64,000 nucleotides of DNA from an uncultured virus (IMG/VR IMGVR_UViG_3300044911_002384) (lineage: Duplodnaviria > Heunggongvirae > Uroviricota > Caudoviricetes), in the IMG/VR virus record IMGVR_UViG_3300044911_002384; one strand, 5' to 3'. Under the pieces are notes generated by a model. The model worked only from the letters and a program-made list of their open reading frames with translations, was not told where the DNA came from and made no database searches. Positions 1 to 64,000 of this stretch are shown here, one piece after another (positions within the stretch are counted from its first letter, which is position 1; the number at the start of each line of letters is the position of its first letter). The position numbers and the translations under genes are program-made.

Positions 1-268
1 ATACTGGTAAAATGTCAGAACTGATACGAACCATTCTAAGTCGTTCATTTAAATCCCCCACTCGTTCAACGAGTAATCTAGTTGCTTCAATATTTTGGAC
101 CATGAGGTCCCATAGTTTTTGTTCTGCGACTTCTTTAGATTGCCGATTTAGCCAAGCCACAGTAGTAGCACCCGTGTTGTATTTTTTACAGTCGTCTTTG
201 GGTTTAATTCCATCCACTTGATGAGGATGGTCGATCCATTTGCAAGCAAAGCCTATACGTTTAGTCAT
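1..268 (-). CDS. uvsE: UV-damage endonuclease (UvsE/UvdE), 5' part; runs off window edge
   Basis: Not in ORF track. Manual translation from ATG at 268: MTKRIGFACKWIDHP...RMVRISSDILP, matching the UvsE N-terminal (RIGFAC) and R-x-SSD motifs. Confidence 0.75.
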   Translation of the reverse strand, partial: MTKRIGFACKWIDHPHQVDGIKPKDDCKKYNTGATTVAWLNRQSKEVAEQKLWDLMVQNIEATRLLVERVGDLNERLRMVRISSDILPV

Positions 269-286
269 ATGTATATTATAAACACA

Positions 287-985
287 TCAGCGCCAGTTGT
301 CAACGATAATTGGATCTTGTACGTCCGAAGGTTTTGGTTCACCGTGGAACACTAACACTTTAGTTCTAGGATCAATTTTTGGATTTTCGATTGATCTAAA
401 AATACGTTTATTTTCTAATCTTATAACATCTGTTTTGTTTCTTATTTCCCATTTGTAACTTTGTATCCATTCGTCTGGCCAGAAACAAAAATTAGTTTTA
501 ATTTGACTAAAAATCCAGTCTTGATCTCCGTGCATTCTTTTTACAACATCTTTTTCTTTTAAAAAGTTTTCCCAGACATACGAGTGACTACCTTTTTCTA
601 GTTTAAAGATACTGCTGTTAAATTTGTTCCAATTTTTTACAGTACTACGATTGAAATCCCTTATAATACAAAATTGACCATTGTTGTAGTTCCATAAGTC
701 ATCAATCGAGTTTATAACTACAACATCTAGATCAAAGAAAAGAATGGAACCAGAAAGAGGTAGTTCATTGCTGAACACCCAGGTTTTGTACCACCAACCT
801 GACAAAGTCACATGAATAGGAATAGGAATAATTTTAATTTTATCATTCAGTCCACTAGGATTTTCAGTAATGCAGGCAAAGTTAAAAGGAATAGTGCTAT
901 TTCTTTTAACCATGTTGTACAATTTGTTTACATAATCAGAGCTGTATTTTTCTCCATGCTTTAAACATACCAGCCATTTATCCAT
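287..985 (-). CDS. GT-A fold glycosyltransferase (GT8-like)
   Basis: FFDLDVVV DxD motif, FNSS, GDQDWI, VFHGEPKP. Confidence 0.75.
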   Translation of the reverse strand: MDKWLVCLKHGEKYSSDYVNKLYNMVKRNSTIPFNFACITENPSGLNDKIKIIPIPIHVTLSGWWYKTWVFSNELPLSGSILFFDLDVVVINSIDDLWNYNNGQFCIIRDFNRSTVKNWNKFNSSIFKLEKGSHSYVWENFLKEKDVVKRMHGDQDWIFSQIKTNFCFWPDEWIQSYKWEIRNKTDVIRLENKRIFRSIENPKIDPRTKVLVFHGEPKPSDVQDPIIVDNWR

Positions 986-1796
986 TAACTGCCTCGTAAA
1001 CTTTTTTTATACTTTCTAATAGATCTCTTAATTCGTTTAATGGTATCATATTAGGGCCATCACTTGGTGCAGAATTTGGATTCTCATGTGTTTCTATAAA
1101 AACTGCATTTACACAACCAGTGGCTACAGCCGCCCTCGCCAAGTATGGGACCATTGATCTATCTCCACCTGAGCTTGTTCCCATTCCTCCAGGCTGTTGT
1201 ACACTGTGAGTACAATCAAAGACCACGGGATAACCAGAACGTTCCATAATAGGTAGACTACGCATGTCAACCACAAGATTATTGTATCCATGTGTTACTC
1301 CTCTTTCACATAACATAATACGATTATTACCAGTACTGGCAATTTTTTCAGCAGCTTTACTGATATCGTTCGGAGCCATAAATTGGCCTTTTTTAATATT
1401 AACAGCAAGGCCTGTTTCTCCTGCTGCTAATAATAAGTCTGTCTGTCTAGATAGAAAAGCTGGAATTTGTAAAACATCAATATTAGCTTCTTTACAGAGT
1501 ACGGCTTGTTCAGGATGATGAATATCTGTAAGTGTAGCAACATTTAAATTTTGTTTCACTCCAAACATAACATCAAGGCCTTCTTTGATACCTGGACCTC
1601 TTTTAGTGCTTATACTAGTTCTATTAGCTTTATCAAAACTGCTCTTATAGATAAAGTTCATACCTAATCTATCTGTAATTTCTTTTACAGTTTCGGCTAT
1701 CATCAAGGCATGTTGTAGTGATTCAATTTGACACGGACCAGCAATAACAGTTAATGGTTGGCCTTTACCTATTTTAAAGTTCTTAATTGTAATCAC
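978..1796 (-). CDS. kdsA: KDO 8-phosphate synthase
   Basis: IAGPCQIES, KSSFDKANRTS, QIPAFLSRQTDL, NIKKGQF, DCTHSVQQPGG, SDGPNM. Confidence 0.95.
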   Translation of the reverse strand: MITIKNFKIGKGQPLTVIAGPCQIESLQHALMIAETVKEITDRLGMNFIYKSSFDKANRTSISTKRGPGIKEGLDVMFGVKQNLNVATLTDIHHPEQAVLCKEANIDVLQIPAFLSRQTDLLLAAGETGLAVNIKKGQFMAPNDISKAAEKIASTGNNRIMLCERGVTHGYNNLVVDMRSLPIMERSGYPVVFDCTHSVQQPGGMGTSSGGDRSMVPYLARAAVATGCVNAVFIETHENPNSAPSDGPNMIPLNELRDLLESIKKVYEAVNG

Positions 1797-2386
1797 ACAA
1801 ATAAATCCTCATTCCATTCTCTATGGCCTTCTCTAAAAGCCATATTGCTCTGTGTTTCGCGCACTTCTACTCGATAACACCAAAGACGTTCTGCTTCGCC
1901 TGGACCCCACATTTCTGGAATGTAAACACCATTAACATACTTGTACAGCATGTCAGCAAGACCTTCGCAGCCTAATCGAGGCAGCACAACAATCTTGGCC
2001 ATGTTGCGTTCTTTCAGAAGTTGGAATGTTTCCATTTCTGGATCATCTTGTGCTACAATTAATGTGTGATCAAATTGATCTTCTAGAATTTTTTTAAGTT
2101 CTTTGAGACCGCCATAGTCAGCTGCCCAATTACGCACATCTAAATCGTCTGTGCCAAAGTAAAACTTCATGCTAAATGAATAGCCATGAATTAGATTACA
2201 ATGACTATCCGCACGCCATTGTCGATAGGCACATGGAAATGCGTCGTGATATTCTTTGGTACTGGTATATTTGTAAGTTCTATTACGAGCAAATGCTCTT
2301 CGAATAGTTTCAAGGTGAGCCGCTGCTTCTTCTGAGCTCATATTGGCTACATCAATATAATGTATTGTTTTGTTTTCTTGCGACAT
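1793..2386 (-). CDS. queD: 6-pyruvoyl-tetrahydropterin synthase / QueD-like T-fold enzyme
   Basis: CNLIHGY, DYGGLK, FDHTL, VEVRET motifs. Confidence 0.8.
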   Translation of the reverse strand: MSQENKTIHYIDVANMSSEEAAAHLETIRRAFARNRTYKYTSTKEYHDAFPCAYRQWRADSHCNLIHGYSFSMKFYFGTDDLDVRNWAADYGGLKELKKILEDQFDHTLIVAQDDPEMETFQLLKERNMAKIVVLPRLGCEGLADMLYKYVNGVYIPEMWGPGEAERLWCYRVEVRETQSNMAFREGHREWNEDLFV

Positions 2387-2387
2387 G

Positions 2388-2466
2388 CTTATTCTCCTAT
2401 GTTAATTATAGCATAGGCTTGCAGAATTTGTAAAGCGGGAATGAAAGCCAGAAAGGCCGCTATGCG
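2388..2466 (-). promoter_or_regulatory. Structured 5' leader of queD (candidate riboswitch)
   Basis: AGCGG/CCGCT stem enclosing GCC-TTTCT-GGC; CCTATG/CATAGG hairpin covers the AGGAG SD. Confidence 0.5.
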
Positions 2467-2468
2467 TT

Positions 2469-2498
2469 ATTATATACTTATAATTTTGTTATTGTCAA
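2469..2498 (-). promoter_or_regulatory. sigma70-type promoter for queD-kdsA
   Basis: TTGACA-N18-TATAAT. Confidence 0.65.
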
Positions 2499-3134
2499 GT
2501 TCTTAATATTCTTCCACTGTTCTGGAATTCTCCAACCTTCCGGTTGTAATTGTTCAAACTCGATATTAGAGTAATGATCAAATAATTTTTTAAGTTGATA
2601 AATCCAAAAATCTGGAGCGACTCTTCTATCATGAGGGCCTGCATAATTTGCAGTTCCTTTATAGATATTATTGATAAAACTAGTTTTACTCCAAAGGTCA
2701 AATCCTAGTAGTATTATTTTTTTTGGATTTTTTAAACAAGCAAGCAGAACTGCATAAGGTCCGCTATTCCAATGAAACGGTTGATCTACTTTATTAACAC
2801 CGGTAAAAGGTAATATAGGTAAAGATTTTACTTGTTGAGTAAGTTTATAATTATCAAACCAATCTTCCCTAGTGTAAATTGTTTTATCTTTGTTAGCTTC
2901 GTTTCTTAATATTTCGTCAACCATTCTTCGGTCAACCGCAACATATTCATCACAAGTGTGATCTCTATGTACTGCATTACACCCTATAGTGTGATCTTTA
3001 ATTTGATTAAGGGCAAAGCCTTCTCGACTTTGCCCATTGCCTATAACCCAGATTTTCAATTGTTTTTTTAAGTTCTTGTTATTGCGCCGAAAGGAGCCCA
3101 GATACCAGGAGTTCCAGGAGTAATACATACCCAA
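2478..3134 (-). CDS. MptE/DUF115/sialyltransferase-like Rossmann protein (true start probably TTG ~3059)
   Basis: VIGNGQSR, IGCN, YVAVD, NSG, ILLGFD motifs. Confidence 0.55.
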   Translation of the reverse strand: MGMYYSWNSWYLGSFRRNNKNLKKQLKIWVIGNGQSREGFALNQIKDHTIGCNAVHRDHTCDEYVAVDRRMVDEILRNEANKDKTIYTREDWFDNYKLTQQVKSLPILPFTGVNKVDQPFHWNSGPYAVLLACLKNPKKIILLGFDLWSKTSFINNIYKGTANYAGPHDRRVAPDFWIYQLKKLFDHYSNIEFEQLQPEGWRIPEQWKNIKNLTITKL

Positions 3135-4408
3135 CCTATATAACTAGTTGGTTTAGGATCATCATTCCATACAATATCTCCTTTATTGTATTGACCGGAT
3201 GAAGGATAATTAGATCCGATTTCAAATTTCTTTCTTTGAAAACTAACAGGACCATCTACAGTCAATGCTACACCGTCTTGAGGAGCCGATACACCTATAG
3301 TTACGTTTCCATATAAGTTTAAAGGTCTGGATAAATTTTCATAGTTTCCTATTACTATATGGTCTGATAATTCAAAATCTACTATGTTAGAATTTTTAAT
3401 AGAAAAATTTTGTTGGAATGTAATCTGATGTTCATCAATAACAAAATTTCCTACCTCTATTTGACTGGTACTAAGTCGTCTTGTTACCGCAGCATCACCT
3501 GCTACTTGTAGTTCTGTCAATACACCTACAGATGTTAACGAACTTGTTGTTACACTTGGTCCAAGAGTGTTTCTGTTTAGAACTGTTCTTCCATCAATCA
3601 TATACGACTTTTCTAAAGGCAAGTCCAATGATTCAGTAGAATAGAATCTTTCTGGTTGATTATGTAGTACAAATTGCTTGCTAGGACCTTTTAAATTTGC
3701 CCACATTAATCCTTTACCGTAATTACTTACAGTTTCTGTTTCTTTAAAAATTAATAAAGTTGTTTTTTCAGTGTGTATTTCATCAGCAGTTAGTCTTCCA
3801 TGAACTCTGACTTCTCCGTTTCTATATACAGTGATTCTCGCCTTATTATCGGTAACTATATCTAAATGACTGCTAGTAAGGGTACCAATAATACCAGTTT
3901 CTGATTTAGAACTACCTATACCTAAATCAACACCGTTTTCTCTGATTCCTAAAGCTAGTTGTGGGCTGTCGTTGTTGATGCCTATTTTATTTTGATCACT
4001 GCTAATATAAAAGAATTCTCCGAATTCTCCATTACCTGCAACCTTTAATGTTTTAAGTGTACCAACAGTTTTTAAATTACTTTTTACAACCGTATTTCCT
4101 AATTCGTATAAGGACAAAACTGTAGTATTTGAAATTTTATAATTTTGATCCTCATCGAGATCTATTGATAAATCGGAATAGATGCTTTCTTTTTTATAAA
4201 ATAACCCTTTATTTTTTCTGCCGTCGGACCAACTAAATCCTTTATTTTCTAATTCAGAAAAACTATTAGCTGTTATTTTAACAGCCGATGTTCCTTCTAC
4301 ATTAGCAACAGTGATTTTACCGTTGGTTATAAGCAAGGTATCTTGTGTAGCTAAATCAGATATACCTTGACTGCGAAATTTCAGGGGTTCATAAACGTTT
4401 AAGGCCAT
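3068..4408 (-). CDS. Putative virion structural/tail-fibre-like protein
   Basis: Beta-rich; repeated SxLxxVGxLxxLxV segments, KIGINNDSP, C-terminal GDIVWN...GWVC; TAAATA upstream. Confidence 0.5.
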   Translation of the reverse strand: MALNVYEPLKFRSQGISDLATQDTLLITNGKITVANVEGTSAVKITANSFSELENKGFSWSDGRKNKGLFYKKESIYSDLSIDLDEDQNYKISNTTVLSLYELGNTVVKSNLKTVGTLKTLKVAGNGEFGEFFYISSDQNKIGINNDSPQLALGIRENGVDLGIGSSKSETGIIGTLTSSHLDIVTDNKARITVYRNGEVRVHGRLTADEIHTEKTTLLIFKETETVSNYGKGLMWANLKGPSKQFVLHNQPERFYSTESLDLPLEKSYMIDGRTVLNRNTLGPSVTTSSLTSVGVLTELQVAGDAAVTRRLSTSQIEVGNFVIDEHQITFQQNFSIKNSNIVDFELSDHIVIGNYENLSRPLNLYGNVTIGVSAPQDGVALTVDGPVSFQRKKFEIGSNYPSSGQYNKGDIVWNDDPKPTSYIGWVCITPGTPGIWAPFGAITRT

Positions 4409-4452
4409 AGAAATACTCTCTTTTGGAGTATTTATCCATGGCCTTACTTATT

Positions 4453-5637
4453 TCACTGTACTTTTAATAGTATTGTTTCTTCGTTTATTCTACCATTCAT
4501 TTTAGTATCTGTAGCTTTTATGTCCTCGAGAAACTTACGTAGTGCTACTTTACCAGCTGATTTAAACTCTTTTAGTTGGTCTGCGGGCTTTCTAAGTGTT
4601 TTTTGAACACTAAGAGTCTCACTGAATCCAGTAATACTAGCACCCTTAACACCAAGTTCGTTAAAGTCGGCAGCTACATATTTGCCTAATTTACGAGTTT
4701 TAGTATTATAAATCCACAATTCTTTGGAACCAATAATATCAGCAGGATTAATACTGACCAATTTCAAAGGTTCGTCAGACTTTTTATATTTGAGTTTAGC
4801 AACAATCTTGTCAGCAGGCACTACTTTTTTAGCACGTGGCTTACGATTGATTTTACTTTCTTGCATGAGCATAGTACATGCAGAATTTACTTCTGCGTAA
4901 AAATCAATAAGCTTTCGAATTTGTTTTTTACTGCGATGACTATACGCTTCACGTAATTGTTCGTCGGCTTGTCCACTAGCTAGTTCTTCTAGTTCAGCAA
5001 GATTGCCCGAGTAAAAGTCTCGGATGATACGTGCGTGAGCAGCTTTGGCATCTTTACCTTTTAGCAAGTTAAGAACTTTGAAAGCTTTTGGATCGAACGT
5101 TTCTGGATCTTCGTTCCAATTTTCGATAGCTGTTTCAATATCTTCCGTCATTGACATAGCAACTTCGCGAAGTCTATCTTGAATGCTAGGCTGTATCGTT
5201 GTAGTTTTAGCAATATCGTCTGTTACTTCTTCAACGTCATACGTGCCCTCACCTATAACTTTATTAACTTGAGCTAACAACCAATCCGCAGTGTTTCTGC
5301 CGTGATTAAAATCAGCTCGCTGTTCGGGCATACCCTTCAGTAAGCATGAAGCAATAGTTCCCATGGTAAGATGACTGCGCCAGTCTTTAGTACGCTTAAA
5401 CGACGCTATAATGCTTTTGTCCACGCCTTTTTGCGTTAACCATTTAATAACTTGAGGCTTTAGTTCTTTGCCACCGTATTCGGAACGGTAGTATAAAGAA
5501 CTGTTATGAAAATGTGCATAAAACTTGTCAATGTCCCAACTTTCACTACCTTCCCAATTTGGGCTAGTATCTCGTTTGGATTTAGAAGTTGCGGATTTTA
5601 CAACGACTTTTTTAGCTTTAACGCGAGCCATAATCAC
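4453..5637 (-). CDS. Hypothetical phage protein
   Basis: 394-aa ORF with GGAG SD; no recognised motif. Confidence 0.6.
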   Translation of the reverse strand: MIMARVKAKKVVVKSATSKSKRDTSPNWEGSESWDIDKFYAHFHNSSLYYRSEYGGKELKPQVIKWLTQKGVDKSIIASFKRTKDWRSHLTMGTIASCLLKGMPEQRADFNHGRNTADWLLAQVNKVIGEGTYDVEEVTDDIAKTTTIQPSIQDRLREVAMSMTEDIETAIENWNEDPETFDPKAFKVLNLLKGKDAKAAHARIIRDFYSGNLAELEELASGQADEQLREAYSHRSKKQIRKLIDFYAEVNSACTMLMQESKINRKPRAKKVVPADKIVAKLKYKKSDEPLKLVSINPADIIGSKELWIYNTKTRKLGKYVAADFNELGVKGASITGFSETLSVQKTLRKPADQLKEFKSAGKVALRKFLEDIKATDTKMNGRINEETILLKVQ

Positions 5638-5660
5638 TCCTAGTTGTTAATTGTGAGTAA

Positions 5661-5885
5661 TTATAGCACGGTTGGGTCTTTTTTGTCAACCTGTTCTTTC
5701 GGCATCTCGGCTGGATTCATAATGGTATGCCTTAACCATTTAGCAATACCCATGGAAATGTAAAACCTCATTATTAGATTGTTAACAATTAACAATCCAG
5801 CAATGATTATAATCATTCCAAGAGTTAGTAAGAAAGCACTATTAACAAAGTTAATAGCGGATATTACAGCAGAATAATCGTTCAT
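5661..5885 (-). CDS. Small membrane protein
   Basis: Long hydrophobic N-terminal segment. Confidence 0.5.
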   Translation of the reverse strand: MNDYSAVISAINFVNSAFLLTLGMIIIIAGLLIVNNLIMRFYISMGIAKWLRHTIMNPAEMPKEQVDKKDPTVL

Positions 5886-5900
5886 TTTTTAAACTTATAG

Positions 5901-5937
5901 AAAAACCCGAACATGAGCTATGCATCAGAGGTCCGGG
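5901..5937 (-). terminator. Hairpin with U-tract, probable intrinsic terminator
   Basis: CCCGGAC...GTTCGGG followed by TTTTT. Confidence 0.5.
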
Positions 5938-5951
5938 CCGTGTTAATCGAA

Positions 5952-6191
5952 TTACTTCTTTTTTGGTTCGTCTTTTGGTGCCTTAACTACAGGCTTTTCA
6001 ACTTTCGGCATTTCTTTAGGCTGCTTTTTACATTCAGTTTTATCTGCGTTTTTAGCATCCTTACAGTCAATTTTTGCTGACTTTGGTACACGAACTTCAT
6101 AAGTCTTGCCATCGACTTTTACATTCTTATCTTCACCTGATACAGCGAAGGTTGCTGCTGTGGCTAATACAAGTGCTGTGATCATTTTCAT
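5952..6191 (-). CDS. Small exported Lys/Pro-rich protein
   Basis: Signal-peptide-like N terminus, Cys pair, AGGAG SD. Confidence 0.6.
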   Translation of the reverse strand: MKMITALVLATAATFAVSGEDKNVKVDGKTYEVRVPKSAKIDCKDAKNADKTECKKQPKEMPKVEKPVVKAPKDEPKKK

Positions 6192-6216
6192 AGCGGTCTC
6201 CTTTGTTGAATATTTA

Positions 6217-7032
6217 TTAAGTCCAAAGACTTTCTCGGACTTTGATAAGACGAATCATCATCTCTTCATCCTCCTTATTGTATGCTGCTTCAATTTCTCG
6301 ACTCTTATCTAAGGCAGTGTTACACATTTCAGCTTCTTCCGGAGTTTTATCATCCATGTCCAGTAAGTGATATCCTTTTTCACGACGCATTTCGCAGTAG
6401 TCACTCCACCCGCTGGCATCGTACATATCGGGACGTGTTGGATAAATTTCCTTCCACCAAGTGTACAGTTCGTAAATTTCTCGAGCAGCCTTAGCTTGAT
6501 AAGTGGGCTCAGCTAAATGCTTTTCACCCTCTTCGAGAAACTCTACAGTGGTTAGCTCCATTTCCCATTTTAAATGGGCAATGCCTGCTTCTGGACAACG
6601 CCATTGACGGAACCAACGACGCCACCAAGGATATCCAAATGTCTTACGAGCATCGTCGTCCCAAACACAGTGTGTCCACGCTTTCTCTATTTCAACAAAA
6701 TCCACAAGCTCGTTGAAAAGACAAGGCAAAAAGCGATTGCCCACATCACACCAATTACCTGGCGCAATATCTCTGGGATGGGCAGTAAGGGAATTAGTGC
6801 GAGTAACCCAGCGATTATTAACGTAATACCTAATATCATTTATTCTTTCCGGAATCCAGCACCAAACGTCTTGAATATGGTCTAACCCTTCTTCGGCCAG
6901 CCACCAACGGATCGGATATTTCTCTTTAGCGGCTTTTTCCCATTCTCTCCATTCTTTTCCGGTACCACATTTTAGTTTGGTAGTACCGCGAATCCAATCG
7001 GCAAATTTACTACAAGTCCAATAATTTCTCAT
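6217..7032 (-). CDS. Hypothetical Trp-rich phage protein
   Basis: 271-aa ORF coupled to upstream gene. Confidence 0.65.
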   Translation of the reverse strand: MRNYWTCSKFADWIRGTTKLKCGTGKEWREWEKAAKEKYPIRWWLAEEGLDHIQDVWCWIPERINDIRYYVNNRWVTRTNSLTAHPRDIAPGNWCDVGNRFLPCLFNELVDFVEIEKAWTHCVWDDDARKTFGYPWWRRWFRQWRCPEAGIAHLKWEMELTTVEFLEEGEKHLAEPTYQAKAAREIYELYTWWKEIYPTRPDMYDASGWSDYCEMRREKGYHLLDMDDKTPEEAEMCNTALDKSREIEAAYNKEDEEMMIRLIKVRESLWT

Positions 7033-7700
7033 TCGTTTTTACTTCCAAAAAGATGTAATAGGTTAAGGAATATGTTAATAAAATCTAAGTACAAAGTCAA
7101 GGCTCCGGCTACCTCAGCATTGCCATTGTTATCATAGCTAACCATTTCACGAATACGTTGTGTATCATAAGCGGTTAGCCCCAAAAAGATTATGATAGCC
7201 AACGCACTGATTACAGTAGTCATTACACTACTACCCACAAAAATATTAACAATGCTAGCGATACAAATAGCAATTAGTCCTACAATCAAAAATTGTCCGA
7301 AACTCTCTAAACTACGTTTTGTAAAATAACCATAAAAGGTCATACAGCCAAAAAGTATAGCTGCGCTCATAAATGACATAACAATACTAGCACCGGTATA
7401 GATTACAAAAATAGCACTGAAACTTAGTCCCATTAATACAGAAAATACCCATAGTAGCATAGTGGCCGTATCTTTGCTAAGGTCTTCCATTTTAAAACTA
7501 AAAAATAAAATGAATCCAATGGGCGCCAGCATAATCAACCATTTTAATGGCGTTCCGAAAAACAGTGCCATCATCATGGGTGTATTGCCTACTATGAAAC
7601 TAGTAACCATACTAATCAAAACGGCTATCATCATATTTTGATAAACACGTATCATTGCTGAATTGACTTCAGCAGCACTTTTATAAGTTGTAACAAACAT
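7029..7700 (-). CDS. Bax inhibitor-1/YccA family membrane protein
   Basis: About 7 TM helices, YGYFTKRSL, AYDTQRI, ALTLYLDFINIF. Confidence 0.9.
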   Translation of the reverse strand: MFVTTYKSAAEVNSAMIRVYQNMMIAVLISMVTSFIVGNTPMMMALFFGTPLKWLIMLAPIGFILFFSFKMEDLSKDTATMLLWVFSVLMGLSFSAIFVIYTGASIVMSFMSAAILFGCMTFYGYFTKRSLESFGQFLIVGLIAICIASIVNIFVGSSVMTTVISALAIIIFLGLTAYDTQRIREMVSYDNNGNAEVAGALTLYLDFINIFLNLLHLFGSKNE

Positions 7701-7712
7701 TATGTGTCTCCT

Positions 7713-7901
7713 TTAATTCTGTGGTAATTGATGAAATCTACTTAAAAAGCTTTCTGTGTAACAACTAAACTCTTTAGGTTCATCGTACTCACTATCGATT
7801 CTACGATAATGAACCCACATGTTACCTTCTACTTCAACTTCATTAATAACTTGAAATCTTCTACCATCCGCACTTTGCCATAGTGATCCTTGTGTTATCA
7901 T
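7713..7901 (-). CDS. Hypothetical protein
   Basis: 62-aa ORF with AGGAG SD. Confidence 0.55.
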   Translation of the reverse strand: MITQGSLWQSADGRRFQVINEVEVEGNMWVHYRRIDSEYDEPKEFSCYTESFLSRFHQLPQN

Positions 7902-7925
7902 AAGTAACTCCTTTGTTATGATATA

Positions 7926-9245
7926 TTATATCTTTTCTCCTACTTCGAAACCTCTGAAATGAAGAAATCTTGGAAATCTCAAACTATAACTGCCATCTTG
8001 ATTTTGGGTCACGGCGTCTGCTCTTACTTCAACAATTTTTCCAAAAAGAGAACTCCGTGAATTCCAAAAAGTATCGCGATCAGAGTCGCTAAAACCGGAA
8101 CCAACGTTAACCCTGATGTGCCTAGCGTCGTCATTACCCTCACAGACAAGAGCACCAAGCCGTCCCACATTCCTTCCAGTACCTTCTTCAACATCTGTGA
8201 CCTCCAATGAAACTTCGATAAATGGTTTTAATTTTAACCAACTAGTAGTACGTTTACATTCATAAGGAGCCAGGGGATCCTTGATCATAATACCTTCGTA
8301 ATTATTTTCAATAGCAGATTTGTTATACATACGAAATAGATTTTGTCCTTCATCTGTATCTAAATCTACAATAGCTTGATCTAAGCACCGTACATATGAC
8401 ATCGACTTGTTAAGCTTATTATTATACCAGTTGTGCAACCAGCTACTACGGTCTCTTTGGATCGTATTAAAAATACCTGATTCAAAAGCTGACAACGGTA
8501 AAATATCGAATAACCACAAGACTGCATCATTAGCCGCAACATTGTCTTTACGATGAACCTGTTTCATTAGGTCCTGGAAACTTGAACTCATAACTTCACC
8601 GTCAAGCACCATTGGTTCTGTAAATGTATTGGCGTTTAGTGCAAGTTCTTCTTTGATGTGTTCAAAGTTTACAAGCTCTTTGCCATTCCGGCTAAATTGA
8701 AGAACACGACCATCTGGCCAAACAACAGTAATAACACGCACACCATCCAACTTGACTTCCACCAATTTTTTACCTGTAAGTTTTCCTTCATGATTAGCAC
8801 TATCGTGAGCAAGCTGGCAGCTGAAAGTAGGTATAATGTAATCTGCATATTTTTTCTCCACTACTTTGTTAATTGTTTTTTCACTTACACCACAACGTAG
8901 GTCTTTAATAAGAATACGACGATACCAATCATTCCATTCATTCTTTTTAGCAATAGTAAGACAGAGTTCAATAGCGTCTTTAGCATCGTGACCGGTAAGT
9001 TCACGTTTCGCTAATTTGTCTGCCAGATCTTCAAACACTTCCCAAGGTAGTCCTTGGCCGTCTGGACCGCTATGGCTAGGAACTTTTTTAACACCAAATG
9101 TGACCATTGGATCTAGTGCTAGGCGAACGCCTTTAAAAAATTCGTCATTACCTTGTTCAGCTTGTACCAAAATAATGGCTTCCTTGTCTAAACGACTATT
9201 ATGTGTTTCTAATGCGGTGATAACATATTGGCAAGGATCGGACAT
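7926..9245 (-). CDS. ATP-dependent DNA ligase
   Basis: EVKLDGVR (KxDG), LDGE, EGIMIK, WLKLK, SLRFPRF. Confidence 0.95.
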   Translation of the reverse strand: MSDPCQYVITALETHNSRLDKEAIILVQAEQGNDEFFKGVRLALDPMVTFGVKKVPSHSGPDGQGLPWEVFEDLADKLAKRELTGHDAKDAIELCLTIAKKNEWNDWYRRILIKDLRCGVSEKTINKVVEKKYADYIIPTFSCQLAHDSANHEGKLTGKKLVEVKLDGVRVITVVWPDGRVLQFSRNGKELVNFEHIKEELALNANTFTEPMVLDGEVMSSSFQDLMKQVHRKDNVAANDAVLWLFDILPLSAFESGIFNTIQRDRSSWLHNWYNNKLNKSMSYVRCLDQAIVDLDTDEGQNLFRMYNKSAIENNYEGIMIKDPLAPYECKRTTSWLKLKPFIEVSLEVTDVEEGTGRNVGRLGALVCEGNDDARHIRVNVGSGFSDSDRDTFWNSRSSLFGKIVEVRADAVTQNQDGSYSLRFPRFLHFRGFEVGEKI

Positions 9246-9275
9246 AGTTTTTGTATATGATTAGTTAATACGCTG

Positions 9276-9304
9276 ATTATACTTGAATTTGTTTAGTATG
9301 TCAA
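9276..9304 (-). promoter_or_regulatory. sigma70 consensus promoter (ligase)
   Basis: TTGACA-N17-TATAAT. Confidence 0.8.
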
Positions 9305-10021
9305 GTAATCTGAAGTTTTAAATGGTTTGCCAATTTTGGCATAGGGTAAGTAATATATTACTTTCTTTTTAAGTTTTTTGATTATAGGATGATTATGATC
9401 GAAATTGAATGTTCTCAGATATCTAAGGTAGCTACTTCTTTTACATCGATTAGCTTGATTACTGTCTAGATATTTTTTGGATTTCGACCAATTCGTTCCA
9501 AATTTATCATATAATTCACAGGCTATGTTAAAAGCATAAGCACCAATTTCGTCTGGGTGTCCGTAATAGTTTTGATTACGTCTTTGTGTGATCAAATGGG
9601 CTGTACTTTGATATCCAGGAATGGTTTTCCAATTTCTAGTTCTATACTGTCTCATATGTATGATTTCATGCAGTATAGTATCAGCGAAAACCTCGCATAT
9701 TCTGTGCCAACGATACTGGGTGATTTTTAAGTATTCGTCCCAAATGAAATAACTAAACACTATTTCAATAAATCGTTTTTCGTTTTCTTCATCTTCGTCA
9801 CCATAATAACAGCCGCCTATATAAATGATACCGTGCTCTTGTTCGGCAGTGCGTACCATTTTAGTTTTGACTGGAAGATATTTTTTGGTTTGATTTGCGA
9901 GAATACTGTGTATTTTTTCAATAGTAAGTACCTGCCCTACTATGCGTTTTCGGGCACCGTTGAGGAAACCATAAAGTGTAGATCGATCCAGTTTGGACCA
10001 ATCAAATACTGCTTGGGCCAT
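9293..10021 (-). CDS. HExxH-motif (zincin-like) protein
   Basis: ILHEIIHMRQ and downstream DEIGAY. Confidence 0.55.
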   Translation of the reverse strand: MAQAVFDWSKLDRSTLYGFLNGARKRIVGQVLTIEKIHSILANQTKKYLPVKTKMVRTAEQEHGIIYIGGCYYGDEDEENEKRFIEIVFSYFIWDEYLKITQYRWHRICEVFADTILHEIIHMRQYRTRNWKTIPGYQSTAHLITQRRNQNYYGHPDEIGAYAFNIACELYDKFGTNWSKSKKYLDSNQANRCKRSSYLRYLRTFNFDHNHPIIKKLKKKVIYYLPYAKIGKPFKTSDYLTY

Positions 10022-10076
10022 AGTCTGCTCCTACATATATTTATAGCAGACTATGTAACCTAATTATATACGCATA

Positions 10077-10664
10077 TTATCTTTTAGTGATAATTTCGTC
10101 AATTAGTCCATATTCTAATGCTTCTTGGGCACTCATGAACTTATCACGTTCCATGTCAGCAAGCAACTGTTCGTAAGTCTTGCCCTTGCTATTATGATTA
10201 ACATAGAGTTCAGTTAAGCTCTTTTTCATTTTAAGAATTTCTTCAACTTGAATCTGCATGTCTGTAGCTTGTCCACGAGCACCACCGCTAGGTTGGTGAA
10301 TCATGTGCCTAGCATTAGGAAGCATACGCCGCTTACCAGGAGCACCGGAGGTAGCCAAAAGACTGCCCATAGAACAGGCCTGGCCGATAACAATAGTAGC
10401 AACATCGGGTTTGATAAATTGCATTGTATCATAAATCGCCATACCAGCGGTAACGACACCGCCAGGGCTATTAATAAAAAACTGAATGTCATCATTGCCT
10501 TGACTTTCTAAAAATAATAGCTGTGCTACGATTATACTGGCGCTGTGTTCGTTAACATCAGTGTCTAACATAACAATACGATCTTTAAGTAGACGACTAT
10601 AAATGTCATAGGCACGTTCGCCACGTGCTTCTTGTTCTACAACCATTGGTACTAAATGTGGCAT
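10077..10664 (-). CDS. clpP: Clp protease proteolytic subunit
   Basis: [39 protein letters not shown]. Confidence 0.97.
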
Positions 10665-10673
10665 ATATTTCCT

Positions 10674-11039
10674 TTATCTGATAACCTGTTTTGATTGTGA
10701 TCCGATCTTATATAGTTCTCGACCTCTTGCTCTTATTTGAGTTACTGCTTCTTGTGGATCGGAATTGAACCATTGTTTAACTTGTTCTTCTGTAATTCCT
10801 TGTTCTACAGTCATTGTATAAATTTCATAATTACGTTGACTGTTTATTCTTGCTCTCATTAACAAAGAATTTAAATTAAAAGGCCGTTCTAATGGTTCTC
10901 CTTTTAATGCTTTAATCATGTTACGTTTTTCTATGACAGTCACATCTTGACAAAATTCTAAACCATACATATCCCACATAAAAAGAAATACGTGAGGAAT
11001 GCGTTCATCATTTTCCAAGTTGTTGTCTGAGTTCTGCAT
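10674..11039 (-). CDS. Hypothetical protein
   Basis: 121-aa ORF. Confidence 0.55.
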   Translation of the reverse strand: MQNSDNNLENDERIPHVFLFMWDMYGLEFCQDVTVIEKRNMIKALKGEPLERPFNLNSLLMRARINSQRNYEIYTMTVEQGITEEQVKQWFNSDPQEAVTQIRARGRELYKIGSQSKQVIR

Positions 11040-11154
11040 TTTCGTCCTTTAGACGTTTAATTTCCTCAACAAGATACATTAGTAGATTTTTAAAATTCTC
11101 TGCTGTAGTCTCTGCTTCTTTAATAAAGTCAATTTCTTGTTCCATATATTTTTC

Positions 11155-11553
11155 CTATTCTTTAGTGAGTGAACTTAATTGTTTATAACCTTTGTATGTC
11201 GGATGTACTTTATCTTGGGAAAGTTCTGGAATAATGATAAAAGTATCGCCGTAGTACCTGGCAATTTTTTTAACTAATTCTTGTTTTTCAGGTTTTATAG
11301 CCGGAACAATCCAGAAGATATGATCAGAGTTTACAAACGATCTTAACGCTACTAGTTCAATCTCTGTGTTAAGATTTTTATAATCATTACTGCCTAAACT
11401 GATAATAGTAGTTTTTGCCGGAACAATTTTTTTAACAAATCGATCATTCCAATCTCTACTATTAATACCACTTTGGACATAAGCAACACATTCTTTTCTT
11501 ATGTCGCTTATACCCTTAGCAATACTATCACCTAGTATTAAACAATCTAGCAC
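11155..11553 (-). CDS. SGNH/GDSL hydrolase
   Basis: ILGDSIA, SLGSND, DKVHP. Confidence 0.8.
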   Translation of the reverse strand: MLDCLILGDSIAKGISDIRKECVAYVQSGINSRDWNDRFVKKIVPAKTTIISLGSNDYKNLNTEIELVALRSFVNSDHIFWIVPAIKPEKQELVKKIARYYGDTFIIIPELSQDKVHPTYKGYKQLSSLTKE

Positions 11554-11554
11554 A

Positions 11555-11758
11555 TTAGGCTCCGAAATGATTTTTAAGAACTTCTAATTTATCTTCATAT
11601 TCGGCGATATGTGCTATTTCATTCTCCATAGCTGTCATCCAATCTGTGTGATCGTGAATAGCTATAGGATTGTTTAACATAACTTCTACATTCATTCGAT
11701 GCTTTTCAATATGACTTTCAAAATGTAGCTTTGCTGCTTTTACTAATTGATCTTTCAT
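11555..11758 (-). CDS. Hypothetical protein
   Basis: 67-aa ORF in tight operon. Confidence 0.6.
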   Translation of the reverse strand: MKDQLVKAAKLHFESHIEKHRMNVEVMLNNPIAIHDHTDWMTAMENEIAHIAEYEDKLEVLKNHFGA

Positions 11759-11759
11759 T

Positions 11760-12656
11760 TTATACCTCCACGTATTTTAGTTTAAAGTTATCTGCACGTT
11801 CTTCATATCCATCGTATCCACGAGGATTACAAACAATGCGAGTAGTACCAATCATGTAGTCAAAGTCTTCATGTGTATGACCATGAGTCCATAATTTAAT
11901 TTGCCTACGATCCAAAATGAAGTTATCTAAATTAGTGCTGTAAGCACCATTCATAGTAAATTCGGACTTGTATCGAGGATGCGTACTGGCCTTACTAGGT
12001 GCGTGATGTCCGACTACTACTGTAGGCAGGTCTGGGTGTAGAGCCAATACCTCATCCAATCCTTTAAGAAAAGCTCGATGATCTTCTACACTGTCCTCGG
12101 GTCGAAACTGAGCAGGTCTTTCTTTAAAAGAAAACGCATCTACTTCATCTTTAGTCAAGTCAGGCACACGATATGAAACTGTCTTATTAGAGTTTTGTAC
12201 GCCTCTGTAATCATTCATACAGTATGCCATCTCACGCAGAGTTTTTGGATCTTCATTATTCATGTCTGTCCATAGTGTACCACCAAAGAACAGCACACCA
12301 TTAATGATACGCCACTCTTTGTCTAAGAAATGAACATTACTCATTTCACCGACTACAGTACGAATTACACTAGCAGATTCCGCATAGTCACCGTGATAGT
12401 GTTCATGGTTACCCATGATTAAAATAACCTGTGGGAATCTTTCACTACAACGTTTTAAGAAGTTGTAATAACGCTCTCCACGAGCTAACATACTTGGAGT
12501 AGCTGCCATAATCTGCTCGTCCACGTAACTGAAGTTTTTAACATCTTCAGCCACAAGGATATCTCCACCGAGGATCAGCACATCGGCATTTTCATCATTG
12601 TGTAGGTCCAAATCTCCAAACTCAAGATGGACATCACTGGTTACTGCGATTTTCAT
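11760..12656 (-). CDS. Calcineurin-like metallophosphoesterase
   Basis: SDVHLE, GGDI, MGNHEHY, GHHAP, HGHTH. Confidence 0.9.
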   Translation of the reverse strand: MKIAVTSDVHLEFGDLDLHNDENADVLILGGDILVAEDVKNFSYVDEQIMAATPSMLARGERYYNFLKRCSERFPQVILIMGNHEHYHGDYAESASVIRTVVGEMSNVHFLDKEWRIINGVLFFGGTLWTDMNNEDPKTLREMAYCMNDYRGVQNSNKTVSYRVPDLTKDEVDAFSFKERPAQFRPEDSVEDHRAFLKGLDEVLALHPDLPTVVVGHHAPSKASTHPRYKSEFTMNGAYSTNLDNFILDRRQIKLWTHGHTHEDFDYMIGTTRIVCNPRGYDGYEERADNFKLKYVEV

Positions 12657-13342
12657 TTTTTTACCTTTACATAATTTAATCTGGTTTCTGCTTTTTTAGT
12701 AAGCCAATTTTGATTATTATCTTTTACTTTAGCAGACACAATCTCTACTCTATTTTGCCTGATTGGAAATTTGCTGAACCAGCTGGCCAGTTTATTGTCA
12801 ACAATGGCAAGAATATTATAAGCATCATAATTCTTCGAACGTTCACAATCTACAATAGTAGCTTCCAAATTCATTAACTTAGTTTCTTTACTGCCTAAGT
12901 AGTTGTTATCGCACTCTCTGATAATTTTAGTAATATCGTTACGCTTACGATCCCTTTCGTAAACGTGCGGTAAACAGGCAACAAATCCTAGTTTATTTTC
13001 ATTCATTATTTCTTTGTTAAGTAAACTCAAAATCTCTTGTAAGAATTGATTTTCAGGTTGTGCTAACACACTAAACATAAGACGACGATAATATGTTCTA
13101 ATATCTTCTGTTAACAAACGATCGGAGTCATTAGCTTCGATCACGGGAGGCAAGTACTGTGGATCAGCAGTTATTCGCCTTTCTTGATCCAAAGTCCAAA
13201 TCATCAGTGTTTTGTTGCTATGTTTATAACCCATAGCTTTCCCATCATCAGTATATAACGTTTCGCTTTCTTTTTGATAGCATTGGTTGTAACGCTGAGC
13301 AGCACAGGCTAGTTCGAGTGCTCGCTGTACAGGAAAGTCCAT
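12653..13342 (-). CDS. Hypothetical phage protein
   Basis: 229-aa ORF with GGAG SD and own promoter. Confidence 0.6.
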   Translation of the reverse strand: MDFPVQRALELACAAQRYNQCYQKESETLYTDDGKAMGYKHSNKTLMIWTLDQERRITADPQYLPPVIEANDSDRLLTEDIRTYYRRLMFSVLAQPENQFLQEILSLLNKEIMNENKLGFVACLPHVYERDRKRNDITKIIRECDNNYLGSKETKLMNLEATIVDCERSKNYDAYNILAIVDNKLASWFSKFPIRQNRVEIVSAKVKDNNQNWLTKKAETRLNYVKVKK

Positions 13343-13372
13343 GATTACTCCAAATTGGTTGATATTTTCTGT

Positions 13373-13401
13373 ATTATACTATCAATTAAAATGGATGTCA
13401 A
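13373..13401 (-). promoter_or_regulatory. sigma70 consensus promoter
   Basis: TTGACA-N17-TATAAT. Confidence 0.8.
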
Positions 13402-13623
13402 CTATAATCTGAAGGTAATTCTACCTTTGGTTAGATCGTATGGGCTAACTTCTATTCGAACATTGTCACCCAAAATTACTTTGATTTTGTGTTGTTTAAG
13501 TTTACCGCCCATATAACAAATAAGTTCATGTGCAGTATCGTCTACTTTGACTTTAAAAGTACTATTAGGAAGAACATCGACGACTTCTCCGGTGAATTCT
13601 ATCAGTTCACTGTTTTTAGCCAT
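13402..13623 (-). CDS. infA: Translation initiation factor IF-1
   Basis: GEVVDVLPNSTFKV, GKLKQHKIKVILGD, SPYDLTKGRITFR; start taken at ATG 13623. Confidence 0.95.
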   Translation of the reverse strand: MAKNSELIEFTGEVVDVLPNSTFKVKVDDTAHELICYMGGKLKQHKIKVILGDNVRIEVSPYDLTKGRITFRL

Positions 13624-13786
13624 TTTTTGATATAACAATCGAATTGTCTTGAACTTTAATAGTCAATTGATCGCCTTCCTTCCAACCGTTTAAGTCTAAA
13701 ATTTCTTGTGGTATTTTCATAAGTATGTTATCTGGATCCCCTTCAATTTCTTCGAATATTTCTTCTGATTTAAAAATAAGTTTCAT
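13616..13786 (-). CDS. Small AbrB/MazE-like protein (56 aa)
   Basis: Not in ORF track; MKLIFKSEEIFEEIEGDPDNILMKIPQEILDLNGWKEGDQLTIKVQDNSIVISKNG has the IP-x6-W-x-EGD pattern. Confidence 0.6.
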   Translation of the reverse strand: MKLIFKSEEIFEEIEGDPDNILMKIPQEILDLNGWKEGDQLTIKVQDNSIVISKNG

Positions 13787-13843
13787 TTTGATATAAAGTC
13801 TTTCTGTGAAGTATAAGTATAATTATATTTTTTGTCAATTAAA

Positions 13844-14092
13844 ATGAATAACATAGAGCAGCAAATTTTACAAACAATTAAAGATATGAAGATCGGTAAA
13901 GACCAATCTATCACTATGCATTCAACTCTTAAAGAAGATTTAAATTTGGACAGTTTAAGCTTTACAGAATTGTTGATATCGTTAGAAGAACAGTTTGAAA
14001 TCGAAGTGGACTTAGATGATCCAGAGTTACCAAAGCTTAATACATTAAATGATATCAATGAAGTTATCTCAAAATTAATCAGTCTTAAGTAA
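13844..14092 (+). CDS. Acyl carrier protein 1
   Basis: Small acidic protein, DLNLDSLSFTELLISLEEQFEI (DSL phosphopantetheine Ser). Confidence 0.88.
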   Translation: MNNIEQQILQTIKDMKIGKDQSITMHSTLKEDLNLDSLSFTELLISLEEQFEIEVDLDDPELPKLNTLNDINEVISKLISLK

Positions 14093-14860
14093 TTTTATCA
14101 CCCAATAAGTCGGGTCTATTTCCCACCAACGCTTTCCATAGTTGATGTTTGTAGGATCTCCGTGATGATTATTGTGCCAACTTTCCCCTAACGTAATAGG
14201 CCAAATCCAAACAATATTTACACTGTCGTCTTTAGTTTCGAGATTTCTATAACCTAGTTTCTTAATGTGAGTCACACTTGTTTGTATATTAAAAACTTGA
14301 TAGGTAATGAATGCAGGTAGTATTACAGCATATAACCAAAGATTTATATCAATTAATAAAAAAGCGGCATGACTGATTAAAAAGATTTTAGCGTAATTTT
14401 TATGAAAGAAAATACAATCTTTGTCTTTAAGCAAATCTACAATATGCTTTGTATTATATTGTCCTTCCTTTAGTTTAAACATCCACCAGATATAACTGTG
14501 CCAAAACCCATGATGAGGGCTGTGAGGATCTTTATCTTCATCACTATATCTATGATGATAACTTCTGTGTATTGTGGCCCATTGAATAGGACTACCTTGT
14601 CCTGATAAATTTCCAAACCAAAGAATTATTATCTTTACCCATCTTTTTACTTTAAAACTTTTGTGACTGAACAATCTATGATAGCCGGCGCTTACTCCAA
14701 TAATTTTAATACAAATGAAACCAATAATATAGTATGCCCACCAATAAGGAGTATAATCTACAAACAGATTATAAATGCTGTATAATCCTAAAATATGGAT
14801 AGGAATCACACCACACCAAAGATTACTAAATGATATAATGTTTTTAAAAATTTGTTTCAT
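14075..14860 (-). CDS. Membrane fatty-acid desaturase (delta9-like)
   Basis: His boxes HRLFSH, HRSYHH, HNNHH; WWEIDP; start taken at ATG 14860. Confidence 0.9.
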   Translation of the reverse strand: MKQIFKNIISFSNLWCGVIPIHILGLYSIYNLFVDYTPYWWAYYIIGFICIKIIGVSAGYHRLFSHKSFKVKRWVKIIILWFGNLSGQGSPIQWATIHRSYHHRYSDEDKDPHSPHHGFWHSYIWWMFKLKEGQYNTKHIVDLLKDKDCIFFHKNYAKIFLISHAAFLLIDINLWLYAVILPAFITYQVFNIQTSVTHIKKLGYRNLETKDDSVNIVWIWPITLGESWHNNHHGDPTNINYGKRWWEIDPTYWVIKLLKTD

Positions 14861-15399
14861 TTGTGTTTCCAGGAATTCAATAAAGAGTCGTCGCCGTGAT
14901 ATATGATATGTTGCCAACAACTATCATCATCACTATTTGGGCAAGTTTGATATTTATAGTTGTTGGTATCAAACGTCAAGTCAGAATATTTTTTAAAATC
15001 TCTTATTAGCATACTTTGCCAATGGTTGTATTGTCTGCTTACAAATACTAATTTTGAATCAGTGTTATTTTGTAACCATTTAACTTGTTCTGACACCATT
15101 AAACAGATTTGAGGACTGACAAATTTAGTAATGGGAATTCTCTTTATTTTCCACATTCTATTCAAAATTCTATAAACTCTATCTGGCCAGCAATCTCTTC
15201 GTATAATACTGCTACAATGAGTAGGGTCTCCATTTTCGTCGAACGCTATACTAAAAGCTGCTGATCTTTCAAAAAGATACTTGTTGTAATTTACTGCTAA
15301 TGGATCTGTTTTGTTATTGTGCTGATGTTGTCTTAAATTTTCGAAAAGTTTGTCTAAGTACGAGTCGGATCCCGGAGTCCAAATTTTAACACTAATCAT
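14857..15399 (-). CDS. Hypothetical protein (possibly GNAT-like)
   Basis: 180-aa ORF coupled between acpS and desaturase; fold guess is weak. Confidence 0.45.
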   Translation of the reverse strand: MISVKIWTPGSDSYLDKLFENLRQHQHNNKTDPLAVNYNKYLFERSAAFSIAFDENGDPTHCSSIIRRDCWPDRVYRILNRMWKIKRIPITKFVSPQICLMVSEQVKWLQNNTDSKLVFVSRQYNHWQSMLIRDFKKYSDLTFDTNNYKYQTCPNSDDDSCWQHIIYHGDDSLLNSWKHK

Positions 15400-15755
15400 G
15401 TTACTTCCAAAATAGCACTGGCTATGAGATAGTCTCGTTCGTGACTAAAACTAAGATGACAAGTTGGTCCTGCTAATTGTTCTTTAAACTGTACTGTTGG
15501 ACGACCTTCGTGATTGGATTTAATTTTAATATTTTTCCAAGTTACTTTATCTCGTATTCCTTTTCCAAAAGCCTTGGCAATGGCTTCTTTTCCTGCCCAT
15601 ATTTTAGCCAAATATTGAAATTTTAATTTGTGGTTTTTGAATTCTTCTAATTCTTCATCTGTGCAAATACGCATTGCAATTTTAGTTAGTCGTAGATCGT
15701 TCATCATATGAAAACGATTTAAATCTACAATATCAATTCCGTGTCCTAATATCAT
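15396..15755 (-). CDS. acpS: Holo-ACP synthase
   Basis: GHGIDIV, WAGKEAIAKAFGKGI, GRP, LSFSHE. Confidence 0.92.
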   Translation of the reverse strand: MILGHGIDIVDLNRFHMMNDLRLTKIAMRICTDEELEEFKNHKLKFQYLAKIWAGKEAIAKAFGKGIRDKVTWKNIKIKSNHEGRPTVQFKEQLAGPTCHLSFSHERDYLIASAILEVT

Positions 15756-15761
15756 ACAGTA

Positions 15762-15790
15762 ATTATACTTTTTTTAAATCTGTGTGTCAA
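15762..15790 (-). promoter_or_regulatory. sigma70 consensus promoter (acpS, possibly leaderless)
   Basis: TTGACA-N17-TATAAT ending 6 nt before the ATG. Confidence 0.75.
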
Positions 15791-15818
15791 TAGCCTGGTA
15801 AATACACCGGAGGATATT

Positions 15819-16628
15819 ATGTTTATAGGACACATTAACGACTTAGAAATCGGCCAAGCCAAATCGATTGAAGTTCTTGAAAACAAAAAAGTTTTAATCA
15901 ATGAAAATGGTGTATACAAAATAGGTAGTAATATTTGCCCTCATCAAAATAGCAGAATTATTTCCGGAACACGTACAGAACTTAGATGCCAGTACCACGG
16001 ATGGTCGTGGAATATGGATGGATCACCTAAAGATTCAGGTGCTAGTACTATGTGTAATAAGCAAAAATTACATATGAAAACAGCGTATGAATATAAAGGT
16101 CTTTTATTCGAAGAAGAATTAGATTTTTCAATGCTCGAAGAATTAAGTTTTGAAAATTTAAGATTAGAAGAATTTAGAATCGATACGGTTAATGCTGATC
16201 CAAAAATTAGTATGGATATATTTTTAGACGTCGATCATATTCCAATCGTTCATAACGGAGTCTATGATTTATTAGGAATCGAAGGTAAAGCAGATGTTAA
16301 ATGGAGTTATGCAGACTGGGGAAGTATGCAGACTGTTAGTGACGAATCGGGAAAAGTTATTGCTCGTTGGATCGCTATCTATCCTTATACTATGATAGAG
16401 TGGCAAGATAAAGCATTGTTTATAACACGGTCTTTCAATGAAACACAAATGGCAGTATGGAAATATAAAGATATAACCGAGTCAGAAGAAAACTATAGAA
16501 CTAATGAAAGTATGTGGGAAAATGCATTTTCACAAGATAAAGCTCAAGCAGAGCAAATGGTAAGATTTCCTTCTGCTAATTTAGAAGAAGCCAAAATTCA
16601 TTACAGAGAGTGGTTAAGTAAAAAATGA
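15819..16628 (+). CDS. Rieske non-heme iron oxygenase
   Basis: CPH...CQYHGW Rieske ligands; DVDHIPIVH mononuclear Fe site. Confidence 0.88.
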   Translation: MFIGHINDLEIGQAKSIEVLENKKVLINENGVYKIGSNICPHQNSRIISGTRTELRCQYHGWSWNMDGSPKDSGASTMCNKQKLHMKTAYEYKGLLFEEELDFSMLEELSFENLRLEEFRIDTVNADPKISMDIFLDVDHIPIVHNGVYDLLGIEGKADVKWSYADWGSMQTVSDESGKVIARWIAIYPYTMIEWQDKALFITRSFNETQMAVWKYKDITESEENYRTNESMWENAFSQDKAQAEQMVRFPSANLEEAKIHYREWLSKK

Positions 16629-17533
16629 AATTGTTGTATAATGATTACATGCGTAGTTCAGGAAATGGGTCAACTTGGTCAGTAGAAATAGACCCTCCTA
16701 CTAGATCAGTTAAAAGTTATTTCGAAGAAACTAAAATTGCTTGTGGGTTAATATATGAGCAAAGAACTGCTCCTTTACAACTATGTTATAGTGGAGGCCT
16801 TGATAGTGAATATGTTCTAAGTACGTTATTATACTTAGGCATACCAGTAGAAGTATTCATTATGAATACTCAATACAATTATCATGAAACCAAATATGCA
16901 TTTAAATTTTGTGAATCAAAGAACATTACTCCTACCATAGTTGATCTAGATTATGATAAATTTGTAGAATCTGGTAAACTAATAGAAATAGCAGAATCCA
17001 TGTGTTGCGCACAGTGGCAAATACCTGCTAATATGTGGCTAGTGGAACAATTAACAGGTACAGTTATAATTGGTAATGATCCTCCACATATGAAGTTAAA
17101 CAAAGAAGATAATCTTTGGTATCTCGATGAAGAGGAAGTTATTCATAGTCAATTTAATTTTTGGAGAAATCGAGATATACTTGGAACACCTTTTCTGTTA
17201 AGCTATACTCCTGAATTAATGTTAAGTTTTTTATTAGATCCGACTATGGAAAAATTAGCTAATCATGGATTTCCAGGTAAATTAGGAACTAACAGTACTA
17301 AAGTTCATGTGTTTAATAGAGACAGCAATTTTAATTTAGAACAACGTGTTAAACAACACGGATATGAAAATGCTGAAAAAAGTTTGATTTTTAATCATCC
17401 TGACATTCAAACTGTGATTAGTTGGAAAGATCGCTGGGGCGGAACTAGCGACCATCAGTATCATACTGTAGTAGAAAAACTCAGTTCGGGAAAATCTTCT
17501 AAAGCTTTTTCAGTATGTCCTTCAAATTCTTAA
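16625..17533 (+). CDS. PP-loop ATP pyrophosphatase (asparagine-synthetase-like)
   Basis: LCYSGGLDSE. Confidence 0.65.
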   Translation: MKLLYNDYMRSSGNGSTWSVEIDPPTRSVKSYFEETKIACGLIYEQRTAPLQLCYSGGLDSEYVLSTLLYLGIPVEVFIMNTQYNYHETKYAFKFCESKNITPTIVDLDYDKFVESGKLIEIAESMCCAQWQIPANMWLVEQLTGTVIIGNDPPHMKLNKEDNLWYLDEEEVIHSQFNFWRNRDILGTPFLLSYTPELMLSFLLDPTMEKLANHGFPGKLGTNSTKVHVFNRDSNFNLEQRVKQHGYENAEKSLIFNHPDIQTVISWKDRWGGTSDHQYHTVVEKLSSGKSSKAFSVCPSNS

Positions 17534-17536
17534 TAT

Positions 17537-17995
17537 ATGAATCAATTAACTAACCAAGAAGTTCTTTCAATATTGCCTCATCGTTATCCATTTCTGATGA
17601 TTGATAAAGTTATCGAATACTCCGACACAGATCTAATAGCAGTGAAAAATTTCACAATCAATGAGCCATATGTACAAGGACATTTTCCAAACAATCATAT
17701 AATGCCAGGTGTAATGATGGTAGAATCTATGGCACAAGCCAGCACAATTTTAGGGTTCAAGTACATAGAAAAGAATGCAACTATGGAACAAATTTTGTCA
17801 CAATTTTCTGGAGGATTTTTGTTTGTAGCTGCTGATGAAGTGAGATTTAAACGAGTTGTGCATCCTGGAGATCAATTAAAAATATTTTCTAAATTGACTA
17901 GATGTGCTAGAACTTTATTTGAATTTGAAACTAGAATAGAAGTTGATAGGATTATAGTTGCTTCGGCCAAGTTAAAAGCCACTGCTGGTATTTAA
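17537..17995 (+). CDS. fabZ: 3-hydroxyacyl-ACP dehydratase
   Basis: LPHRYPFLMID, GHFP, MPGVMMVESMAQ, RFKRVVHPGD. Confidence 0.95.
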   Translation: MNQLTNQEVLSILPHRYPFLMIDKVIEYSDTDLIAVKNFTINEPYVQGHFPNNHIMPGVMMVESMAQASTILGFKYIEKNATMEQILSQFSGGFLFVAADEVRFKRVVHPGDQLKIFSKLTRCARTLFEFETRIEVDRIIVASAKLKATAGI

Positions 17996-18021
17996 TATTA
18001 AATAGCTATATAGGAGGACGT

Positions 18022-18390
18022 ATGGATTTAGAAAATTGGACACCATTGACTACGCAAGAAATAGAAAAGAAATTTATTGGAATGATTAATGACTATCTAA
18101 AATTAAATTTAGAATATCCTGTAGATCCAAATCTTTCTTTAAAAGATTTGAGATTAGTTGGGGATACGAAAGTTATTGAACAATTACAAGATGTTGATGA
18201 AGAATCATTAGAAATTATAAAAAAGAATTTTGAAATCGATAGCATAGATATATTGGAATTAGTAATTCAGATCGAAGAAGAATTTGGCGTAGTAATTGAC
18301 GATAAAGATGTGGCCACTCTACTTAGATGGGAAGATCTTATTGGTTATATAGCAGATAGTCAAGACCCTAAAAAAATGAAACAAAAATGA
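18022..18390 (+). CDS. Acyl carrier protein 2 (with insertion)
   Basis: IDSIDILELVIQIEEEFGVVIDD. Confidence 0.8.
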   Translation: MDLENWTPLTTQEIEKKFIGMINDYLKLNLEYPVDPNLSLKDLRLVGDTKVIEQLQDVDEESLEIIKKNFEIDSIDILELVIQIEEEFGVVIDDKDVATLLRWEDLIGYIADSQDPKKMKQK

Positions 18391-19565
18391 AACCTGTTTA
18401 TATAGTTGATTATGCAGTAATAGATACAATAGGATTTGATATAGAATCGAACTATAAAAATCTTACTCTATTAGCTAAAGGTCCTCAGACCTGCACTAGA
18501 TACGATGTAACAGAGTATCCTCACATACTCTGTACTAAAGGTTATGAAATTTCTCAGTATGATGGACGTAATATTTTTTCAAAGTTGCATAACGATTTAT
18601 CTGATCAGTTATTATCGAAAGCTACTATTCCATCAGATTCTGCCGTAATAGTGAGTGCGTTTGCTCATTCAGGCAACGAAGTAAGAAATGATTTTGATAA
18701 CTCATTCCGAGGCGGAATGAGCCGATTTAGTCCTACAAAGCTTTTTCTAAATAATAATGATTTAATGAGTGCTAACATAGCGAAAAAATTAAAATTAGAA
18801 GGATTCAGCTCTGGGGTAATGGCAGCGTGTAGTTCTAGTATGTTCAACTTACACTATGCTTTCACTTGCATACAATCAGGAGTGATTTCGTCCGCTGTAG
18901 TTGGAGCTATAGAAACTCCAATACATCCTTCTGTGCAATATTACTGGCAATGTACTAGTGCAATTTCTACTCGAGATGGAGGAATCTGTAAACCATTTGA
19001 TAAGAACAGAGATGGGTTTGTTCAAGCCGAGGGAGGAACATTATGGTTAATATGCGATGAAGAAACATTGAAAAAATATAATTTAACTCCTAAAGCTAAA
19101 ATTCTTTCTATAGTGCTGTCTTCTAAATGCTATGATACTGCTACTATGACTGCTCACGATAAAACAGGAAAGAGTCAAATTGATACAATTAATAAAGCAC
19201 TAACTATTGCAAATAAAAAATCGGAAGATATAGCTTTTTTTAATGCACATGCTACTAGTACTTTGATAGGAGACGATATTGAATTAGACGTTTTTCAGCA
19301 AAAATTTAAAGACGTTGATATTCCGTGTGTTAGTTTTAAAGGTTATATCGGCCACACTATGAGTGCAAGTGGTATGGTTGAATCTGCTTACGGATTAGAA
19401 GCATTAAAAAATCAGTATCTGCATCCAAACTACGATTTAACAGATCCAATAAGCGACGATCCTAGATTAATTACAAAAGCGATTCCTATCAAAGGAGATA
19501 CATTTATTAAAGCTTCTTTTGGGTTTGGGGGCAGAACTGCTATAGCAGTATTTCAAACAATTTAG
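18387..19565 (+). CDS. Beta-ketoacyl-ACP synthase (FabB/FabF-like)
   Basis: AACSSS, PFDKNRDGFV, NAHATST, KGYIGHT, SFGFGG; C-H-H triad intact. Confidence 0.92.
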   Translation: MKPVYIVDYAVIDTIGFDIESNYKNLTLLAKGPQTCTRYDVTEYPHILCTKGYEISQYDGRNIFSKLHNDLSDQLLSKATIPSDSAVIVSAFAHSGNEVRNDFDNSFRGGMSRFSPTKLFLNNNDLMSANIAKKLKLEGFSSGVMAACSSSMFNLHYAFTCIQSGVISSAVVGAIETPIHPSVQYYWQCTSAISTRDGGICKPFDKNRDGFVQAEGGTLWLICDEETLKKYNLTPKAKILSIVLSSKCYDTATMTAHDKTGKSQIDTINKALTIANKKSEDIAFFNAHATSTLIGDDIELDVFQQKFKDVDIPCVSFKGYIGHTMSASGMVESAYGLEALKNQYLHPNYDLTDPISDDPRLITKAIPIKGDTFIKASFGFGGRTAIAVFQTI

Positions 19566-19575
19566 GTTTCAATAT

Positions 19576-20409
19576 ATGTACAATCATACTTCAGATACAA
19601 ATACTGACCCGAGACATTTGTTGCGGTTGAAAATGGAAAAAATCGATGGATCAAGTTTTATGACAGACGGACCTCCGGCTGGTTACGACTTACCTACCGA
19701 ATACATTGAAAAAATGAAAGTTATCAGTGAAAAGTATAAACCCATACAATGGCTACCGTTGGATATACCTAAAATTGATATAGGCGATCCTAAAGAATTT
19801 TTAGAAATTTACGATAGTCAACGTTATCCTGTTGTAAGAATTAAACCTGATGTAGCAGAACCATGGAGTAAGGAAGATCATCCTTTTAAGCAAGATAGTA
19901 GCTGGAATAAAGCAGCATTTAATGGTCTTCATCTATATCAAAATCCTATGATTGATCTTAAGCTAAGTACCTTTTACGGAAAAGTTTATCTTGGAGATAT
20001 TCCTGTTTTCAAAAGGATTATTGAACAAGTGCATGATTATATTCCTCATCACCCTTTTATCAGTATATTCATCTGGGAAAGTTTATCGACTATTATTCCT
20101 CATAGGGATGCCGCATCATATTGGAAATGTCCTACAGATTTTAGATCTATGTTATATGATGAAAATGATAAACCTACTTTGTATGTAGCAGAAGACGGAT
20201 CAGATGAACCAATCTATATTGACCTTCCTGAGGATACTAATACTTTTTGTTGGAGCAATGGAAAAATGGTTCATGGATCTGATTATCATGGAAAAAGAAA
20301 ATTACTACTAATTATGACAGGAATACAGCATACAAGAAAATCTGTAGAGTTGTTTGATCGCAGTATTGCAAAGTATAAAGACAAATTAAATTATAAATTA
20401 GAAATGTAA
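19576..20409 (+). CDS. Putative Fe(II)/2OG-type (cupin) oxygenase
   Basis: PHRD...VHG putative facial triad; paralog of next ORF. Confidence 0.5.
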   Translation: MYNHTSDTNTDPRHLLRLKMEKIDGSSFMTDGPPAGYDLPTEYIEKMKVISEKYKPIQWLPLDIPKIDIGDPKEFLEIYDSQRYPVVRIKPDVAEPWSKEDHPFKQDSSWNKAAFNGLHLYQNPMIDLKLSTFYGKVYLGDIPVFKRIIEQVHDYIPHHPFISIFIWESLSTIIPHRDAASYWKCPTDFRSMLYDENDKPTLYVAEDGSDEPIYIDLPEDTNTFCWSNGKMVHGSDYHGKRKLLLIMTGIQHTRKSVELFDRSIAKYKDKLNYKLEM

Positions 20410-21278
20410 TGGATCTAAGTATCTTACAAAAAAAAATTGAAGAGGCGAAAGTCTCTCAATTTGATTATTCAAAATTAAACACTAGTTACACAAAACTAGG
20501 TCCTTCCTTGCATAAAAATGCAAGTTTTATTCAGGCTTCATGGTCACCCGAGATACCTATTTCTGAATCTTATCTAAAAAAAATAAAGTTATTAGAAGAA
20601 AAATATGAATCTATTTTTTGGTTACCTTTAGATATACCTAAAATTCAAATAAGCGATTGGAAACTTTTTTTAGAAATTTGGGAAAGAGAAAAAATACCTA
20701 TTGTTAAAAAAAACGATCCAGATTTTATTCAAGAATTTTACGGAATGCATATTGCATCTAACCCATTAATTGACTTTTACTGTCATGATTTGTACGATTC
20801 AAAAGGTAAGATGATAGAAAATCAAATTTCGGAAAAAAGCGGATTTACTCAAGGAAGAGACAATATAGGTTTATACACTAAAAAACTTTATAAAGATAGA
20901 TTTTTTAATTCTTTAGTTAGTAATATTATGGCAACTTTTCCTATTAGTGTTATTAATACTATATCTATATTCGAAGTTATGAATGATGTAGCACCTCATA
21001 GGGAGGAAACTTGGTACTGGAAATGTCCTACTGAATTTAGAATAAATCTTTATGATGAAAATAAAACCCCTGTATTTTACGTAACGGATATCGAAAGCGG
21101 TGAAACGAGATATATAGATCTACCTCAAGATACAAACAGTTTTTGTTGGAGTAATGGAACTAAATTATACGGGGGTGATTATCACGGAAAAAAGAATTTT
21201 CAAATAGTTGTTAACGCGATATGGGATACAGCAAAGTTAGATAATTTGCTAAGTACAAGTTTAAAAAAATACGGATAA
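20409..21278 (+). CDS. Paralog of preceding oxygenase-like protein
   Basis: Shared WLPLDIPKI, YWKCPT, YIDLPxDTNxFCWSNG, DYHGK; HRE instead of HRD. Confidence 0.5.
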   Translation: MDLSILQKKIEEAKVSQFDYSKLNTSYTKLGPSLHKNASFIQASWSPEIPISESYLKKIKLLEEKYESIFWLPLDIPKIQISDWKLFLEIWEREKIPIVKKNDPDFIQEFYGMHIASNPLIDFYCHDLYDSKGKMIENQISEKSGFTQGRDNIGLYTKKLYKDRFFNSLVSNIMATFPISVINTISIFEVMNDVAPHREETWYWKCPTEFRINLYDENKTPVFYVTDIESGETRYIDLPQDTNSFCWSNGTKLYGGDYHGKKNFQIVVNAIWDTAKLDNLLSTSLKKYG

Positions 21279-21279
21279 A

Positions 21280-21819
21280 ATGGAATACTGGAAATATTTA
21301 GAATTAGATAATGTAGAAAAGATTCAAGAAAAAACTTTAACGTTTATTCGAGAAAAAACAGATTTTATGGATAAATCTAAATATAAAGGTCCATATATTA
21401 ATTTGCCCTTTTTCGATTACAATAAGGATGTTCCAGAGCTTCAAGAAAGTTTTTTAAATTATGGGTTGTATGTCACTGGTATTCATATATTTTTAATGTG
21501 GAATAACACCGATTGTATTCCCCATAAAGATTATACAGATGCCATTGGTAGAGTGAATATCCCTATATTAAATTGTCAAGGATCTAAAACCATATTTTAT
21601 AAAAATTTAAAATCTAAAAGATTAATGTTGCCTACTAGGTCTCCATTTTATATGACTATAAACAAAGATTACGAAGAAGTTGGCGGAGTTGAAATAGATC
21701 GTCCTACTATTGTCAGAATAAGTGAAGGACATACCGTAGTAATGAATGATAAAAGTTTTCCTAGAATTACACTTACTGTTTCAACAATTCCTGATGTAGG
21801 ATTATTATTGGACGATTAA
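21280..21819 (+). CDS. Putative Fe(II)/2OG-type oxygenase
   Basis: PHKD, NIPILNC, GHTV, RITL. Confidence 0.55.
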   Translation: MEYWKYLELDNVEKIQEKTLTFIREKTDFMDKSKYKGPYINLPFFDYNKDVPELQESFLNYGLYVTGIHIFLMWNNTDCIPHKDYTDAIGRVNIPILNCQGSKTIFYKNLKSKRLMLPTRSPFYMTINKDYEEVGGVEIDRPTIVRISEGHTVVMNDKSFPRITLTVSTIPDVGLLLDD

Positions 21820-22139
21820 ATTTCGCTATCTTCCAAAGCAAAATCAATTCCGTATTGATTCGTTATAATTTCAAAGTAATTCCAAATAAATTCGTTCTCC
21901 TCCTTAGAGTAAAAATTATTAAATTCTTCTTTACTTTCAAAAATTACAGAACTATATAATATTGTTCCTTGAGGTTGTTCGACAAATTTAGTTTCCTTTC
22001 TTATAAATCCAGGAACTATATACAATGCATTTAGATAAGGTTCATACATCGAATGTGAACGTATATCTCGTATGAAATTCAATAACCGTTCTTTATCTGA
22101 TGCATCTCTTGACTTTAAAATTGCAGTTCTGCTAAACAT
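21816..22139 (-). CDS. Hypothetical protein
   Basis: 107-aa ORF with AGGA SD. Confidence 0.5.
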   Translation of the reverse strand: MFSRTAILKSRDASDKERLLNFIRDIRSHSMYEPYLNALYIVPGFIRKETKFVEQPQGTILYSSVIFESKEEFNNFYSKEENEFIWNYFEIITNQYGIDFALEDSEI

Positions 22140-22148
22140 AATTTTCCT

Positions 22149-22745
22149 TTAATCTTCAATTTTAAACGCTGTTCGGAATCCAATTCTTATAGGCCACGAC
22201 CTATTTAATATCATATTTTTTTGATAATCATATTTTGGAATAGAATTCGACTCTAATACATGTTCAGTTATATAGTGATATTTAGATAAATTATAATCTT
22301 TTTTGAAATTTTTAGAAAATCTAAGAAGTCTATCTATTCCTCCAATCGAACGTACACCCAAGTGTTCTGCATTATAAGCAAAATGCCATCTATTTAATTT
22401 TCTTTTATTTTCCATTTCGTCGAAAATAATTTGATCAATGTCTTTAAACATGTCGATCATTTCAGTATTATTAATTAAAAATCCTCTATTTTCGAATAAA
22501 TGGTGTGCCCAACACCATGCCGGTGCCGTAGAAAATTCTTTCAAGATTATTGCCCCTACTAGATTATTTTTGTTAAATATTCCAACATTAAAAAATAACT
22601 TATCGTTTAACATTGTTTCTGTAGACTGTATTAAGTAGTCTTGATACTGATGATCGGTATATCCGTTAAATACTTGAGGGTTTTTAACAAATAAATTTTT
22701 TAAAATACTTTGGTCTTCTTTTTGTAAAATTTTAATATTAAACAT
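22149..22745 (-). CDS. Hypothetical protein (possibly GNAT-like)
   Basis: VGIFNKNNLVGAI strand pattern; weak. Confidence 0.45.
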   Translation of the reverse strand: MFNIKILQKEDQSILKNLFVKNPQVFNGYTDHQYQDYLIQSTETMLNDKLFFNVGIFNKNNLVGAIILKEFSTAPAWCWAHHLFENRGFLINNTEMIDMFKDIDQIIFDEMENKRKLNRWHFAYNAEHLGVRSIGGIDRLLRFSKNFKKDYNLSKYHYITEHVLESNSIPKYDYQKNMILNRSWPIRIGFRTAFKIED

Positions 22746-22796
22746 GATAACTTACTTATCATGTTCAAAAAAAAAATAATTTAATTAGGAAAATGT

Positions 22797-23129
22797 ATGT
22801 ATATAAGAAGTTATAAGTTAGTATGTCAAGGTCAACCTAAAATGGATCGATTTCGAATAGTCACTACACAGGGGTTAAAATTCAATCAATTAATGAAAAA
22901 TTACAATGTTAAATTTCAAGGGTTTGTTGAAGCACGTGATGATCACTATGATAACGAACGTTGGGAAATTACCACTGTATGGGAATCAAAGTCAGATTGG
23001 GAAAAAGCTATGCAACATCCTATGCGAAAAATGTTCTGGTCTCGATTCGAAATGGAGGCGTTAAAGCATGATATTGATTTGACTATAACAGACAGTCTCG
23101 GTGAAACAATTAAACCTTTAGAAATTTAA
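22797..23129 (+). CDS. ABM-like dimeric alpha/beta barrel protein
   Basis: ITTVWESKSDWEKAMQHP pattern. Confidence 0.5.
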   Translation: MYIRSYKLVCQGQPKMDRFRIVTTQGLKFNQLMKNYNVKFQGFVEARDDHYDNERWEITTVWESKSDWEKAMQHPMRKMFWSRFEMEALKHDIDLTITDSLGETIKPLEI

Positions 23130-23139
23130 GGAATATGAT

Positions 23140-23535
23140 ATGGAAAAATTTATAAAAATACTGACAGTAACACAAACTGCTCCTGATATCGATGGCGAAA
23201 TTAATGTGATAAAAACTTTAGAGACATCTGTTGCATGGCACCAATTATATTACTGTCATCCTCATCCATCTAATTATATCGACAATGTTACAGTTAATTT
23301 AAGTGAAGATAAATCGTATGCCGAGTTTCACGCTGATCATAATTCTTTGGAAACATATAACGACTGGTTTAAAACATTTGGAGAAATTTCAGAAGAGTTA
23401 TATAAAGAATGTATCGATGAGTTAGAAACTGAAGGACTAATATTCGAAAGATTCTTTTCTGATGTAGATAATGCTCAATTAGAAGTGTTAGGCAATCATG
23501 CTCAACCTTTGAAAAATTTTATAAGCAAAATTTAA
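23140..23535 (+). CDS. Hypothetical acidic protein
   Basis: 131-aa ORF with AAGGA SD. Confidence 0.5.
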   Translation: MEKFIKILTVTQTAPDIDGEINVIKTLETSVAWHQLYYCHPHPSNYIDNVTVNLSEDKSYAEFHADHNSLETYNDWFKTFGEISEELYKECIDELETEGLIFERFFSDVDNAQLEVLGNHAQPLKNFISKI

Positions 23536-23538
23536 TAG

Positions 23539-24837
23539 ATGTTAAGAATTATCGATGTTCTTCAAGTTATTGTAAAATATAATCTTGAGGAACATCTATT
23601 TCAAAATTCAAATTTCAAATTACTTTCAATCGCAAAACTTTCTTTTAAGAATCTATTCGGCATAACAACTCCGCACGGAACTTTTGAATATCGATTACGT
23701 TGTGCGCTAGAGGAACTAGGACCAGTTTTTATCAAATTTGGACAAATGTTATCATCTAGACCTGATTTAATTCCTGCAAGTATTGTTAAAGAATTAAAAT
23801 TTCTTAGAGAGTCAGTAAAGCCTTTTTCTGAACATGATGTAGAAAAAATAATAGAATTAGAATTAAAAAACTCTACAGAAAACATATTTAAAAAGTTTGA
23901 TAAATCTCCTATTGCTGCGGGTAGTGTAGCGCAAGTTCATTATGCTGAACTACACACTGGTGAGTTAGTTGCGGTTAAAATATTAAGGCCTAAAATAGAA
24001 TGTATTATTAAAAAAGACATAAAGTTATTTAGAAATATTTTACAATTAATTTTTTTGTATAATAAAAATTTAAAAAAAATTAAGATAGAAAAAATTTTAG
24101 ATGAGTTATCAAATAGTTTAATGTTAGAACTAGATTTATTGATAGAATCTGATCATATGAAAAAGTTTGCATCTAATATGAAACATGTTTCATATGTATG
24201 TGTTCCTAAAGTATATGACAAATATAGTACAAAAACTATTTTAGTGATGGAAAGAATGTTTGGAATTCCTATTGATCAAAAACAACAACTTATTGATCAA
24301 GGTGTTGATGTTAGGATAGTAGTTCAACAAGGTGTCGAAGTAATGATGTTACAACTATTCCGAGACGGATTTTTTCATGCAGATCAACATCCCGGAAACT
24401 TATGGATTAAACCTGATGGATCTCGAATTTATTTAGATTTTGGAATAGTTGGGTCTATTACAGAGGCAGATAGAAAATCATTATTGCAAATTCTTTTCTT
24501 TTTATATTCTAAAAATAATAAAAAAACGATTGAAAAATTAATAGATGCCGGATGGTTAAACAAAAATCAAAACTTAGACCAATTAGAAGTCGATTTAATT
24601 GATATAGCACAGCTATTTGTTAATCGAAAACAAAAAGATTTTTCAATTGGTAATGTATTAAATAAATTTTTCAATTTAGTAGAAAATTATCAAGGCAATG
24701 TGCCTTATCAATTTACATTATTGGTAAAAACAATTTTAGTAACTGAAGGTATAGTAAAGCAACTAACACCTGATCTAAATATTCAAAGTATAGCAGAGCC
24801 GGTTCTTTTAAAGTTTTTTACTAAATCTTTTACTTAA
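23539..24837 (+). CDS. ubiB: UbiB/ABC1 atypical kinase
   Basis: LGPVFIKFGQMLSSRPD, AAGSVAQVH, VAVK, FFHADQHPGN, LDFG. Confidence 0.9.
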   Translation: MLRIIDVLQVIVKYNLEEHLFQNSNFKLLSIAKLSFKNLFGITTPHGTFEYRLRCALEELGPVFIKFGQMLSSRPDLIPASIVKELKFLRESVKPFSEHDVEKIIELELKNSTENIFKKFDKSPIAAGSVAQVHYAELHTGELVAVKILRPKIECIIKKDIKLFRNILQLIFLYNKNLKKIKIEKILDELSNSLMLELDLLIESDHMKKFASNMKHVSYVCVPKVYDKYSTKTILVMERMFGIPIDQKQQLIDQGVDVRIVVQQGVEVMMLQLFRDGFFHADQHPGNLWIKPDGSRIYLDFGIVGSITEADRKSLLQILFFLYSKNNKKTIEKLIDAGWLNKNQNLDQLEVDLIDIAQLFVNRKQKDFSIGNVLNKFFNLVENYQGNVPYQFTLLVKTILVTEGIVKQLTPDLNIQSIAEPVLLKFFTKSFT

Positions 24838-25587
24838 GAGAAATCCTATATAACCCTCTATATCTATTTCCCACCAACGATGTTGAAGTATCAATCGTCC
24901 AGGATGAGCATGATGATTATTGTGCCATCCGAACCCCATACCTAACCAACCTAACCATAAATTATTCGTAGTTGCATCGTCTGTAGAAAAATTTCTATAA
25001 CCTGATCTATGACACCAATAGTTAACTGCACCTAGTCTAAAAAAATCCACACAGTAGGCCAAACAGTACATCATGAAGTACACCGGATCAATCAAAACAA
25101 GTGTAAAACAAAATGTAAAAATTATTTTATAATGATGTCTATGAAAGAAAAGATAAAACGGGTCACGCAACATCTGTACAGCTAATTTTTTAGCATACTT
25201 GTCTTGTAAATATTCTTGTTCGTTATTTCCCTGAGGAAATGTCCAAGCATAGAATACGTAGAACCAACTGTTATACATTGGACTATGAGGATCGTTAACT
25301 TTATCTGCTCTAAGATGATGAGCTTTATGCTGTATGACCCAAAATGTCACTGGACCAATAGCGCCTAAAGTAGATAAAAATCCTAATAGCCATTTTACAG
25401 GTTTATAGGTTTCGAACTGACCATGAGCAAAATATCTATGTGCTGCTACACCATTGCCTACTACACCAATGACAAACCAAATTACTAAGAAACTGATCCA
25501 ATGATTAGGTAGTTCCCATATAGCAATTAGTCCCCATATATGAAAAGGTAGAAATACTACCCAAAAGTTAAATCCATATTTTTTCAT
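24808..25587 (-). CDS. Membrane fatty-acid desaturase
   Basis: HRYFAH, HKAHH, HNNHH. Confidence 0.9.
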   Translation of the reverse strand: MKKYGFNFWVVFLPFHIWGLIAIWELPNHWISFLVIWFVIGVVGNGVAAHRYFAHGQFETYKPVKWLLGFLSTLGAIGPVTFWVIQHKAHHLRADKVNDPHSPMYNSWFYVFYAWTFPQGNNEQEYLQDKYAKKLAVQMLRDPFYLFFHRHHYKIIFTFCFTLVLIDPVYFMMYCLAYCVDFFRLGAVNYWCHRSGYRNFSTDDATTNNLWLGWLGMGFGWHNNHHAHPGRLILQHRWWEIDIEGYIGFLLSKRFSKKL

Positions 25588-26342
25588 TGTTTAATCAATC
25601 TAATAATGTAAGCAGGTATATCAAACTCCCACCAACGTTCTTGATTGTTCCAAGCATATGGTTTAGCGTGATGTGTATTATGCCACCCTTCTCCTAATGT
25701 GATAAGATTGGCAATCCAACTATTACGGCTTTGATCTTTGACGTCCGGATAAGGTCTATAACCATGTCTATGTGCTATAACAATAATAGCACTAGTGCTG
25801 TGTAAGCAAAGACAAGCAGGTATAGCAAACACATATATTATCATTAATGGATCATAAGCAAATAAAATTGATATCCAAATTAGAATTACCAGCAAATATT
25901 TTTTGTGTAGTTCTCGTTGAAAGACATTTTCACGCATATCACGAACTAGTTTTAAATCTAATCTAGGCATATTCCATATACCGAACCATGCTCGAAAATT
26001 TCCCAGTATATAAGGACTATGAGGATCTCCAGGACGTTCTGCTGATCTATGATGCTGTCTATGTACAGCTACCCAAGCTAATGGACTACCTACCACAGTA
26101 ATAACACCTATAAGACTAAACAGTTGCTCCCAGAATCGATGTGTTTTAAAACTACGATGACTGAGTAGTCTATGGTAACCAATGTTAATACCAAGTACAC
26201 CTATGATCCAATAGGTTACTAAGGACACAAATAATAAACTATATTCAGCAATGTAGATAGCATATATTATACCTATTGTAGCAATTACATGATTAATTAC
26301 TTGTAGTGTTCTTACAGTTTGATTATGTGTCATTTTTATCAT
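25584..26342 (-). CDS. Membrane fatty-acid desaturase
   Basis: HRLLSH, HRQHH, GEGWHNTHH. Confidence 0.9.
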   Translation of the reverse strand: MIKMTHNQTVRTLQVINHVIATIGIIYAIYIAEYSLLFVSLVTYWIIGVLGINIGYHRLLSHRSFKTHRFWEQLFSLIGVITVVGSPLAWVAVHRQHHRSAERPGDPHSPYILGNFRAWFGIWNMPRLDLKLVRDMRENVFQRELHKKYLLVILIWISILFAYDPLMIIYVFAIPACLCLHSTSAIIVIAHRHGYRPYPDVKDQSRNSWIANLITLGEGWHNTHHAKPYAWNNQERWWEFDIPAYIIRLIKQ

Positions 26343-26892
26343 CTACAACTAGCCATCCTAATTTAAGTAAGTCATCTCGAATTTCTTCAGTGACAACGCC
26401 TTCAGACACAAACTTAGTACGAGCAGCCCATTCGCAGAAAGTCTCTTCATCTTTATCCCAACTGCCTGCAAGCCCTCCCATGCCACTACAGTACCAGTCA
26501 ATGTAGTCACCTTCTTGACGCATGTCAGCAATGATGCCTCCAGCATAGCGCCAACTAGCACTCCATGTCTCTTCTTTTAATACTGGCCACAAATCACGTT
26601 TTTGAAATTCATTATTACACATTGCTGCATATAAATTTTGAGCGTAATGTTCTTTATTGCGAACTTTTTCCAAAATCCAATCGCAAGTACGCAGATCATA
26701 TTCTAAGTTATTTTTTTGCCACTCAGGATTTGTTTCATTTTCCTCGGCTCGAATTCCCCAGCTATTATAAAACTCTAGCATAGTCTTGACATGTTCATCA
26801 TTTTCAGGAGTGCGACCTTTTTCAGCCCATCTTTCAAGGGACTTAGATTTTTGAAAACTATAACGATCAGGACTTTTACTTGGCTTGTTCAT
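26323..26892 (-). CDS. Hypothetical phage protein
   Basis: 189-aa ORF; YAQNLYAAMCNN, SWRYAGGIIA, YIDWYCSG. Confidence 0.65.
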   Translation of the reverse strand: MNKPSKSPDRYSFQKSKSLERWAEKGRTPENDEHVKTMLEFYNSWGIRAEENETNPEWQKNNLEYDLRTCDWILEKVRNKEHYAQNLYAAMCNNEFQKRDLWPVLKEETWSASWRYAGGIIADMRQEGDYIDWYCSGMGGLAGSWDKDEETFCEWAARTKFVSEGVVTEEIRDDLLKLGWLVVDDKNDT

Positions 26893-26920
26893 ATCTGTAC
26901 TTATCGAAATTAAAAAGGAA

Positions 26921-27125
26921 TGTGGGCATACAAGGCTGTTTTAGCGACCTAAAGCTTTGTACTATATTCACTAGCTAGGTGATCTCAACAACTTTTCGGA
27001 CTAATTGAAAAACTATCTGGACCCTCAGGAGTACCTGATATTCGCACGGGGATCAAACAACTGTACTACCGATTTCAACTAAGCCTATTCAGGTAACAGC
27101 ATCCGCTACAATGATTATGCCCACA
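26921..27125 (-). ncRNA. Candidate ~205-nt structured ncRNA
   Basis: Perfect 10-bp terminal stem TGTGGGCATA/TATGCCCACA, own promoter, downstream U-rich tract, no ORF. Confidence 0.6.
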
Positions 27126-27130
27126 ACTAT

Positions 27131-27159
27131 ATTTTACATTCAGTAGAATGTAAAGTCAA
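27131..27159 (-). promoter_or_regulatory. sigma70 promoter of candidate ncRNA
   Basis: TTGACT-N17-TAAAAT. Confidence 0.7.
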
Positions 27160-27161
27160 AA

Positions 27162-27185
27162 AAATAGGCACCGAAGTGCCTATTA
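27162..27185. terminator. Intrinsic terminator
   Basis: ATAGGCAC-cgaa-GTGCCTAT with A-tract (U-tract on minus strand, UUCG loop). Confidence 0.8.
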
Positions 27186-27782
27186 CATAGTTGGACCGTT
27201 GCCGTTTTTAAAACCAACTGTGCCACCTTCTGCTTCGATACGTTTGATTACGTCTTCGAATAATATAGGCGTGTAGTCAGTTTGTTCTACACAAACGCAA
27301 TGATAACGAGGATCGATTTCGTCACTGTACAGAACTTCACCTGTTTTAGCATTTATGCCACGTGCTTTTTTAACACGACCTGCATGTAAGTGTCCGTGTA
27401 TGTTTACACCAAAACGTCCTAAACTTGCTTCGTGTACAGGAATATGACTCAGTATCATTCCATTCATAACGTGGTAAGCACGAAGTTCTCGAAAATATTC
27501 GTTATATTCTGTATCACGAAAGATGTCGTGATTGCCTCGGATTAACACTTTATCTCCGTTTAATCGAGACAATGTAGATAACGCTTTACGGTTAATAACC
27601 ACATCACCTAAATGATAAACTTTATCGTTTGGGCGAACACGGTCGTTCCAACGGCGGATCATTTCTTCGTCCATTTCGCTAGGATCGTCCCAAGGACGAA
27701 GTTTAGTTCCGTCGTCGCGTAAGAATCGGCACACACCAGCATGACCAAAGTGCGTGTCGCTAACTAAAAATACTGCTGGCAT
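27183..27782 (-). CDS. Calcineurin-like phosphoesterase
   Basis: SDTHFGH, YHLGDV, RGNHD, SHIP, HGHLH. Confidence 0.9.
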   Translation of the reverse strand: MPAVFLVSDTHFGHAGVCRFLRDDGTKLRPWDDPSEMDEEMIRRWNDRVRPNDKVYHLGDVVINRKALSTLSRLNGDKVLIRGNHDIFRDTEYNEYFRELRAYHVMNGMILSHIPVHEASLGRFGVNIHGHLHAGRVKKARGINAKTGEVLYSDEIDPRYHCVCVEQTDYTPILFEDVIKRIEAEGGTVGFKNGNGPTM

Positions 27783-27807
27783 AGTGCCCTCCTTTCTTTA
27801 AAATTGT

Positions 27808-27836
27808 ATTATACTATCAATCGGATGTAATGTCAA
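27808..27836 (-). promoter_or_regulatory. sigma70 consensus promoter
   Basis: TTGACA-N17-TATAAT. Confidence 0.8.
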
Positions 27837-27842
27837 CCGTTG

Positions 27843-28448
27843 CTATACTGCTAGGTATTCTACGTCTGCTGCCAAAATAAATCTAAATTTGTTGCTCTGA
27901 ACTATTCCAGGTCTGTGCCAATAATCACTAGGGTATACTAACCAACTAAATTTTTCTGGTTTAACATAAAATTTTCCAGAGTTTTCTGGACCGTTAGGTG
28001 CAAACTCTGTGCCACAATAATTTAGATCAGTTACATCGTCAGGAATATCTAAATACCAAATTCCGCTTAATAATTTACTTTTTTCAGTGCTAGGATGCCA
28101 ATGATGATGCCAAAGATTGTTTCTATCTTCTGCACCTTCTAAGTTAGTCATGAAACTCCAAGCCTGCATATTAAAAACTTTGACTTCTCTTCCTAGATAC
28201 ATGAATACACTGAAAAGAAAACTCATTCTGTATTTTAACCAAACTTCTTCTGTTCGATTAAAAATATTTTCTTTAGTTTGATATTTTGGGCTGTTAGTAT
28301 AGTAGTTGCCGTTATCAATAATTTGTTTTACAATATTGCAAGCATTATCGTTATCTTGTTTGTTAATGACAGAACTGAAGTCGAACTTTTTAAAGATTTG
28401 ATTGCTATCTATTACAGTAGAATTTTTAGGTAGGATAATATTATTCAT
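27843..28448 (-). CDS. Putative 2OG-Fe(II) oxygenase
   Basis: WHHH, SGIWYL, GTEF, YPSDYWH, RFILA. Confidence 0.65.
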   Translation of the reverse strand: MNNIILPKNSTVIDSNQIFKKFDFSSVINKQDNDNACNIVKQIIDNGNYYTNSPKYQTKENIFNRTEEVWLKYRMSFLFSVFMYLGREVKVFNMQAWSFMTNLEGAEDRNNLWHHHWHPSTEKSKLLSGIWYLDIPDDVTDLNYCGTEFAPNGPENSGKFYVKPEKFSWLVYPSDYWHRPGIVQSNKFRFILAADVEYLAV

Positions 28449-28455
28449 ATATTAA

Positions 28456-28534
28456 TGGTCGGGGAAGAGGGATTCGAACTCTCGATCTCCTGCTCCCAAA
28501 GCAGGCGCTTTAAACCAGACTAAGCTACACCCCG
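28456..28534 (-). tRNA. tRNA-Pro(TGG)
   Basis: Cloverleaf, CCTGC-TTTGGGA-GCAGG, encoded CCA. Confidence 0.93.
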
Positions 28535-28539
28535 AAACT

Positions 28540-28615
28540 TGGAGCGGGTGATCAGGTTCGAACTGACGACATTCTGCTTGGAAGGCAGACGCTCTACCAA
28601 CTGAGCTACACCCGC
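28540..28615 (-). tRNA. tRNA-Gly(TCC)
   Basis: Cloverleaf, loop CTTCCAA, CCA. Confidence 0.95.
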
Positions 28616-28822
28616 ATGTGTTCTTGTTAGGCTACTAATCCTCATTAGCCCCTAACTGAGTTGTTACCCTGTCCCCTGACGTTCCTTATGGCTTGTGCCA
28701 GCTAAACCTACGATTTTTCTTGCACCCATGTAAGCGGGTTCTGAGGCGTCATCGTATGAGCCCTGGTATTTTGGTGACACCAACCACCCCCTTTAATAAC
28801 GCAGAAGGGACTGCGAGGTTCT
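28616..28822 (-). ncRNA. ~200-nt structured RNA between tRNAs (possibly manA-motif-like)
   Basis: GC-rich; CGCAG/CTGCG hairpin whose loop CCCTT can pair with downstream AAGGG; ACCC/GGGT; GTTAGG/CCTAAC; family guess from memory only. Confidence 0.5.
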
Positions 28823-28898
28823 TGGTGCTGGTCGCAGGACTCGAACCCGCCACCTACGGATTACAAATCCGTTGCTCTACCTGATGAGCTAGACCAGC
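28823..28898 (-). tRNA. tRNA-Thr(TGT)
   Basis: Cloverleaf, loop TTTGTAA, CCA. Confidence 0.95.
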
Positions 28899-28905
28899 GT
28901 AAACT

Positions 28906-29097
28906 TTATTCTACTACTGTTTCTTCAACTTTGTGTCCGTATTTAATTAAAGTATTAATGCGACGTTGAATTTTCATTTTGTGCTTAGGACGACAAGATC
29001 CGAGCAATTCATTTAATTGTTTAACATTCAAAGGACCAAGACGTGTTTTACCAGTCTTGGTTTTCATAGGATCACGTTTAAAACTTTTAGCTGCCAT
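28906..29097 (-). CDS. Small basic hypothetical protein
   Basis: 63 aa, GAGG SD. Confidence 0.55.
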   Translation of the reverse strand: MAAKSFKRDPMKTKTGKTRLGPLNVKQLNELLGSCRPKHKMKIQRRINTLIKYGHKVEETVVE

Positions 29098-29324
29098 TAT
29101 TCCTCATCCTTAAATTCTTCAAGCAATTTTGCCTGCCATTCTGATTCGGATAAGTTATGTAGTCCAGTACAATATCCGCTGGCACTACGACCACATCCGC
29201 AAGGGACTTGATTTTCTTCTATAGTACTCATATTTTTACCTTTATTAAAAATAGCATCCCAGTTTTTATCATAAGTCGATTGACTTACACTAAAAGGTCT
29301 AGGACGAGATCCTTTGCCTGCCAT
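29097..29324 (-). CDS. CDGSH-type 2Fe-2S domain protein
   Basis: CGCGRSASGYCTGLH. Confidence 0.65.
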   Translation of the reverse strand: MAGKGSRPRPFSVSQSTYDKNWDAIFNKGKNMSTIEENQVPCGCGRSASGYCTGLHNLSESEWQAKLLEEFKDEE

Positions 29325-29325
29325 T

Positions 29326-29523
29326 TTATTCTGCTGTCCCAGTGTTACGATCTGCTTTACTAGCCTTAGGCCTGATAGCTGCTGCTAGTTCTGCTTGAAT
29401 CATTGCACGTTTAAATTCGTAACTACGAGGAGGCAACATGCTGGCCATTATCATTTTACTAGACTTACTTAGTTTAAAATTACCTTTAGCTTTCATTTTT
29501 ACGATTCTCCGGAATAAATTCAT
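29326..29523 (-). CDS. Small basic hypothetical protein
   Basis: FKLSKSSK...FKRAMIQA; start uncertain. Confidence 0.5.
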   Translation of the reverse strand: MNLFRRIVKMKAKGNFKLSKSSKMIMASMLPPRSYEFKRAMIQAELAAAIRPKASKADRNTGTAE

Positions 29524-29683
29524 TCATTGCTACAACTAGCCATCCAGTAAATCCAGTAACATAGGCACTGAACATGTTTGGATTATCAAAATTAGTTCCC
29601 ATACCAATAGCAGTAAAAACTACTATTAATACAGGAGTCCACTTCTTTAAGAATAATAGCATTTGCTTCTTTCAAAAAAAAAT

Positions 29684-29775
29684 TGGCGGAGATAGTTGGA
29701 TTCGAACCAACGGTAGAGTTTAATCCCTACGACAGTTTAGCAAACTGCTGCCTTAAGCCTCTCGGCCATATCTCC
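29684..29775 (-). tRNA. tRNA-Ser(GCT)
   Basis: Long variable arm, loop TTGCTAA, G73, CCA. Confidence 0.95.
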
Positions 29776-29783
29776 GTAAAACT

Positions 29784-29990
29784 TTACTTCTGATATTTCT
29801 GATTCATTTCGTCTATAGTTTGATCCCACTTTAATTGTGCTAAAGCTAATGTATATACAAGATAACCAGCAAATGAAAGTGCCAACACTGCTACTGCCCA
29901 ATTAGGCAAATAACTCATTACAAAACCGGTAACAAAACCAGTTAACATTACTCCCGCAGTTATTAGAGCTGCTTTAAGTTTTATGTTCAT
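29784..29990 (-). CDS. Small membrane protein
   Basis: Two hydrophobic segments. Confidence 0.55.
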   Translation of the reverse strand: MNIKLKAALITAGVMLTGFVTGFVMSYLPNWAVAVLALSFAGYLVYTLALAQLKWDQTIDEMNQKYQK

Positions 29991-30076
29991 TTCTGTTTCC
30001 TTTCAAGAACTTAACTAATGAACCTATATATTACATGAAGTTCAAAAAAAGTTCAAGAACTATTTTTACCAAAATC

Positions 30077-30175
30077 TGGTGTGGTCGGTAGGCTTCGAAC
30101 CTACAAGAGCTTGGCTTTGCCTGTGCCCATCCCCGACCCAACGAGTGGGAGCTTTTCCAGTTTGCTTACGACCAC
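30077..30175 (-). tRNA. Atypical tRNA-like RNA, anticodon unassignable
   Basis: Intact acceptor GTGGTCG/CGACCAC+ACCA, D-arm and T-arm; extended bulged anticodon arm with 6-nt loop. Confidence 0.7.
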
Positions 30176-30180
30176 AGCTA

Positions 30181-30209
30181 ATTATATAGTCGTAAATGGT
30201 AACTGTCAA
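30181..30209 (-). promoter_or_regulatory. sigma70 consensus promoter of the atypical tRNA
   Basis: TTGACA-N17-TATAAT. Confidence 0.82.
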
Positions 30210-30211
30210 GC

Positions 30212-30391
30212 TTATTCTGCTCTCCATTCTACTCTGCCATATTGATCAATATGAGCAATACTTTGCTGTCTTTTTACTTCAACGTATTCTCGACGATCTT
30301 CTATAATAGTCCCGCCTCTCTGAACCAATTCAGAGATTTTTATTTTAGCAACTTGTGTTGCTGGTTCAAATTTTTTAAATTTAATTTCCAT
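30212..30391 (-). CDS. Small hypothetical protein (59 aa)
   Basis: Not in ORF track; AGGAG SD; MEIKFKKFEPATQ...DQYGRVEWRAE. Confidence 0.55.
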   Translation of the reverse strand: MEIKFKKFEPATQVAKIKISELVQRGGTIIEDRREYVEVKRQQSIAHIDQYGRVEWRAE

Positions 30392-30405
30392 AATTATCTC
30401 CTTAT

Positions 30406-30480
30406 TGGCCGGTCCGGAGAGATTCGAACTCCCGACAGCTGGTTTCGAAGACCAGAACTCTTCCGCTGAGCTACGGACCG
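30406..30480 (-). tRNA. tRNA-Arg(TCG)
   Basis: Cloverleaf, loop CTTCGAA, CCA. Confidence 0.9.
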
Positions 30481-30486
30481 AAAACT

Positions 30487-30561
30487 TGGAGCGGATAATC
30501 AGATTCGAACTGATGACCTACACGTTGGCAACGTGTCGCACTACCACTGTGCTATACCCGC
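30487..30561 (-). tRNA. tRNA-Gly(GCC)
   Basis: Loop TTGCCAA, CCA. Confidence 0.95.
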
Positions 30562-30565
30562 TTAT

Positions 30566-30647
30566 TGGTGCGCATGGAGGGACTCGAACCCCCACCCCGA
30601 AAGACTAGTTCCTAAGACTAGCGTGTCTACCATTCCACCACATGCGC
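30566..30647 (-). tRNA. tRNA-Leu(TAG)
   Basis: Loop CTTAGGA, variable arm, CCA. Confidence 0.93.
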
Positions 30648-30670
30648 ATAAAACTATTTAAAAATAAACT

Positions 30671-30748
30671 TGGAGCTTAGGGTCGGATTTGAACCGACGA
30701 CTTTACGGTTTTGCAGACCGTTCCATTGGACCACTCTGGCACCTAAGC
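30671..30748 (-). tRNA. tRNA-Cys(GCA)
   Basis: Loop CTGCAAA, U73, CCA. Confidence 0.93.
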
Positions 30749-30749
30749 G

Positions 30750-31310
30750 TTAAAATTCTACCCACTCACGAAATCTTACACTCAACGATAATCGTTGTTG
30801 TGATCCTGAGTTGAATATACTATGAGGAACATCTATTCTATACAATGTCGGTTCTGTCAAATAATAGCTGTCAATTTCTTCTACATCCTCTAACTCGAAT
30901 ACATGCCCTTCAGGCAAAGAATTATATTCTAAATATTCTTTAGATTCAACTTTTTTCTTATCAGAGTTTTTAGTTATAAATTTTTCTTGATCTTTAACTT
31001 TATAAAAACTAGTTCTAGTTTCCGTTGTACAATTGTAAATTGGTATGTTAAGTGAAAAAGGAAAAGTTATTTTCCAATCAGTATGAATTGGCCATAATTT
31101 ATTCGGAGGAACCGAAACAACTGCAACATCATTAACATTACTCCAATCAGTATATATTGAAATACCATCGACTAAAGGTTTACATTTTTGAAATAAGATC
31201 GGATCATGACTTCTAAAACCTCCATGTATTTTATAATCATCAGGTAGATTCTTATAAACAATATCGCCAATTTTTTCCCAATCGGGTATTTTCACAGATT
31301 TGTATAGCAT
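30750..31310 (-). CDS. Putative Fe(II)/2OG-type oxygenase
   Basis: IHTD, LNIPIYNC, PHSI, RLSLS; resembles 21280..21819. Confidence 0.55.
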   Translation of the reverse strand: MLYKSVKIPDWEKIGDIVYKNLPDDYKIHGGFRSHDPILFQKCKPLVDGISIYTDWSNVNDVAVVSVPPNKLWPIHTDWKITFPFSLNIPIYNCTTETRTSFYKVKDQEKFITKNSDKKKVESKEYLEYNSLPEGHVFELEDVEEIDSYYLTEPTLYRIDVPHSIFNSGSQQRLSLSVRFREWVEF

Positions 31311-31320
31311 AAGTATATAT

Positions 31321-31956
31321 ATGACAAATTTTTATTCACTTTCTTTTCCTGTATTGCCTGACAATTTAAATCGACAACTTTTACAATATGCTCTCGATAA
31401 AAAAGATACATCAGGGTTCGACGTAATTAACATCAACGAAGTAAACCAGGAGACTTTAACATTTAAAGACTTTCATAAAGAAACAAACACAAATATAACT
31501 TCTTATTTTATAATCCCATTATCTGAAGAATTAAAAAAAGAAATACACTCTTTTTTAGGAGATTCTTTGTTTCCGCATTCTAAAATAGATTATTATTTAC
31601 ATTATATAGTCGGAGATTCAAAATTTGTTCCCCATCGAGATCCTGGAAGGACAGTTTGTTTTCTTTATAATTTAACTGATGACAATGCCGATACAATTTG
31701 GTTTAAATCTAAAAATAATGATAAAAAAATAATGTATCTTTTAAATGAGATCGATCAGATTGAGTCTAAAAAATTTGAAAAGCACCAGTGGTATTTGTTA
31801 AACACAGATGAAATACATGCTGTTTTTGGTATTAACGGACCTCGTATAGGATTGACCTGCAATCTAACTACGAGTTTTTCTAATATAACTACCTTCGAAT
31901 CTTTTGTAAAACAATACGACAATTTACTGGTTGCGGAGAACAGGAATCGAACCTGA
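31321..31956 (+). CDS. Putative Fe(II)/2OG-type oxygenase
   Basis: PHRD, WYLLNTDEIHAV, RIGL; start taken at ATG 31321. Confidence 0.55.
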   Translation: MTNFYSLSFPVLPDNLNRQLLQYALDKKDTSGFDVININEVNQETLTFKDFHKETNTNITSYFIIPLSEELKKEIHSFLGDSLFPHSKIDYYLHYIVGDSKFVPHRDPGRTVCFLYNLTDDNADTIWFKSKNNDKKIMYLLNEIDQIESKKFEKHQWYLLNTDEIHAVFGINGPRIGLTCNLTTSFSNITTFESFVKQYDNLLVAENRNRT

Positions 31957-32004
31957 TGTCTTCAGCTTATGAGACTGACGAGTAAACCGTTTCTCCCCTC
32001 CGCC
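31928..32004 (-). tRNA. tRNA-Met(CAT), initiator-like 1:72 mismatch
   Basis: Loop CTCATAA, ends CTCCGCAACCA; lacks the three G-C pairs of classical fMet anticodon stems. Confidence 0.85.
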
Positions 32005-32008
32005 ATTA

Positions 32009-32836
32009 TTAATCTGTATAAATTTTCGAATAATCGAAAGCTATTCGATGTAAAACTCTATTGGCCATATCTTCAAATGGCCAACGTTTATGAATACTTA
32101 ACCATTGTTCAGAAATTACAATGTCTCCGTCTTCCCAATCATGATGATAAACATATTTTTCTTGTAAGATATGATCAGTTAAAAGATTCATAATTTCTTT
32201 AAACTCTTTTTCTTCGTAGTTTTCAAATCCGAAAATTTGTAGAAAAGGAAAAAATAAACCTTTGTTTCCTTCTTTATTAATTTGTACTAAATTAACCGGA
32301 TTATCTTTATCTATATGTTCTATAAAAAATCTACTATTGGAATATGAACCTACTTTGTATCCACAGTATACTTTGATATTGTTAATTTTTTCTTTTATGT
32401 CGCTAGGCAAATCTTCATAAGAACGGATGTTGTTTATCCAACTAGTTCTTGAACCTTTTGTTCCTTCTACACCATACAACCAAATTAATGGAGATCGTTG
32501 CTTGTTGCTAGGTTGATTTGCATGCCAATCTAAAGCAGCTTTATGACCAAATAATCCTTCCTCACCATACTCGTTCTTTTTTCCGGTAACACGTAGTATA
32601 CCATCATTTACTCTGATGTGTTTAATTCTTTCTACGTCTGGAGGATAATATTGATATTTTCCTATTTTAGAACAAAAATTTAACTCTTGTTCAGGAGTAA
32701 GTTTTTGATTTTTAAAAACAACAACCATGTTTTTTACAACTAACTTACCTATTTCTATAATTTCTTGATCGGACAGATCATTTAAATTTTCATTTATAAA
32801 AACGGTCCACCCGTTGTCTGCATAACTTATATTCAT
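32009..32836 (-). CDS. TauD/TfdA family dioxygenase
   Basis: VVVFKNQKLT, LDWHAN, HDWEDGDIVI, IHKR, RVLHR. Confidence 0.85.
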   Translation of the reverse strand: MNISYADNGWTVFINENLNDLSDQEIIEIGKLVVKNMVVVFKNQKLTPEQELNFCSKIGKYQYYPPDVERIKHIRVNDGILRVTGKKNEYGEEGLFGHKAALDWHANQPSNKQRSPLIWLYGVEGTKGSRTSWINNIRSYEDLPSDIKEKINNIKVYCGYKVGSYSNSRFFIEHIDKDNPVNLVQINKEGNKGLFFPFLQIFGFENYEEKEFKEIMNLLTDHILQEKYVYHHDWEDGDIVISEQWLSIHKRWPFEDMANRVLHRIAFDYSKIYTD

Positions 32837-33126
32837 AGATCTTCTACATCTTTTCCATTATCTACATAAAATTTATCTTGTTTGTGTTTACGTTCCTGCA
32901 TAGTTTCTTCTTTGAACCATTTTCGAGGATTACCACACATATAACACTTGGGATCACCGCAGTTTAGTATATGTTTCTTATGATTACGATGCGGTTGTTC
33001 TAAATACTTCCACTTACCATTGTGATGCATATAGTAATCTTTGGCTATACGCACTTGTCTTTCGATTGCCACTTCATCTTTATGAAGTCTCTTGCTATGA
33101 TGAAACTTATCTAATTCTGTACTCAT
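32833..33126 (-). CDS. Hypothetical protein with Cys cluster
   Basis: CGDPKCYMCGNPRK; AGGAG SD. Confidence 0.6.
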   Translation of the reverse strand: MSTELDKFHHSKRLHKDEVAIERQVRIAKDYYMHHNGKWKYLEQPHRNHKKHILNCGDPKCYMCGNPRKWFKEETMQERKHKQDKFYVDNGKDVEDL

Positions 33127-33140
33127 AACAATCTCCTAGT

Positions 33141-33230
33141 TGGCGGAAGCGGTGAGATTCGAACTCACGGAACATTTCTGTTCGTCTGTTTTCAAGACAG
33201 GTGCAATAAACCGGACTCTGCCACACTTCC
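33141..33230 (-). tRNA. tRNA-Ser(TGA)
   Basis: Loop CTTGAAA, long variable arm, CCA. Confidence 0.95.
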
Positions 33231-33249
33231 ATAATACTTATACTAATAT

Positions 33250-33341
33250 TGGTACCAGCGGTAGGAATCGAACCTACTCAAGAACGCTAATCTGGCGCTA
33301 AAAGGTGTATAAGACCTCTCTGACTTCCAAGTCTCGCTGGC
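33250..33341 (-). tRNA. Atypical tRNA with TAT anticodon (Ile?)
   Basis: Acceptor GCCAGCG/CGCTGGT, 4-nt D-loop, 7-bp anticodon stem, loop CTTATAC, long variable arm, CCA. Confidence 0.75.
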
Positions 33342-33360
33342 ATATTTGGTAGGAAAAATT

Positions 33361-33434
33361 TGGTAGCCCGTGACAGAATCGAACTGCCGTAACCGCCGTG
33401 TAAAGACGGAGTTCTACCATTAAACTAACGGGCC
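33361..33434 (-). tRNA. tRNA-Val(TAC)
   Basis: Loop TTTACAC, CCA. Confidence 0.93.
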
Positions 33435-33490
33435 TTAAATTCTCTAAGATAAGAATTTCGTTTTGTATCTTTTTTGTATCGTCTGTAGTT

Positions 33491-33513
33491 TCTACCAACT
33501 GAGCTAACCTCCC
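33491..33513 (-). pseudogene. tRNA 5' fragment (acceptor 5' strand plus D-arm only)
   Basis: GGGAGGTTAGCTCAGTTGGTAGA with no following anticodon or T arm. Confidence 0.55.
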
Positions 33514-33582
33514 ATACAGGAACACACTCACGTTTCTTATGTCTCTATATGCTATCTGCATATCGAGTGTGTTTTTATATGG
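33512..33582 (-). repeat. Inter-tRNA spacer hairpin, copy 1
   Basis: CCATATAAAAACACACTC...GAGTGTGTTCCTGTATGG. Confidence 0.7.
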
Positions 33583-33655
33583 CGTCCCGTACCGGATTCG
33601 AACCGGTGTGTTCGCCGTGAAAGGGCGGTATCCTAGGCCTCTAGATGAACGGGAC
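33580..33655 (-). tRNA. tRNA-Glu(TTC)
   Basis: Loop CTTTCAC, CCA. Confidence 0.95.
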
Positions 33656-33669
33656 TTTGTTTTTAAAAT

Positions 33670-33724
33670 TGTTAAAGAACACTTACTATGCCAACAGTAT
33701 ACAATCTTACTTTGTTACTGTCAA
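33670..33724 (-). promoter_or_regulatory. Internal sigma70 promoter followed by boxA-like site
   Basis: TTGACA-N17-TATACT, then TGTTCTTTAACA (33670-33681). Confidence 0.7.
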
Positions 33725-33731
33725 CAGTATT

Positions 33732-33807
33732 TGGTGCTGCCTCCAGGTTACGATCCTGGTTCCTCGGTTCTTCAGACCGGTGCTATGACCACATCAGCTA
33801 AAGCAGC
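33732..33807 (-). tRNA. tRNA-Phe(GAA)
   Basis: Loop CTGAAGA, T-loop ATCGTAA, CCA. Confidence 0.9.
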
Positions 33808-33809
33808 TT

Positions 33810-33885
33810 TGGGGTGTCCTACCGGTATCGATCCGGTACTTCCAGTTTCACAGACTAGTATGCAGGCCACTACATTAAGGACACC
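33810..33885 (-). tRNA. tRNA-His(GTG)
   Basis: Loop CTGTGAA, G-1:C73, CCA. Confidence 0.9.
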
Positions 33886-33891
33886 ATTGTT

Positions 33892-33966
33892 TGGCACCGC
33901 CTAAGAGAATCGAACTCCTATTTCCTGGTTCGCAACCAAGTGTACTATCCATTGTACTAAAGCGAT
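33892..33966 (-). tRNA. tRNA-Arg(GCG)
   Basis: CTTGG-TTGCGAA-CCAGG, CCA. Confidence 0.85.
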
Positions 33967-33979
33967 AATAAATATTGCC

Positions 33980-34699
33980 ATGGAACTTCTTGATATATTA
34001 TATACACCACTGGATCTGCCTGCTCCGCCTACTTGCAATGCACAATCTATAATTGATTGGATCGATCATAATAAAGAACAATTAGAACCTTACAAACAAT
34101 ATGCATATGATAATGAATTAACTTCTGAAAAAAATACTAAAGTTAAATGGCCTTGGAACATGGGGCTTGCTTATCTTAATTGGCAAGATCAAGGACCTGG
34201 GTGGCTATGTAACTTTGACAAAGAGTTTCCAGAACTCAGTAAGTATATGTACGAAGTATTTGAAATACCTTTAGAAGATTTAGGTACTATTGTAATACTG
34301 CCTGTAAGACACAAACATACTGGCATGGGATTCATGCACCAGGATCCTGGTAACTTTGGTCTTAGAATATATTTGGAGTTCGAGCATATAGGAAAAAATA
34401 AATTGTTTTTACAAAAAACAAGAGTTCCTTATATTAAAAGACCTAAGTATGAACCGCCAGTAGATCCAAAAATTTTACAACCAGAATTAATTGAATGTCG
34501 AACATTTTCTAATAGAGGTTGTTGGTTTATTAATAATACTCGTGCATTCCACGGTACATATACTGAAGTAGAAGACAGTACAAGAATTGCTGTTATTGTT
34601 AGTGGCAATCCTCGAAGTGATGCTAAAATCTATGACAGACTTAAAAATAAAATCATAGCCTCTGCCGAAAAATACAAAGACTATGCAGTGTTATGGTAA
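33980..34699 (+). CDS. Putative Fe(II)/2OG-type oxygenase
   Basis: MHQD, WFINNTRAFHG, RIAV; YTPLDLP resembles WLPLDIP of 19576/20409. Confidence 0.5.
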   Translation: MELLDILYTPLDLPAPPTCNAQSIIDWIDHNKEQLEPYKQYAYDNELTSEKNTKVKWPWNMGLAYLNWQDQGPGWLCNFDKEFPELSKYMYEVFEIPLEDLGTIVILPVRHKHTGMGFMHQDPGNFGLRIYLEFEHIGKNKLFLQKTRVPYIKRPKYEPPVDPKILQPELIECRTFSNRGCWFINNTRAFHGTYTEVEDSTRIAVIVSGNPRSDAKIYDRLKNKIIASAEKYKDYAVLW

Positions 34700-34769
34700 G
34701 GGGTACAGGGATCGAACCTGTGACACGCGGAATCAAAATCCGCTGCTCTACCAACTGAGCTAACCCCCA
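34694..34769 (-). tRNA. tRNA-Gln(TTG)
   Basis: GCGGA-TTTTGAT-TCCGC, weak 1:72 pair, CCA. Confidence 0.9.
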
Positions 34770-34776
34770 ATAAACT

Positions 34777-35052
34777 ATGAAAGACAGAATACCAACTAAT
34801 CTAAGACGCATGGTAATTGAAAGAGATGGTCTTCGATGTGTTTATTGTGACTTAGATTTAACAAACAATGAAGTTCATCTAGATCATGTAATACCTGAAT
34901 CTAAAGGTGGAAGAACATCGTTTGATAATTTACAAGTTACTTGTAGAAAATGTAATCTTGAAAAAGGTATTCTGACTGAAAGCGAATTCGTAAATAAGTT
35001 ACGAACCAGAGCTTTAAATATTCTTAGTAGAATAGGTAATGGTGGAGGATAA
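34777..35052 (+). CDS. HNH endonuclease
   Basis: RDGLRCVYC, HLDHVIPESKGG, NLQVTCRKCN. Confidence 0.92.
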   Translation: MKDRIPTNLRRMVIERDGLRCVYCDLDLTNNEVHLDHVIPESKGGRTSFDNLQVTCRKCNLEKGILTESEFVNKLRTRALNILSRIGNGGG

Positions 35053-35113
35053 CAGAATCGAACTGTTAATCTCGGCTTGCAAAGCCGATGTTATCCCATT
35101 TAACTAATCCCCC
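35040..35113 (-). tRNA. tRNA-Ala(TGC)
   Basis: G3:U70, loop TTTGCAA, CCA. Confidence 0.93.
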
Positions 35114-35115
35114 AG

Positions 35116-35361
35116 TTATTCTACATCTTTCTTGTCAACACAAGTTTCGCCTCTGAACACATAAACATCGCTGTCTATTCTCAGTTGTTCAAATACTTGA
35201 TTGTTTACACAGATGAATGGATCTTTATGATTTTGAGCATAGTAATACGCACCGTATCCTATGCCACCTAAAATCATAAGAATAGGAATATATTTTAAGA
35301 ATGATATAATCTGAGGCATCATGCCTAAAATTTGCGGTAGTTTTTCCAATAATTCTTTCAT
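35116..35361 (-). CDS. Small membrane protein
   Basis: One TM segment then Cys pair. Confidence 0.55.
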   Translation of the reverse strand: MKELLEKLPQILGMMPQIISFLKYIPILMILGGIGYGAYYYAQNHKDPFICVNNQVFEQLRIDSDVYVFRGETCVDKKDVE

Positions 35362-35374
35362 ACTGTTATTTAAC

Positions 35375-35463
35375 TGGTCTTGGTTGTTTGCCGCACAACC
35401 AAGGAAAGCGGGGGTCTGTTGTTGACAATTTGTCCTACTCTACGCCGTCAACAAGGGCGAGTA
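35375..35463 (-). ncRNA. Candidate pseudoknotted small RNA ending in ACCA
   Basis: TTGTTGAC/GTCAACAA and CTTGGTTGT/ACAACCAAG stems with loop pairings; 3' ACCA. Confidence 0.55.
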
Positions 35464-35464
35464 T

Positions 35465-35539
35465 TGGCTCCGAGAGTAGGGATCGAACCTACGACCAAAA
35501 GATTAACAGTCTTCTGCACTACCGCTGTGCTATCTCGGA
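35465..35539 (-). tRNA. tRNA-Asn(GTT)
   Basis: Loop CTGTTAA, CCA. Confidence 0.95.
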
Positions 35540-35549
35540 ATAAACTTTA

Positions 35550-35623
35550 TGGTACCCTTGGAAGGTAACGCTCCTACGTCTTTCGATTATCAGTCGAGTG
35601 CTCTACTTTTGAGCTACAAGGGC
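35550..35623 (-). tRNA. tRNA-Ile(GAT)
   Basis: Loop CTGATAA, non-canonical T-loop AGCGTTA, CCA. Confidence 0.85.
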
Positions 35624-35625
35624 AT

Positions 35626-35700
35626 TGGTAGTAGTGGTAAGAGTCGAACTTACACTGTACACCGTATGAAGGTGCTGCACTACCATTATGCTACACTACC
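35626..35700 (-). tRNA. tRNA with CAT anticodon (elongator Met or Ile2)
   Basis: Loop TTCATAC, CCA. Confidence 0.88.
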
Positions 35701-35783
35701 ATATAGAAACACATTCTTGGGCTCTCGTAACAGTAGCCCATAGCTCCGGACGCCATTATGTGTTTGAATGTGTTTTTATATGG
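35699..35783 (-). repeat. Inter-tRNA spacer hairpin, copy 2
   Basis: CCATATAAAAACACATTC...GAATGTGTTTCTATATGG. Confidence 0.7.
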
Positions 35784-35857
35784 TAGGTGCGGTGAGACTC
35801 GAACTCACAACTTATCGGTTAAAAGCCGATTACTCTAACCAGTTGAGTTACGCACCC
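35781..35857 (-). tRNA. tRNA-Lys(TTT)
   Basis: Loop CTTTTAA, CCA. Confidence 0.95.
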
Positions 35858-36061
35858 ATTCTTACTCCGTATAACTGCCACATAATTGCGGCTAGCTTAT
35901 GCTTGTTTTGATATGTGTAACCATATCTTAGCAATCCGCCTTTACAGCTCTTGTCACTATCCATAACAGGATCTCCTTATCTTAAATTTTTGTGTATATA
36001 AATTACTAAAATTCCAACCATTATTATAACTGTCACGCCCCCATGATATTTCTCCTTATAA

Positions 36062-36136
36062 TGGCGACTCGTAGGAGAATCGAACTCCTGTGTCCGGATA
36101 GACAGTCCAGCATAATTACCTCTATATGAACGAGCC
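36062..36136 (-). tRNA. tRNA-Asp(GTC)
   Basis: Loop CTGTCTA, G73, CCA. Confidence 0.92.
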
Positions 36137-36138
36137 AT

Positions 36139-36212
36139 TGGCTCCGGTGGAGGGAATCGAACCCCCACTAACGGTTTTGGAGACCGTCGCACTGCCATTA
36201 TACTACACCGGA
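36139..36212 (-). tRNA. tRNA-Trp(CCA)
   Basis: Loop CTCCAAA, CCA. Confidence 0.93.
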
Positions 36213-36218
36213 ATTATT

Positions 36219-36306
36219 TGGTGGGTGCTGATGGTAACGCTCCACGAACCTGACTTCCTATCTCTTAAGGTAACGGTTTTACAGACCGCCGACAGGGGCA
36301 ACACCC
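36219..36306 (-). tRNA. Atypical tRNA-Tyr(GTA) with reduced D-arm
   Basis: Acceptor GGGTGTT/AGCACCC+ACCA, GCGGT-CTGTAAA-ACCGT, only ~10 nt in D region, very long variable arm. Confidence 0.7.
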
Positions 36307-36520
36307 ATAACACTCTCACGCTATGCGTGTCAAGGGTGACTAGAGAGTGTGTATTAAAAAGCACTACTCATCTGCTTGCGCAATTTGACTGTTCGGCAAT
36401 GCTTTTTAATACGCTACCATTTTTTTATCCACACAAGGATAATCCATCCGGTAGGCCGCCCTTTTACTGGATGTTTATAGTGCCCAGCGAGGTCCTCGTT
36501 ACCTCTTTACACACTGTACT
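36307..36520 (-). ncRNA. Structured leader RNA between attenuator and first tRNA
   Basis: Stems GAGG/CCTC, CATCC/GGATG, TTATCC/GGATAA, CTACC/GGTAG, GTATTAAAAAGCA/TGCTTTTTAATAC, ACACTCTC/GAGAGTGT. Confidence 0.5.
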
Positions 36521-36523
36521 GCT

Positions 36524-36560
36524 AAAAACAAAAAACCCCAGGGTTTCTAATCCTAGGGTC
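36524..36560 (-). terminator. Attenuator terminator hairpin
   Basis: ACCCTAGG-N9-CCTGGGGT followed by TTTTTGTTTTT. Confidence 0.8.
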
Positions 36561-36586
36561 CTTTGAAGTTTGTGTTTTGTATTTTA

Positions 36587-36718
36587 CTACGTTACACGAT
36601 CCTCCATGGACCCTTTACCTGGTGTACGATCATTACTCTCAATCGTTGACCAATAAGAGGGCATAAAGCTCCCTTGCTTGGCTATCGTTTTGATTGTATA
36701 ATGAATCGTGTGTTGCAT
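36587..36718 (-). CDS. Putative leader peptide (43 aa) of tRNA array
   Basis: Not in ORF track; AGGA SD; MQHTIHYTIKTIAKQGSFMPSYWSTIESNDRTPGKGSMEDRVT, then TAG TAA; 3' end contains the antiterminator strand. Confidence 0.7.
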   Translation of the reverse strand: MQHTIHYTIKTIAKQGSFMPSYWSTIESNDRTPGKGSMEDRVT

Positions 36719-36748
36719 TTTTGTTCCTAAAAATTAACTTATGATGTT

Positions 36749-36865
36749 ATTGTATAGTCTAATTTGATTGCTGTCAACAACTTTTTACCTTTTTGGCAAA
36801 GTTGCTATACTTGCAACAAAACTCAACTATGCTTCTATTATATGAGTATTTATATCTTTTGTCAA
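36749..36865 (-). promoter_or_regulatory. Tandem sigma70 promoters of tRNA array
   Basis: TTGACA-N17-TATAAT (36837-36865) and TTGACA-N17-TACAAT (36749-36777). Confidence 0.82.
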
Positions 36866-36915
36866 GAACTAGTCTGAAATGTGGTATTTTTACGACATTA
36901 GTTATTAAATAACAG

Positions 36916-37494
36916 ATGCATAGATTATTACATTACGAAGATTATATTCAGTTAGAATTACCTGTTAATAAAAACGCAATTGATTTGGAATCTTTAAACT
37001 GGATGCCTTATAATCCTAGAAAGAATATAAATCGATTTGGTTGTAGTATTACAAGTTTAGATGGCAATGATTCTGGAATACCAGATCTAGATAGTTTAAC
37101 AGAATATAATCGTTTACACGGCACAAAGTATACTGAAAAAGATTTTTCGAAACCTACAGTTCATGCTACACCATTCTTAGATTTTTTGAATACGTTTACA
37201 GTAGGACGTAGTCATTATTTAAAACTGAATCCTGGAGGGTTTTTTCCTTGGCATAGGGATAATGATCCAACTACTTTTAGAATAATCTACACAATCCAAA
37301 ATTGTTCAAATCATTCAATGATTTGGTTAGAAGACGATAAGATCTTGCCTTTAGAAAATCATTCTTGGTATTATATAAACACTAGAAAAAAACATGCTTT
37401 ATTTTCTTTTGATGGATCTATAATGGCTGTTTTTAATGTAGTGTTTAATACTACAACATATAATTTACTTCAAAACAGTATGATGATAAAGTAA
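36916..37494 (+). CDS. AspH-like 2OG-Fe(II) hydroxylase
   Basis: GRSHYLKLNPGGFFPWHRD, YYINTRKKH. Confidence 0.7.
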   Translation: MHRLLHYEDYIQLELPVNKNAIDLESLNWMPYNPRKNINRFGCSITSLDGNDSGIPDLDSLTEYNRLHGTKYTEKDFSKPTVHATPFLDFLNTFTVGRSHYLKLNPGGFFPWHRDNDPTTFRIIYTIQNCSNHSMIWLEDDKILPLENHSWYYINTRKKHALFSFDGSIMAVFNVVFNTTTYNLLQNSMMIK

Positions 37495-37514
37495 AAGGAC
37501 CCGAAGGTCCTTTT
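37493..37514. terminator. Bidirectional intrinsic terminator
   Basis: AAAAGGACC-cgaa-GGTCCTTTT between convergent genes. Confidence 0.85.
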
Positions 37515-37531
37515 ATTTTTGTAATTACTAA

Positions 37532-37606
37532 TTAACGATTAGCAATATACATGGTGATTTCGAAACCGAAGCGCATATCGGTTGCTGATGGAGTAGTCCA
37601 ATTCAT
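37532..37606 (-). CDS. pqqA: Pyrroloquinoline quinone precursor peptide
   Basis: Not in ORF track; MNWTTPSATDMRFGFEITMYIANR with W-x-x-P...R-x-G-F-E-x-x-x-Y; AAGGA SD. Confidence 0.93.
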   Translation of the reverse strand: MNWTTPSATDMRFGFEITMYIANR

Positions 37607-37716
37607 GTTAATTTCCTTTCTAAGTTAACATACTGCATTAGTATGTATCTGTATTTTACAATGTTTTTACCATAAAGTACATACAGATAATCATTAAAAG
37701 ACTATCAGCTGATTAT

Positions 37717-38025
37717 TTAGGAAATTTTTAATACAGTTAGAAGTGCTTCTTCTTTACTCCAAAACGCCCAATACCATTTACCGTGTGTATCACGGCTTAA
37801 AAATATTGGAGCCATTTTATAACCGGTGTCTACCATTTGATTATGACAAGTATCCCAATTACTCCATGTGATTCCATTTCGTAAATTCGTTTTGACCCTA
37901 TCTGCTGGATTAATAATCAATACAACTTCGGGAGGGTTATCAAAATACCTAGTACGTTGCTGATCAACTTCGTAGTAGGGTATATATTTGTCTAACCAAT
38001 CAAGCCAAGATACTATTTTCATCAA
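37717..38025 (-). CDS. Hypothetical protein
   Basis: 102-aa ORF. Confidence 0.5.
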   Translation of the reverse strand: MMKIVSWLDWLDKYIPYYEVDQQRTRYFDNPPEVVLIINPADRVKTNLRNGITWSNWDTCHNQMVDTGYKMAPIFLSRDTHGKWYWAFWSKEEALLTVLKIS

Positions 38026-38596
38026 AATCCTTGACCAACATTTCCTTAGTCAAAGTATTTACTCTAGTATATTCTTTATAAGAAGGATGATCTGAACCGA
38101 CAGTAAATGCTGTGTTAAGATCACGCAAGTCTGCTATCATTTCTGGTGTTAGTTCGAAACGTAAAAAATGTACTGCGGCGGTTTTAGTATCTGTGCTGCG
38201 ATCCATATCTTCATCAGCAATAGCATACACAGGTTGATGACCTTCTACTTTAACATAGATGCGATCTTCTACACCGTGTAGTTCTTCTAACTTTTGAGTA
38301 CGTACAGTTGGATCGCTGTATTCTATAGTTAGTGTGGCTTTTAAATTTGTACCTGTGGGAATAAGTGGATTGTAAGCGTCTAACTCGTCTTGAATACCTT
38401 CAGAGGTAAATGTTTTTTCGATTAATAACATTTCCTGTATTTGATATTTTACAGTAACACGATCTTCAAAATGAAGAGTCATATGATCGCCTAATTCTAC
38501 TTGGCGATGTTTTCTATGATTAACAGCGTGTCGTTTGAAATCATTTCTAATACGACTGTATTCTTCCAGTGAATGTAAGTCTTTATGTGTAAGCAT
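38000..38596 (-). CDS. DUF3501 family protein
   Basis: YQIQEMLLIEK, ELDAYNPLIP, KTAAVHFLRFEL; adjacent to rubrerythrin. Confidence 0.85.
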   Translation of the reverse strand: MLTHKDLHSLEEYSRIRNDFKRHAVNHRKHRQVELGDHMTLHFEDRVTVKYQIQEMLLIEKTFTSEGIQDELDAYNPLIPTGTNLKATLTIEYSDPTVRTQKLEELHGVEDRIYVKVEGHQPVYAIADEDMDRSTDTKTAAVHFLRFELTPEMIADLRDLNTAFTVGSDHPSYKEYTRVNTLTKEMLVKDFDENSILA

Positions 38597-38645
38597 GATG
38601 TACCTTTGAAAAAAGGGGACTAGGTCCCCTATTAAGTGCTACAAA

Positions 38646-39083
38646 TTAAACGTTGTCTGCTTTGTAAGCATCAAGTGTCTTCTGAAACTTGCCAGCATGG
38701 CTACGCTCTGCCTTAGCAAGAGTGTCGAACCAATCAGCAATTTCATCAAAACCTTCTTCACGAGCATCACGAGCCATGCCAGGGTACATGTCAGTGTACT
38801 CATGTGTTTCGCCATGAATAGCACTTTCAAGAGCCTGCACAATGTTCTTAGCTGGTAGACCGGTTTCTGGATCACCGCTACCGCCATCAATCAAATATTC
38901 CATGTGACCATGTGCGTGACCTGTTTCACCTTCTGCGGTATGACGGAAGATGTTAGCAACATCAGTTGCTCCGGCGATGTCAGCCATGTTCGCGAAATAC
39001 AAGTAACGACGATTTGCTTTTGATTCGCCTGCGAACGCATCCTTCAAATGCTGTTCTGTTTTGGTTCCTACTAATTTTGCCAT
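38646..39083 (-). CDS. rbr: Rubrerythrin (short, no rubredoxin domain)
   Basis: [43 protein letters not shown]. Confidence 0.93.
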
Positions 39084-39185
39084 TTTAAGTCTCCTTGTGT
39101 GTAAAAAATGGTACAGCAGTTTAAAACTGTCTTAATATTATATGTTTATTTAATCTATAAATCAAGCGATTTCAATAGATTTCTT

Positions 39186-39222
39186 ATGGTATTTTTCTAT
39201 AGAGACAATAGATAAAATTAAA
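39186..39222. promoter_or_regulatory. OxyR-like binding site upstream of rubrerythrin
   Basis: ATGG-N7-CTAT-N7-ATAG-N7-TAAA versus consensus ATAG-N7-CTAT-N7-ATAG-N7-CTAT. Confidence 0.45.
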
Positions 39223-39241
39223 GGACCGAAAGGTCCTTTAA

Positions 39242-39865
39242 TTAATTGGCTAGCGGATTGTCTAAGGCTTTTTTGATCTTATCATCGATTTCTCGACGAA
39301 GTTGTTTGATTTCTTGCTGTGTTTCTTTTTGGTTACGTGTAAGTTCTTGATTAATTTCTTTAATAGTTTGATCGCTGTAACGACGTATGTCTTTAATAGC
39401 ATTGTCACTTTCTTTACGTATTTCTTTTACAGCCGAATCTACTTCTTTTTTTGTACTGTTTACTGTTTGGTCAGCATCACGTAGTCCACTTTTGCTACTA
39501 CGCTCCACATTCTCTACCACAGTTTCTAAACGACGTATATCATTTTTTAAATCATTTTTGATATCTTGTGTATATTCTGTGCTCTTGTTTACGCTAGCTT
39601 CAATGACTTCTAATTTCTTTTCTAGTTCACTGAGATCAGGTGCTACATAGTTTGCTATTTTATCTTTCATATCCATATAGTCTTTATAAACTTCGAATGC
39701 TCCATAAAGACCACCTAGTATGGTACTAACAATAGTGCCGGCTATCATTAATTTAGCAGGAGTAAATTCATAACCACCAATACTGATAACAGTGTTAGCA
39801 CTGGCATACTTTTCTGCTGCTTCTTCTAATTTGTCTACTTGTTCGTCTATATTTTTATTTGACAT
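39242..39865 (-). CDS. Membrane-anchored coiled-coil protein
   Basis: One TM segment then long heptad-rich region; ends KALDNPLAN. Confidence 0.65.
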   Translation of the reverse strand: MSNKNIDEQVDKLEEAAEKYASANTVISIGGYEFTPAKLMIAGTIVSTILGGLYGAFEVYKDYMDMKDKIANYVAPDLSELEKKLEVIEASVNKSTEYTQDIKNDLKNDIRRLETVVENVERSSKSGLRDADQTVNSTKKEVDSAVKEIRKESDNAIKDIRRYSDQTIKEINQELTRNQKETQQEIKQLRREIDDKIKKALDNPLAN

Positions 39866-40061
39866 TTTGTTTCTTTACGAATTTTTCTCTAGAGAAAAAT
39901 TCATAACGCCTCCTTATTTTTTAGTAATGAATGGAATCATATTGATGTATTTTTGTAAGTTTTTTTCTTGAAAACTTTTTGCCCAACTTGGTTGCGGTAA
40001 GTTCCAACCTACAAATGCTCCGACTACGATCCAAAATAATGTTTCTAACATAGTGGTCCCC

Positions 40062-41684
40062 TTATCTTAAGTTATATTGTTGCTCTATCATCATTTGATG
40101 TAGAACATCGCTTTTGCCGTTTAAAAAACGCTCGGCTCTTGCGTTATCTACTGTACGCTGACCTTTATATATTTCTTTAGGTGCGTAAAACTGTCCATCT
40201 CTCATACTATTCATATATGTTTCAAACCCTGCTGGTGTCTGTGCTATTGATGCTATATCTACGTTGCCAGCTGCTGTGTTTGGTTGTACATTTTTATTTA
40301 CTGAACTAGTAGCATTTTCTTTAGTAGCAGTTTCAGGTAGTCTGGGTTGCATGATATTTTGTAAATTACTCATTGGTCCAAATGTAGATAATCCTTGCCC
40401 AGTAGAATCTTCATTACGTGTCTGTGCTGTTTCTTGATTAGGTCTACTAGTGTTAGTAGTTATAGATAATGCACTGTTAACTGTTATACTTAAAGCTATG
40501 TTTTGACTTTGTTCTTGTGTACGACTAACTAAATCTCCTACTAAAGCATCCTGACCGACACGATTTTGTAGGGCAGTAGTTTCATTACGTTGTAGTACAT
40601 CCCTAACTATGTTCTGTTCTCTTTCTGCGTTTCGTCTTATGGTGTTTAATGCTATGCTTAAAGCCATTGGGTTAACTTCACGTTTTTCACGTTCCTGCGT
40701 TTGACTTTGATTATTAGCTGCCACTACTGCTTCTTTACTCACAGTAGGCACACCGTCAGGAGCACTAATAGAGCCTGTAGTAGTCATTTCAACACCGCCA
40801 GCATTTTGTACTGTAGGGTCAGTACGTGTGCTATCAGGTGTTAATGTTACACTAGTATATCCAGAAGAGGAGTTATAGTTTACTGTAGGTGTGCTTGTTG
40901 AAGTACTAGGACTTAATGATGCTACAAAAGCAGCACCGTATCCTGGGCAGGCAGGACTGTAGAGAGGATTTCCTACACAAGGATCTAGTTTATAATTTAA
41001 ACTAAGATTAAAATTCATAAATTCTGGACCATAATATCCTGCCCAGAACCCTGAGTCTTTGGCGGTTACTGCCAGTTGAATATTACCTAATGCTGCTAGA
41101 GAATATGGTGTATCGTAGTTTCTTGTACCAGAGAATGTGGTCCAACTTGGAATATGATAGCCATAATTGTATCTGTCATTAACTAATAATGAACCTGTAT
41201 TACTATAAAGATTAACATCAACGTAGGTGATAGGATCAAACCCGCCTGGTTGCTGTCCGTTAATGTTAGAATTTTTTACACTCCAAGAATAATTATAGCC
41301 ATTAATTTGTAAACCTGTGCCAGCATTGGCCAATGCTTGATTAATGGCTATAGTCTGACTTAGAGTATATTGGCCATAACTAAAAATAATTTGTCCAGTA
41401 CTGGAATCGTAGCCTGGACAAGGACCACCTGATGTTCCTCCCCAGAAAGATCCACTCTGGTTGGTATAACAGCCGGACCAAGCATTTCCAGTATTACCTA
41501 CTAAATTATTAGTAGTATAGACCTGTGAAGGATCTAATTCCTGAGCGTTAGAACAAACTGAAAAGAAGGATGCCAAGTAAAGCACCCCAACCAGTTTTCT
41601 TATAGAAATCATCACTCTTTGGTTCCTCGTATTTTGGCCACTTGTTGGTATTTTCGTTCCATGCCACGCGAGCCTGCTCGCCAA
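40062..41684 (-). CDS. Large exported protein (start probably downstream of 41684)
   Basis: Signal-like segment, beta-rich domain, CVGNPLYSPACPGY, S/T/Q-rich C terminus. Confidence 0.6.
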   Translation of the reverse strand: MASRLAWHGTKIPTSGQNTRNQRVMISIRKLVGVLYLASFFSVCSNAQELDPSQVYTTNNLVGNTGNAWSGCYTNQSGSFWGGTSGGPCPGYDSSTGQIIFSYGQYTLSQTIAINQALANAGTGLQINGYNYSWSVKNSNINGQQPGGFDPITYVDVNLYSNTGSLLVNDRYNYGYHIPSWTTFSGTRNYDTPYSLAALGNIQLAVTAKDSGFWAGYYGPEFMNFNLSLNYKLDPCVGNPLYSPACPGYGAAFVASLSPSTSTSTPTVNYNSSSGYTSVTLTPDSTRTDPTVQNAGGVEMTTTGSISAPDGVPTVSKEAVVAANNQSQTQEREKREVNPMALSIALNTIRRNAEREQNIVRDVLQRNETTALQNRVGQDALVGDLVSRTQEQSQNIALSITVNSALSITTNTSRPNQETAQTRNEDSTGQGLSTFGPMSNLQNIMQPRLPETATKENATSSVNKNVQPNTAAGNVDIASIAQTPAGFETYMNSMRDGQFYAPKEIYKGQRTVDNARAERFLNGKSDVLHQMMIEQQYNLR

Positions 41685-42435
41685 TTACACCCTCGTAAGG
41701 ACAAGGTGTACCAGCATTCCACATAGCATCAAAAACTCTACGATCTTGACACATAATAGACACCGCAGCAACTTTCATTCCCATATCATAAAGTGTCTTG
41801 GCATTCTTTAATCTTTCGCAATTCATATCACGTATTGTACCTCCACTACTGATACCTAGTATCTGTGTTTGTACAGCACCACTAGTTCCTGTAGTACATA
41901 AGTCATTATTACCGCCACTCATCATTGCCGGAGCAATAGCAGTCGGCGGAGGTTGTATAACTTTCTGTGTTATATTACTGTCATTAATATTTCTATTGGT
42001 CATATCACCAGTATTAATATTATTATTTGTATTTGTATTATTCAACCCGCCACTTTGTATATTACGATTAGTCATATCACCGGTATTGATATTTCTGTTA
42101 GTCATATCACCGGTGTTCACGTTATTATTTGTATTGGTACTAGTACTAGTAGATGTGTTTACGTTGTTATTATTAAAAGTCTGTGTACCACTGTTTATAT
42201 TATAATTTGTATTAGTGCTTGTACTGGTATTATTATTGTTATTCGTGTTTGTGCTAGTGCTGTTCACATCTGTGGTGTTTACATTCGTACTGGTACTGGT
42301 GCTTGTGCTGTTACTGTTAACCGTGCTGGTGCTTGTACTAGTGCTATTTGTATCTACTAATGTGCTACTATCATATGTTTGGGCATAGACATTTGAAATT
42401 AACGCCCACATTATTATTGTTATATACTTCTTCAT
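41548..42435 (-). CDS. Exported protein with N/T/S low-complexity repeats
   Basis: Signal peptide; NTGDMTNRNI x3; Cys-containing C domain; C-terminal TM. Confidence 0.65.
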   Translation of the reverse strand: MKKYITIIMWALISNVYAQTYDSSTLVDTNSTSTSTSTVNSNSTSTSTSTNVNTTDVNSTSTNTNNNNNTSTSTNTNYNINSGTQTFNNNNVNTSTSTSTNTNNNVNTGDMTNRNINTGDMTNRNIQSGGLNNTNTNNNINTGDMTNRNINDSNITQKVIQPPPTAIAPAMMSGGNNDLCTTGTSGAVQTQILGISSGGTIRDMNCERLKNAKTLYDMGMKVAAVSIMCQDRRVFDAMWNAGTPCPYEGVIGEQARVAWNENTNKWPKYEEPKSDDFYKKTGWGALLGILLFSLF

Positions 42436-42504
42436 AGTTGATTCGCTCCCAACTTATTTTATTTAAGGAGTTATGAACAAGAATAGTGTGAGTGTTTAAT
42501 CAAT

Positions 42505-42529
42505 AAAAAAGGACCTATAGGTCCTTTTT
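42505..42529. terminator. Intrinsic terminator
   Basis: AAAAAGGACC-tata-GGTCCTTTTT. Confidence 0.75.
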
Positions 42530-42574
42530 ATTACGGGTTACGAGTTCCCGCAGCACTCTATAAGTGTGCTCGAT

Positions 42575-43978
42575 TTAAAAACTAAGTTGGCTTCTAAACA
42601 TTACAGCACGGTCACCGTTTACACGACTACCTGAACTGCCTACCAGACTGTCAAACTTTGTGTCTACATAATTTAACATAAAACGTAGATTATCTGTACA
42701 GAACCAAGTGATACCGTAAGTCATTGCAGTAGCACGATTAGATTTGCCTGTTGCTACTGATATGTCGCTGGCATCAAACTCACTCATACGCACACCCACT
42801 TGCCAAGCACCACGACCACCTTTGTCAACGGGATTGTTTGGTTTGATCCAACCAAATGCGCCATCTTTATAAGCGTGTGATTCTCCTGTTAGGTTGTACA
42901 CAGCTTGAACATAGTATCCATTTATTTTCTGATCGTTGCCTGTTGCTGGATCATAATTGAATTGGAACTGTTCGCCCTGTACCTTAAAAGCATTATAAGC
43001 AAATGCAGCTTCGAGTCCCTGTCGTGTTCTTGTAGTCGCATCGCTAAGGGCGGACCCGGTGAACCATGCTGACTGCATACGTGACTCTGTTCTGCCACTT
43101 ACTGGAATAACACCACTTTTAATTTCGCCTGTACTGTAAGCAGCACCTAAGTGTGCTGTATATGCTTTGCTTCCGGTTAGTTCAGCAATGTTTGTGGTTA
43201 TACGACCAATGTAATCAAAGCCATCAAACTCGGCACTCTTATTACTCTTGCCTCTGCTTAATGCTAGAGCGTATGTTAATCCAGGTTTAGGAATACCGTG
43301 TAGCATGAATCCGGTTTCTTTAGCAGGAATTAATTCGCTATCGTTTTGACCAATCAAACTACGCTCCATAAAATCTAGATTGTTTGAACTAGTCATTTGT
43401 TCTAAACTGAAAGGCATTTTAAACAAACCAAATTGAAATTGCATTTCAGGATTAGCAGCCCAGTTAACCCACATTTCATCTGCTGTACTTGATGTGGAAC
43501 TAAAACCATCGCTTGCACCAAAGTTTGCTAACAATTGATATTTGAAATCTTTGGCAAACTGTCCTCTTATTCCAAATCTGGCTCGTCGTGCTTCAGCGGT
43601 GTTTTGATACGAATCCGTGGTTTGACCTGTACCGTAATCCGGGGAGTACTGACGATAGTCCATATGTAGTCTACCTGTAAGTTGGACGGTATTGTTGCCA
43701 TCTTTACTTTTAAGTCCGATTCCGTTTTCAGTGACTGACCCATCATTAGCCTTTGTAAATCTTGAATTGTTGTTATCACGCAAATCTTTATCAATACGAG
43801 CAGCATTAAACTGTTTGTTCTCTAAACGCTCTGCGTGTGCTTCAATTTTTGTGTTGTACTCTTGTTGAGTAATAATACCTTTTTGTAGTAGAATATCAAG
43901 TGTGTCTTTATATTCATCTGCAACAGCCGGTGCTGCAAAGCACAAGGCCATAGCAGCTATGATCGTAATTTTTTTCAT
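42575..43978 (-). CDS. Phosphate-selective porin (OprO/OprP family)
   Basis: Signal peptide, RRARFG, GLFKMPFSLEQMTSSN..FMERS, C-terminal Phe; downstream of pstS. Confidence 0.88.
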   Translation of the reverse strand: MKKITIIAAMALCFAAPAVADEYKDTLDILLQKGIITQQEYNTKIEAHAERLENKQFNAARIDKDLRDNNNSRFTKANDGSVTENGIGLKSKDGNNTVQLTGRLHMDYRQYSPDYGTGQTTDSYQNTAEARRARFGIRGQFAKDFKYQLLANFGASDGFSSTSSTADEMWVNWAANPEMQFQFGLFKMPFSLEQMTSSNNLDFMERSLIGQNDSELIPAKETGFMLHGIPKPGLTYALALSRGKSNKSAEFDGFDYIGRITTNIAELTGSKAYTAHLGAAYSTGEIKSGVIPVSGRTESRMQSAWFTGSALSDATTRTRQGLEAAFAYNAFKVQGEQFQFNYDPATGNDQKINGYYVQAVYNLTGESHAYKDGAFGWIKPNNPVDKGGRGAWQVGVRMSEFDASDISVATGKSNRATAMTYGITWFCTDNLRFMLNYVDTKFDSLVGSSGSRVNGDRAVMFRSQLSF

Positions 43979-43987
43979 GTCTATCCC

Positions 43988-45013
43988 TTATTTCCAAATT
44001 GGATTGTTGTCCGGACCTTTAAGATCCCGTTTCCAGTTATCCTGTACTAATTTGATAACTGACTGCGGCAAGTGAACATATTCTAAATCTTCACTCATCT
44101 TGGCACCGTTCTTGTAACTCCAATCAAAGAATTTAAGAACTGCACGACCCGTTAATGCGTCAGCTTGTTGCTTGTGCATAAGGATAAAACTAGCACCAGT
44201 GATAGGCCAAGCATCCTTACCTTTTTGATCTGTAAGCAACAAATACATGCCTGGAGCACTGTTCCAGTCTGCGTTGGCTGCTGCGGCCTTGAATGTGTCA
44301 TCGCTAGGCTGTACAAAGTTACCATCACGATTTTTGACTTGTGCGTGTGGAATCTTGTTGCGTTTAGCATAGGCATATTCTACATAACCGATACTATTTT
44401 TTAACTGTTGAACTACAGCACTTACACCTTCATTGCCTTTACCGCCTACACCTACCGGCCATTTAACTGCTGTACCATCCTTAACTTTATCTGCCCATTC
44501 TGGATTAGTTTTGCTTAACCAGTTAGTCCATATAAAGGTTGTGCCTGAACCATCACTGCGGTGAACCACAGAGATATTTGCGTTAGGTAATTTAAGTCCT
44601 GGATTAATTGCTGTGATACTAGGATGATCCCACTTGGTAATCTTGCCCATATAGATATCAGCAATAACGTCCGAAGTAAGTCTAAGTTGTCCAGCAGCAA
44701 CACCATCGATGTTAACGATTGGCACAACACCGCCTATAATAGCAGGAAATTGCATTAGACCTTCTTTGTCTAATTCATCTTGTTTTAGTGGCATGTCACT
44801 AGCACCAAAGTCTACAATCTTAGCTTTGATTTGACGGATACCACCGCCAGAGCCAATTGATTGATAATTTAAACCAATACCAGTCGCGGCTTTGTATGCT
44901 TCGGCCCATTTACTGTAGATTGGATATGGAAATGTAGCACCTGCTCCGGTTAAATCTGCTGCGGATGCTAGAGAGGATACTGCTAATAAAACTGTTGCGA
45001 TAAGATTTCGCAT
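43988..45013 (-). CDS. pstS: Phosphate ABC transporter binding protein
   Basis: GAGATFPYP, YQSIGSGGGI, DFGASD, HRSDGSGTT, GKGNEGV. Confidence 0.97.
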   Translation of the reverse strand: MRNLIATVLLAVSSLASAADLTGAGATFPYPIYSKWAEAYKAATGIGLNYQSIGSGGGIRQIKAKIVDFGASDMPLKQDELDKEGLMQFPAIIGGVVPIVNIDGVAAGQLRLTSDVIADIYMGKITKWDHPSITAINPGLKLPNANISVVHRSDGSGTTFIWTNWLSKTNPEWADKVKDGTAVKWPVGVGGKGNEGVSAVVQQLKNSIGYVEYAYAKRNKIPHAQVKNRDGNFVQPSDDTFKAAAANADWNSAPGMYLLLTDQKGKDAWPITGASFILMHKQQADALTGRAVLKFFDWSYKNGAKMSEDLEYVHLPQSVIKLVQDNWKRDLKGPDNNPIWK

Positions 45014-45075
45014 TGTGTGTCTCCTATTTGATTATGTAGAAATCTTTTTCTACACATCTATTTAAACACACAAAG

Positions 45076-45093
45076 ATTACAAGCGTATTACAA
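45076..45093 (-). promoter_or_regulatory. Pho-box-like direct repeat
   Basis: TTGTAAT-ACGC-TTGTAAT (11-bp period) ~60 nt upstream of pstS. Confidence 0.6.
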
Positions 45094-45095
45094 AC

Positions 45096-45743
45096 TTAAT
45101 TATTTTCCATCAATTGGTTAACAAAGTCTAATAGTAGTTTATGATGAGCACCTCTATGCCAATGACGAGGCATCCAAGAATAGTCATCATACCAATGTCG
45201 TTCACTTTCTGGATGACACCCTATTAGACCTATGTTGTTTTGAATTATGGCCATAGGATCGCCATTAGCGTAAGTGGCAATAGTTTTAAATTTTGAGCGA
45301 TCTCCTACAATAGCACAACCATCGTAGAAAAACATTTTATGAGGTTTGCGTTGCCATTTAACATCGATAGCTTTAGCGTGTGGACGTTTTGTATCTGTAC
45401 TAGGACGTTTGATATATTGTACAGCGCGAGCACCTTCTAATAAATTGAAGTAATCTTGATCAGCCCAATACGCTCCCATACAGATACCAAGATATTTTCC
45501 TCCACGTTGTACGAATCTTCTGATTTGTTTTACATGATGTTGTAGTAAGTAATCATAGCTATCGCTGTCTCCGAATCCTCCAGGAAAAGCCACAATGTCT
45601 ACGTCTTTAAAAAACCCTCGTTCTATTTCATGTTTTGTGAATATTTTAAAATCGTAGTGTGAACTTAAAGCGGTTATTATACCGTTACCGCTTTGGATGC
45701 TGGCTTTAGGTTGATGTAGAAATAATGCTATTTTTGGTTTCAT
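45096..45743 (-). CDS. Class I glutamine amidotransferase-like (BPL-N) protein
   Basis: FPGG, YLGICMGAY, GCHPE. Confidence 0.8.
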   Translation of the reverse strand: MKPKIALFLHQPKASIQSGNGIITALSSHYDFKIFTKHEIERGFFKDVDIVAFPGGFGDSDSYDYLLQHHVKQIRRFVQRGGKYLGICMGAYWADQDYFNLLEGARAVQYIKRPSTDTKRPHAKAIDVKWQRKPHKMFFYDGCAIVGDRSKFKTIATYANGDPMAIIQNNIGLIGCHPESERHWYDDYSWMPRHWHRGAHHKLLLDFVNQLMENN

Positions 45744-45772
45744 TTAGTTATATTAGCATATAACTATATTTA

Positions 45773-47257
45773 TCATTTATTGTAGTTCAATTTATTAACT
45801 ACGTATTTTTTCAAATACTCATAAACTCCTGGATTTTTCCAAAAATCTGAATCGACGTTAGCATAGCCTATCGTTGCTTCTCTAGAATCAATCCATCGCT
45901 TGTTCGCTGCTTCCTGAAAATCTAAATCAAAAATTAATCTTTGTTCTCCAATTAACCACGCACTGACTAGTGACTCTCCTTTATGACATAAAGGATGATT
46001 AATGACCGTATCGTATGCTCCTTCGTATGATGTTCCTGTTTCATAATTAATCCAGTTAATTACATCATCAGTATCATTATCTTCTTTTAAATTAGTATAT
46101 CCGTATTTTTCATAGTTTTCGGATATTGAGTTAGATTCTTTTCCTATTCTTTTATTTCGATTGTAAATATTCAGAGGATAAAAAGTAGGAGCACAACATT
46201 CCAAATTATCTCTAATCCATTTTATACCGTTGAGGAAACTATCGTAAGTTTCATGCGGAAGCCCACAGATAAAAGTAGTTCTACTACGATAGAAACTTCT
46301 TTGCGAAAAATATTTTTCAATATCTAACAAACCCTGTTTAACTTTATCTGGATGCATGCCTTTTTTAATCGATTTACCTGTTGGATGATTAAAACTTTCT
46401 ATTCCGTATGTATGTCCAGTATATCCCATAGCAATCATGTCATCCCACGTTTCAGGGTGTGCTATCATTAAGTCTATCCTGGTAAATGCCATAATCCAAG
46501 GATCGAAATTTATTTTTGATTGTGTAGCTTCTGCTAGTAATTTTAATTTTTCTGGATTAACATTGGCTGTACTATCGGCACTGAAAAAGGTTGTAACTCC
46601 AAAATTTTCATAAAGATAGTTCATATTATCTACATAATTTTGTACTTCTCTAAAATTGTCACCTTTAACTCCTAAAGGTTGATATGTACAAAAGTCGCAA
46701 CTAAATTTACATCCTCTGCTCCATTCTATACCTAATTGTTCATTAGATTGAATAAAATCTCTTGCTTCATATTTTAAAGTAAGATCTTTCATAAAAATAG
46801 AAGGATAATCTAACGTAGCTTTAATTAACTTACCTTTTCCGTACAACGTATATTTTAGTTTTTCGGTATTAGTTCCTAAGATGTTTTTAATAACTTCTAT
46901 CATAGCATTTTCGCCATATCCTTCTATATAATAATCTGCTGGTATAGGACTTCTGATAATTTTTTGTCCACCAACAATTATTTTAACTCTTGGAAATTTA
47001 TTTCTTAACCAATTAGTAAGTTCGGAAAAGTCCAGCTGATGCACAGTTCCCCAGGTGTCACTGAAACCTATAAAGATAGTTTTATCAGATACTCTGGTTT
47101 TAACAATCTTTGTTATGTATTCCACACCAATTAATCCAGCATAGTCTATTACTTCTACGTCCCAGTCATGACTTCTTAAAAAACTAGCAATTTTATGTGC
47201 TCCGAGATTTCTCGTAATAAACACATTTTGAATACTGATAATAATAGCATGATTCAT
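45773..47257 (-). CDS. B12-binding-domain radical SAM protein
   Basis: IIVGG, GYGE, SRGCKFSCDFC, GIES, ICGLPHET. Confidence 0.85.
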   Translation of the reverse strand: MNHAIIISIQNVFITRNLGAHKIASFLRSHDWDVEVIDYAGLIGVEYITKIVKTRVSDKTIFIGFSDTWGTVHQLDFSELTNWLRNKFPRVKIIVGGQKIIRSPIPADYYIEGYGENAMIEVIKNILGTNTEKLKYTLYGKGKLIKATLDYPSIFMKDLTLKYEARDFIQSNEQLGIEWSRGCKFSCDFCTYQPLGVKGDNFREVQNYVDNMNYLYENFGVTTFFSADSTANVNPEKLKLLAEATQSKINFDPWIMAFTRIDLMIAHPETWDDMIAMGYTGHTYGIESFNHPTGKSIKKGMHPDKVKQGLLDIEKYFSQRSFYRSRTTFICGLPHETYDSFLNGIKWIRDNLECCAPTFYPLNIYNRNKRIGKESNSISENYEKYGYTNLKEDNDTDDVINWINYETGTSYEGAYDTVINHPLCHKGESLVSAWLIGEQRLIFDLDFQEAANKRWIDSREATIGYANVDSDFWKNPGVYEYLKKYVVNKLNYNK

Positions 47258-47259
47258 GG

Positions 47260-48693
47260 TTAACGTCCTGCAATAGATTTTAACATACTTTTATATTTGT
47301 TGAATAATCGTGCTTCGTGATCGTAGATATCTCCACACAAATTTAATATTTCTTTAGTACCTAAATTGGTTAATTGTTCCATCTTAAATCCCAACGCAGT
47401 AAATGCACCTAAACTCCATGCAAACGCCTTATCTTGAACTCTTATATGTCTGTTCAATTCGCAAGCTAACTTATACGAATTAACATAGTTTGTGTCTCCC
47501 CAGACCCAGTAGGCAGGTTCTTTTTCGTCCGGCCATTCAATTTTTAATTTCGAAGAATCTATTTCCCAAGTACTCATAGTGCTTTCTGCACCTTTTACCA
47601 TAAGTAAAGGTTTAAAATTAAAAAATCCAAGTTTCGAATTTAAAAACCAATCAGCTAATTCATAATGATATTCGTTAGACACTCCGGGTAACCCTGCTAT
47701 AAGACTACAATCAATATGAACTTTGTTCCAACGATTTCTTAATTCTAATAAAAAATCTTTTCCTCTTTTTGCACTCCACGGTTTAAGAACTAATTTAGCA
47801 CCTTCAGGATGAAAAGTTTCTATTCCAAACAGCACTGCTCTTAATCCAGAATCTTGAAGCATATCGATAGTATGAGGATGCTTATCGATTAAATCAGCTC
47901 TTCCATAAATTATGTATTCTAATTGAAACGGCAATTGTTGACTTACTTCGTGTAGAGTTTCTATTCTTTTTACATCAGCATTAAATGTTTCATCGACGAA
48001 ATAATAACTAGTAGTTCCAAATCGTTCGTACATCTCTGTAAACACATCTACCATCAATTCTACACTTTTTTCATCGGACCCGCTTTTTTTACCTAAGTTT
48101 GGACTACGGCAGAAAGGACATTTGAATATACATCCACGGCCCCATTCCATAGGTAAGCTTTCTCCAGGTAAAATACAATCGTGCTCTCTAAAAACAAATC
48201 TATGTGTATTAATGTCGAAAGATTTTCTTTTTAATTTTTGTGCTAATGGTTTATCAGTTAATTCGTCTAACAATTTAAGTAACCAGTCTTCTCCGTAGTC
48301 GATTATGCATTTGTAATCAAACACATCTAAATCTTCTAATTGATTATAAAATCTATGACCTCCTACAACTGTTTTAATTTTTGGAAATTCTTTTTTTATT
48401 TCAGATAAAGAAAAGTATATACTCTCGGGAACCTTTTTAGCATGTATGTTCATCATTAATTCTGAACTCCATGTTGACCACATACTAGAACTAGCACCGA
48501 TCAAAATAGTATCGTCGTCGATGAACATTTTGGTATATTCTAACAATTCTTCTGGATCAAATAAATGTGTAAATTCTATTACTTGGCAAGTGTAACCATG
48601 TTCTTCGATCCATCGAGCTAATAGATAACAAGATATAGTTCTCCAAATCAGTGGTCTATATCCTAATTGGTTGTATAAAATTACATTTGCCAT
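47260..48693 (-). CDS. B12-binding-domain radical SAM protein
   Basis: VVGG, YGE, GRGCIFKCPFC, FVDETFN, GIET, IAGLP. Confidence 0.85.
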   Translation of the reverse strand: MANVILYNQLGYRPLIWRTISCYLLARWIEEHGYTCQVIEFTHLFDPEELLEYTKMFIDDDTILIGASSSMWSTWSSELMMNIHAKKVPESIYFSLSEIKKEFPKIKTVVGGHRFYNQLEDLDVFDYKCIIDYGEDWLLKLLDELTDKPLAQKLKRKSFDINTHRFVFREHDCILPGESLPMEWGRGCIFKCPFCRSPNLGKKSGSDEKSVELMVDVFTEMYERFGTTSYYFVDETFNADVKRIETLHEVSQQLPFQLEYIIYGRADLIDKHPHTIDMLQDSGLRAVLFGIETFHPEGAKLVLKPWSAKRGKDFLLELRNRWNKVHIDCSLIAGLPGVSNEYHYELADWFLNSKLGFFNFKPLLMVKGAESTMSTWEIDSSKLKIEWPDEKEPAYWVWGDTNYVNSYKLACELNRHIRVQDKAFAWSLGAFTALGFKMEQLTNLGTKEILNLCGDIYDHEARLFNKYKSMLKSIAGR

Positions 48694-48713
48694 GAGTAGT
48701 ACTTATTGAAAAT

Positions 48714-48735
48714 AAAAGGCACCGAAGTGCCTTTT
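48714..48735. terminator. Intrinsic terminator after tmRNA
   Basis: AAAAGGCAC-cgaa-GTGCCTTTT. Confidence 0.85.
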
Positions 48736-48736
48736 A

Positions 48737-49220
48737 GACTATTGGGTAACAAGGTGGTCAACCCCGAAGTTCTGCTGTTTTTTAGGCAGCTAAAGCAAAA
48801 GCTTCATCGTTAGCGGCTACGCTAACTGGGCTCTGCCAGAACTTGAATGTAGATACGTTTGCATCTATAGTTTTGCTTGATTGACAGTCATCGCCTACTG
48901 TGTAGATCCTTTGAATACTTGCTCGTCAATCGATACTATTTCCGGCCCATCATAAGAAAACTTCTTCGCCTTGCTCATCACAAAGCATTGTGTAAAAATC
49001 ATTTGGTCCGCCAACGAACTTAAACATCCAACTACCTTGGTTTGCTTCTCGTTCAGTGCGAACTAAAATATCCTTTTCGGTAAACCTGGTGCCATAAATT
49101 ACAGGCAATATGTCTCCGTCACGGGTTTTAACACAAATCTTCATCAAACTTCCTTATGGTGGACCGGCCGGGTACCGCCCCCGGGTCTTGTCCGATCTTT
49201 CTTCTTAGGCATTGTACTAC
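48737..49220 (-). ncRNA. ssrA: Circularly permuted (two-piece) tmRNA
   Basis: Acceptor piece ends ...CCGGGGGCGGTACCCGG-CCGGTCC-ACCA (49157); coding piece begins GGGCCGG (48948), giving G3:U70; tag ORF 48782-48862 ends ANDEAFALAA; outer ends approximate. Confidence 0.9.
48950..49147 (-). CDS. Hypothetical protein inside tmRNA intervening segment
   Basis: 65-aa ORF with AAGGA SD filling the spacer between the two tmRNA pieces. Confidence 0.5.
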   Translation of the reverse strand: MMKICVKTRDGDILPVIYGTRFTEKDILVRTEREANQGSWMFKFVGGPNDFYTMLCDEQGEEVFL

Positions 49221-49235
49221 AATATCTTCCTACCT

Positions 49236-49388
49236 TTAGTATAACCCTTCATACAACAATTCTTTTAACTTTGAACAATATTCTTGACATTGTCCACAGT
49301 TGTGATCTGCTTGCATTATACGCTCTATAAGATCCTCTTGTCTAGTGTAATCGGATTCTTTTATATTTCGACACACACAAACAACCAT
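49236..49388 (-). CDS. Bfd-like 2Fe-2S ferredoxin (50 aa)
   Basis: Not in ORF track; MVVCVCRNIKESD...NCGQCQEYC. Confidence 0.6.
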   Translation of the reverse strand: MVVCVCRNIKESDYTRQEDLIERIMQADHNCGQCQEYCSKLKELLYEGLY

Positions 49389-49517
49389 TTTAATCTTCTT
49401 CCTTTTTTTCTATAGACTCGTAATATATTATAGCACCTGCTATTGTTAAACACAATGTTATTAATAATCCGAGTAAAAATCCAATTATAAAATACAGTTG
49501 CTCGGTTCCCATAATTT

Positions 49518-50075
49518 TTATTTATTGATAAGTTCTATACTATTTAAAATTGTATGATAATCGTAATCTTGCCAGCCCCAACGAATTGCATACCGATTGA
49601 CATCTTGTTCAAGTTTAAAAACATTATGAATTTTTCTAACATTTAATAAAAAACATTCTCCTTTTTTAGCGGAAAAAGAACAAGCCATTTTCAAATCTTT
49701 AATCTCATAAACTTTAGCATTATTTTTATACAATTTGCCATCGCCGTAGTGTTGAGGAATAGTGTCTCCTTCTGTATCTATTTTTTGATCCCAAAAACTT
49801 GTTATTGACTTATCGGCTTCGAGATAATAATTAAGAGCTACAGTATGTTGGTCAACATGAGGATCGATACCATCGCCTGTGATTTCTGTAATTAATACTA
49901 AAGATGGATCAATGTTAAATTTAATTTTTTCTTTTATTAAACTGTCGAAATAGTCCTTATCTTTTATCAGATAATTTTTAAAAGTTGTACCGTATCCTTC
50001 GAAATATTTTCCTTTAATACGATCAAGATCGACGTTTTCTAAATGTAAATCTAATTTTACAAAATAGTCTTTCAT
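49518..50075 (-). CDS. Putative Fe(II)/2OG-type oxygenase
   Basis: PHVD, ALNYY, FLLNVRKIHNV, RYAI; start taken at ATG 50075. Confidence 0.55.
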   Translation of the reverse strand: MKDYFVKLDLHLENVDLDRIKGKYFEGYGTTFKNYLIKDKDYFDSLIKEKIKFNIDPSLVLITEITGDGIDPHVDQHTVALNYYLEADKSITSFWDQKIDTEGDTIPQHYGDGKLYKNNAKVYEIKDLKMACSFSAKKGECFLLNVRKIHNVFKLEQDVNRYAIRWGWQDYDYHTILNSIELINK

Positions 50076-50111
50076 CCAATATTTATAAATACGCTGTCCA
50101 GGAGCAAATAA

Positions 50112-50273
50112 ATGCAGCCTATTTTTGAAGATAATACATCTTATATAAAACCAAATAAATGTTCGTGTGGTTGCTATCGGCACTGTGGGCATAGTTGTTT
50201 AACAGATGACTGCGACTGTAATGAATGTCAATGTCCAAATTGTAAAGATATTGAAAGGAATCTAAATGGCTAA
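50112..50273 (+). CDS. Cys-rich metallothionein-like peptide (53 aa)
   Basis: Not in ORF track; AGGAG SD; CSCGCYRHCGHSCLTDDCDCNECQCPNC (10 Cys, 2 His). Confidence 0.6.
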   Translation: MQPIFEDNTSYIKPNKCSCGCYRHCGHSCLTDDCDCNECQCPNCKDIERNLNG

Positions 50274-50406
50274 AGCTAAAGGTACTACAACAGCAGCACA
50301 TACATCAGTAGTTAAAAAAACTAAACAGGGTGGTAAAGTAAAAACTAGCTCGATGAATAAAAGCGAAAAAATAGGACATAAATCCTATCGTGGACAAGGA
50401 CGTTAA
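50266..50406 (+). CDS. Small basic protein (46 aa)
   Basis: Not in ORF track; AAGGA SD; MAKAKG...KSYRGQGR. Confidence 0.55.
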   Translation: MAKAKGTTTAAHTSVVKKTKQGGKVKTSSMNKSEKIGHKSYRGQGR

Positions 50407-51011
50407 TCTTGTTTAGCGTAGGCTAATACACGGTTGACGATTCTTTGATAACCTGGGTATTCTGTAAGTTTTAACTCTTCTAACATGTTTTTAATTTCAG
50501 GCCAGATGTCTTTGATATCTGCACCTGGGTTATCTCTTTTAATGTAATCTACATTATGCAATGCTTGTTGAACACGAGCATTAATTTCGCTAGGCTTACT
50601 CCAATAAGGTTCGTCTTTCTTTTTAGGTTGCTGATACCTATCCTGTGCAGCCCAATAACTTACGTGATGTTTTCCTTTAAATTTGATATCGTCCAAGGCA
50701 TGTCTTAGTTCATGCGCTACATATTCTGCTATACTGGCGTAATCTCCTTCTTGCCATTCATCTAAATTTATCACAATCAAAGGTTTTCCACCTTGTTCTC
50801 TATGATATTCAGCTACAGTGTCTTTGTCAAGATAATCAAAAGTCACACCTAGTTTACTTAAAGGAGAATCTTTAATACCAGTTATTTTGCCAATACTTTG
50901 AACAGGATGTTCTGCTGGTTCATTTTGATACATCCATTTAGCCACATTATTGGCTATCTTGTTTATTAGATTACTATCCTTAACTGTTTCCGTTATTTCA
51001 AAAATTCGCAT
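50403..51011 (-). CDS. HExxH-motif protein, possible virion-internal protein
   Basis: VAHELRHALD, YWSKPSEINAR; TAAATA just upstream. Confidence 0.55.
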   Translation of the reverse strand: MRIFEITETVKDSNLINKIANNVAKWMYQNEPAEHPVQSIGKITGIKDSPLSKLGVTFDYLDKDTVAEYHREQGGKPLIVINLDEWQEGDYASIAEYVAHELRHALDDIKFKGKHHVSYWAAQDRYQQPKKKDEPYWSKPSEINARVQQALHNVDYIKRDNPGADIKDIWPEIKNMLEELKLTEYPGYQRIVNRVLAYAKQD

Positions 51012-51139
51012 CCAGTATTTAGTTTACCTTTGTGGTGTGCGATGGGGCTCCGGTGGAGAGGGTGGTGCTGGGTAACGTTTAGATTTATGTGAGAACCATG
51101 ACATTTTTGACTCCAAAAAAAAGCCTGGAAAATCCAGGC

Positions 51140-51478
51140 TTATTGATAAATTACTTTAGTTCCTATACTTAAATTATTAAGTGGACTTTCTTTAGGTGTA
51201 TAAATTTCTTTTCCTACACCTATCATACAATAGTCGTCTGTTTGTAAATCGTGTATGAACCAACTACTTGTGTGTGTTTCAAAATTTACATATAATAAAT
51301 TTACTGTTTGTTCATTAGGAGCTTGAGTAGCTATAACTAACTTTTCTCCGTATTTTTCCATAGTTGCTTCTACATCTTCGAAACTGCCACACATAAATTT
51401 AATTTGTCTGCTTCTTGGTTCAGCATTAGCTGCCAAGGCTGTAGTAGCCAGTAAGATGGCAGCTAATAAGTTTTTCAT
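51140..51478 (-). CDS. Small exported protein
   Basis: Signal peptide, two Cys. Confidence 0.6.
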   Translation of the reverse strand: MKNLLAAILLATTALAANAEPRSRQIKFMCGSFEDVEATMEKYGEKLVIATQAPNEQTVNLLYVNFETHTSSWFIHDLQTDDYCMIGVGKEIYTPKESPLNNLSIGTKVIYQ

Positions 51479-51482
51479 ATAA

Positions 51483-52958
51483 TTATTTATTGGTTATATC
51501 AAAATTATCATCTGTAGTTAAATTAGGTTCTGTTGGAATAGACGGTTTTTTAGCTACAGGAATTGCTTGAGTTGCATTTACTGGTTTACTTATAGGTTGA
51601 ATTTTAGTCTTATCTTTTTGAATCATTGTTAAGCTGTGTAATAGTGGTCCTTTTTCGAAAACATGGGCACTTTTATCTCTTTGTTGAGTAGAGAAATATC
51701 TTATTTTAACTAGGACTTTTCCTGAAGTTTTATCAGCAATTGTAATAGTAGGATATCCTGATCTACCAATACTTGTACTAGCTGTAAGATCTACTTTAGC
51801 ACTGATCATTCTTTGTTTAAGAGAAGCAAAACTGTGAATTGTGGATTGATCTTTTTCTAGATTTACAATTCGAACATTAGGAACTTTTAACGTAGCTTGA
51901 TGAAAAATTACATCAGCAACTTTTTCTACAAATGTAGTTTCATTTCTTATATTCGATCCTGCTAATTCTTGATTTAATTTTTCGCCAGCTTGTATATATG
52001 CTGCTTTAAAAAAGATCACAATGTCTTTTTTGGCACCTTTAGCTAATACATCAGACATTGTTATACCAAAAGGCTCAAATAATTTTCGTGCGGATTCCAT
52101 CCATTTGTCATAGCCTCCTGATACACCGCCGGTACCTATTTGACCAAACTGTTTGCTATCTGCTTTAAGACTTATGTCTACATTTTTTAAATTTCTGACT
52201 TTGCCTGATTCAGGATCTCTTACAACTACACTAACATCAGTCTTTCTGCTTTTTTGTCCGCTCAAGCCATCACTACTAATATAAATTTCATCAACCTTAC
52301 CATTTTTATAAAAATATTCACTGTACCTTTCTGCATCTAAACTATTTGCATAATGAGCAGTTGATGAAAATAGAAATTCAAATTTGCTCCATTCTTTCAT
52401 ATCTGAAATAATGTCTAAGCTAGGTCCAGTTAATTTAACACTGAATACAATCTTGTCTGCTATGTTACTGTTTCTGTCATTTACTGTATATGTTAAAGAC
52501 GATCCTATTTTTTGTGTTGCCTTGGCCAATACTTGTTTTACATCTTCTGGAGTAATATCACCTATCCTGTCTTTGCCTCTTTTAATTAACTTTGCAGTAA
52601 TTGCAGCTCCTAACACACCTTCTGCTATATCACCTCTATTGAATTTCTTTGCCTTACCTGCATGATTTAGTCCACTTTGAATAACTGAATCTGACCCTCT
52701 GATTATCAACCCCTGATTATTACTTCTTAGAAAATATTTTTCATTTCCTAAAGCTTTGCCTAAATTAATAACCGGTGATTTTTTCGGCAGTTTTTCAACC
52801 CAAATTAGAGTTTCTTCGGGTGCAAAATCTGGTACTACTTGTTGGATAGCAGCCAGGAGTTTCTTTCCATTCTCCGAGCTAGCGACTTTAACTTCGTGCC
52901 CGAAAGTGTAGGTACCTCTAGTAAAAATACTAGCTTCTTTAAGTTCTGTAAATCTCAT
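51483..52958 (-). CDS. Hypothetical protein, possible PD-(D/E)xK nuclease fold
   Basis: GDIAEG...KTDV...ISLK; TAAATA upstream. Confidence 0.5.
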   Translation of the reverse strand: MRFTELKEASIFTRGTYTFGHEVKVASSENGKKLLAAIQQVVPDFAPEETLIWVEKLPKKSPVINLGKALGNEKYFLRSNNQGLIIRGSDSVIQSGLNHAGKAKKFNRGDIAEGVLGAAITAKLIKRGKDRIGDITPEDVKQVLAKATQKIGSSLTYTVNDRNSNIADKIVFSVKLTGPSLDIISDMKEWSKFEFLFSSTAHYANSLDAERYSEYFYKNGKVDEIYISSDGLSGQKSRKTDVSVVVRDPESGKVRNLKNVDISLKADSKQFGQIGTGGVSGGYDKWMESARKLFEPFGITMSDVLAKGAKKDIVIFFKAAYIQAGEKLNQELAGSNIRNETTFVEKVADVIFHQATLKVPNVRIVNLEKDQSTIHSFASLKQRMISAKVDLTASTSIGRSGYPTITIADKTSGKVLVKIRYFSTQQRDKSAHVFEKGPLLHSLTMIQKDKTKIQPISKPVNATQAIPVAKKPSIPTEPNLTTDDNFDITNK

Positions 52959-52967
52959 AATACATAT

Positions 52968-53648
52968 TTAGCGTATCTCTGGGAACAAACATTGTTCTAT
53001 AAAGATCTTAACATCCTCTTCATTTAACCCTAAACTAGCCATTACTTTAGGAGTATGTGGGTTCTGTTTTTGATTTTCGCAATAATAATTCTGATTATCT
53101 GTGGTATTTTTGTGTGTAAAATTAGATTTAGCTACATTACTTAGATAGTATTTTATGCTTGTATTTGCTATGTTAAAAATTTGATCTAATTCGTAGTCTT
53201 CTTGCACATTACCTGCGGCAATCATACTACCAGTAAAAATACGATCTGCCCATTCAGGAAGTTTACGTGTCTTATTCCATTGAAGTTTTACTGCTTCTCC
53301 GGCAAACCAGTCTATTAACGGATGCTCGTGATCTCCTGCTGGACTGAAATCATGAAAACACCCAGTGATTTTACTTTTTCCTGCTATAACATCAAATCCA
53401 TATATTGGTGCCGGATTGTGTACATGCGGAAACACGCAACAATGCATCATCCATAGCCCTTTGGTTTCTCTGGCATCTACAACATCTATGTGTGCTCTGC
53501 GATAACGATCGCTACTCCATACGCGATTAATCCAGCCAGGCTGGTTAAAACGATCCATGCCAGGCTCGAATACTTCTCTTCCGGTTTCATTAAACTGGTC
53601 CTCTAATAATTTTTGTATATCAATAAGTGTATCCCAAACAGTTTTCAT
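52968..53648 (-). CDS. Ferredoxin-dependent bilin reductase (PcyA/PcyX-like)
   Basis: RRAHIDVVD, MMHCCVFP, PIYGFD, FHDFSP, LPEWADRIF, YCENQKQNPHT. Confidence 0.88.
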   Translation of the reverse strand: MKTVWDTLIDIQKLLEDQFNETGREVFEPGMDRFNQPGWINRVWSSDRYRRAHIDVVDARETKGLWMMHCCVFPHVHNPAPIYGFDVIAGKSKITGCFHDFSPAGDHEHPLIDWFAGEAVKLQWNKTRKLPEWADRIFTGSMIAAGNVQEDYELDQIFNIANTSIKYYLSNVAKSNFTHKNTTDNQNYYCENQKQNPHTPKVMASLGLNEEDVKIFIEQCLFPEIR

Positions 53649-53649
53649 T

Positions 53650-54447
53650 TTATACCTTAAAAAACTTTTCAATTATCTTTGCACACAAATCAAACTCACC
53701 TTTGTTCTTTGCAAAATTATAGTTAGAAGGATCTGCATGATGATTATTATGATACCCTTCTGCTGTTTCGATTATCTGAATCCATTTATTATTATAACTA
53801 TTGTCCTTGGTATCAAAACTTTTATATGATCCTGGCAACTTAATATGCACTAGGTACCCTACTACTATATTGCTGGTTAAAATGCTAAGTCCTCCTGCGA
53901 AAGGCATAAGAAACAAGAACAATTTCCAATCTATTAAAAATAGTATTGCTGATATTAAAAACCAGCAGGCGAAATAATACTTATGAATAAAATTTACAAC
54001 CCTATCTTTTAAGATAAACATGGGAATTTTCATTTCTTTTTCTTCTAAAAACCATTTTTTAGAATTTAGTAACCAAGAAAAACATGAATGTAATATTCCA
54101 TCTTTAGGGCTATGTAAATCTAACTCTTTATCACTGTGTCTATGATGATGTGTATGTTGAGCAGCAAATGCAATTGGACTACCGTTACCGCTAATAATGG
54201 ATCCTATAGCAAACAACAAGTGTCTTTTATATCCAGTTTTAAAACTTCTATGAGTAAAATATCTATGTAATCCTATTGATACAAATAATATGCCTACTAT
54301 GCGATACCATACAATGCCTAGTACAAGCCACCATAGCGATGTATAGAAAGCAACAACGATTCCTACTGGAATACTTAAAATATTAAAACAATAAAATAAT
54401 CTAAATTTATCTAAGTAATTTATTTTTTCAAACATTTTATAATCCAT
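53650..54447 (-). CDS. Membrane fatty-acid desaturase
   Basis: HRYFTH, HTHHH, EGYHNNHH. Confidence 0.9.
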   Translation of the reverse strand: MDYKMFEKINYLDKFRLFYCFNILSIPVGIVVAFYTSLWWLVLGIVWYRIVGILFVSIGLHRYFTHRSFKTGYKRHLLFAIGSIISGNGSPIAFAAQHTHHHRHSDKELDLHSPKDGILHSCFSWLLNSKKWFLEEKEMKIPMFILKDRVVNFIHKYYFACWFLISAILFLIDWKLFLFLMPFAGGLSILTSNIVVGYLVHIKLPGSYKSFDTKDNSYNNKWIQIIETAEGYHNNHHADPSNYNFAKNKGEFDLCAKIIEKFFKV

Positions 54448-55172
54448 GCACTGGGATCAAGCTCAAACCATTTTTTACTAAAATTCCAATTTGAAGAATC
54501 TGCATGATGGTTTGCATGTAGAGTGCTGCCTCCTGTTATAAATGCTAAACTTATATAGTTAACACTTTTCCATTCCCCATCTAATTGTTTATGAGCGAAA
54601 CAATTAACACTCATTTCTATATGAAAAGTGATTACCATAGCGAGTAATAGACTTAATGCAATTTCGTAATCTAGCACTGTTAAAAAAAGTAAAGTAATGT
54701 AAACAATTTTTTTACAATTTCTATCAATACGTATCAAATTGTAATCTAAAATATGGTCTTTTATTATTCTTAGAGGTACATGTGGAATGTTTAAAAACCA
54801 TGTAAAATAACTATGTAAGTATCCATGTTTAGGACTGTGTGGATCTAAATCAGTATCACTATGTGCATGATGCCACCTGTGCATTAAACTCCATAGTATA
54901 GGACCCCCCATGATTCCAAAACAAGAAATAATGCCAATGGAATAAGTGATCCATTTATATTTTGGTATCCAACTTTTATGAGAAAATAATTTATGAGAAC
55001 CACATTGGATACCTGCCCAATAAATTAAAATATGAAAAAATATCGTAAATAAAAGAACTTTGACTATATTAAAAGATAAAAAAATTGTCGCTGTAATTGC
55101 GACAATTTGTAAAGGAAGATTAAATTTTAAATAATAATCTCGAAATTCTTTATTTAAATCCAATCCGGTCAT
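54420..55172 (-). CDS. Membrane fatty-acid desaturase
   Basis: HKLFSH, HRWHH, HANHH. Confidence 0.88.
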   Translation of the reverse strand: MTGLDLNKEFRDYYLKFNLPLQIVAITATIFLSFNIVKVLLFTIFFHILIYWAGIQCGSHKLFSHKSWIPKYKWITYSIGIISCFGIMGGPILWSLMHRWHHAHSDTDLDPHSPKHGYLHSYFTWFLNIPHVPLRIIKDHILDYNLIRIDRNCKKIVYITLLFLTVLDYEIALSLLLAMVITFHIEMSVNCFAHKQLDGEWKSVNYISLAFITGGSTLHANHHADSSNWNFSKKWFELDPSAWIIKCLKK

Positions 55173-55711
55173 TCTTCTCTAACCAATGCTTTCATTATCT
55201 TAATAGCCCATTGAAAAGCGACCTTTGCTTCGTCACCAAGGTCGTCTGTTAATTCAGCACGTATAGCAGTTTTTAAATTTTCCGCATCTTTGAATTGATA
55301 AAATCGACCTTGACCTGGACATTTCTTTGCAATGATTTGCCCACCAAATAAATCTCCCATATGGCGACAATATAAATGAGCTTTGATTAAATGTCTACGT
55401 TCTTGATCGTAATTTAAATCTAACAAATACTTGCAATAGCTAATGGTTTCAGGCAACCAAGTTAAATTATGATAAGGCCCTACTAATTCAATACAGTCTT
55501 GATAAATCTTATGTGCTCGTTCAATGTCAGGAAGATTTTTCAACATTCCTTGACTGTTAGCCGCAGTTTCGATACCATTATACACCAGTACCATTTGCCA
55601 AAGATAGTTAGCGTATTCTTCTTTAGTGAAAGAACCTGTAACTAGCTTTTTGGCAAATACTGTTCTTTCTGCATCTGAGTGCAAATCTTTAGTTATTTCT
55701 CGTAGACTCAT
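55169..55711 (-). CDS. Heme oxygenase
   Basis: LREITKDLHSDAE, AHLYCRHMGDLFGGQII, EAKVAF. Confidence 0.92.
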   Translation of the reverse strand: MSLREITKDLHSDAERTVFAKKLVTGSFTKEEYANYLWQMVLVYNGIETAANSQGMLKNLPDIERAHKIYQDCIELVGPYHNLTWLPETISYCKYLLDLNYDQERRHLIKAHLYCRHMGDLFGGQIIAKKCPGQGRFYQFKDAENLKTAIRAELTDDLGDEAKVAFQWAIKIMKALVREE

Positions 55712-56013
55712 TCTTCTTCTAATTTAATTTGTAAAGGAAACCCTTGAGATCTAGAAATTGAAGTTGCTTCGACTGCTTTTACTTCTGCAATTTCAAAAGT
55801 GTAAACTCCAGCAATTCCACTTCCTTCATTATGTATCTGCATTGTAATATCTTTAGCAGTATCTTGGCTGTGTTTAAATATTGTAGTTAATACGGAAATT
55901 ACAAAATCCATTGGAGTATAATCGTCATTTAACAAAATCACTTTCCAACGTTTTGGTTCTTGTATATTTTGTTTGATTTTTTCGTCAATTTTTACGTCGT
56001 GTTCTACAGACAT
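55708..56013 (-). CDS. clpS: Clp protease adaptor ClpS
   Basis: WKVILLNDDYTPMDFV, IHNEG, EIAEVK, GFPL. Confidence 0.95.
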   Translation of the reverse strand: MSVEHDVKIDEKIKQNIQEPKRWKVILLNDDYTPMDFVISVLTTIFKHSQDTAKDITMQIHNEGSGIAGVYTFEIAEVKAVEATSISRSQGFPLQIKLEEE

Positions 56014-56064
56014 GTTTAACTCCTGTGATGTTTATAAGGGGACATAAAGTCCCCTTGTATTATA

Positions 56065-56514
56065 TTACTTAACTTCTACAATGTCAATTACCCTGGCTTT
56101 CTTTTCTTCTGGAATAATGTATTCTAGATTAATAGTCAAGATACCATCTTTGATTTCAGCACCGTTAACAACCATGTGTTCTGCAAGTTGCCAACTTCTT
56201 ACAAAGCTTCTACTGCTTAGTCCACGATGTAAGTACTGTTTAACAGTATTTTCATTAGGTGTTTCTGATTCTCCCTTTACAGTTAGAATCTCTTGTTCAA
56301 CTTCGATACTAATTTCATTTTTCTTGAAACCTGCAATTGCTATTTCAATTTGATAATGAGTATCATCTGTTTTTATAATATTATGTGGAGGATAATTTGT
56401 TGATAGTTGATTTGCAAACCTTGTTTCAAAAGTATCAAATAATCTATCAAATCCTACCAATGCCTTATTCAAGGCCGTTGTATCAAAACGTGTTAAAGTT
56501 CCATTCATTGTCAT
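56065..56514 (-). CDS. Small heat-shock protein (Hsp20/IbpA-like)
   Basis: NYPPHNI, EIAIAGF, YLHRGLSSRSF, DGIL, IPEEKK. Confidence 0.95.
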   Translation of the reverse strand: MTMNGTLTRFDTTALNKALVGFDRLFDTFETRFANQLSTNYPPHNIIKTDDTHYQIEIAIAGFKKNEISIEVEQEILTVKGESETPNENTVKQYLHRGLSSRSFVRSWQLAEHMVVNGAEIKDGILTINLEYIIPEEKKARVIDIVEVK

Positions 56515-56520
56515 TTCTTT

Positions 56521-56572
56521 TCTCCTTTATTTAAGCAAGATAATAAAAATATTTGACCCAATGGCGTCAAAT
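56521..56572 (-). promoter_or_regulatory. ROSE-like RNA thermometer (hsp20)
   Basis: TCTTGCTT-AAATA-AAGGAGA: U(U/C)GCU opposite the SD, preceded by a hairpin. Confidence 0.65.
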
Positions 56573-56579
56573 ATAGTTC

Positions 56580-58457
56580 TTAAGCAGTTTCCTTAAATTC
56601 TGCATCTACTGCAACATCTTCGGAAGTTCCGCTTGAAGATTCCTTTTTACTTTTTGCAGTTGCAACTATTTGTTGTACTTCAAAAAGTGTAGTGATAGAT
56701 TCGTTAATTTTTTCCTTGTCTGATTCTGCACAAGCTTCTTCAGCTACTTTGCAAGCATCATTCACTTTGGTTTTTTCTTCTTCAGTAAGAAGAGTTTCAA
56801 CTTCTTTCATATCACTACGAATGTTATGTATAATACCTTCTGCATTATTTCGTGTTTCTATCAACTCTCGTTGTTTACGATCTTCGTCTGCATTGGCTTC
56901 GGCGTCCTTTACCATACGTTCAATTTCTTCTGGAGTTAATCCGCTATCGCTTTTAATGGTAATTTTATTTTCTTTACCTGTGTTCTTATCTTTGGCACTC
57001 ACGTGCATAATACCATTAGCATCTATATCCAATGTCACTTCAATCTGCGGCATGCCTCTACGTGCAGGAGCGATTCCTTCTAAATTAAATTCTCCTAACA
57101 ACTTATTGTAAGAAAACATTTCGCGTTCACCTTGTGCAACTTTAATAGTTACCGCAGGCTGATTATCTTCGGCTGTAGAAAATACCTGACTATGTTTTGT
57201 AGGTATAGTAGTATTCTTACTGATTAGTTTAGTAAAAATGCCTCCCATTGTTTCAATGCCTAGACTTAGTGGAGTCACATCTAATAACAGAACGTCTTTT
57301 CTATCTCCACCTAGAACTGCGCCTTGTACTGCTGCTCCAGCTGCAACTGCTTCATCTGGATTAACATCTTTACGTGGTGCTTTACCAAATAGTTTTTCAA
57401 CTTCTTCTTGCACTTTAGGCATACGTGTTTGCCCACCGACTAGAATAATTTCATCAATATCGGCAGCACTAACTTTTGCATCTTGCATTGCTTGACGACA
57501 AGGTGCTAAACTTCTTTGAATTAAGTCTTCTACTAAACTTTCTAATTTTGCTCTAGTTAATTTAAGATTTAGATGCTTAGGACCTGAAGCATCAGCAGTG
57601 ATATATGGAAGATTCACATCAGTTTGTGAACTGTTGGACAATTCAATTTTTGTACGTTCAGCTGCTTCTTTAAGACGTTGCAGTGCCATGACGTCTTTAC
57701 TAAGGTCAATACCTTGCTCTTTCTTAAATTCAGATACAAGATAATCCATAATTCTATTATCAAAGTCTTCGCCGCCAAGGAATGTATCGCCGTTGGTAGA
57801 AAGAACTTCGATTTGTTTATCTCCGTCGACGTTAGCGATTTCTATAATGCTGATATCGAAAGTACCGCCACCTAGATCATATACAGCAACTTTTCGATCA
57901 CGTTTATCTGTTTTATCGACGCCATAGGCTAGAGCTGCTGCGGTTGGTTCGTTAATAATACGCAGAACTTCTAGCCCTGCAATTTTTCCTGCATCTTTAG
58001 TAGCTTGACGCTGACTATCGTTGAAGTAAGCAGGTACAGTGATAACAGCCTGTGTTACTTCTTGCCCAAGATAGTCTTCTGCGGTTTTCTTCATCTTACG
58101 TAGTACTTCCGCTGAAACTTGTGGAGGAGCCAATTCTTTGCCATTAGCTCGTATCCAAGCATCTCCGTTAGTAGCCTCCATGATCTCGTAAGGCATTAAG
58201 TTGATATCTTTTTGTACAGCGTCTTCTTTAAATTTACGTCCGATAAGACGCTTTGATGCATGAATTGTATTTTTTGGATTAGTTACTGCTTGACGTTTGG
58301 CTGGTGCGCCGACTAGGATTTCTTCATTAGTATAAGCAACAATACTAGGTGTAGTTCTAGCACCTTCTGAATTTTCAATTACTTTGCTTATACCGTTTTC
58401 AATTATTGCTACACAACTATTAGTAGTACCCAAATCGATACCGATGATTTTGCTCAT
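56580..58457 (-). CDS. dnaK: Chaperone DnaK
   Basis: [40 protein letters not shown]. Confidence 0.98.
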
Positions 58458-58462
58458 GTTTT

Positions 58463-58527
58463 TCTCCTTAAATTAAGCAAGATTTTTGGACTCGTGTCCT
58501 TTGTACAACCCTTAAGGCGCTGCACAA
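58463..58527 (-). promoter_or_regulatory. ROSE-like RNA thermometer (dnaK)
   Basis: TCTTGCTT-AATTT-AAGGAGA preceded by two hairpins. Confidence 0.6.
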
Positions 58528-58533
58528 TCTTAT

Positions 58534-59115
58534 TTATCTCTGATTTGCCAGAGGTTGTATTAAATTTCCATTAAATTGTGTACTGCTCCTTAATCTTTGA
58601 AAAACGTTCTGTACTCCCACTGCTTGGTTCCACGCATCTTCTAAAGCATGATGTTTAAGTACCGGCGGTCTTTTTGGGTCAATGCCCAAATCAAACAACG
58701 TTCTAGTATCCCTAACTTCCCAAAAACTCCAAGGGATTGCCTTATTAAGTTTTCTAAAAATATTTTCACAAATAACAGTGTCAAAAGCGGCACCATGACT
58801 CCAAACACGTTTAGCTCCCCAACAAAATTTATACAATTGATTAAAGGCTTCTCTTACATGAATCCTGTCTTCTGTACTAAATGCTTCTTCTTGTGCTTCT
58901 TTACTCTGCTTACTCCACCATTCTAGAGTATCATTTGAAACATCTAATTCTAATTCGTCGCAACTGTCTATGTCTACTTTGACATAAAATTTTTCACAAC
59001 TAGGACTATCGAGTTCATTACTAAACGGATCAAATTTAACAGCTCCAATTGTCAATACTGCTGCATTAGGTGAGGTGGCAAGAGTCTCTAAATCTATCAT
59101 TATATCAGATAGCAT
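58534..59115 (-). CDS. DEDD 3'-5' exonuclease
   Basis: MIDLETL, WSHGAAFD, RDTRT, HHALEDA. Confidence 0.85.
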   Translation of the reverse strand: MLSDIMIDLETLATSPNAAVLTIGAVKFDPFSNELDSPSCEKFYVKVDIDSCDELELDVSNDTLEWWSKQSKEAQEEAFSTEDRIHVREAFNQLYKFCWGAKRVWSHGAAFDTVICENIFRKLNKAIPWSFWEVRDTRTLFDLGIDPKRPPVLKHHALEDAWNQAVGVQNVFQRLRSSTQFNGNLIQPLANQR

Positions 59116-59154
59116 AAAATCTTTCTAAAATTATATTATACAAAAAAAATTAAA

Positions 59155-59385
59155 TTAAAACAACTTTTTTGGCAATTGTTCTTTTTTTAATTTGTTTAAG
59201 AAACGAGCTCGACCTGCTGCTTTTTTACGTTTACGAGCTGTTGTTGGTTTTTCATAAAATTCTTTTTTTTGTAGAGTCTTTAATGTACCAGCTTCCTCTA
59301 CTTTGTTTTTTAATTTGCGTAAAGCTCTGTTTACATCGTCTCCATCTCTTAGCACTACTGTAGTTCCTTTTCTAGGCATCCTCAT
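59155..59385 (-). CDS. rpsU: Ribosomal protein bS21
   Basis: ALRKLKNKV, EFYEKPTTARKRKKAA. Confidence 0.88.
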   Translation of the reverse strand: MRMPRKGTTVVLRDGDDVNRALRKLKNKVEEAGTLKTLQKKEFYEKPTTARKRKKAAGRARFLNKLKKEQLPKKLF

Positions 59386-59773
59386 CCTCGTCGTCTTTAT
59401 CTAGAACTTCTAAAACCCAATCTAAATTATACATTCTATTTCTGCTTATTAAACTCCACGGTGTGATTTCATCTGTGGTATAATAGTAAGCATTAGATTG
59501 TGTTAGAATTAAGGAAACAAATAGTTTAGTAAGATCGTCACAATTATCAATGTCTACAACAATCCTATCGACACTTTGGCTCACTGACAATAACCAGTTG
59601 ATATCCGATTCAGCATCATCAAACACATATACATTTACATCTTCTCCAATCTTACTTAGAGTAGCTTGAAATTGCAGTTTGATTTTAGTAGACGGTTTGA
59701 CTAATAAGAATGATAAGTTCGAATTGTACAGTCTGTCAGGAGGTGTAATTAAGTTAATATTTGTTCCACTCAT
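59372..59773 (-). CDS. Hypothetical protein
   Basis: 133-aa ORF, LITPPD. Confidence 0.6.
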   Translation of the reverse strand: MSGTNINLITPPDRLYNSNLSFLLVKPSTKIKLQFQATLSKIGEDVNVYVFDDAESDINWLLSVSQSVDRIVVDIDNCDDLTKLFVSLILTQSNAYYYTTDEITPWSLISRNRMYNLDWVLEVLDKDDEDEDA

Positions 59774-59777
59774 ATAA

Positions 59778-61382
59778 CTACTTATTCTTTTTTTCCTGAA
59801 TCTTTTGCCACAATGAATCAGGGCTTTGTTCTGAATTTTGCTTGTAATTTAGATCATTAGATTCTTCAGTTTCCGCATCAAAATGTGCTACAGTTTCCCA
59901 AGGTAGTTTATCTATAAGGCCTCGTTCGTATAAAGAACGCTGACGCTTCAACGTATCGTGCGGATTAGATGCCTTCCATGCTCTACGAGCATCTGTATCT
60001 GCTTCCTCGTCTTCCTCGTCTATTACTCGTTGTGCCCATGTTTCTTCATTTTCTAGAACAGGAACACTGTTAATTAGATCCTGATCTAACTTGGCTTGTC
60101 CTTCTAATGGACGTACCATTGGAAACGGATATGGCTTTTCATATTCATTTAGATCTGCGATATCACTTGGCATTTCTGAATGCTCATCAACAGAGTCTTT
60201 AATTTGTTTGATTTGTTCTTCTGTTAAAGGACCGTCGTCTGGTTCGTAGTTATATCCATCTTCTTTTGGAATCTCTGATATCAGACGATTAGCTTCTTCG
60301 ATGTCTGCTTGATCGTCTTCGATATCTTGCAATTTAGCAATTACTCTTAGACGTTTAAAAAATTGCTCTGTTTCAGGATCGATTGTGCCATACAATCCAT
60401 CGACTACATCACACTCTTTATTAGGACAAAAAGGACCAATTCCTGGGGCATCCATAACTTCTGTCCTGCACTTAGGACAATGCGTTATTACTTCTTGGGG
60501 ATCTCCGGTAGCCACCACAGGATTGGTTCCACCACTATCTCCCACCACATGTACACTATTAAGTTCGGCATCAGTATTAGCATCTTGTTCCTCCTTGACT
60601 CGTCTGAAGTATTGAAAACTGTATTGACTAGACAATAATAGAACAACTGCTAACGGATCAAAAATAACAACAATCAAAATTATGACCCAACGAACTGCAC
60701 GTTCTAAAACATTTTGATCCGGATTATCGCCATACAGTAAAGCCGCAATGTATTTAATCGGCCCTACTTCAGCCTCTACCTTGCGTAACTCGCTAGCTAT
60801 TGGTGCCCGTTCTTGATTAAGAGCAGCGATTGTTTTTTGAGAACGTGCAATATCTGATTGCAGAGCAGTGCGTTCTTTGGCTTGATTGCGACGAATTTGT
60901 ACAGCACGTTCAGCACCACGTTCTGTATCGCTACGACCTAACATTTGATCAACTTGTGCATCCATTTGAGTCAATGCTCGTCTAGCCGCATCAATATTGT
61001 CACGTTCTGTTTTAATTTTCTCGTCTATAAGAGCGACTTTAGCAGCAACATCACCGGTAGGTACGGCCTGATCTAAATGTGCTTTCGACAAATAACCAAA
61101 AATTCCCATCGATGTAATTAACATCAAAATGGATACTGCTATAAGCAGGTAAGTTTTAATTAGTCTAGGAGCAATAAACCAATTCTGTTTCAACCAAACA
61201 GTGGCAACTAATTTACTAACTTCTAATACTATTCCCATAATGGCAATAGGTACAGCCGCGGCGGCAAAAATACTTATTAGGCCTGCGACAGAATACCAAA
61301 CAGCCACAGCAGAAATGGCAAGTCCGCTGAATAGAGCAAACCATGCAATACTTTTATCAGCAAATGTAATTTTCATAGTCAA
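59778..61382 (-). CDS. Membrane protein with coiled coil and acidic C terminus
   Basis: 3 N-terminal TMs, coiled coil, EVGPIKY, VIFDPLAV TM, CxxC...C..C motif. Confidence 0.65.
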   Translation of the reverse strand: MTMKITFADKSIAWFALFSGLAISAVAVWYSVAGLISIFAAAAVPIAIMGIVLEVSKLVATVWLKQNWFIAPRLIKTYLLIAVSILMLITSMGIFGYLSKAHLDQAVPTGDVAAKVALIDEKIKTERDNIDAARRALTQMDAQVDQMLGRSDTERGAERAVQIRRNQAKERTALQSDIARSQKTIAALNQERAPIASELRKVEAEVGPIKYIAALLYGDNPDQNVLERAVRWVIILIVVIFDPLAVVLLLSSQYSFQYFRRVKEEQDANTDAELNSVHVVGDSGGTNPVVATGDPQEVITHCPKCRTEVMDAPGIGPFCPNKECDVVDGLYGTIDPETEQFFKRLRVIAKLQDIEDDQADIEEANRLISEIPKEDGYNYEPDDGPLTEEQIKQIKDSVDEHSEMPSDIADLNEYEKPYPFPMVRPLEGQAKLDQDLINSVPVLENEETWAQRVIDEEDEEADTDARRAWKASNPHDTLKRQRSLYERGLIDKLPWETVAHFDAETEESNDLNYKQNSEQSPDSLWQKIQEKKNK

Positions 61383-61810
61383 TATTTATCGATGAATTTC
61401 CATGTTTTAGTGCTGTTATAATAACATGCAGTATCTTCAAAACTTTTTTCGTCAGCACCTAGACGAACCCAACTGTGTACACGTCGACAAATATTACCAT
61501 TACCAGGATAGGTATAAACTACTCTAGCTTTGCCTTGAGCATCAGTTCGATCATTAAACCATTCTACTGACTCTCCATTTTCAAGATTATTCAATGCATG
61601 ATAAACTGCATGTGAGTGTAGATTTTGATCTTGTGGTTTTAATTTTGTACCAAAAAATTTAGAAAGGTTATATGCCATACCCAGTAAAGAATCATTACTC
61701 ATCCAATGATTATTTACAGGTCCTTGCCAGCTTTGAGCATAGCTATTGGTACATACTAGGATGAGGCACAACTTCCCAAGTACCATCATATTTCTTACAT
61801 GCATAACCAC
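61379..61810 (-). CDS. Surface-antigen-like exported protein (17-kDa antigen type)
   Basis: ALNN..G..W.N, CRR, TAC, W. Confidence 0.55.
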   Translation of the reverse strand: MVMHVRNMMVLGKLCLILVCTNSYAQSWQGPVNNHWMSNDSLLGMAYNLSKFFGTKLKPQDQNLHSHAVYHALNNLENGESVEWFNDRTDAQGKARVVYTYPGNGNICRRVHSWVRLGADEKSFEDTACYYNSTKTWKFIDKY

Positions 61811-62084
61811 GCCTTTCTACTGGTCGATTGTTTAATGTAATAAAGTATTTGTATTCTCCACAGTCTTGTGCCATACCACTTTGAGCATGAAATAATCTAT
61901 CAACTTTATTGTCGTTGCACTTCATTACTTCTACTGTTTGGCCATCAACAGTTTTACCGGATTTATCTTTAACAATACGTGTTTCAGTTTTTATGTCACA
62001 GTACTGATCAGGTATGTTAGCTCGAGGAGTATAGGTAGTACAGCCTGATAGAGCTATACTACCTATTAACAAATAGCGTATCAT
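61743..62084 (-). CDS. Lipoprotein
   Basis: Lipobox LSGC. Confidence 0.7.
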   Translation of the reverse strand: MIRYLLIGSIALSGCTTYTPRANIPDQYCDIKTETRIVKDKSGKTVDGQTVEVMKCNDNKVDRLFHAQSGMAQDCGEYKYFITLNNRPVERRGYACKKYDGTWEVVPHPSMYQ

Positions 62085-62695
62085 TATTTGTTACGATTCT
62101 TAGTTTGGTTTAAAAGTTCACCAGCGACTTCGTTAACATTTTTGCCGGCATGCTTACGTTCACTACGTTCAACTCTGGCATCGTATTCCTTAGCCATAGC
62201 TTCTACATCTTTCTTGGTAATTTTCATTAACACGAAAGCACGGTAGTGAGCAGTGTCTGGATTATACACAATCATTTTCTTATCTACAGCATAAGTTCGA
62301 AGTACACTTTCTGCGATAAGATTAACAATTACGTCTTGACCTTGTTGAAATGCTTCTAGTTTTTCTGGCCCACCTTCTTCATCATAGATGATAGTAGTTC
62401 GATTGTTCATTTCTCCTGTAATGCGATCAAGAACTTTGGCCTTGGCTTTAAGCGTAGCTTTCTTTAGAGCCATTTCCATACTAGGACTGACATCTTCTGC
62501 TACTGCATAGAGATATCCTTCTTTGTCCCAAAACTTCCAACCATCTTTAGATTCTTTACCTACATCAGAATGTTCTAAATACCAATTAGGAACTTCACGT
62601 TTAGTTACATTTTCGGTACGTAATGGTTCCATACTGGTAGTGCCGCAAGCAGCAAGGATTGATGTTAACGAAACTACTACAAGAGCCTTTTTCAT
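62084..62695 (-). CDS. Lipoprotein (LPP20-like)
   Basis: Lipobox LAAC, VPNWY, A..KA...AK. Confidence 0.7.
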   Translation of the reverse strand: MKKALVVVSLTSILAACGTTSMEPLRTENVTKREVPNWYLEHSDVGKESKDGWKFWDKEGYLYAVAEDVSPSMEMALKKATLKAKAKVLDRITGEMNNRTTIIYDEEGGPEKLEAFQQGQDVIVNLIAESVLRTYAVDKKMIVYNPDTAHYRAFVLMKITKKDVEAMAKEYDARVERSERKHAGKNVNEVAGELLNQTKNRNK

Positions 62696-62742
62696 ATTTG
62701 CCTTTCAAAGTGTGTGTATAAAAGAAAACCTCTACAGTACCA

Positions 62743-62771
62743 AGTATACTGCAGAGGTTGGTAAATGTCAA
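62743..62771 (-). promoter_or_regulatory. sigma70 promoter
   Basis: TTGACA-N17-TATACT. Confidence 0.75.
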
Positions 62772-62781
62772 TGTATTTTGG

Positions 62782-63123
62782 TTATTTAAAAAATATCAGC
62801 ATCATTAAGACACTTTGAACGATAAATCCGAAACCAATAGTTGCTACATTTAACATGTCTTTTACAATGACTGCTTTTAAAAATAGCAGCGTCAATGCGC
62901 CCCAAGTTAGCAGAACTAAATCTACACTGGGCAGTCTATCTGTTAAACTCATACTAACTGCTATCAAACTAGGGATAGTAGCAGCATGTAACATAATATT
63001 GGCTAACCAAGCCATTGTTTCAGAACTAATAATGCCAATTTTTTTGGTTATAACAAATTTAGCATGTTCATATAAACGATTAAATCTTGACATTTCGATC
63101 CCTATAAAAAATGTGATTACCAA
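62782..63123 (-). CDS. Small membrane protein
   Basis: Three hydrophobic segments; start probably ~63093. Confidence 0.6.
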   Translation of the reverse strand: MVITFFIGIEMSRFNRLYEHAKFVITKKIGIISSETMAWLANIMLHAATIPSLIAVSMSLTDRLPSVDLVLLTWGALTLLFLKAVIVKDMLNVATIGFGFIVQSVLMMLIFFK

Positions 63124-63655
63124 TTACGCCAATTCTTTCTTTGCCCCAATTTGGATTGACATATACAGCATGAAAGTACATGGCATCTTTCATAGAACTT
63201 AATCTAAAGTTTTCTAAAAGAACTTTTTTAGCAACTTCATAACTTTCTTTATAAAGTTCAGGGTGCTTAATCCTTGGTCGGCCACCGTTTTCACAGTACC
63301 AACTAAATTGACAAACTACTTTTTCCATAAAAATAGTTTTTTGGTAAACTACTTGGCAAATATCGTTAGGAAAATTTGGATGCTTTGATCTATTCAAAGT
63401 TACCTGGGCCACTGCCACTTTTCCTTCAAACGACTCACTGCCTGATTCAAAATAAATGTTTCGAGCTAGACATTCTAGTTGACGCTCTCTATCTTTGAGA
63501 GCTACAAGTTCTCGATTTTTAGATTCGATTTTTGCTTGAGTAGCTAATTCAACTCTTTGATAATGGGCTATACGATTTTTAGTAATAGCCTGTATTGCTG
63601 ATCCTACTAAGAATACACCCAGCACGAGCATACCGATTCTTAGATATTTTTCCAT
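63080..63655 (-). CDS. Cell wall hydrolase (SleB/Hydrolase_2)
   Basis: CLARNIYFE, AVAQVTLNR, ICQVVYQ, CQFSW, IGNHIFY. Confidence 0.92.
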   Translation of the reverse strand: MEKYLRIGMLVLGVFLVGSAIQAITKNRIAHYQRVELATQAKIESKNRELVALKDRERQLECLARNIYFESGSESFEGKVAVAQVTLNRSKHPNFPNDICQVVYQKTIFMEKVVCQFSWYCENGGRPRIKHPELYKESYEVAKKVLLENFRLSSMKDAMYFHAVYVNPNWGKERIGVIGNHIFYRDRNVKI

Positions 63656-63776
63656 AGTTACATCCTCCTATTATATTAATGTGTATCGCTACACACCAGC
63701 AATCCAAAAAATATTAAAAATTGCTGTAGTTTGAAAAAATCAAAACGTTAAGTAGTTATCAAAGTACATAGAATCA

Positions 63777-64000
63777 TTATCTACGCATTTTGCTAATGTC
63801 TACTGCTTCTTCATCACTGAAGATAGGCACAGCATTACTTTTATGCATAGTGCCAATTCCTTTAACTTTAGTACCTGTGTAAACCTTTTGTTCAGGTTTA
63901 GTACAAGGGCCTCCAGTAAAAGGCAAACTAGGTATTTTGGGCTGATCCGAACCTCGATGAGCAACTTTTGGTGCCACATATACTGATGCAGACATAGCAC
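63777..64000 (-). CDS. Hypothetical phage protein, 3' part; may extend beyond window
   Basis: YTGTKVKGIGTMHKSNAVPIF...ISKMRR. Confidence 0.6.
   Translation of the reverse strand, partial: AMSASVYVAPKVAHRGSDQPKIPSLPFTGGPCTKPEQKVYTGTKVKGIGTMHKSNAVPIFSDEEAVDISKMRR

What the first reader, a model, noticed from the sequence alone, without database searches (positions are those of the whole stretch)
13844..26342. Phage-encoded ACP-dependent lipid/polyketide-like biosynthetic gene cluster
Seen: within ~12.5 kb lie two ACPs, AcpS, FabZ, a ketosynthase with an intact Cys-His-His triad, three His-box desaturases, a Rieske oxygenase, a PP-loop adenylating enzyme, three 2OG/cupin-like oxygenases, an ABM-like protein, two possible GNAT-like proteins and a UbiB kinase. 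Strand switches are frequent, unlike the flanking minus-strand core. No FabD, FabG or FabI lies in the window. Known: single desaturases occur in cyanophages; ACP plus multiple desaturases is the logic of bacterial polyyne/polyene clusters. Inference: the phage extends a host acyl chain on its own ACPs and oxidatively tailors it into a specialised lipid or acyl modification (membrane remodelling, virion acylation or signalling). I know of no described phage pathway of this completeness.
Basis: partly seen in the sequence, partly recalled or inferred. Interest (0 to 1): 0.85.

Follow-up and report, generated by a model that had tools for sequence, protein, structure and literature searches.

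The report
Phage-owned acyl-carrier lipid-tailoring gene module
A complete 364-kb lake-water jumbo phage carries about twenty genes for its own acyl carrier proteins, their activating enzyme, a chain-extending enzyme, a dehydratase, desaturases, oxygenases and an acyl-transferase-like protein; related phages keep the same set, so it probably makes a special fatty-acyl compound whose identity is unknown.

Summary
Window 13,844-26,342 (plus u189 to 26,892) encodes two ACPs, AcpS, FabZ, a Cys-His-His ketosynthase, three stearoyl-CoA-desaturase-type enzymes, a Rieske oxygenase, a PP-loop enzyme, UbiB, 2OG-oxygenase-like proteins, a GNAT-fold protein and ABM-like proteins.

It is not a chimera. The record is a closed T4-like jumbo myovirus of 364,554 bp. 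Depth is even in three other lake metagenome runs, and the cluster sits between the same phage genes in relatives.

Of 16 distinct relatives with 5 kb or more on both sides of the ketosynthase:
- ACP2, KS and GNAT occur in 16.
- FabZ, the ABM-like protein and a 2OG oxygenase occur in 15.
- AcpS and the PP-loop enzyme occur in 14.

The ketosynthase clade was found only on phage or metagenome contigs. Cellular matches are 30% identical or less. The genome lacks FabD, FabG/FabI, FAAL, thioesterase and ferredoxin.

Best reading (0.55): a private carrier-bound pathway that borrows host enzymes and makes an unsaturated, oxygenated acyl product. It is not a polyyne-cluster member.

Print lists only fabF plus a desaturase, or ACP islands, in freshwater phages.

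The parts
13844..14092 (+). ACP1, small acyl carrier protein (ORF opens at TTG 13832; ATG at 13844)
   Evidence: PP-binding 28.8 bits. Best NCBIfam ACP models score 45 bits, below cut-off. Ser in a DSL-type motif. Present in 11 of 16 relatives and never without Des1.
14075..14860 (-). Des1, membrane desaturase of the stearoyl-CoA-desaturase type, convergent with ACP1
   Evidence: FA_desaturase 59.7 bits. Aligns to human and mouse SCD1 (4zyo, 4ymk), E 6e-20, over residues 14-255 with the His boxes in register. Present in 12 of 16 relatives.
14857..15399 (-). u180, conserved unknown protein in the AcpS operon
   Evidence: No Pfam, NCBIfam or PDB-profile match. Weak ESM lead to GNAT and FeeM clusters. 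Present in 14 of 16 relatives.
15396..15755 (-). AcpS, holo-ACP synthase (phosphopantetheinyl transferase)
   Evidence: ACPS 71.7 bits. TIGR00516 86 bits over its cut-off of 59.8. 4-nt overlap with u180. A 12/12 sigma-70-like promoter lies at 15790-15762. Present in 14 of 16 relatives.
15819..16628 (+). Short Rieske non-haem iron oxygenase, first gene of the eight-gene + strand operon
   Evidence: Rieske 45.7 bits. PDB matches to ring-hydroxylating and SxtT-type oxygenases, E 1.6e-4. Both metal motifs read. Present in 7 of 16 relatives.
16625..17533 (+). PP-loop (SGGxDS) ATP-pyrophosphatase-like protein, 302 aa
   Evidence: Profile against PDB: NAD synthetase E 0.0017, LarE and N-type ATP-PPase weaker. 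Sub-threshold QueC, Asn_synthase or tRNA_Me_trans hits in 6 of 6 members. 542 unnamed environmental clusters. Present in 14 of 16 relatives.
17537..17995 (+). FabZ, 3-hydroxyacyl-ACP dehydratase
   Evidence: FabA domain 85.6 bits. NF000582 146.4 bits over its cut-off of 113. Present in 15 of 16 relatives.
18022..18390 (+). ACP2, carrier protein with a roughly 45-aa N-terminal extension, translationally coupled to KS
   Evidence: PP-binding 24.5 bits at residues 69-109. Ser motif. 4-nt overlap with KS. Present in 16 of 16 relatives.
18387..19565 (+). KS, FabF-like condensing enzyme of a phage-only clade
   Evidence: Both KS domains. C148, H288, H323, K318 and GFGGR are invariant. FabF model scores 158 bits against a cut-off of 494. 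About 100 clusters at 52-98% identity, then a drop to 35% or less. Forms its own clade, support 99.
19576..20409 (+). u277, 2OG/Fe(II)-oxygenase-fold protein
   Evidence: AF2 pLDDT 83. Foldseek ALKBH2 and PHD2, E 4e-5. VIA best hit proline 3-hydroxylase, Z 10.1, rmsd 3.5, 161 aa. H176 and D/E178 are conserved.
20409..21278 (+). u289, paralog of u277 in which Tyr replaces the distal His
   Evidence: 35% identity to u277. Alignment A2. u277 or u289 is present in 15 of 16 relatives.
21280..21819 (+). u179, probable small 2OG oxygenase (motif only)
   Evidence: Invariant H82, D84, H151 and R162 in 8 sequences. No significant profile match. Present in 9 of 16 relatives.
21816..22139 (-). u107, small protein, distant paralog of u110
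   Evidence: hhalign against u110: probability 69.6%, E 4e-5, 104 columns. Present in 12 of 16 relatives.
22149..22745 (-). u198, GNAT-fold acyltransferase-like protein
   Evidence: AF2 pLDDT 82. Foldseek gives at least 500 hits with E<1e-3, top E 4e-9. VIA Z 13.6, rmsd 2.6, 145 aa. Present in 16 of 16 relatives.
22797..23129 (+). u110, ABM-like small protein
   Evidence: ABM PF03992 is sub-threshold in 4 of 7 members, E 6e-4 to 0.07. Present in 15 of 16 relatives. A zero-difference RNA-library contig covers 22843-23039.
23140..23535 (+). u131, unknown small protein
   Evidence: No family match. Present in 3 of 16 relatives by tblastn. An RNA-library contig covers 23364-23514.
23539..24837 (+). 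UbiB/ABC1 atypical kinase-like protein
   Evidence: ABC1 241.6 bits. TIGR01982 414.7 bits, below its cut-off of 487.55. Present in 9 of 16 relatives.
24808..25587 (-). Des2, SCD-type desaturase
   Evidence: FA_desaturase 51.5 bits. 29% identity to Des1. Present in 10 of 16 relatives.
25584..26342 (-). Des3, SCD-type desaturase
   Evidence: FA_desaturase 66 bits. Present in 9 of 16 relatives.
26323..26892 (-). u189, unknown protein heading the Des3-Des2 transcription unit
   Evidence: No family match. Syntenic in 5 of 16 relatives.

Best explanation
The region is a phage-owned, carrier-bound acyl-chain pathway kept apart from the host's fatty-acid synthase. Proposed order of steps: (1) Phage AcpS puts the phosphopantetheine arm on the two phage ACPs. 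(2) Host FabD supplies malonyl units. (3) The phage ketosynthase, whose gene overlaps ACP2, condenses an acyl primer with malonyl-ACP2. (4) Host FabG reduces the product, phage FabZ dehydrates it, and host FabI may or may not complete the cycle. (5) The stearoyl-CoA-desaturase-type membrane enzymes add further unsaturation, with Des1 paired to ACP1 and Des2/Des3 acting elsewhere. (6) The 2OG, Rieske and ABM-like proteins oxidise the chain. (7) The GNAT-fold protein takes the acyl group off the carrier onto an amine, and the PP-loop enzyme adenylates or amidates a carboxylate. The product would be a specialised unsaturated, oxygenated (N-)acyl compound made in the infected cell, not bulk phospholipid. 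Shown here: gene identities, intact catalytic motifs, phage origin, conservation as one unit, and the missing steps. Inferred: every reaction, the order of steps, the substrates and the product.
For: Phage origin: terminase, portal, gp23-type capsid, sheath, baseplate, gp43 polymerase, UvsX and gp32 on the same 364,554-bp record. The record's ends overlap, and CheckV gives 100%. Continuity: three non-source lake runs cover 30 of 30 bins at about 4-8x, and zero-difference contigs bridge 12300-14941, 13341-15804, 23209-26141 and 26282-27275. Operon build: Rieske to u179 are eight + strand genes with gaps of 26 nt or less and three overlaps; AcpS, u180 and Des1 are likewise tight. Unit conservation: 28 distinct ketosynthases, of which 16 have 5 kb or more on both sides. 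Counts of 16: ACP2 16, GNAT 16, FabZ 15, u110 15, u277/u289 15, AcpS 14, u180 14, PP-loop 14, any desaturase 15. ACP1 never occurs without Des1 (11 loci with both, 1 with Des1 alone, 4 with neither). Private rather than borrowed parts: KS is 30% identical or less to 110 cellular matches from 185,579 species genomes, scores 158 against the FabF cut-off of 494, and forms its own clade with support 99. Both ACPs fall below every NCBIfam ACP cut-off, and a dedicated AcpS is present. A second phage KS clade (354 aa, triad intact) sits behind a hexapeptide acyltransferase and ahead of 3-7 tandem desaturases. So ketosynthase plus acyltransferase plus many desaturases recurs independently. Weak hint of expression: zero-difference contigs over u110 and u131 in an RNA library.
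Against: No product, substrate or activity is known. FabZ is an orthodox FabZ, above its equivalog cut-off, and the desaturases are ordinary SCD-type enzymes like published single phage helper genes. A plain membrane-remodelling role is therefore not excluded. Rieske (7 of 16), UbiB (9 of 16), Des2/Des3 (10 and 9 of 16) and u179 (9 of 16) are variable, so they may not belong to one pathway. The GNAT lacks an obvious Q/RxxGxG/A cofactor motif, and its best structural matches are small-molecule and protein N-acetyltransferases, not known acyl-ACP-using enzymes. No ferredoxin, rubredoxin, ketoreductase, enoyl reductase, malonyl transferase, thioesterase or acyl-AMP ligase is encoded, so much depends on host enzymes accepting very divergent ACPs. 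The RNA-library signal may be DNA carry-over. Long branches in the KS tree make the join of the two phage clades unsafe.
Confidence: 0.55

Rival explanations
1. Bulk membrane remodelling. The genes are ordinary helper genes that raise flux through the host's type II fatty-acid synthase (extra ACP, KS, FabZ) and desaturate existing membrane lipids, to keep the envelope fluid or growing during a long jumbo-phage infection in cold lake water. The unknown neighbours are unrelated cargo.
For: FabZ scores as a true FabZ. The desaturases align end to end with stearoyl-CoA desaturase. Six desaturases are spread over the genome, two of them beside haem oxygenase and bilin reductase and not in the cluster. 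Single phage desaturases are published and shown active (PMC5776448, title and abstract seen in the listing, one passage). fabF plus a desaturase are listed for freshwater pelagimyophages (PMC7029224, passage). fabG, fabF and fabZ reads are reported in viromes (PMC10653327, passages). A third phage KS clade occurs as a lone gene in T4-like contexts.
Against: A flux booster would be expected to resemble host genes. Here KS and both ACPs are far from any cellular homologue, and a private AcpS is kept in 14 of 16 relatives. The GNAT, ABM-like, 2OG-oxygenase and PP-loop genes are as conserved as KS itself and are interleaved in the same operons, which is hard to square with unrelated cargo. No glycerolipid acyltransferase is encoded.
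Confidence: 0.27
2. Macromolecule acylation. The carrier-bound chain is transferred by the GNAT-fold protein onto a protein (virion or host), or onto an envelope sugar or lipid A-type acceptor. The module would then lipidate a structure, not make a free metabolite.
For: Among the 50 best structural matches of the GNAT are many protein N-terminal acetyltransferases such as Naa10, Naa50, Naa60 and RimI, at Z 11.7-12.8. The second phage KS clade is coupled to a hexapeptide (LpxA/LpxD-like fold) acyltransferase. The window also holds a KDO8P/DAHP-synthase-family gene and a glycosyltransferase. A 2026 paper suggests envelope modulation for ACP islands of flavobacterial jumbophages (PMC13573597, passage).
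Against: No acceptor is identified. GNAT fold matches within 1-2 Z units do not tell substrates apart. The cluster is not next to structural genes in this genome.
Confidence: 0.12
3. Artefact: a chimeric assembly joining a phage contig to a cellular biosynthetic cluster, or a decaying, non-functional island.
For: G+C dips to 0.29-0.33 across 14-26 kb against 0.35-0.39 in the flanks, and strand switches differ from the mostly minus-strand genome.
Against: The identical cluster with the same flanks lies on a second IMG/VR contig of 165.8 kb and on three metagenome contigs. 19 lake-water runs hold 92% or more of its words. Depth is even across both borders in three runs. Divergent relatives keep it between the same phage genes, MPE298-u229-IF1 on one side and MPE199 on the other. 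All ORFs are intact with catalytic residues. No cellular genome holds a close KS.
Confidence: 0.02

Closest known systems
Bacterial alkyne/polyyne clusters (jamABC core; cay, pgn, cepacin, collimonin clusters)
   Same: A designated ACP works with a set of three membrane desaturases on a thio-templated fatty chain (PMC9828172 abstract; PMC8406139 passages). ACP1-Des1 pairing and three clustered desaturases echo this.
   Different: The defining fatty acyl-AMP ligase, thioesterase and rubredoxin are absent from the whole phage genome. The phage instead has KS, FabZ, AcpS, GNAT, PP-loop and 2OG oxygenases. Whether JamB-type and these desaturases are close kin was not tested.
Phage desaturase helper genes and the fabF + stearoyl-CoA desaturase genes of freshwater pelagimyophages (group PMP-D)
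   Same: Aquatic T4-like phages carry SCD-type desaturases, and in freshwater also fabF (PMC5776448, listing and one passage; PMC7029224, passage).
   Different: Those reports list one or two genes. Neither text contains 'acyl carrier'. Here there are about 20 linked genes with private carriers and a PPTase, in a Rak2/GAP32-like jumbo phage whose capsid protein is 68-73% identical to that group.
ACP-containing 'host-interface island' of freshwater flavobacterial jumbophages
   Same: Duplicated ACPs beside a metal-dependent phosphohydrolase in a conserved island of freshwater jumbo phages, with a proposed role in membrane modulation (PMC13573597, abstract and passages). The present cluster is also flanked by metallophosphoesterases.
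   Different: That text has no 'ketoacyl', 'desaturase', 'fatty acid' or 'FabZ'. Homology between the two islands was not tested, and I did not open its supplementary tables.
Bacterial type II fatty-acid synthase (AcpP, AcpS, FabF, FabZ)
   Same: Same folds, domains and catalytic residues. FabZ and AcpS pass their NCBIfam cut-offs.
   Different: KS and the ACPs fail theirs. FabD, FabH, FabG and FabI are missing. KS forms a separate phage clade.

Membership tests
Beta-ketoacyl-ACP synthase II (FabF) | Two thiolase-fold KS domains with a Cys-His-His triad | tested here: met
   PF00109 74 bits and PF02801 70.4 bits. C148, H288 and H323 are invariant in 26 and in 6 sequences.
Beta-ketoacyl-ACP synthase II (FabF) | Score above the curated equivalog cut-off, and grouping with cellular FabF | tested here: not met
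   TIGR03150 158.1 bits against a cut-off of 493.75. Separate clade from all 37 cellular KS rows. 30% identity or less to cellular hits.
FabZ dehydratase | Equivalog model above cut-off | tested here: met
   NF000582 146.4 bits against a cut-off of 113. TIGR01750 140.3 is below its cut-off of 155.15.
Holo-ACP synthase (AcpS) | Equivalog-domain model above cut-off | tested here: met
   TIGR00516 86 bits against 59.8; PF01648 71.7 against 25.
Acyl carrier protein | PP-binding domain with the attachment serine | tested here: met
   28.8 and 24.5 bits against 20.8. Ser present in both. Every NCBIfam ACP equivalog is below its cut-off.
Acyl carrier protein | Actually phosphopantetheinylated by the phage AcpS | not testable with these tools
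   Needs mass spectrometry of co-expressed proteins.
Bacterial alkyne/polyyne biosynthetic cluster | Fatty acyl-AMP ligase (JamA type) | tested here: not met
   PF00501 has no match in the 364-kb genome; the control rings in 12 of 14 genomes.
Bacterial alkyne/polyyne biosynthetic cluster | Dedicated ACP plus three desaturases | tested here: met
   ACP1 and Des1-3 in the cluster. Kinship of these desaturases to JamB was not tested.
Bacterial alkyne/polyyne biosynthetic cluster | Thioesterase and rubredoxin | tested here: not met
   PF00975 and PF00301 have no match in the genome. Other thioesterase folds were not searched, apart from weak 4HBT hits that lie on FabZ itself.
Stearoyl-CoA-type (delta-9 family) membrane desaturase | Three His boxes, and full-length alignment to SCD1 | tested here: met
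   Des1 against 4zyo, E 6e-20, residues 14-255 against 31-283. His boxes in Des1-3. Regiospecificity was not tested.
2OG/Fe(II) oxygenase superfamily | Double-stranded beta-helix fold | tested here: met
   u277 model: all 50 best of 48,161 chains are 2OG oxygenases, top Z 10.1. Foldseek E 4e-5.
2OG/Fe(II) oxygenase superfamily | H-x-D/E...H iron triad | tested here: inconclusive
   u277/u289: H176 is invariant and D/E178 kept, but the distal His is Tyr in the u289 branch. u179: H82, D84, H151 and R162 are invariant, but there is no fold or profile support.
GNAT acyltransferase superfamily | GNAT fold | tested here: met
   u198: Z 13.6, rmsd 2.6, 145 aa to 3f0a; 756 of 999 chains at Z>=8.
GNAT acyltransferase superfamily | Q/RxxGxG/A acyl-CoA pyrophosphate-binding motif (motif recalled, not from a call) | tested here: inconclusive
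   No such conserved motif is visible in the 9-sequence alignment. The donor could be CoA- or ACP-bound.
Rieske non-haem iron oxygenase | Rieske domain plus a mononuclear iron site | tested here: met
   PF00355 45.7 bits against 20.3. Both motifs read (motif patterns recalled). No phage ferredoxin or reductase partner.
UbiB (ABC1 atypical kinase) | ABC1 domain, and the UbiB equivalog cut-off | tested here: inconclusive
   PF03109 241.6 bits is met. TIGR01982 414.7 is below its cut-off of 487.55.
ABM (antibiotic biosynthesis monooxygenase) domain | Pfam model above the gathering score | tested here: not met
   Best 20.3 bits against 23.1; 4 of 7 members have sub-threshold hits. Fold not modelled.

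The most novel reading that the evidence does not exclude
Lake jumbo phages, and in reduced forms several other phage lineages, run a private thio-templated lipid pathway. A phage-only ketosynthase loads and extends a chain on phage ACPs, a set of desaturases and oxygenases turns it into a polyunsaturated or conjugated, oxygenated acyl group, and a GNAT releases it as an acyl amide. That compound would act as a toxin, signal or envelope modifier during infection. This would be the first specialised-metabolite pathway of lytic phages built on their own carrier-protein system.
Probability: 0.2. Interest if true: 0.9.

Novelty: new variant of a known kind. Interest (0 to 1): 0.72.

Why it matters
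Phage helper genes are usually single host-like enzymes that patch a bottleneck. Here a lytic-type jumbo phage keeps a roughly 13-kb set of linked genes. It has its own carrier proteins, its own carrier-activating enzyme and a condensing enzyme that I found in no cellular genome, and at least 28 diverged relatives in lake metagenomes keep the same unit. If the reading is right, phages own carrier-based lipid chemistry that is separate from host metabolism. That would add a new class to the few phage-borne biosynthetic clusters in print, which one survey found to be mostly bacteriocins of temperate phages (10.1101/2020.10.01.322628, passages). It would also offer compact, orthogonal ACP, PPTase, KS and desaturase parts for study. 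The module is cheap to test, because all parts are small, soluble or standard membrane enzymes.

Tried and rejected
- Deposited phage genomes. Megablast of the cluster against 50,697 records found nothing. tblastn of KS, AcpS and FabZ hit only records at 43% identity or less that look like bacterial DNA filed as phage. u277 and the PP-loop protein gave no match. Des1 matched 3 records at 32% or less.
- Cyanophage idea. The genome has no psbA, and the capsid points to Rak2/GAP32-like jumbo phages of Proteobacteria. The host was not determined.
- PDB profile searches. Nothing usable came back for u277, u110, u180, u107 or u179.
- hhalign tests. u180 against the GNAT family and u179 against the u277 family showed no relation.
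- ESM Atlas. It held no structural model for u277 or u180, so it gave feature leads only.
- PP-loop family search. It gave 542 clusters, all unnamed, so no function was gained.
- P-free aminolipid idea (OlsB/OlsC-like). It was attractive because of the PstS and porin genes. However, the GNAT's best fold matches are acetyltransferases, not OlsB or FeeM types. That absence from a top-50 list does not exclude the idea, so it stays as a lead.
- RNA run X20. It covers only 16 of 30 bins, mostly with contigs of relatives, so uncovered parts say nothing.
- Promoter scan. It found 66 sites against 80.6 expected, so no enrichment overall. Only the three 12/12 matches are noted.
- Literature searches that found no description of such a module. 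Subscription journals are not covered.
- Earlier scan notes. Look-ups by place and by sequence were empty.
- Script errors.
- Unused tools.

Full report
**What is there.**

Between 13.8 and 26.9 kb the window holds twenty tightly packed ORFs in five transcription blocks:
- ACP1 (+), convergent with Des1.
- AcpS-u180-Des1 (-).
- Rieske, PP-loop, FabZ, ACP2, KS, u277, u289, u179 (+). These eight genes have gaps of 26 nt or less and three start/stop overlaps.
- u198-u107 (-), then u110-u131-UbiB (+).
- u189-Des3-Des2 (-).

Pfam gave hits for 14 of the 27 ORFs scanned between 12.6 and 28.5 kb. Those inside the finding are two PP-binding proteins, ACPS, Rieske, FabA/FabZ, both ketosynthase domains, ABC1 and three FA_desaturases.

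NCBIfam sorts these parts into two groups:
- AcpS (86 bits, cut-off 59.8) and FabZ (146.4, cut-off 113) pass their curated cut-offs.
- The ketosynthase (158 bits, FabF cut-off 494) and both ACPs (45 bits or less, cut-offs 66-71) fall far below theirs.

Catalytic residues are in place:
- the carrier serines in both ACPs;
- Cys148/His288/His323 in KS;
- three His boxes in each desaturase;
- both metal motifs of the Rieske protein;
- SGGxDS in the 302-aa protein.

Des1 aligns over almost its whole length with mammalian stearoyl-CoA desaturase (E 6e-20).

**The unnamed genes.**

I aligned each with its homologues from related loci.

| Gene | Result |
|---|---|
| u277 | AF2 model (pLDDT 83) has the double-stranded beta-helix of 2OG/Fe(II) oxygenases. 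All 50 best of 48,161 PDB representatives are such enzymes (best Z 10.1, rmsd 3.5, 161 aa). Foldseek E 4e-5. |
| u289 | 35%-identical paralog of u277, with Tyr in place of the distal His. |
| u179 | Invariant H-x-D...H...R pattern, but no fold or profile support. |
| u198 | AF2 model (pLDDT 82) is a GNAT fold (Z 13.6, rmsd 2.6, 145 aa; at least 500 Foldseek hits below 1e-3). |
| u110 | Sub-threshold ABM hits in 4 of 7 members. Distant paralog of u107 (hhalign 69.6%, E 4e-5). |
| PP-loop protein | Weak matches only, to NAD synthetase, LarE and QueC-type N-termini. |
| u180, u131, u189 | Still unknown. |

**It is a phage and not a chimera.**

- *The record.* The window is bases 215,753-279,752 of a 364,554-bp IMG/VR record rated 100% complete, and the record's two ends overlap.
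- *Hallmark genes.* PHROGs on 89 ORFs of 280 aa or more outside the window found large terminase, portal, gp23-type major head protein, sheath, tube, baseplate wedge and hub, gp43-type polymerase, UvsX, gp32, clamp loader, primase, helicases and RNR.
- *Relatives.* The capsid protein is 68-73% identical to those of the Rak2/GAP32/CBB/PA5oct group of jumbo myoviruses. There is no psbA.
- *Independent assemblies.* The same cluster with the same flanks lies on a second IMG/VR contig and on three metagenome contigs at about 100% identity. Nineteen lake-water metagenome runs hold 92% or more of its words.
- *Read depth.* In three runs not flagged as the source, all 30 bins are covered at about 4-8x, apart from the tRNA bin. 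Zero-difference contigs cross both borders.
- *Composition.* G+C is lower in the cluster (0.29-0.33) than beside it (0.35-0.39). This fits a flexible island and does not indicate a join.

**Conservation.**

The ketosynthase has about 100 database clusters at 52-98% identity, then a sharp drop to 35% or less.

Scans of IMG/VR and of metagenome contigs gave 43 loci of this clade, counting the window. I dropped those whose KS match was shorter than 380 aa and merged those more than 97% identical in KS DNA. That left 28 distinct ketosynthases, of which 16 have 5 kb or more on both sides.

| Gene | Loci of 16 |
|---|---|
| ACP2 | 16 |
| GNAT (u198) | 16 |
| FabZ | 15 |
| u110 | 15 |
| u277 or u289 | 15 |
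| Any desaturase (0-6 per locus) | 15 |
| AcpS | 14 |
| u180 | 14 |
| PP-loop | 14 |
| u107 | 12 |
| Des1 | 12 |
| ACP1 | 11 |
| Des2 | 10 |
| Des3 | 9 |
| UbiB | 9 |
| u179 | 9 |
| Radical-SAM gene | 8 |
| Rieske | 7 |
| SDR | 3 |

ACP1 never occurs without Des1. Four loci (two or three distinct) put two to four desaturases directly ahead of ACP2-KS, and tblastn found no FabZ, u110 or PP-loop gene in them.

**Wider pattern.**

A second phage KS clade (about 354 aa, 26-27% identical in alignment A7, triad intact) sits behind a hexapeptide-repeat acyltransferase. Three to seven tandem desaturases follow it, in phage contexts with PhoH, clamp loader and NT5C.

A third clade is a lone KS, with an SDR fragment and a radical-SAM gene, in T4-like contigs.

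The tree had 100 rows. I left out every second of the 74 cellular rows to save time. In it:
- the module clade (30 rows, support 99) and the KS-plus-desaturase clade (8 rows, support 99) each hold together;
- the two join each other (support 95), apart from all 37 cellular rows;
- the program warns of long-branch effects.

The scan of one genome per 185,579 species found 110 KS relatives, none above 30% identity. That scan uses short peptide patterns, so absence from cells is not proven.

**What is missing.**

The whole genome lacks the following. The same searches ring in 7-14 of the 14 control genomes.

| Missing function | Pfam model |
|---|---|
| FabD | PF00698 |
| FabG/FabI-type SDRs | PF13561, PF00106 |
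| MDR enoyl reductases | PF00107 |
| PlsC acyltransferases | PF01553 |
| Acyl-AMP ligases | PF00501 |
| Type II thioesterase | PF00975 |
| Ferredoxin | PF00111 |
| Rubredoxin | PF00301 |

Only the two ACPs carry PP-binding domains. The pathway must therefore borrow malonyl loading, keto reduction, possibly enoyl reduction, and electrons from the host.

**How it most likely works (0.55).**

The full sequence of steps is in the Best explanation section. In short, a private carrier system (AcpS, ACP1, ACP2) holds an acyl chain that the phage KS extends, FabZ dehydrates and SCD-type desaturases unsaturate. The 2OG, Rieske and ABM-like proteins then oxidise it, and the GNAT off-loads it. The PP-loop enzyme activates a carboxylate.

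Four points favour a specialised product over simple flux boosting:
- KS and the ACPs are very far from cellular ones.
- A dedicated PPTase is kept.
- GNAT, ABM-like, 2OG and PP-loop genes are as conserved as KS and sit in the same operons.
- The trio of KS, an acyltransferase and many desaturases recurs independently.

Points against:
- FabZ and the desaturases are orthodox.
- Several members are variable.
- No chemistry is shown.

The rivals are bulk membrane remodelling (0.27), acylation of a protein or envelope acceptor (0.12) and artefact (0.02).

**Comparison with what is known.**

[quoted passage not shown] Three of these five are absent here. The phage module therefore works like them at most in part and is not a member.
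- *Phage lipid genes in print.* Print has active cyanophage desaturases (PMC5776448, listing and one passage; no 'ACP' in the text). It has one sentence listing fabF and a stearoyl-CoA desaturase in freshwater pelagimyophages (PMC7029224). It has virome reads of fabG, fabF and fabZ (PMC10653327). It also has an island with duplicated ACPs in flavobacterial jumbophages (PMC13573597; supplements not opened).
- *Phage biosynthetic clusters.* A survey found them rare and mostly bacteriocins (10.1101/2020.10.01.322628, passages).
- *Searches.* My eight searches found no description of a phage ACP, AcpS, KS, FabZ, GNAT and oxygenase module. Subscription journals are not covered.
- *Earlier notes of this scan.* They describe smaller ACP-KS-desaturase(-AcpS) cassettes in other uncultured phages and an ACP-KS-mini-GNAT-FabZ set in N4-like phages. 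They are unchecked AI notes. They led me to the pelagimyophage paper, and they agree with the recurring pattern I saw myself.

**Verdict.**

This is a real, intact and conserved phage module. It is the largest version so far of a recurring phage theme that combines a ketosynthase, a carrier and desaturases. The product is unknown, so I class it as a new variant of a known kind.

Noticed in passing
window 13402-13638 (-) and 13616-13786 (-): A phage translation initiation factor IF-1 homologue (TIGR00008 84.8 bits, cut-off 61.15) overlaps a 56-aa AbrB/MazE-like protein. The pair sits directly beside the lipid cluster in the window and in many relatives.
   Followed up: partly
window 28456-36212 (-): A block of 24 tRNA genes, two of them tRNA-Met and one tRNA-Ile(tat), interleaved with small ORFs. 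The depth spike in bin 28328-28928 of all runs comes from tRNA cross-matching.
   Followed up: no
window 52968-55711 (-): One operon joins a ferredoxin-dependent bilin reductase, two more FA_desaturases and a haem oxygenase, in a phage without psbA. A published pelagiphage-like scaffold shows a similar trio (PMC11480375 passage).
   Followed up: partly
G000:C1:197861-198460 (outside the window): A sixth FA_desaturase gene (68.2 bits) lies far from the cluster.
   Followed up: no
window 42575-45013 (-): A phosphate-selective porin (Porin_O_P, 178 bits) lies next to a PstS-like phosphate-binding protein. These are phosphate-stress helper genes in a phage with a very large genome.
   Followed up: no
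window 45096-48693 (-): Two paralogous radical-SAM proteins (one with a B12-binding domain) sit beside a GATase/BPL_N protein. Related radical-SAM genes sit inside the lipid cluster in 8 of 16 relatives, between KS and u277.
   Followed up: partly
window 56065-58457, 10077-10664, 7029-7700 (-): The phage encodes a full-length DnaK (857 bits), an Hsp20, ClpP and a Bax1-I family membrane protein. A Lon-like ATP-dependent protease lies elsewhere in the genome.
   Followed up: no
window 978-2386 (-): A KDO8P/DAHP-synthase-family gene (229.6 bits) is followed by a 6-pyruvoyl-tetrahydropterin-synthase (QueD-like) gene, with a glycosyltransferase at 287-985.
   Followed up: no
window 15790-15762, 13401-13373, 27836-27808 (- strand): Three perfect 12/12 TTGACA-17-TATAAT promoter matches, one directly upstream of AcpS. 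Promoter-like sites are not enriched overall, 66 found against 80.6 expected.
   Followed up: no
G000:C1:1-110 and the last ~110 bases: The record starts with a short inverted repeat of its own following sequence, and both ends share a direct overlap. This is probably an assembly artefact at the closure point of a circularly permuted genome, although IMG/VR labels the record 'linear'.
   Followed up: partly
L148, L156, L158, L160, L165 (metagenome loci): Another phage lineage carries a Cpn10-like gene, a hexapeptide acyltransferase, a short 354-aa ketosynthase and 3-7 tandem desaturases, with no ACP found by tblastn.
   Followed up: partly
L025, L026, L027, L029, L032 and 9 of 16 relatives: A roughly 390-aa protein with no family match follows the GNAT gene in many relatives but has no homologue in this genome. 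UbiB occupies that position here.
   Followed up: partly

Follow-up and report, generated by a model that had tools for sequence, protein, structure and literature searches.

Within 64,000 nucleotides of DNA from an uncultured tailed virus (IMG/VR record IMGVR_UViG_3300044911_002384; this whole stretch is henceforth referred to as the window), an array of tRNA genes is preceded by a leader that combines a short open reading frame with two alternative RNA hairpins. Judging from the sequence of this leader and of its relatives, we think it rather likely that the element is a ribosome-dependent attenuator heading the tRNA array and sensing a general slowdown of translation; the switch would probably raise the output of phage tRNAs when host protein synthesis slows. 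The parts of the element, their conservation, the covariation within the hairpin, the open frame and the complete amino-acid composition of the family are all directly observed, as described below. Why phages carry tRNA genes and how these are controlled is an old open question, and a conserved switch linked to decoding would give tRNA arrays feedback control.

Promoters, leader ORF and alternative hairpins

The features of the locus, in the direction of transcription, are as follows.

36837..36865, minus strand: promoter P1, TTGACA-17-TATAAT, 12/12 matches to the sigma-70 consensus
36817-36801 and 36800-36784, minus strand: two small hairpins in the P1 5' untranslated region, read from the sequence
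36749..36777, minus strand: promoter P2, TTGACA-17-TACAAT, 11/12 consensus matches
36725..36728, minus strand: Shine-Dalgarno AGGA, 6 nt upstream of the ATG
36587..36718, minus strand: leader ORF, 43 codons plus TAG, from the ORF list, with homologous ORFs in relatives
36602..36622, minus strand: region 2 (codons 33-39), which supplies the antiterminator 5' strand, from folds and pair counts
36555..36614, minus strand: antiterminator hairpin of 60 nt, whose apical part contains the stop codon (36589-36587)
36555..36568, minus strand: region 3, which supplies the antiterminator 3' strand, from sequence and folding
36524..36559, minus strand: intrinsic terminator, stem ACCCTAGG/CCTGGGGT with a 9-nt loop, then TTTTTTGTTTTT, from sequence and folding
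36307..36523, minus strand: structured RNA spacer separating the terminator from the tRNAs, the first sequence that read-through would reach
36219..36306, minus strand: tRNA-Tyr-like sequence, apparently degenerate, read by eye
34654..36212, minus strand: first tRNA unit, from tRNA, Rfam, ORF and terminator calls

Two sigma-70 promoters, an AGGA ribosome site and a 43-codon ORF had been proposed for the minus strand, and the sequence holds all of them at the places given for them. A perfect promoter score was reached at only 3 sites in an 11-kb scan, in which the total number of promoter-like sites (43) was not above the shuffled mean of 38.4. P1 is kept in the relatives L006, L007 and L017 and in metagenome loci, the -10 box of P2 reads TATAAT in relatives, and the small hairpins of the P1 5' untranslated region still pair in relatives with altered letters. 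The leader ATG lies 24 nt downstream of the inferred P2 start, and TTAGGAACAAAAATG at the Shine-Dalgarno site is invariant across the window's clade. The leader peptide was not assigned to any Pfam family. A neighbouring gene of 192 amino acids occurs in relatives L003 and L004 without an adjoining tRNA array, and synteny is uninformative here.

The predicted terminator has a G+C-rich stem of 8 bp and begins 27 nt past the leader stop. Its arms, ACCCTAGG (36559-36552) and CCTGGGGT (36542-36535), are followed by a T-run to 36524, and with an A/U extension it folds at -15.3 kcal/mol (z -1.99; 7/200 shuffles as good). Our automated terminator scan admitted loops of 3-8 nt only and therefore did not call it. 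The 9-nt loop is large for a terminator, an observation that counts against the attenuator reading.

Upstream, the segments CCAGG (36622-36618), AGGGTCC (36614-36608) and TGGAG (36606-36602) make up region 2, and AGGGTCC-A-TGGAG (36614-36602) pairs with CTTCA-AA-GGACCCT (36568-36555), of which the last 5 nt are part of the terminator 5' arm. The resulting antiterminator is a long imperfect duplex with bulges and folds at -21.5 kcal/mol (z -4.97; 0/200 shuffles as good). The minimum-energy fold of the whole leader includes it (z -3.95; 1/200 shuffles as good), and the 3' part of the leader folded alone gives the terminator. Both members of the mutually exclusive pair that had been read from the sequence are thus present at their positions, and both fold. 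Since the antiterminator is predicted to be favoured on naked RNA, the folds fit a default of read-through when the leader is not translated.

Contigs from RNA libraries of two studies end at 36522-36525, which is a weak hint of termination at the T-run, as transcript ends cannot be demonstrated from contigs. Exact RNA-library contigs, for which DNA carry-over is possible, span 36561-36718 and 36522-36673, the latter stopping at the T-run. One further RNA-library contig (36457-36641) bridges the terminator, and stretches lacking RNA-contig cover are uninformative.

Conservation of the frame and of the pairing

A homologue of the leader peptide (79% identity) was found on 29 contigs in the protein collection. 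Using an alignment of the leader peptide with its homologues as query, a metagenome scan gave 17 true homologous loci, all of which have ORFs of 42-44 codons with in-frame indels; three other tblastn matches (L044-L046) encode an unrelated frame of 83 amino acids and were dropped. The wider family was collected from viral contigs with the exact terminator 3' arm as bait and comprises at least 120 loci. The conservation of the terminator among them is therefore partly built in, and the members are mutually related. The leader profile matched over at least 120 of 227 positions in 105 of the 120 loci listed from viral contigs. Among the 62 listed loci having at least 600 nt of downstream sequence, 58 carry tRNAs downstream on the same strand, starting 169-809 nt after the terminator in the family, and none of the 62 has tRNAs on the opposite strand. 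The distant members L008, L009, L010 and L012 keep the promoter, the short ORF, the apical stop and the terminator, with almost no sequence in common. In the GenBank phage collection, neither the window leader nor a typical family member had a match apart from tRNA hits, and no cultured phage with the leader element was found there.

The leader frame is open in 108/108 distinct family leaders (28-63 codons, median 47), as compared to 2/108 for the +1 frame, none for the +2 frame and 6.2% for shuffled interiors, and indels within the family keep the frame. We take these two features to mean that the leader ORF is probably translated. The conserved position of the short ORF that had been expected in relatives was found as well, the stop codon falling in the hairpin apex throughout.

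The pairing is equally constant. In all 108 distinct leaders at least 5 nt of a terminator arm (8 in most) pair with a segment of the ORF. In most leaders this segment spans the positions from 28 to 17 nt ahead of the stop, and in every one it overlaps the last 32 nt at least in part. The stop codon is found 41-54 nt upstream of the terminator 3' arm, and the same hairpin design, with the stop in the apex and the terminator 5' arm taken up, recurs in 108/108. Base pairs were counted on anchored single-sequence folds and, in addition, by fixed columns on a sequence-only MAFFT alignment. The outer pair of the antiterminator is A-U in 52 leaders, G-C in 43, G.U in 9 and unpaired in 4; one other pair reads C-G in 91 leaders and U-A in 11, and the inner helices use many pair types across the family. 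On the MAFFT alignment both sides have changed in 9 of 12 pairs (103 cells vs 53 +/- 11 shuffled), and none of five covariation measures was reached by any of 500 shuffles. A tree that uses nothing but the upstream part requires at least 17 changes for one letter of the outer pair and at least 18 for the other, and in independent pairs on this tree the partner never moves the other way.

The terminator is the consensus structure of the family, with changes from G.U to G-C and two pairs altered on both sides. Applied to the 108-row MAFFT alignment, RNAalifold recovers the terminator only, because the variable inner helices of the antiterminator are misaligned. The compensatory changes that had been expected in both helices despite divergence of the peptide were thus found mainly in the antiterminator, and in two pairs of the terminator. 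Together with the open frame they support the proposal that a translated leader decides between antiterminator and terminator.

A rival account would make the ORF an ordinary early gene of small size that ends in a terminator of its own; the hairpin would serve stability or processing (e.g. by RNase III) and translation would be irrelevant. Small ORFs with a terminator behind them abound in phage early regions, and the antiterminator, as a long bulged duplex, does look like a processing site, since known RNA processing sites resemble such imperfect helices. Promoters inside the array (see below) could provide tRNAs that are not gated at all, and a 39-nt contig lying on the terminator hairpin, with a depth of 402 in one RNA library, is what would be expected of a stable end fragment. 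Yet an apical stop codon and a captured terminator 5' arm, invariably present, are needed neither for stability nor for processing, and the C-terminal peptide varies freely while the base pairing beneath it is retained. The composition of the peptides (see below) is also hard to reconcile with this account, which we regard as unlikely.

The original prediction compared the arrangement to trp and his attenuators. The mutually exclusive hairpins bear this out, but the full likeness does not hold, as no 1:2 helix is consistently predicted over the family, and the design is closer to the whiB7 uORF. In the window's clade RNAalifold does predict a 1:2 helix (97.9% paired, no both-side changes), which single-sequence folds do not consistently predict across the wider family. 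Being confined to one clade and devoid of covariation, this trp-like helix was left out of the mechanism. If the family has no such helix in common, untranslated RNA should read through, unlike in trp and his.

Amino-acid composition of the leader peptides

Unlike classical leaders, the window leader had been described as rich in different codons, with 18 amino acids (lacking Cys and Leu) and 29 codons that include all three for Ile and five for Ser, together with the caution that such diversity might not exceed chance. The counts and the caution both prove correct: 16.8 +/- 1.3 amino acids (P 0.30) and 27.0 +/- 2.3 codons (P 0.25) would be expected. The window leader belongs to the least complete kind in the family, even though the phage carries tRNA-Cys and tRNA-Leu.

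It is the family that departs from chance. All 20 amino acids occur in 82 of 103 distinct peptides and 19 in another 16, with a null expectation for the complete set of 1.9-3.7% at 47 residues. After clustering at no more than 50% identity, 20/20 clusters have at least 19 amino acids (null 13-20% at the same length) and 13/20 have all 20. Cys is present exactly once in 88/103 peptides, at positions spread over 26 alignment columns. Runs of codons for a single amino acid are absent from the window leader and from the family, and Ala, at 5.6%, shows no bias. The 82 complete peptides support the earlier suggestion that the leader senses overall translation and not the supply of a single amino acid. 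Normal selection on the protein of an ordinary early gene would not be expected to keep one Cys wandering over so many columns, nor the full amino-acid set in so many variants.

The position of the residues matters for how such a sensor could work. When the last 9 codons are removed, a cut that falls approximately at the start of the hairpin 5' strand, 67 of 92 peptides still have all 20 amino acids; removal of the last 13 leaves only 12 of 92 complete. For Glu, Arg, Val and Asp, the sole codons in a peptide are often ones at which a stalled ribosome would itself cover the hairpin 5' strand, a point that counts against the general-sensor reading. Codons for the eight amino acids of the first-unit tRNAs show no enrichment in the window leader (15/43 by hand count vs approximately 36% in the proteome).

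Part of the peptide is under a different kind of constraint. Trp occupies one alignment column in 101/103 peptides and a DR(T)P(E) motif is widely kept, its Arg being retained while the codon varies between CGC and CGT. We considered whether a local hairpin in the RNA (hairpin B, TTGGT/ACCAG plus ACGAT/ATCGT) could be the cause of this conservation; it is insufficient because of uncompensated changes, with mismatches C.A in 12 rows, A.C in 10, U.U in 10 and C.A in 14. The W..I..DRTPE conservation reflects some other constraint on peptide or RNA, and it counts against a plain general-sensor reading.

The same RNA switch might accordingly be driven by a specific arrest of the nascent peptide at W..I..(S/N)DRTPE, dependent on a ligand or a state. 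The near-fixed Trp, the kept motif, the Arg preserved across codons and the failure of the local hairpin to explain them all speak for it. But the spacing from Trp to Pro differs between members (10 to 14 residues), unlike arrest peptides such as TnaC, in which spacing is fixed, and the motif is replaced by NREP or NREL in the window's clade and missing from L008-L010. A ribosome stalled at DRTP would, moreover, cover the hairpin 5' strand and cause termination, an odd logic for an inducer, and the complete amino-acid composition would go unexplained. We consider arrest at this motif quite improbable. Least probable is a riboswitch-like leader with an incidental ORF, one of whose folds would be stabilised by a small molecule, a protein or, as in T-boxes, a tRNA: the strong overall structure of the leader (z -3.95) and the choice between terminator and antiterminator, a common riboswitch output, would suit it, but Rfam, T-box included, gave no match for the leader (751-nt search, E up to 10) or for 20 related loci (E up to 0.01), the apical hairpin varies freely in sequence and in length (47-72 nt) with no conserved ligand pocket visible, and the leader frame is open in 108/108 leaders, against 2 and 0 for the other frames.

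A model, related systems and the downstream tRNA units

Returning to the attenuator that we favour, host RNA polymerase would start at P1 or P2 and transcribe the 43-codon leader, whose last 9 or so codons would provide the 5' strand of a long hairpin that has the stop codon at its apex; the 3' base strand of this hairpin would double as the terminator 5' arm. If the RNA is naked or translation is slow, the hairpin would form first and be the more stable, so that the terminator would be blocked and polymerase would read through into the spacer RNA and the first unit (Tyr-like, Trp, Asp, Lys, Met, Asn, Ala, Gln). A ribosome keeping pace with the polymerase would instead unwind and occupy the 5' strand or the stop while the terminator 3' arm is made; with the 5' strand occupied, the terminator would form and transcription would end near 36524. 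As the amino acids of family leaders would mostly be read upstream of the hairpin 5' strand, a delay at almost any codon class would raise read-through, and the element would sense how much usable aminoacyl-tRNA there is and adjust the supply of phage tRNAs in response. That ribosome position sets termination, as well as the direction of the response and its physiological signal, we infer from this arrangement.

The closest known system is the whiB7 uORF of mycobacteria. According to the excerpts of that study available to us, its efficient translation leads to a rho-independent terminator and its impairment to an antiterminator with read-through, expression goes up when the start codon is lost, and the amino-acid content of the uORF, which is enriched in Ala (25-40%) and in M. 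smegmatis lacks only Cys, sets the starvations that are sensed (PMC10274678). The two systems share, on the basis of these excerpts, a short uORF ahead of an intrinsic terminator, an antiterminator alternative and a broad amino-acid content. They have no sequence relation, and whiB7 encodes a transcription factor of the host that serves drug resistance, whereas the output here is phage tRNA genes. In contrast to the Ala-rich whiB7 uORF, the phage leaders keep all 20 amino acids without excess of Ala, and selection for completeness and a single wandering Cys, as seen in the phage family, are not reported in the same excerpts.

The general model of leader-peptide attenuation is summarised, in the portion available, in PMC1183508. 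Our leaders resemble trpL, hisL, pheL, leuL, thrL and ilvL in having a translated leader, exclusive hairpins and ribosome position as the presumed signal. They differ from these enterobacterial attenuators in lacking a codon run for one amino acid and a consistently predicted 1:2 anti-antiterminator, in placing the stop in the antiterminator apex rather than before region 2, and in controlling tRNAs rather than biosynthetic enzymes. T-boxes also choose between terminator and antiterminator according to the tRNA pool, and the genes under their control belong to the translation apparatus. They bind uncharged tRNA and need no ORF, whereas here the translated frame is conserved and Rfam gave no match. 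The toiL, erm and cat leaders are similar in that ribosomes stalled on short ORFs alter downstream expression under translation stress; they act via Rho or the unmasking of a ribosome site and respond to drugs, in contrast to the intrinsic terminator and tRNA genes found here. The toiL uORF of topAI-yjhQ in E. coli senses translation inhibitors, as far as the available part of the report describes it (PMC12121999).

The literature that we searched, which lay outside subscription journals, contains no description of such an attenuator for tRNA genes. The claim of novelty made in the original prediction stands in this respect; as regards sensing of general translation stress it does not, since an attenuator of that sort is already known from the whiB7 work, as excerpted (PMC10274678). 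The mechanism class is familiar from amino-acid operons and from whiB7, and what is new here is a use and a design rule, not a principle.

More specifically, the leader could tentatively be regarded as a 'codon sampler', a test message kept complete for all 20 amino acids: whichever host tRNA is lost or cleaved, through starvation or through anti-phage nucleases, the ribosome would in nearly every case be delayed and the replacement tRNAs of the phage switched on. That anti-phage tRNA nucleases are the trigger is pure conjecture. Phage tRNAs have been linked to escape from tRNA-cleaving defences in three reports, whose accessible parts concern the tRNAs themselves and do not mention an upstream leader or attenuator (PMC10264068, PMC11555353, PMC12409363). 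This tie to counter-defence offers a reason why a phage might let its tRNA output follow the condition of the host's tRNAs. A codon sampler, if true, would amount to a sensor-and-response loop against translation-directed immunity, common to many related lake phages that are uncultured. As an evolutionary signature, the selection of 47-codon leaders for the complete amino-acid set is both unusual and clean, and it may help to find similar sensors.

A tRNA array does lie downstream of the terminator, as had been noted, though not directly behind it: the first called tRNA (Trp, at 36212) is 312 nt past the T-run. The intervening region 36213-36530 is structured (z -3.02), and the profile of the spacer, which belongs to no Rfam family, matches 88 of the 120 family loci listed. 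The first unit contains, in order, Trp, Asp, Lys, Met, an Rfam-only tRNA (35553-35623), Asn, an 81-codon ORF, Ala and Gln, and is closed by a terminator-like site (34685-34654). Further on, tRNA-Glu and tRNA-Pro each have a consensus promoter immediately upstream (33724-33696 and 30209-30181, respectively). The candidate attenuator precedes the array as claimed, but control of the whole array does not follow, and because of these internal promoters the element would gate only the promoter-proximal unit. Compared to the phage genes (mean ln RSCU +0.19 +/- 0.08), the window leader has an excess of codons seldom used by the phage (-0.23), a trait in keeping with a general sensor that may, however, simply follow from G+C-rich helices. 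The tRNA-Tyr-like sequence at the end of the spacer is not called by ARAGORN or Rfam; it has GTA in a CTGTAAA loop, a 7-bp acceptor stem and an ACCA end. Of the 58 relatives that have a tRNA downstream, 21 have tRNA-Tyr as the first one called.

The leader locus and its alternative folds

The source phage record is 364.5 kb long (IMG/VR), with a G+C content of 36.3%, and the window carries 24 tRNA genes on its minus strand as called by ARAGORN, plus one more found by Rfam only. Ahead of the first called tRNA, the leader locus comprises the following elements in order, read from the sequence:

36865-36837, minus: promoter P1, TTGACA-17-TATAAT (12/12 consensus matches)
36784-36817, minus: two small hairpins upstream of P2, within the 5' UTR of RNA started at P1
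36777-36749, minus: promoter P2, TTGACA-17-TACAAT (11/12 consensus matches)
6 nt upstream of the leader ATG, minus: AGGA ribosome site
36718-36587, minus: leader ORF, 43 codons
36559-36552 / 36542-36535, minus: intrinsic terminator, stem ACCCTAGG / CCTGGGGT, 9-nt loop, T-run to 36524

The two small hairpins keep their pairing in relatives although the letters differ. The terminator begins 27 nt past the leader ORF. Within leader codons 35-39, AGGGTCC-A-TGGAG (36614-36602) pairs with CTTCA-AA-GGACCCT (36568-36555), a strand that overlaps the terminator 5' arm. The 60-nt antiterminator hairpin so formed, with the stop codon of the ORF in its apical part, folds at -21.5 kcal/mol (z -4.97, 0/200 shuffles equally good) and the terminator at -15.3 kcal/mol; the best fold of the entire leader includes the antiterminator hairpin, and the 3' part by itself folds into the terminator. 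As far as the observation goes (promoters, ribosome site, ORF, terminator and antiterminator pairing), the original prediction was thus right in every detail by sequence and folding.

Parts of this stretch were present in contigs from four metatranscriptome runs:

36561-36718: exact contig, 158 nt
36522-36673: exact contig, 152 nt, ending at the T-run
36525-36563: contig on the terminator hairpin, 39 nt, depth 402
36457-36641: exact contig bridging the terminator, 185 nt

As such contigs can neither prove transcript ends nor exclude DNA, they offer at most a weak hint that terminated and read-through forms both exist.

Conservation of the module in related phages

Homologues of the leader peptide of the same length occur in the protein collection (P0002, 79% identity, 29 contigs). 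A metagenome scan with the peptide alignment returned 20 loci, three of them spurious; in the other 17 the ORF spans 42-44 codons, its indels stay in frame, and both the start context and the hairpins downstream are preserved. A profile of these leaders gave weak matches in remoter phages that also have the DUF3501 neighbour. Among these, L008, L009, L010 and L012 have a sigma-70-like promoter and, after it, a 29-41-codon ORF with its stop in the hairpin apex, and the hairpin 3' base strand doubles as the terminator 5' arm as in the window, with inner helices wholly unlike in sequence. Scanning viral contigs for the 17-nt terminator 3' arm gave at least 120 loci. Among the matches listed, the leader profile matched over ≥120 of its 227 positions in 105/120 loci, and same-strand tRNAs lay downstream in 58 of the 62 loci with at least 600 nt downstream (distance 169-809 nt, median 430), an opposite-strand tRNA in none of the 62; tRNA-Tyr came first in 21 loci. 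The element is absent from every record of the GenBank phage collection and has no Rfam family. Many relatives carry, directly after the terminator and before the spacer RNA and tRNAs, a conserved ORF of 53-60 aa with its own ribosome site (e.g. L092 936-1118, L108 937-1110 and L049 936-1097; also L009, L010 and L012, just past their terminators), which is missing in the clade of the window.

Comparison of the 108 distinct leaders provides strong evidence, short of proof, that the ORF is translated. Its frame is stop-free over 28-63 codons (median 47); frame +1 is stop-free in 2 leaders and frame +2 in 0, against 6.2% in shuffled interiors. Length varies by whole codons, and a purine-rich stretch is tied to the start in 82/107. 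In some members (L008 4915-4950; L051, L132 and others) a -10 box lies ~10 nt before the ATG, which suggests leaderless or near-leaderless messages.

With the terminator 3' arm omitted from the fold, at least 5 nt (mostly 8) of its 5' arm pair with an ORF segment in 108/108 leaders, in most of them 28 to 17 nt upstream of the stop, and the stop lies 41-54 nt upstream of the 3' arm. Counts anchored on the fixed 3' strand and based on single-sequence folds gave, for the outer pair, A-U 52, G-C 43, G.U 9 and unpaired 4 and, for another antiterminator pair, C-G 91 and U-A 11, with all pair types in the inner helices; within the window's own clade the outer pair is A-U in 6/14 rows and G-C in 8/14. 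Since anchored counts depend on those folds, we added a second count on fixed columns of a sequence-only alignment: both sides changed in 9/12 pairs (103 cells vs 53 ± 11 in shuffles), and 0/500 shuffles reached the observed value on any of the five measures. Sliding the columns by +1 also scored high (70.6% paired) because the register slips in a G/C run. On a tree built solely from the upstream part, one letter of the outer pair changes at least 17 times and the other at least 18 times. Among independent pairs, restricted to supported branches, the partner follows in a mean of 4.6 cases and moves the opposite way in none (sign test p 0.06, 6 pairs only). By the pairing and covariation counts, the antiterminator is a selected structure, mutually exclusive with the terminator. 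Upstream of the tRNA arrays of relatives, the position of the leader ORF is kept and, in the antiterminator, compensatory changes accompany differing peptides, as had been anticipated. The likeness to trp/his attenuators holds for this exclusion but only partly otherwise: a 1:2 helix (the trp-type anti-antiterminator) is predicted in the window's clade only, with no compensatory changes, and was not seen across the wider family.

A W..I..(S/N)DRTPE motif (36640-36655 and 36621-36632, minus) is widely conserved in the family alignment A4. A local hairpin that might account for it shows uncompensated changes and is not a sufficient explanation; the peptide may play a part in arrest or pausing.

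Amino-acid content and proposed mechanism

The leader had been proposed to sense a shortage of almost any tRNA, with the caveat that its diversity might not exceed chance. For the window the caveat was well placed, its 18 amino acids (P 0.30) and 29 codons (P 0.25) lying within chance; it is an incomplete member of a family in which all 20 amino acids occur in 82/103 distinct peptides and 19 in 16 more (L029, close to the window's copy, has the full 20), so that general sensing finds its support family-wide. By chance, 47 residues would include all 20 in 1.9% of cases with the frequencies of the phage's proteome and in 3.7% with the family's own. At ≤50% identity the peptides fall into 20 clusters; none has fewer than 19 amino acids (null for at least 19, 13-20%) and 13 have all 20, so shared ancestry alone is insufficient as an explanation. 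Rare residues are retained as single copies with shifting position: Cys is single-copy in 88/103 peptides yet spread over 26 alignment columns, and His in 80 peptides over 20 columns. The set remains complete in 67/92 peptides after trimming the last 9 codons and in 12/92 after trimming 13; the sampled part thus ends about where the hairpin 5' strand starts, with some overlap for which a simple steric model does not account. Codons rare in this phage are used in the window's leader (over 5 sd below the phage's genes), which may be due to the G+C-rich helices.

The antiterminator hairpin emerges before the terminator and is more stable than it, so read-through is expected when translation is slow or absent. 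If a ribosome paces the polymerase, it would melt and occupy the hairpin 5' strand, or sit on the stop codon, during synthesis of the 3' arm, and the terminator would then form. How ribosome position sets termination is inferred, as is the physiological trigger, and we consider the mechanism as a whole reasonably probable; the original interpretation is supported, with corrections. Cleavage of tRNAs by defence nucleases as the trigger is an idea drawn from the context of phage tRNAs and defence.

According to one report (PMC10274678), the whiB7 uORF of mycobacteria follows the same logic: efficient translation gives the terminator, loss of the start codon raises expression, and the amino-acid content of the uORF determines which starvations are sensed. 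The kind of mechanism is therefore already known. For tRNA genes, searches on attenuators in open-access article texts turned up no leader-peptide attenuator, in agreement with the original statement on phage tRNA operons. The novelty lies in an output made up of phage tRNA genes, in how widespread the family is, and in selection for leaders that cover all amino acids.

The tRNA array and its surroundings

36307-36523, minus: structured spacer RNA, 217 nt, from terminator to tRNAs (folding and conservation)
36219-36306, minus: tRNA-Tyr-like sequence, 88 nt, with 7-bp acceptor stem, CTGTAAA loop and ACCA end (reading of sequence)
35553-35623, minus: Rfam-only tRNA (54 bits)
34777-35052, plus: HNH endonuclease gene inside the array, flanked by tRNA-Gln and tRNA-Ala (Pfam HNH_5, E 7e-17)
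34685-34654, minus: terminator-like site after tRNA-Gln (sequence scan)
33724-33696, minus: sigma-70 promoter directly upstream of tRNA-Glu, without leader (11/12 matches)
33250-33341, minus: over-long tRNA call Ile-TAT, 92 nt; best score tRNA-Sec, below threshold
30209-30181, minus: sigma-70 promoter directly upstream of tRNA-Pro, without leader (12/12 matches)
30077-30175, minus: over-long tRNA call Pro-TGG, 99 nt

The spacer RNA has no Rfam family match, and its profile matches 88/120 family loci among the matches listed. The Tyr-like sequence, uncalled by ARAGORN and Rfam, is without a normal D arm and has a fuller version in relatives of the window's clade. It is followed, in order, by Trp, Asp, Lys, Met, the Rfam-only tRNA, Asn, an 81-codon ORF, Ala and Gln. 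Given the consensus promoters directly before tRNA-Glu and tRNA-Pro, the leader can gate the first unit only, i.e. the promoter-proximal tRNA genes, and the proposed control of the array does not extend to the later tRNAs. Both over-long calls may hold insertions.

Upstream of the leader, the opposite strand encodes a 192-aa ORF that belongs to no Pfam family; its sole relative in the phage collection carries the annotation Asp/Arg-hydroxylase-like; genes for a DUF3501 protein and a rubrerythrin follow farther upstream on the minus strand.
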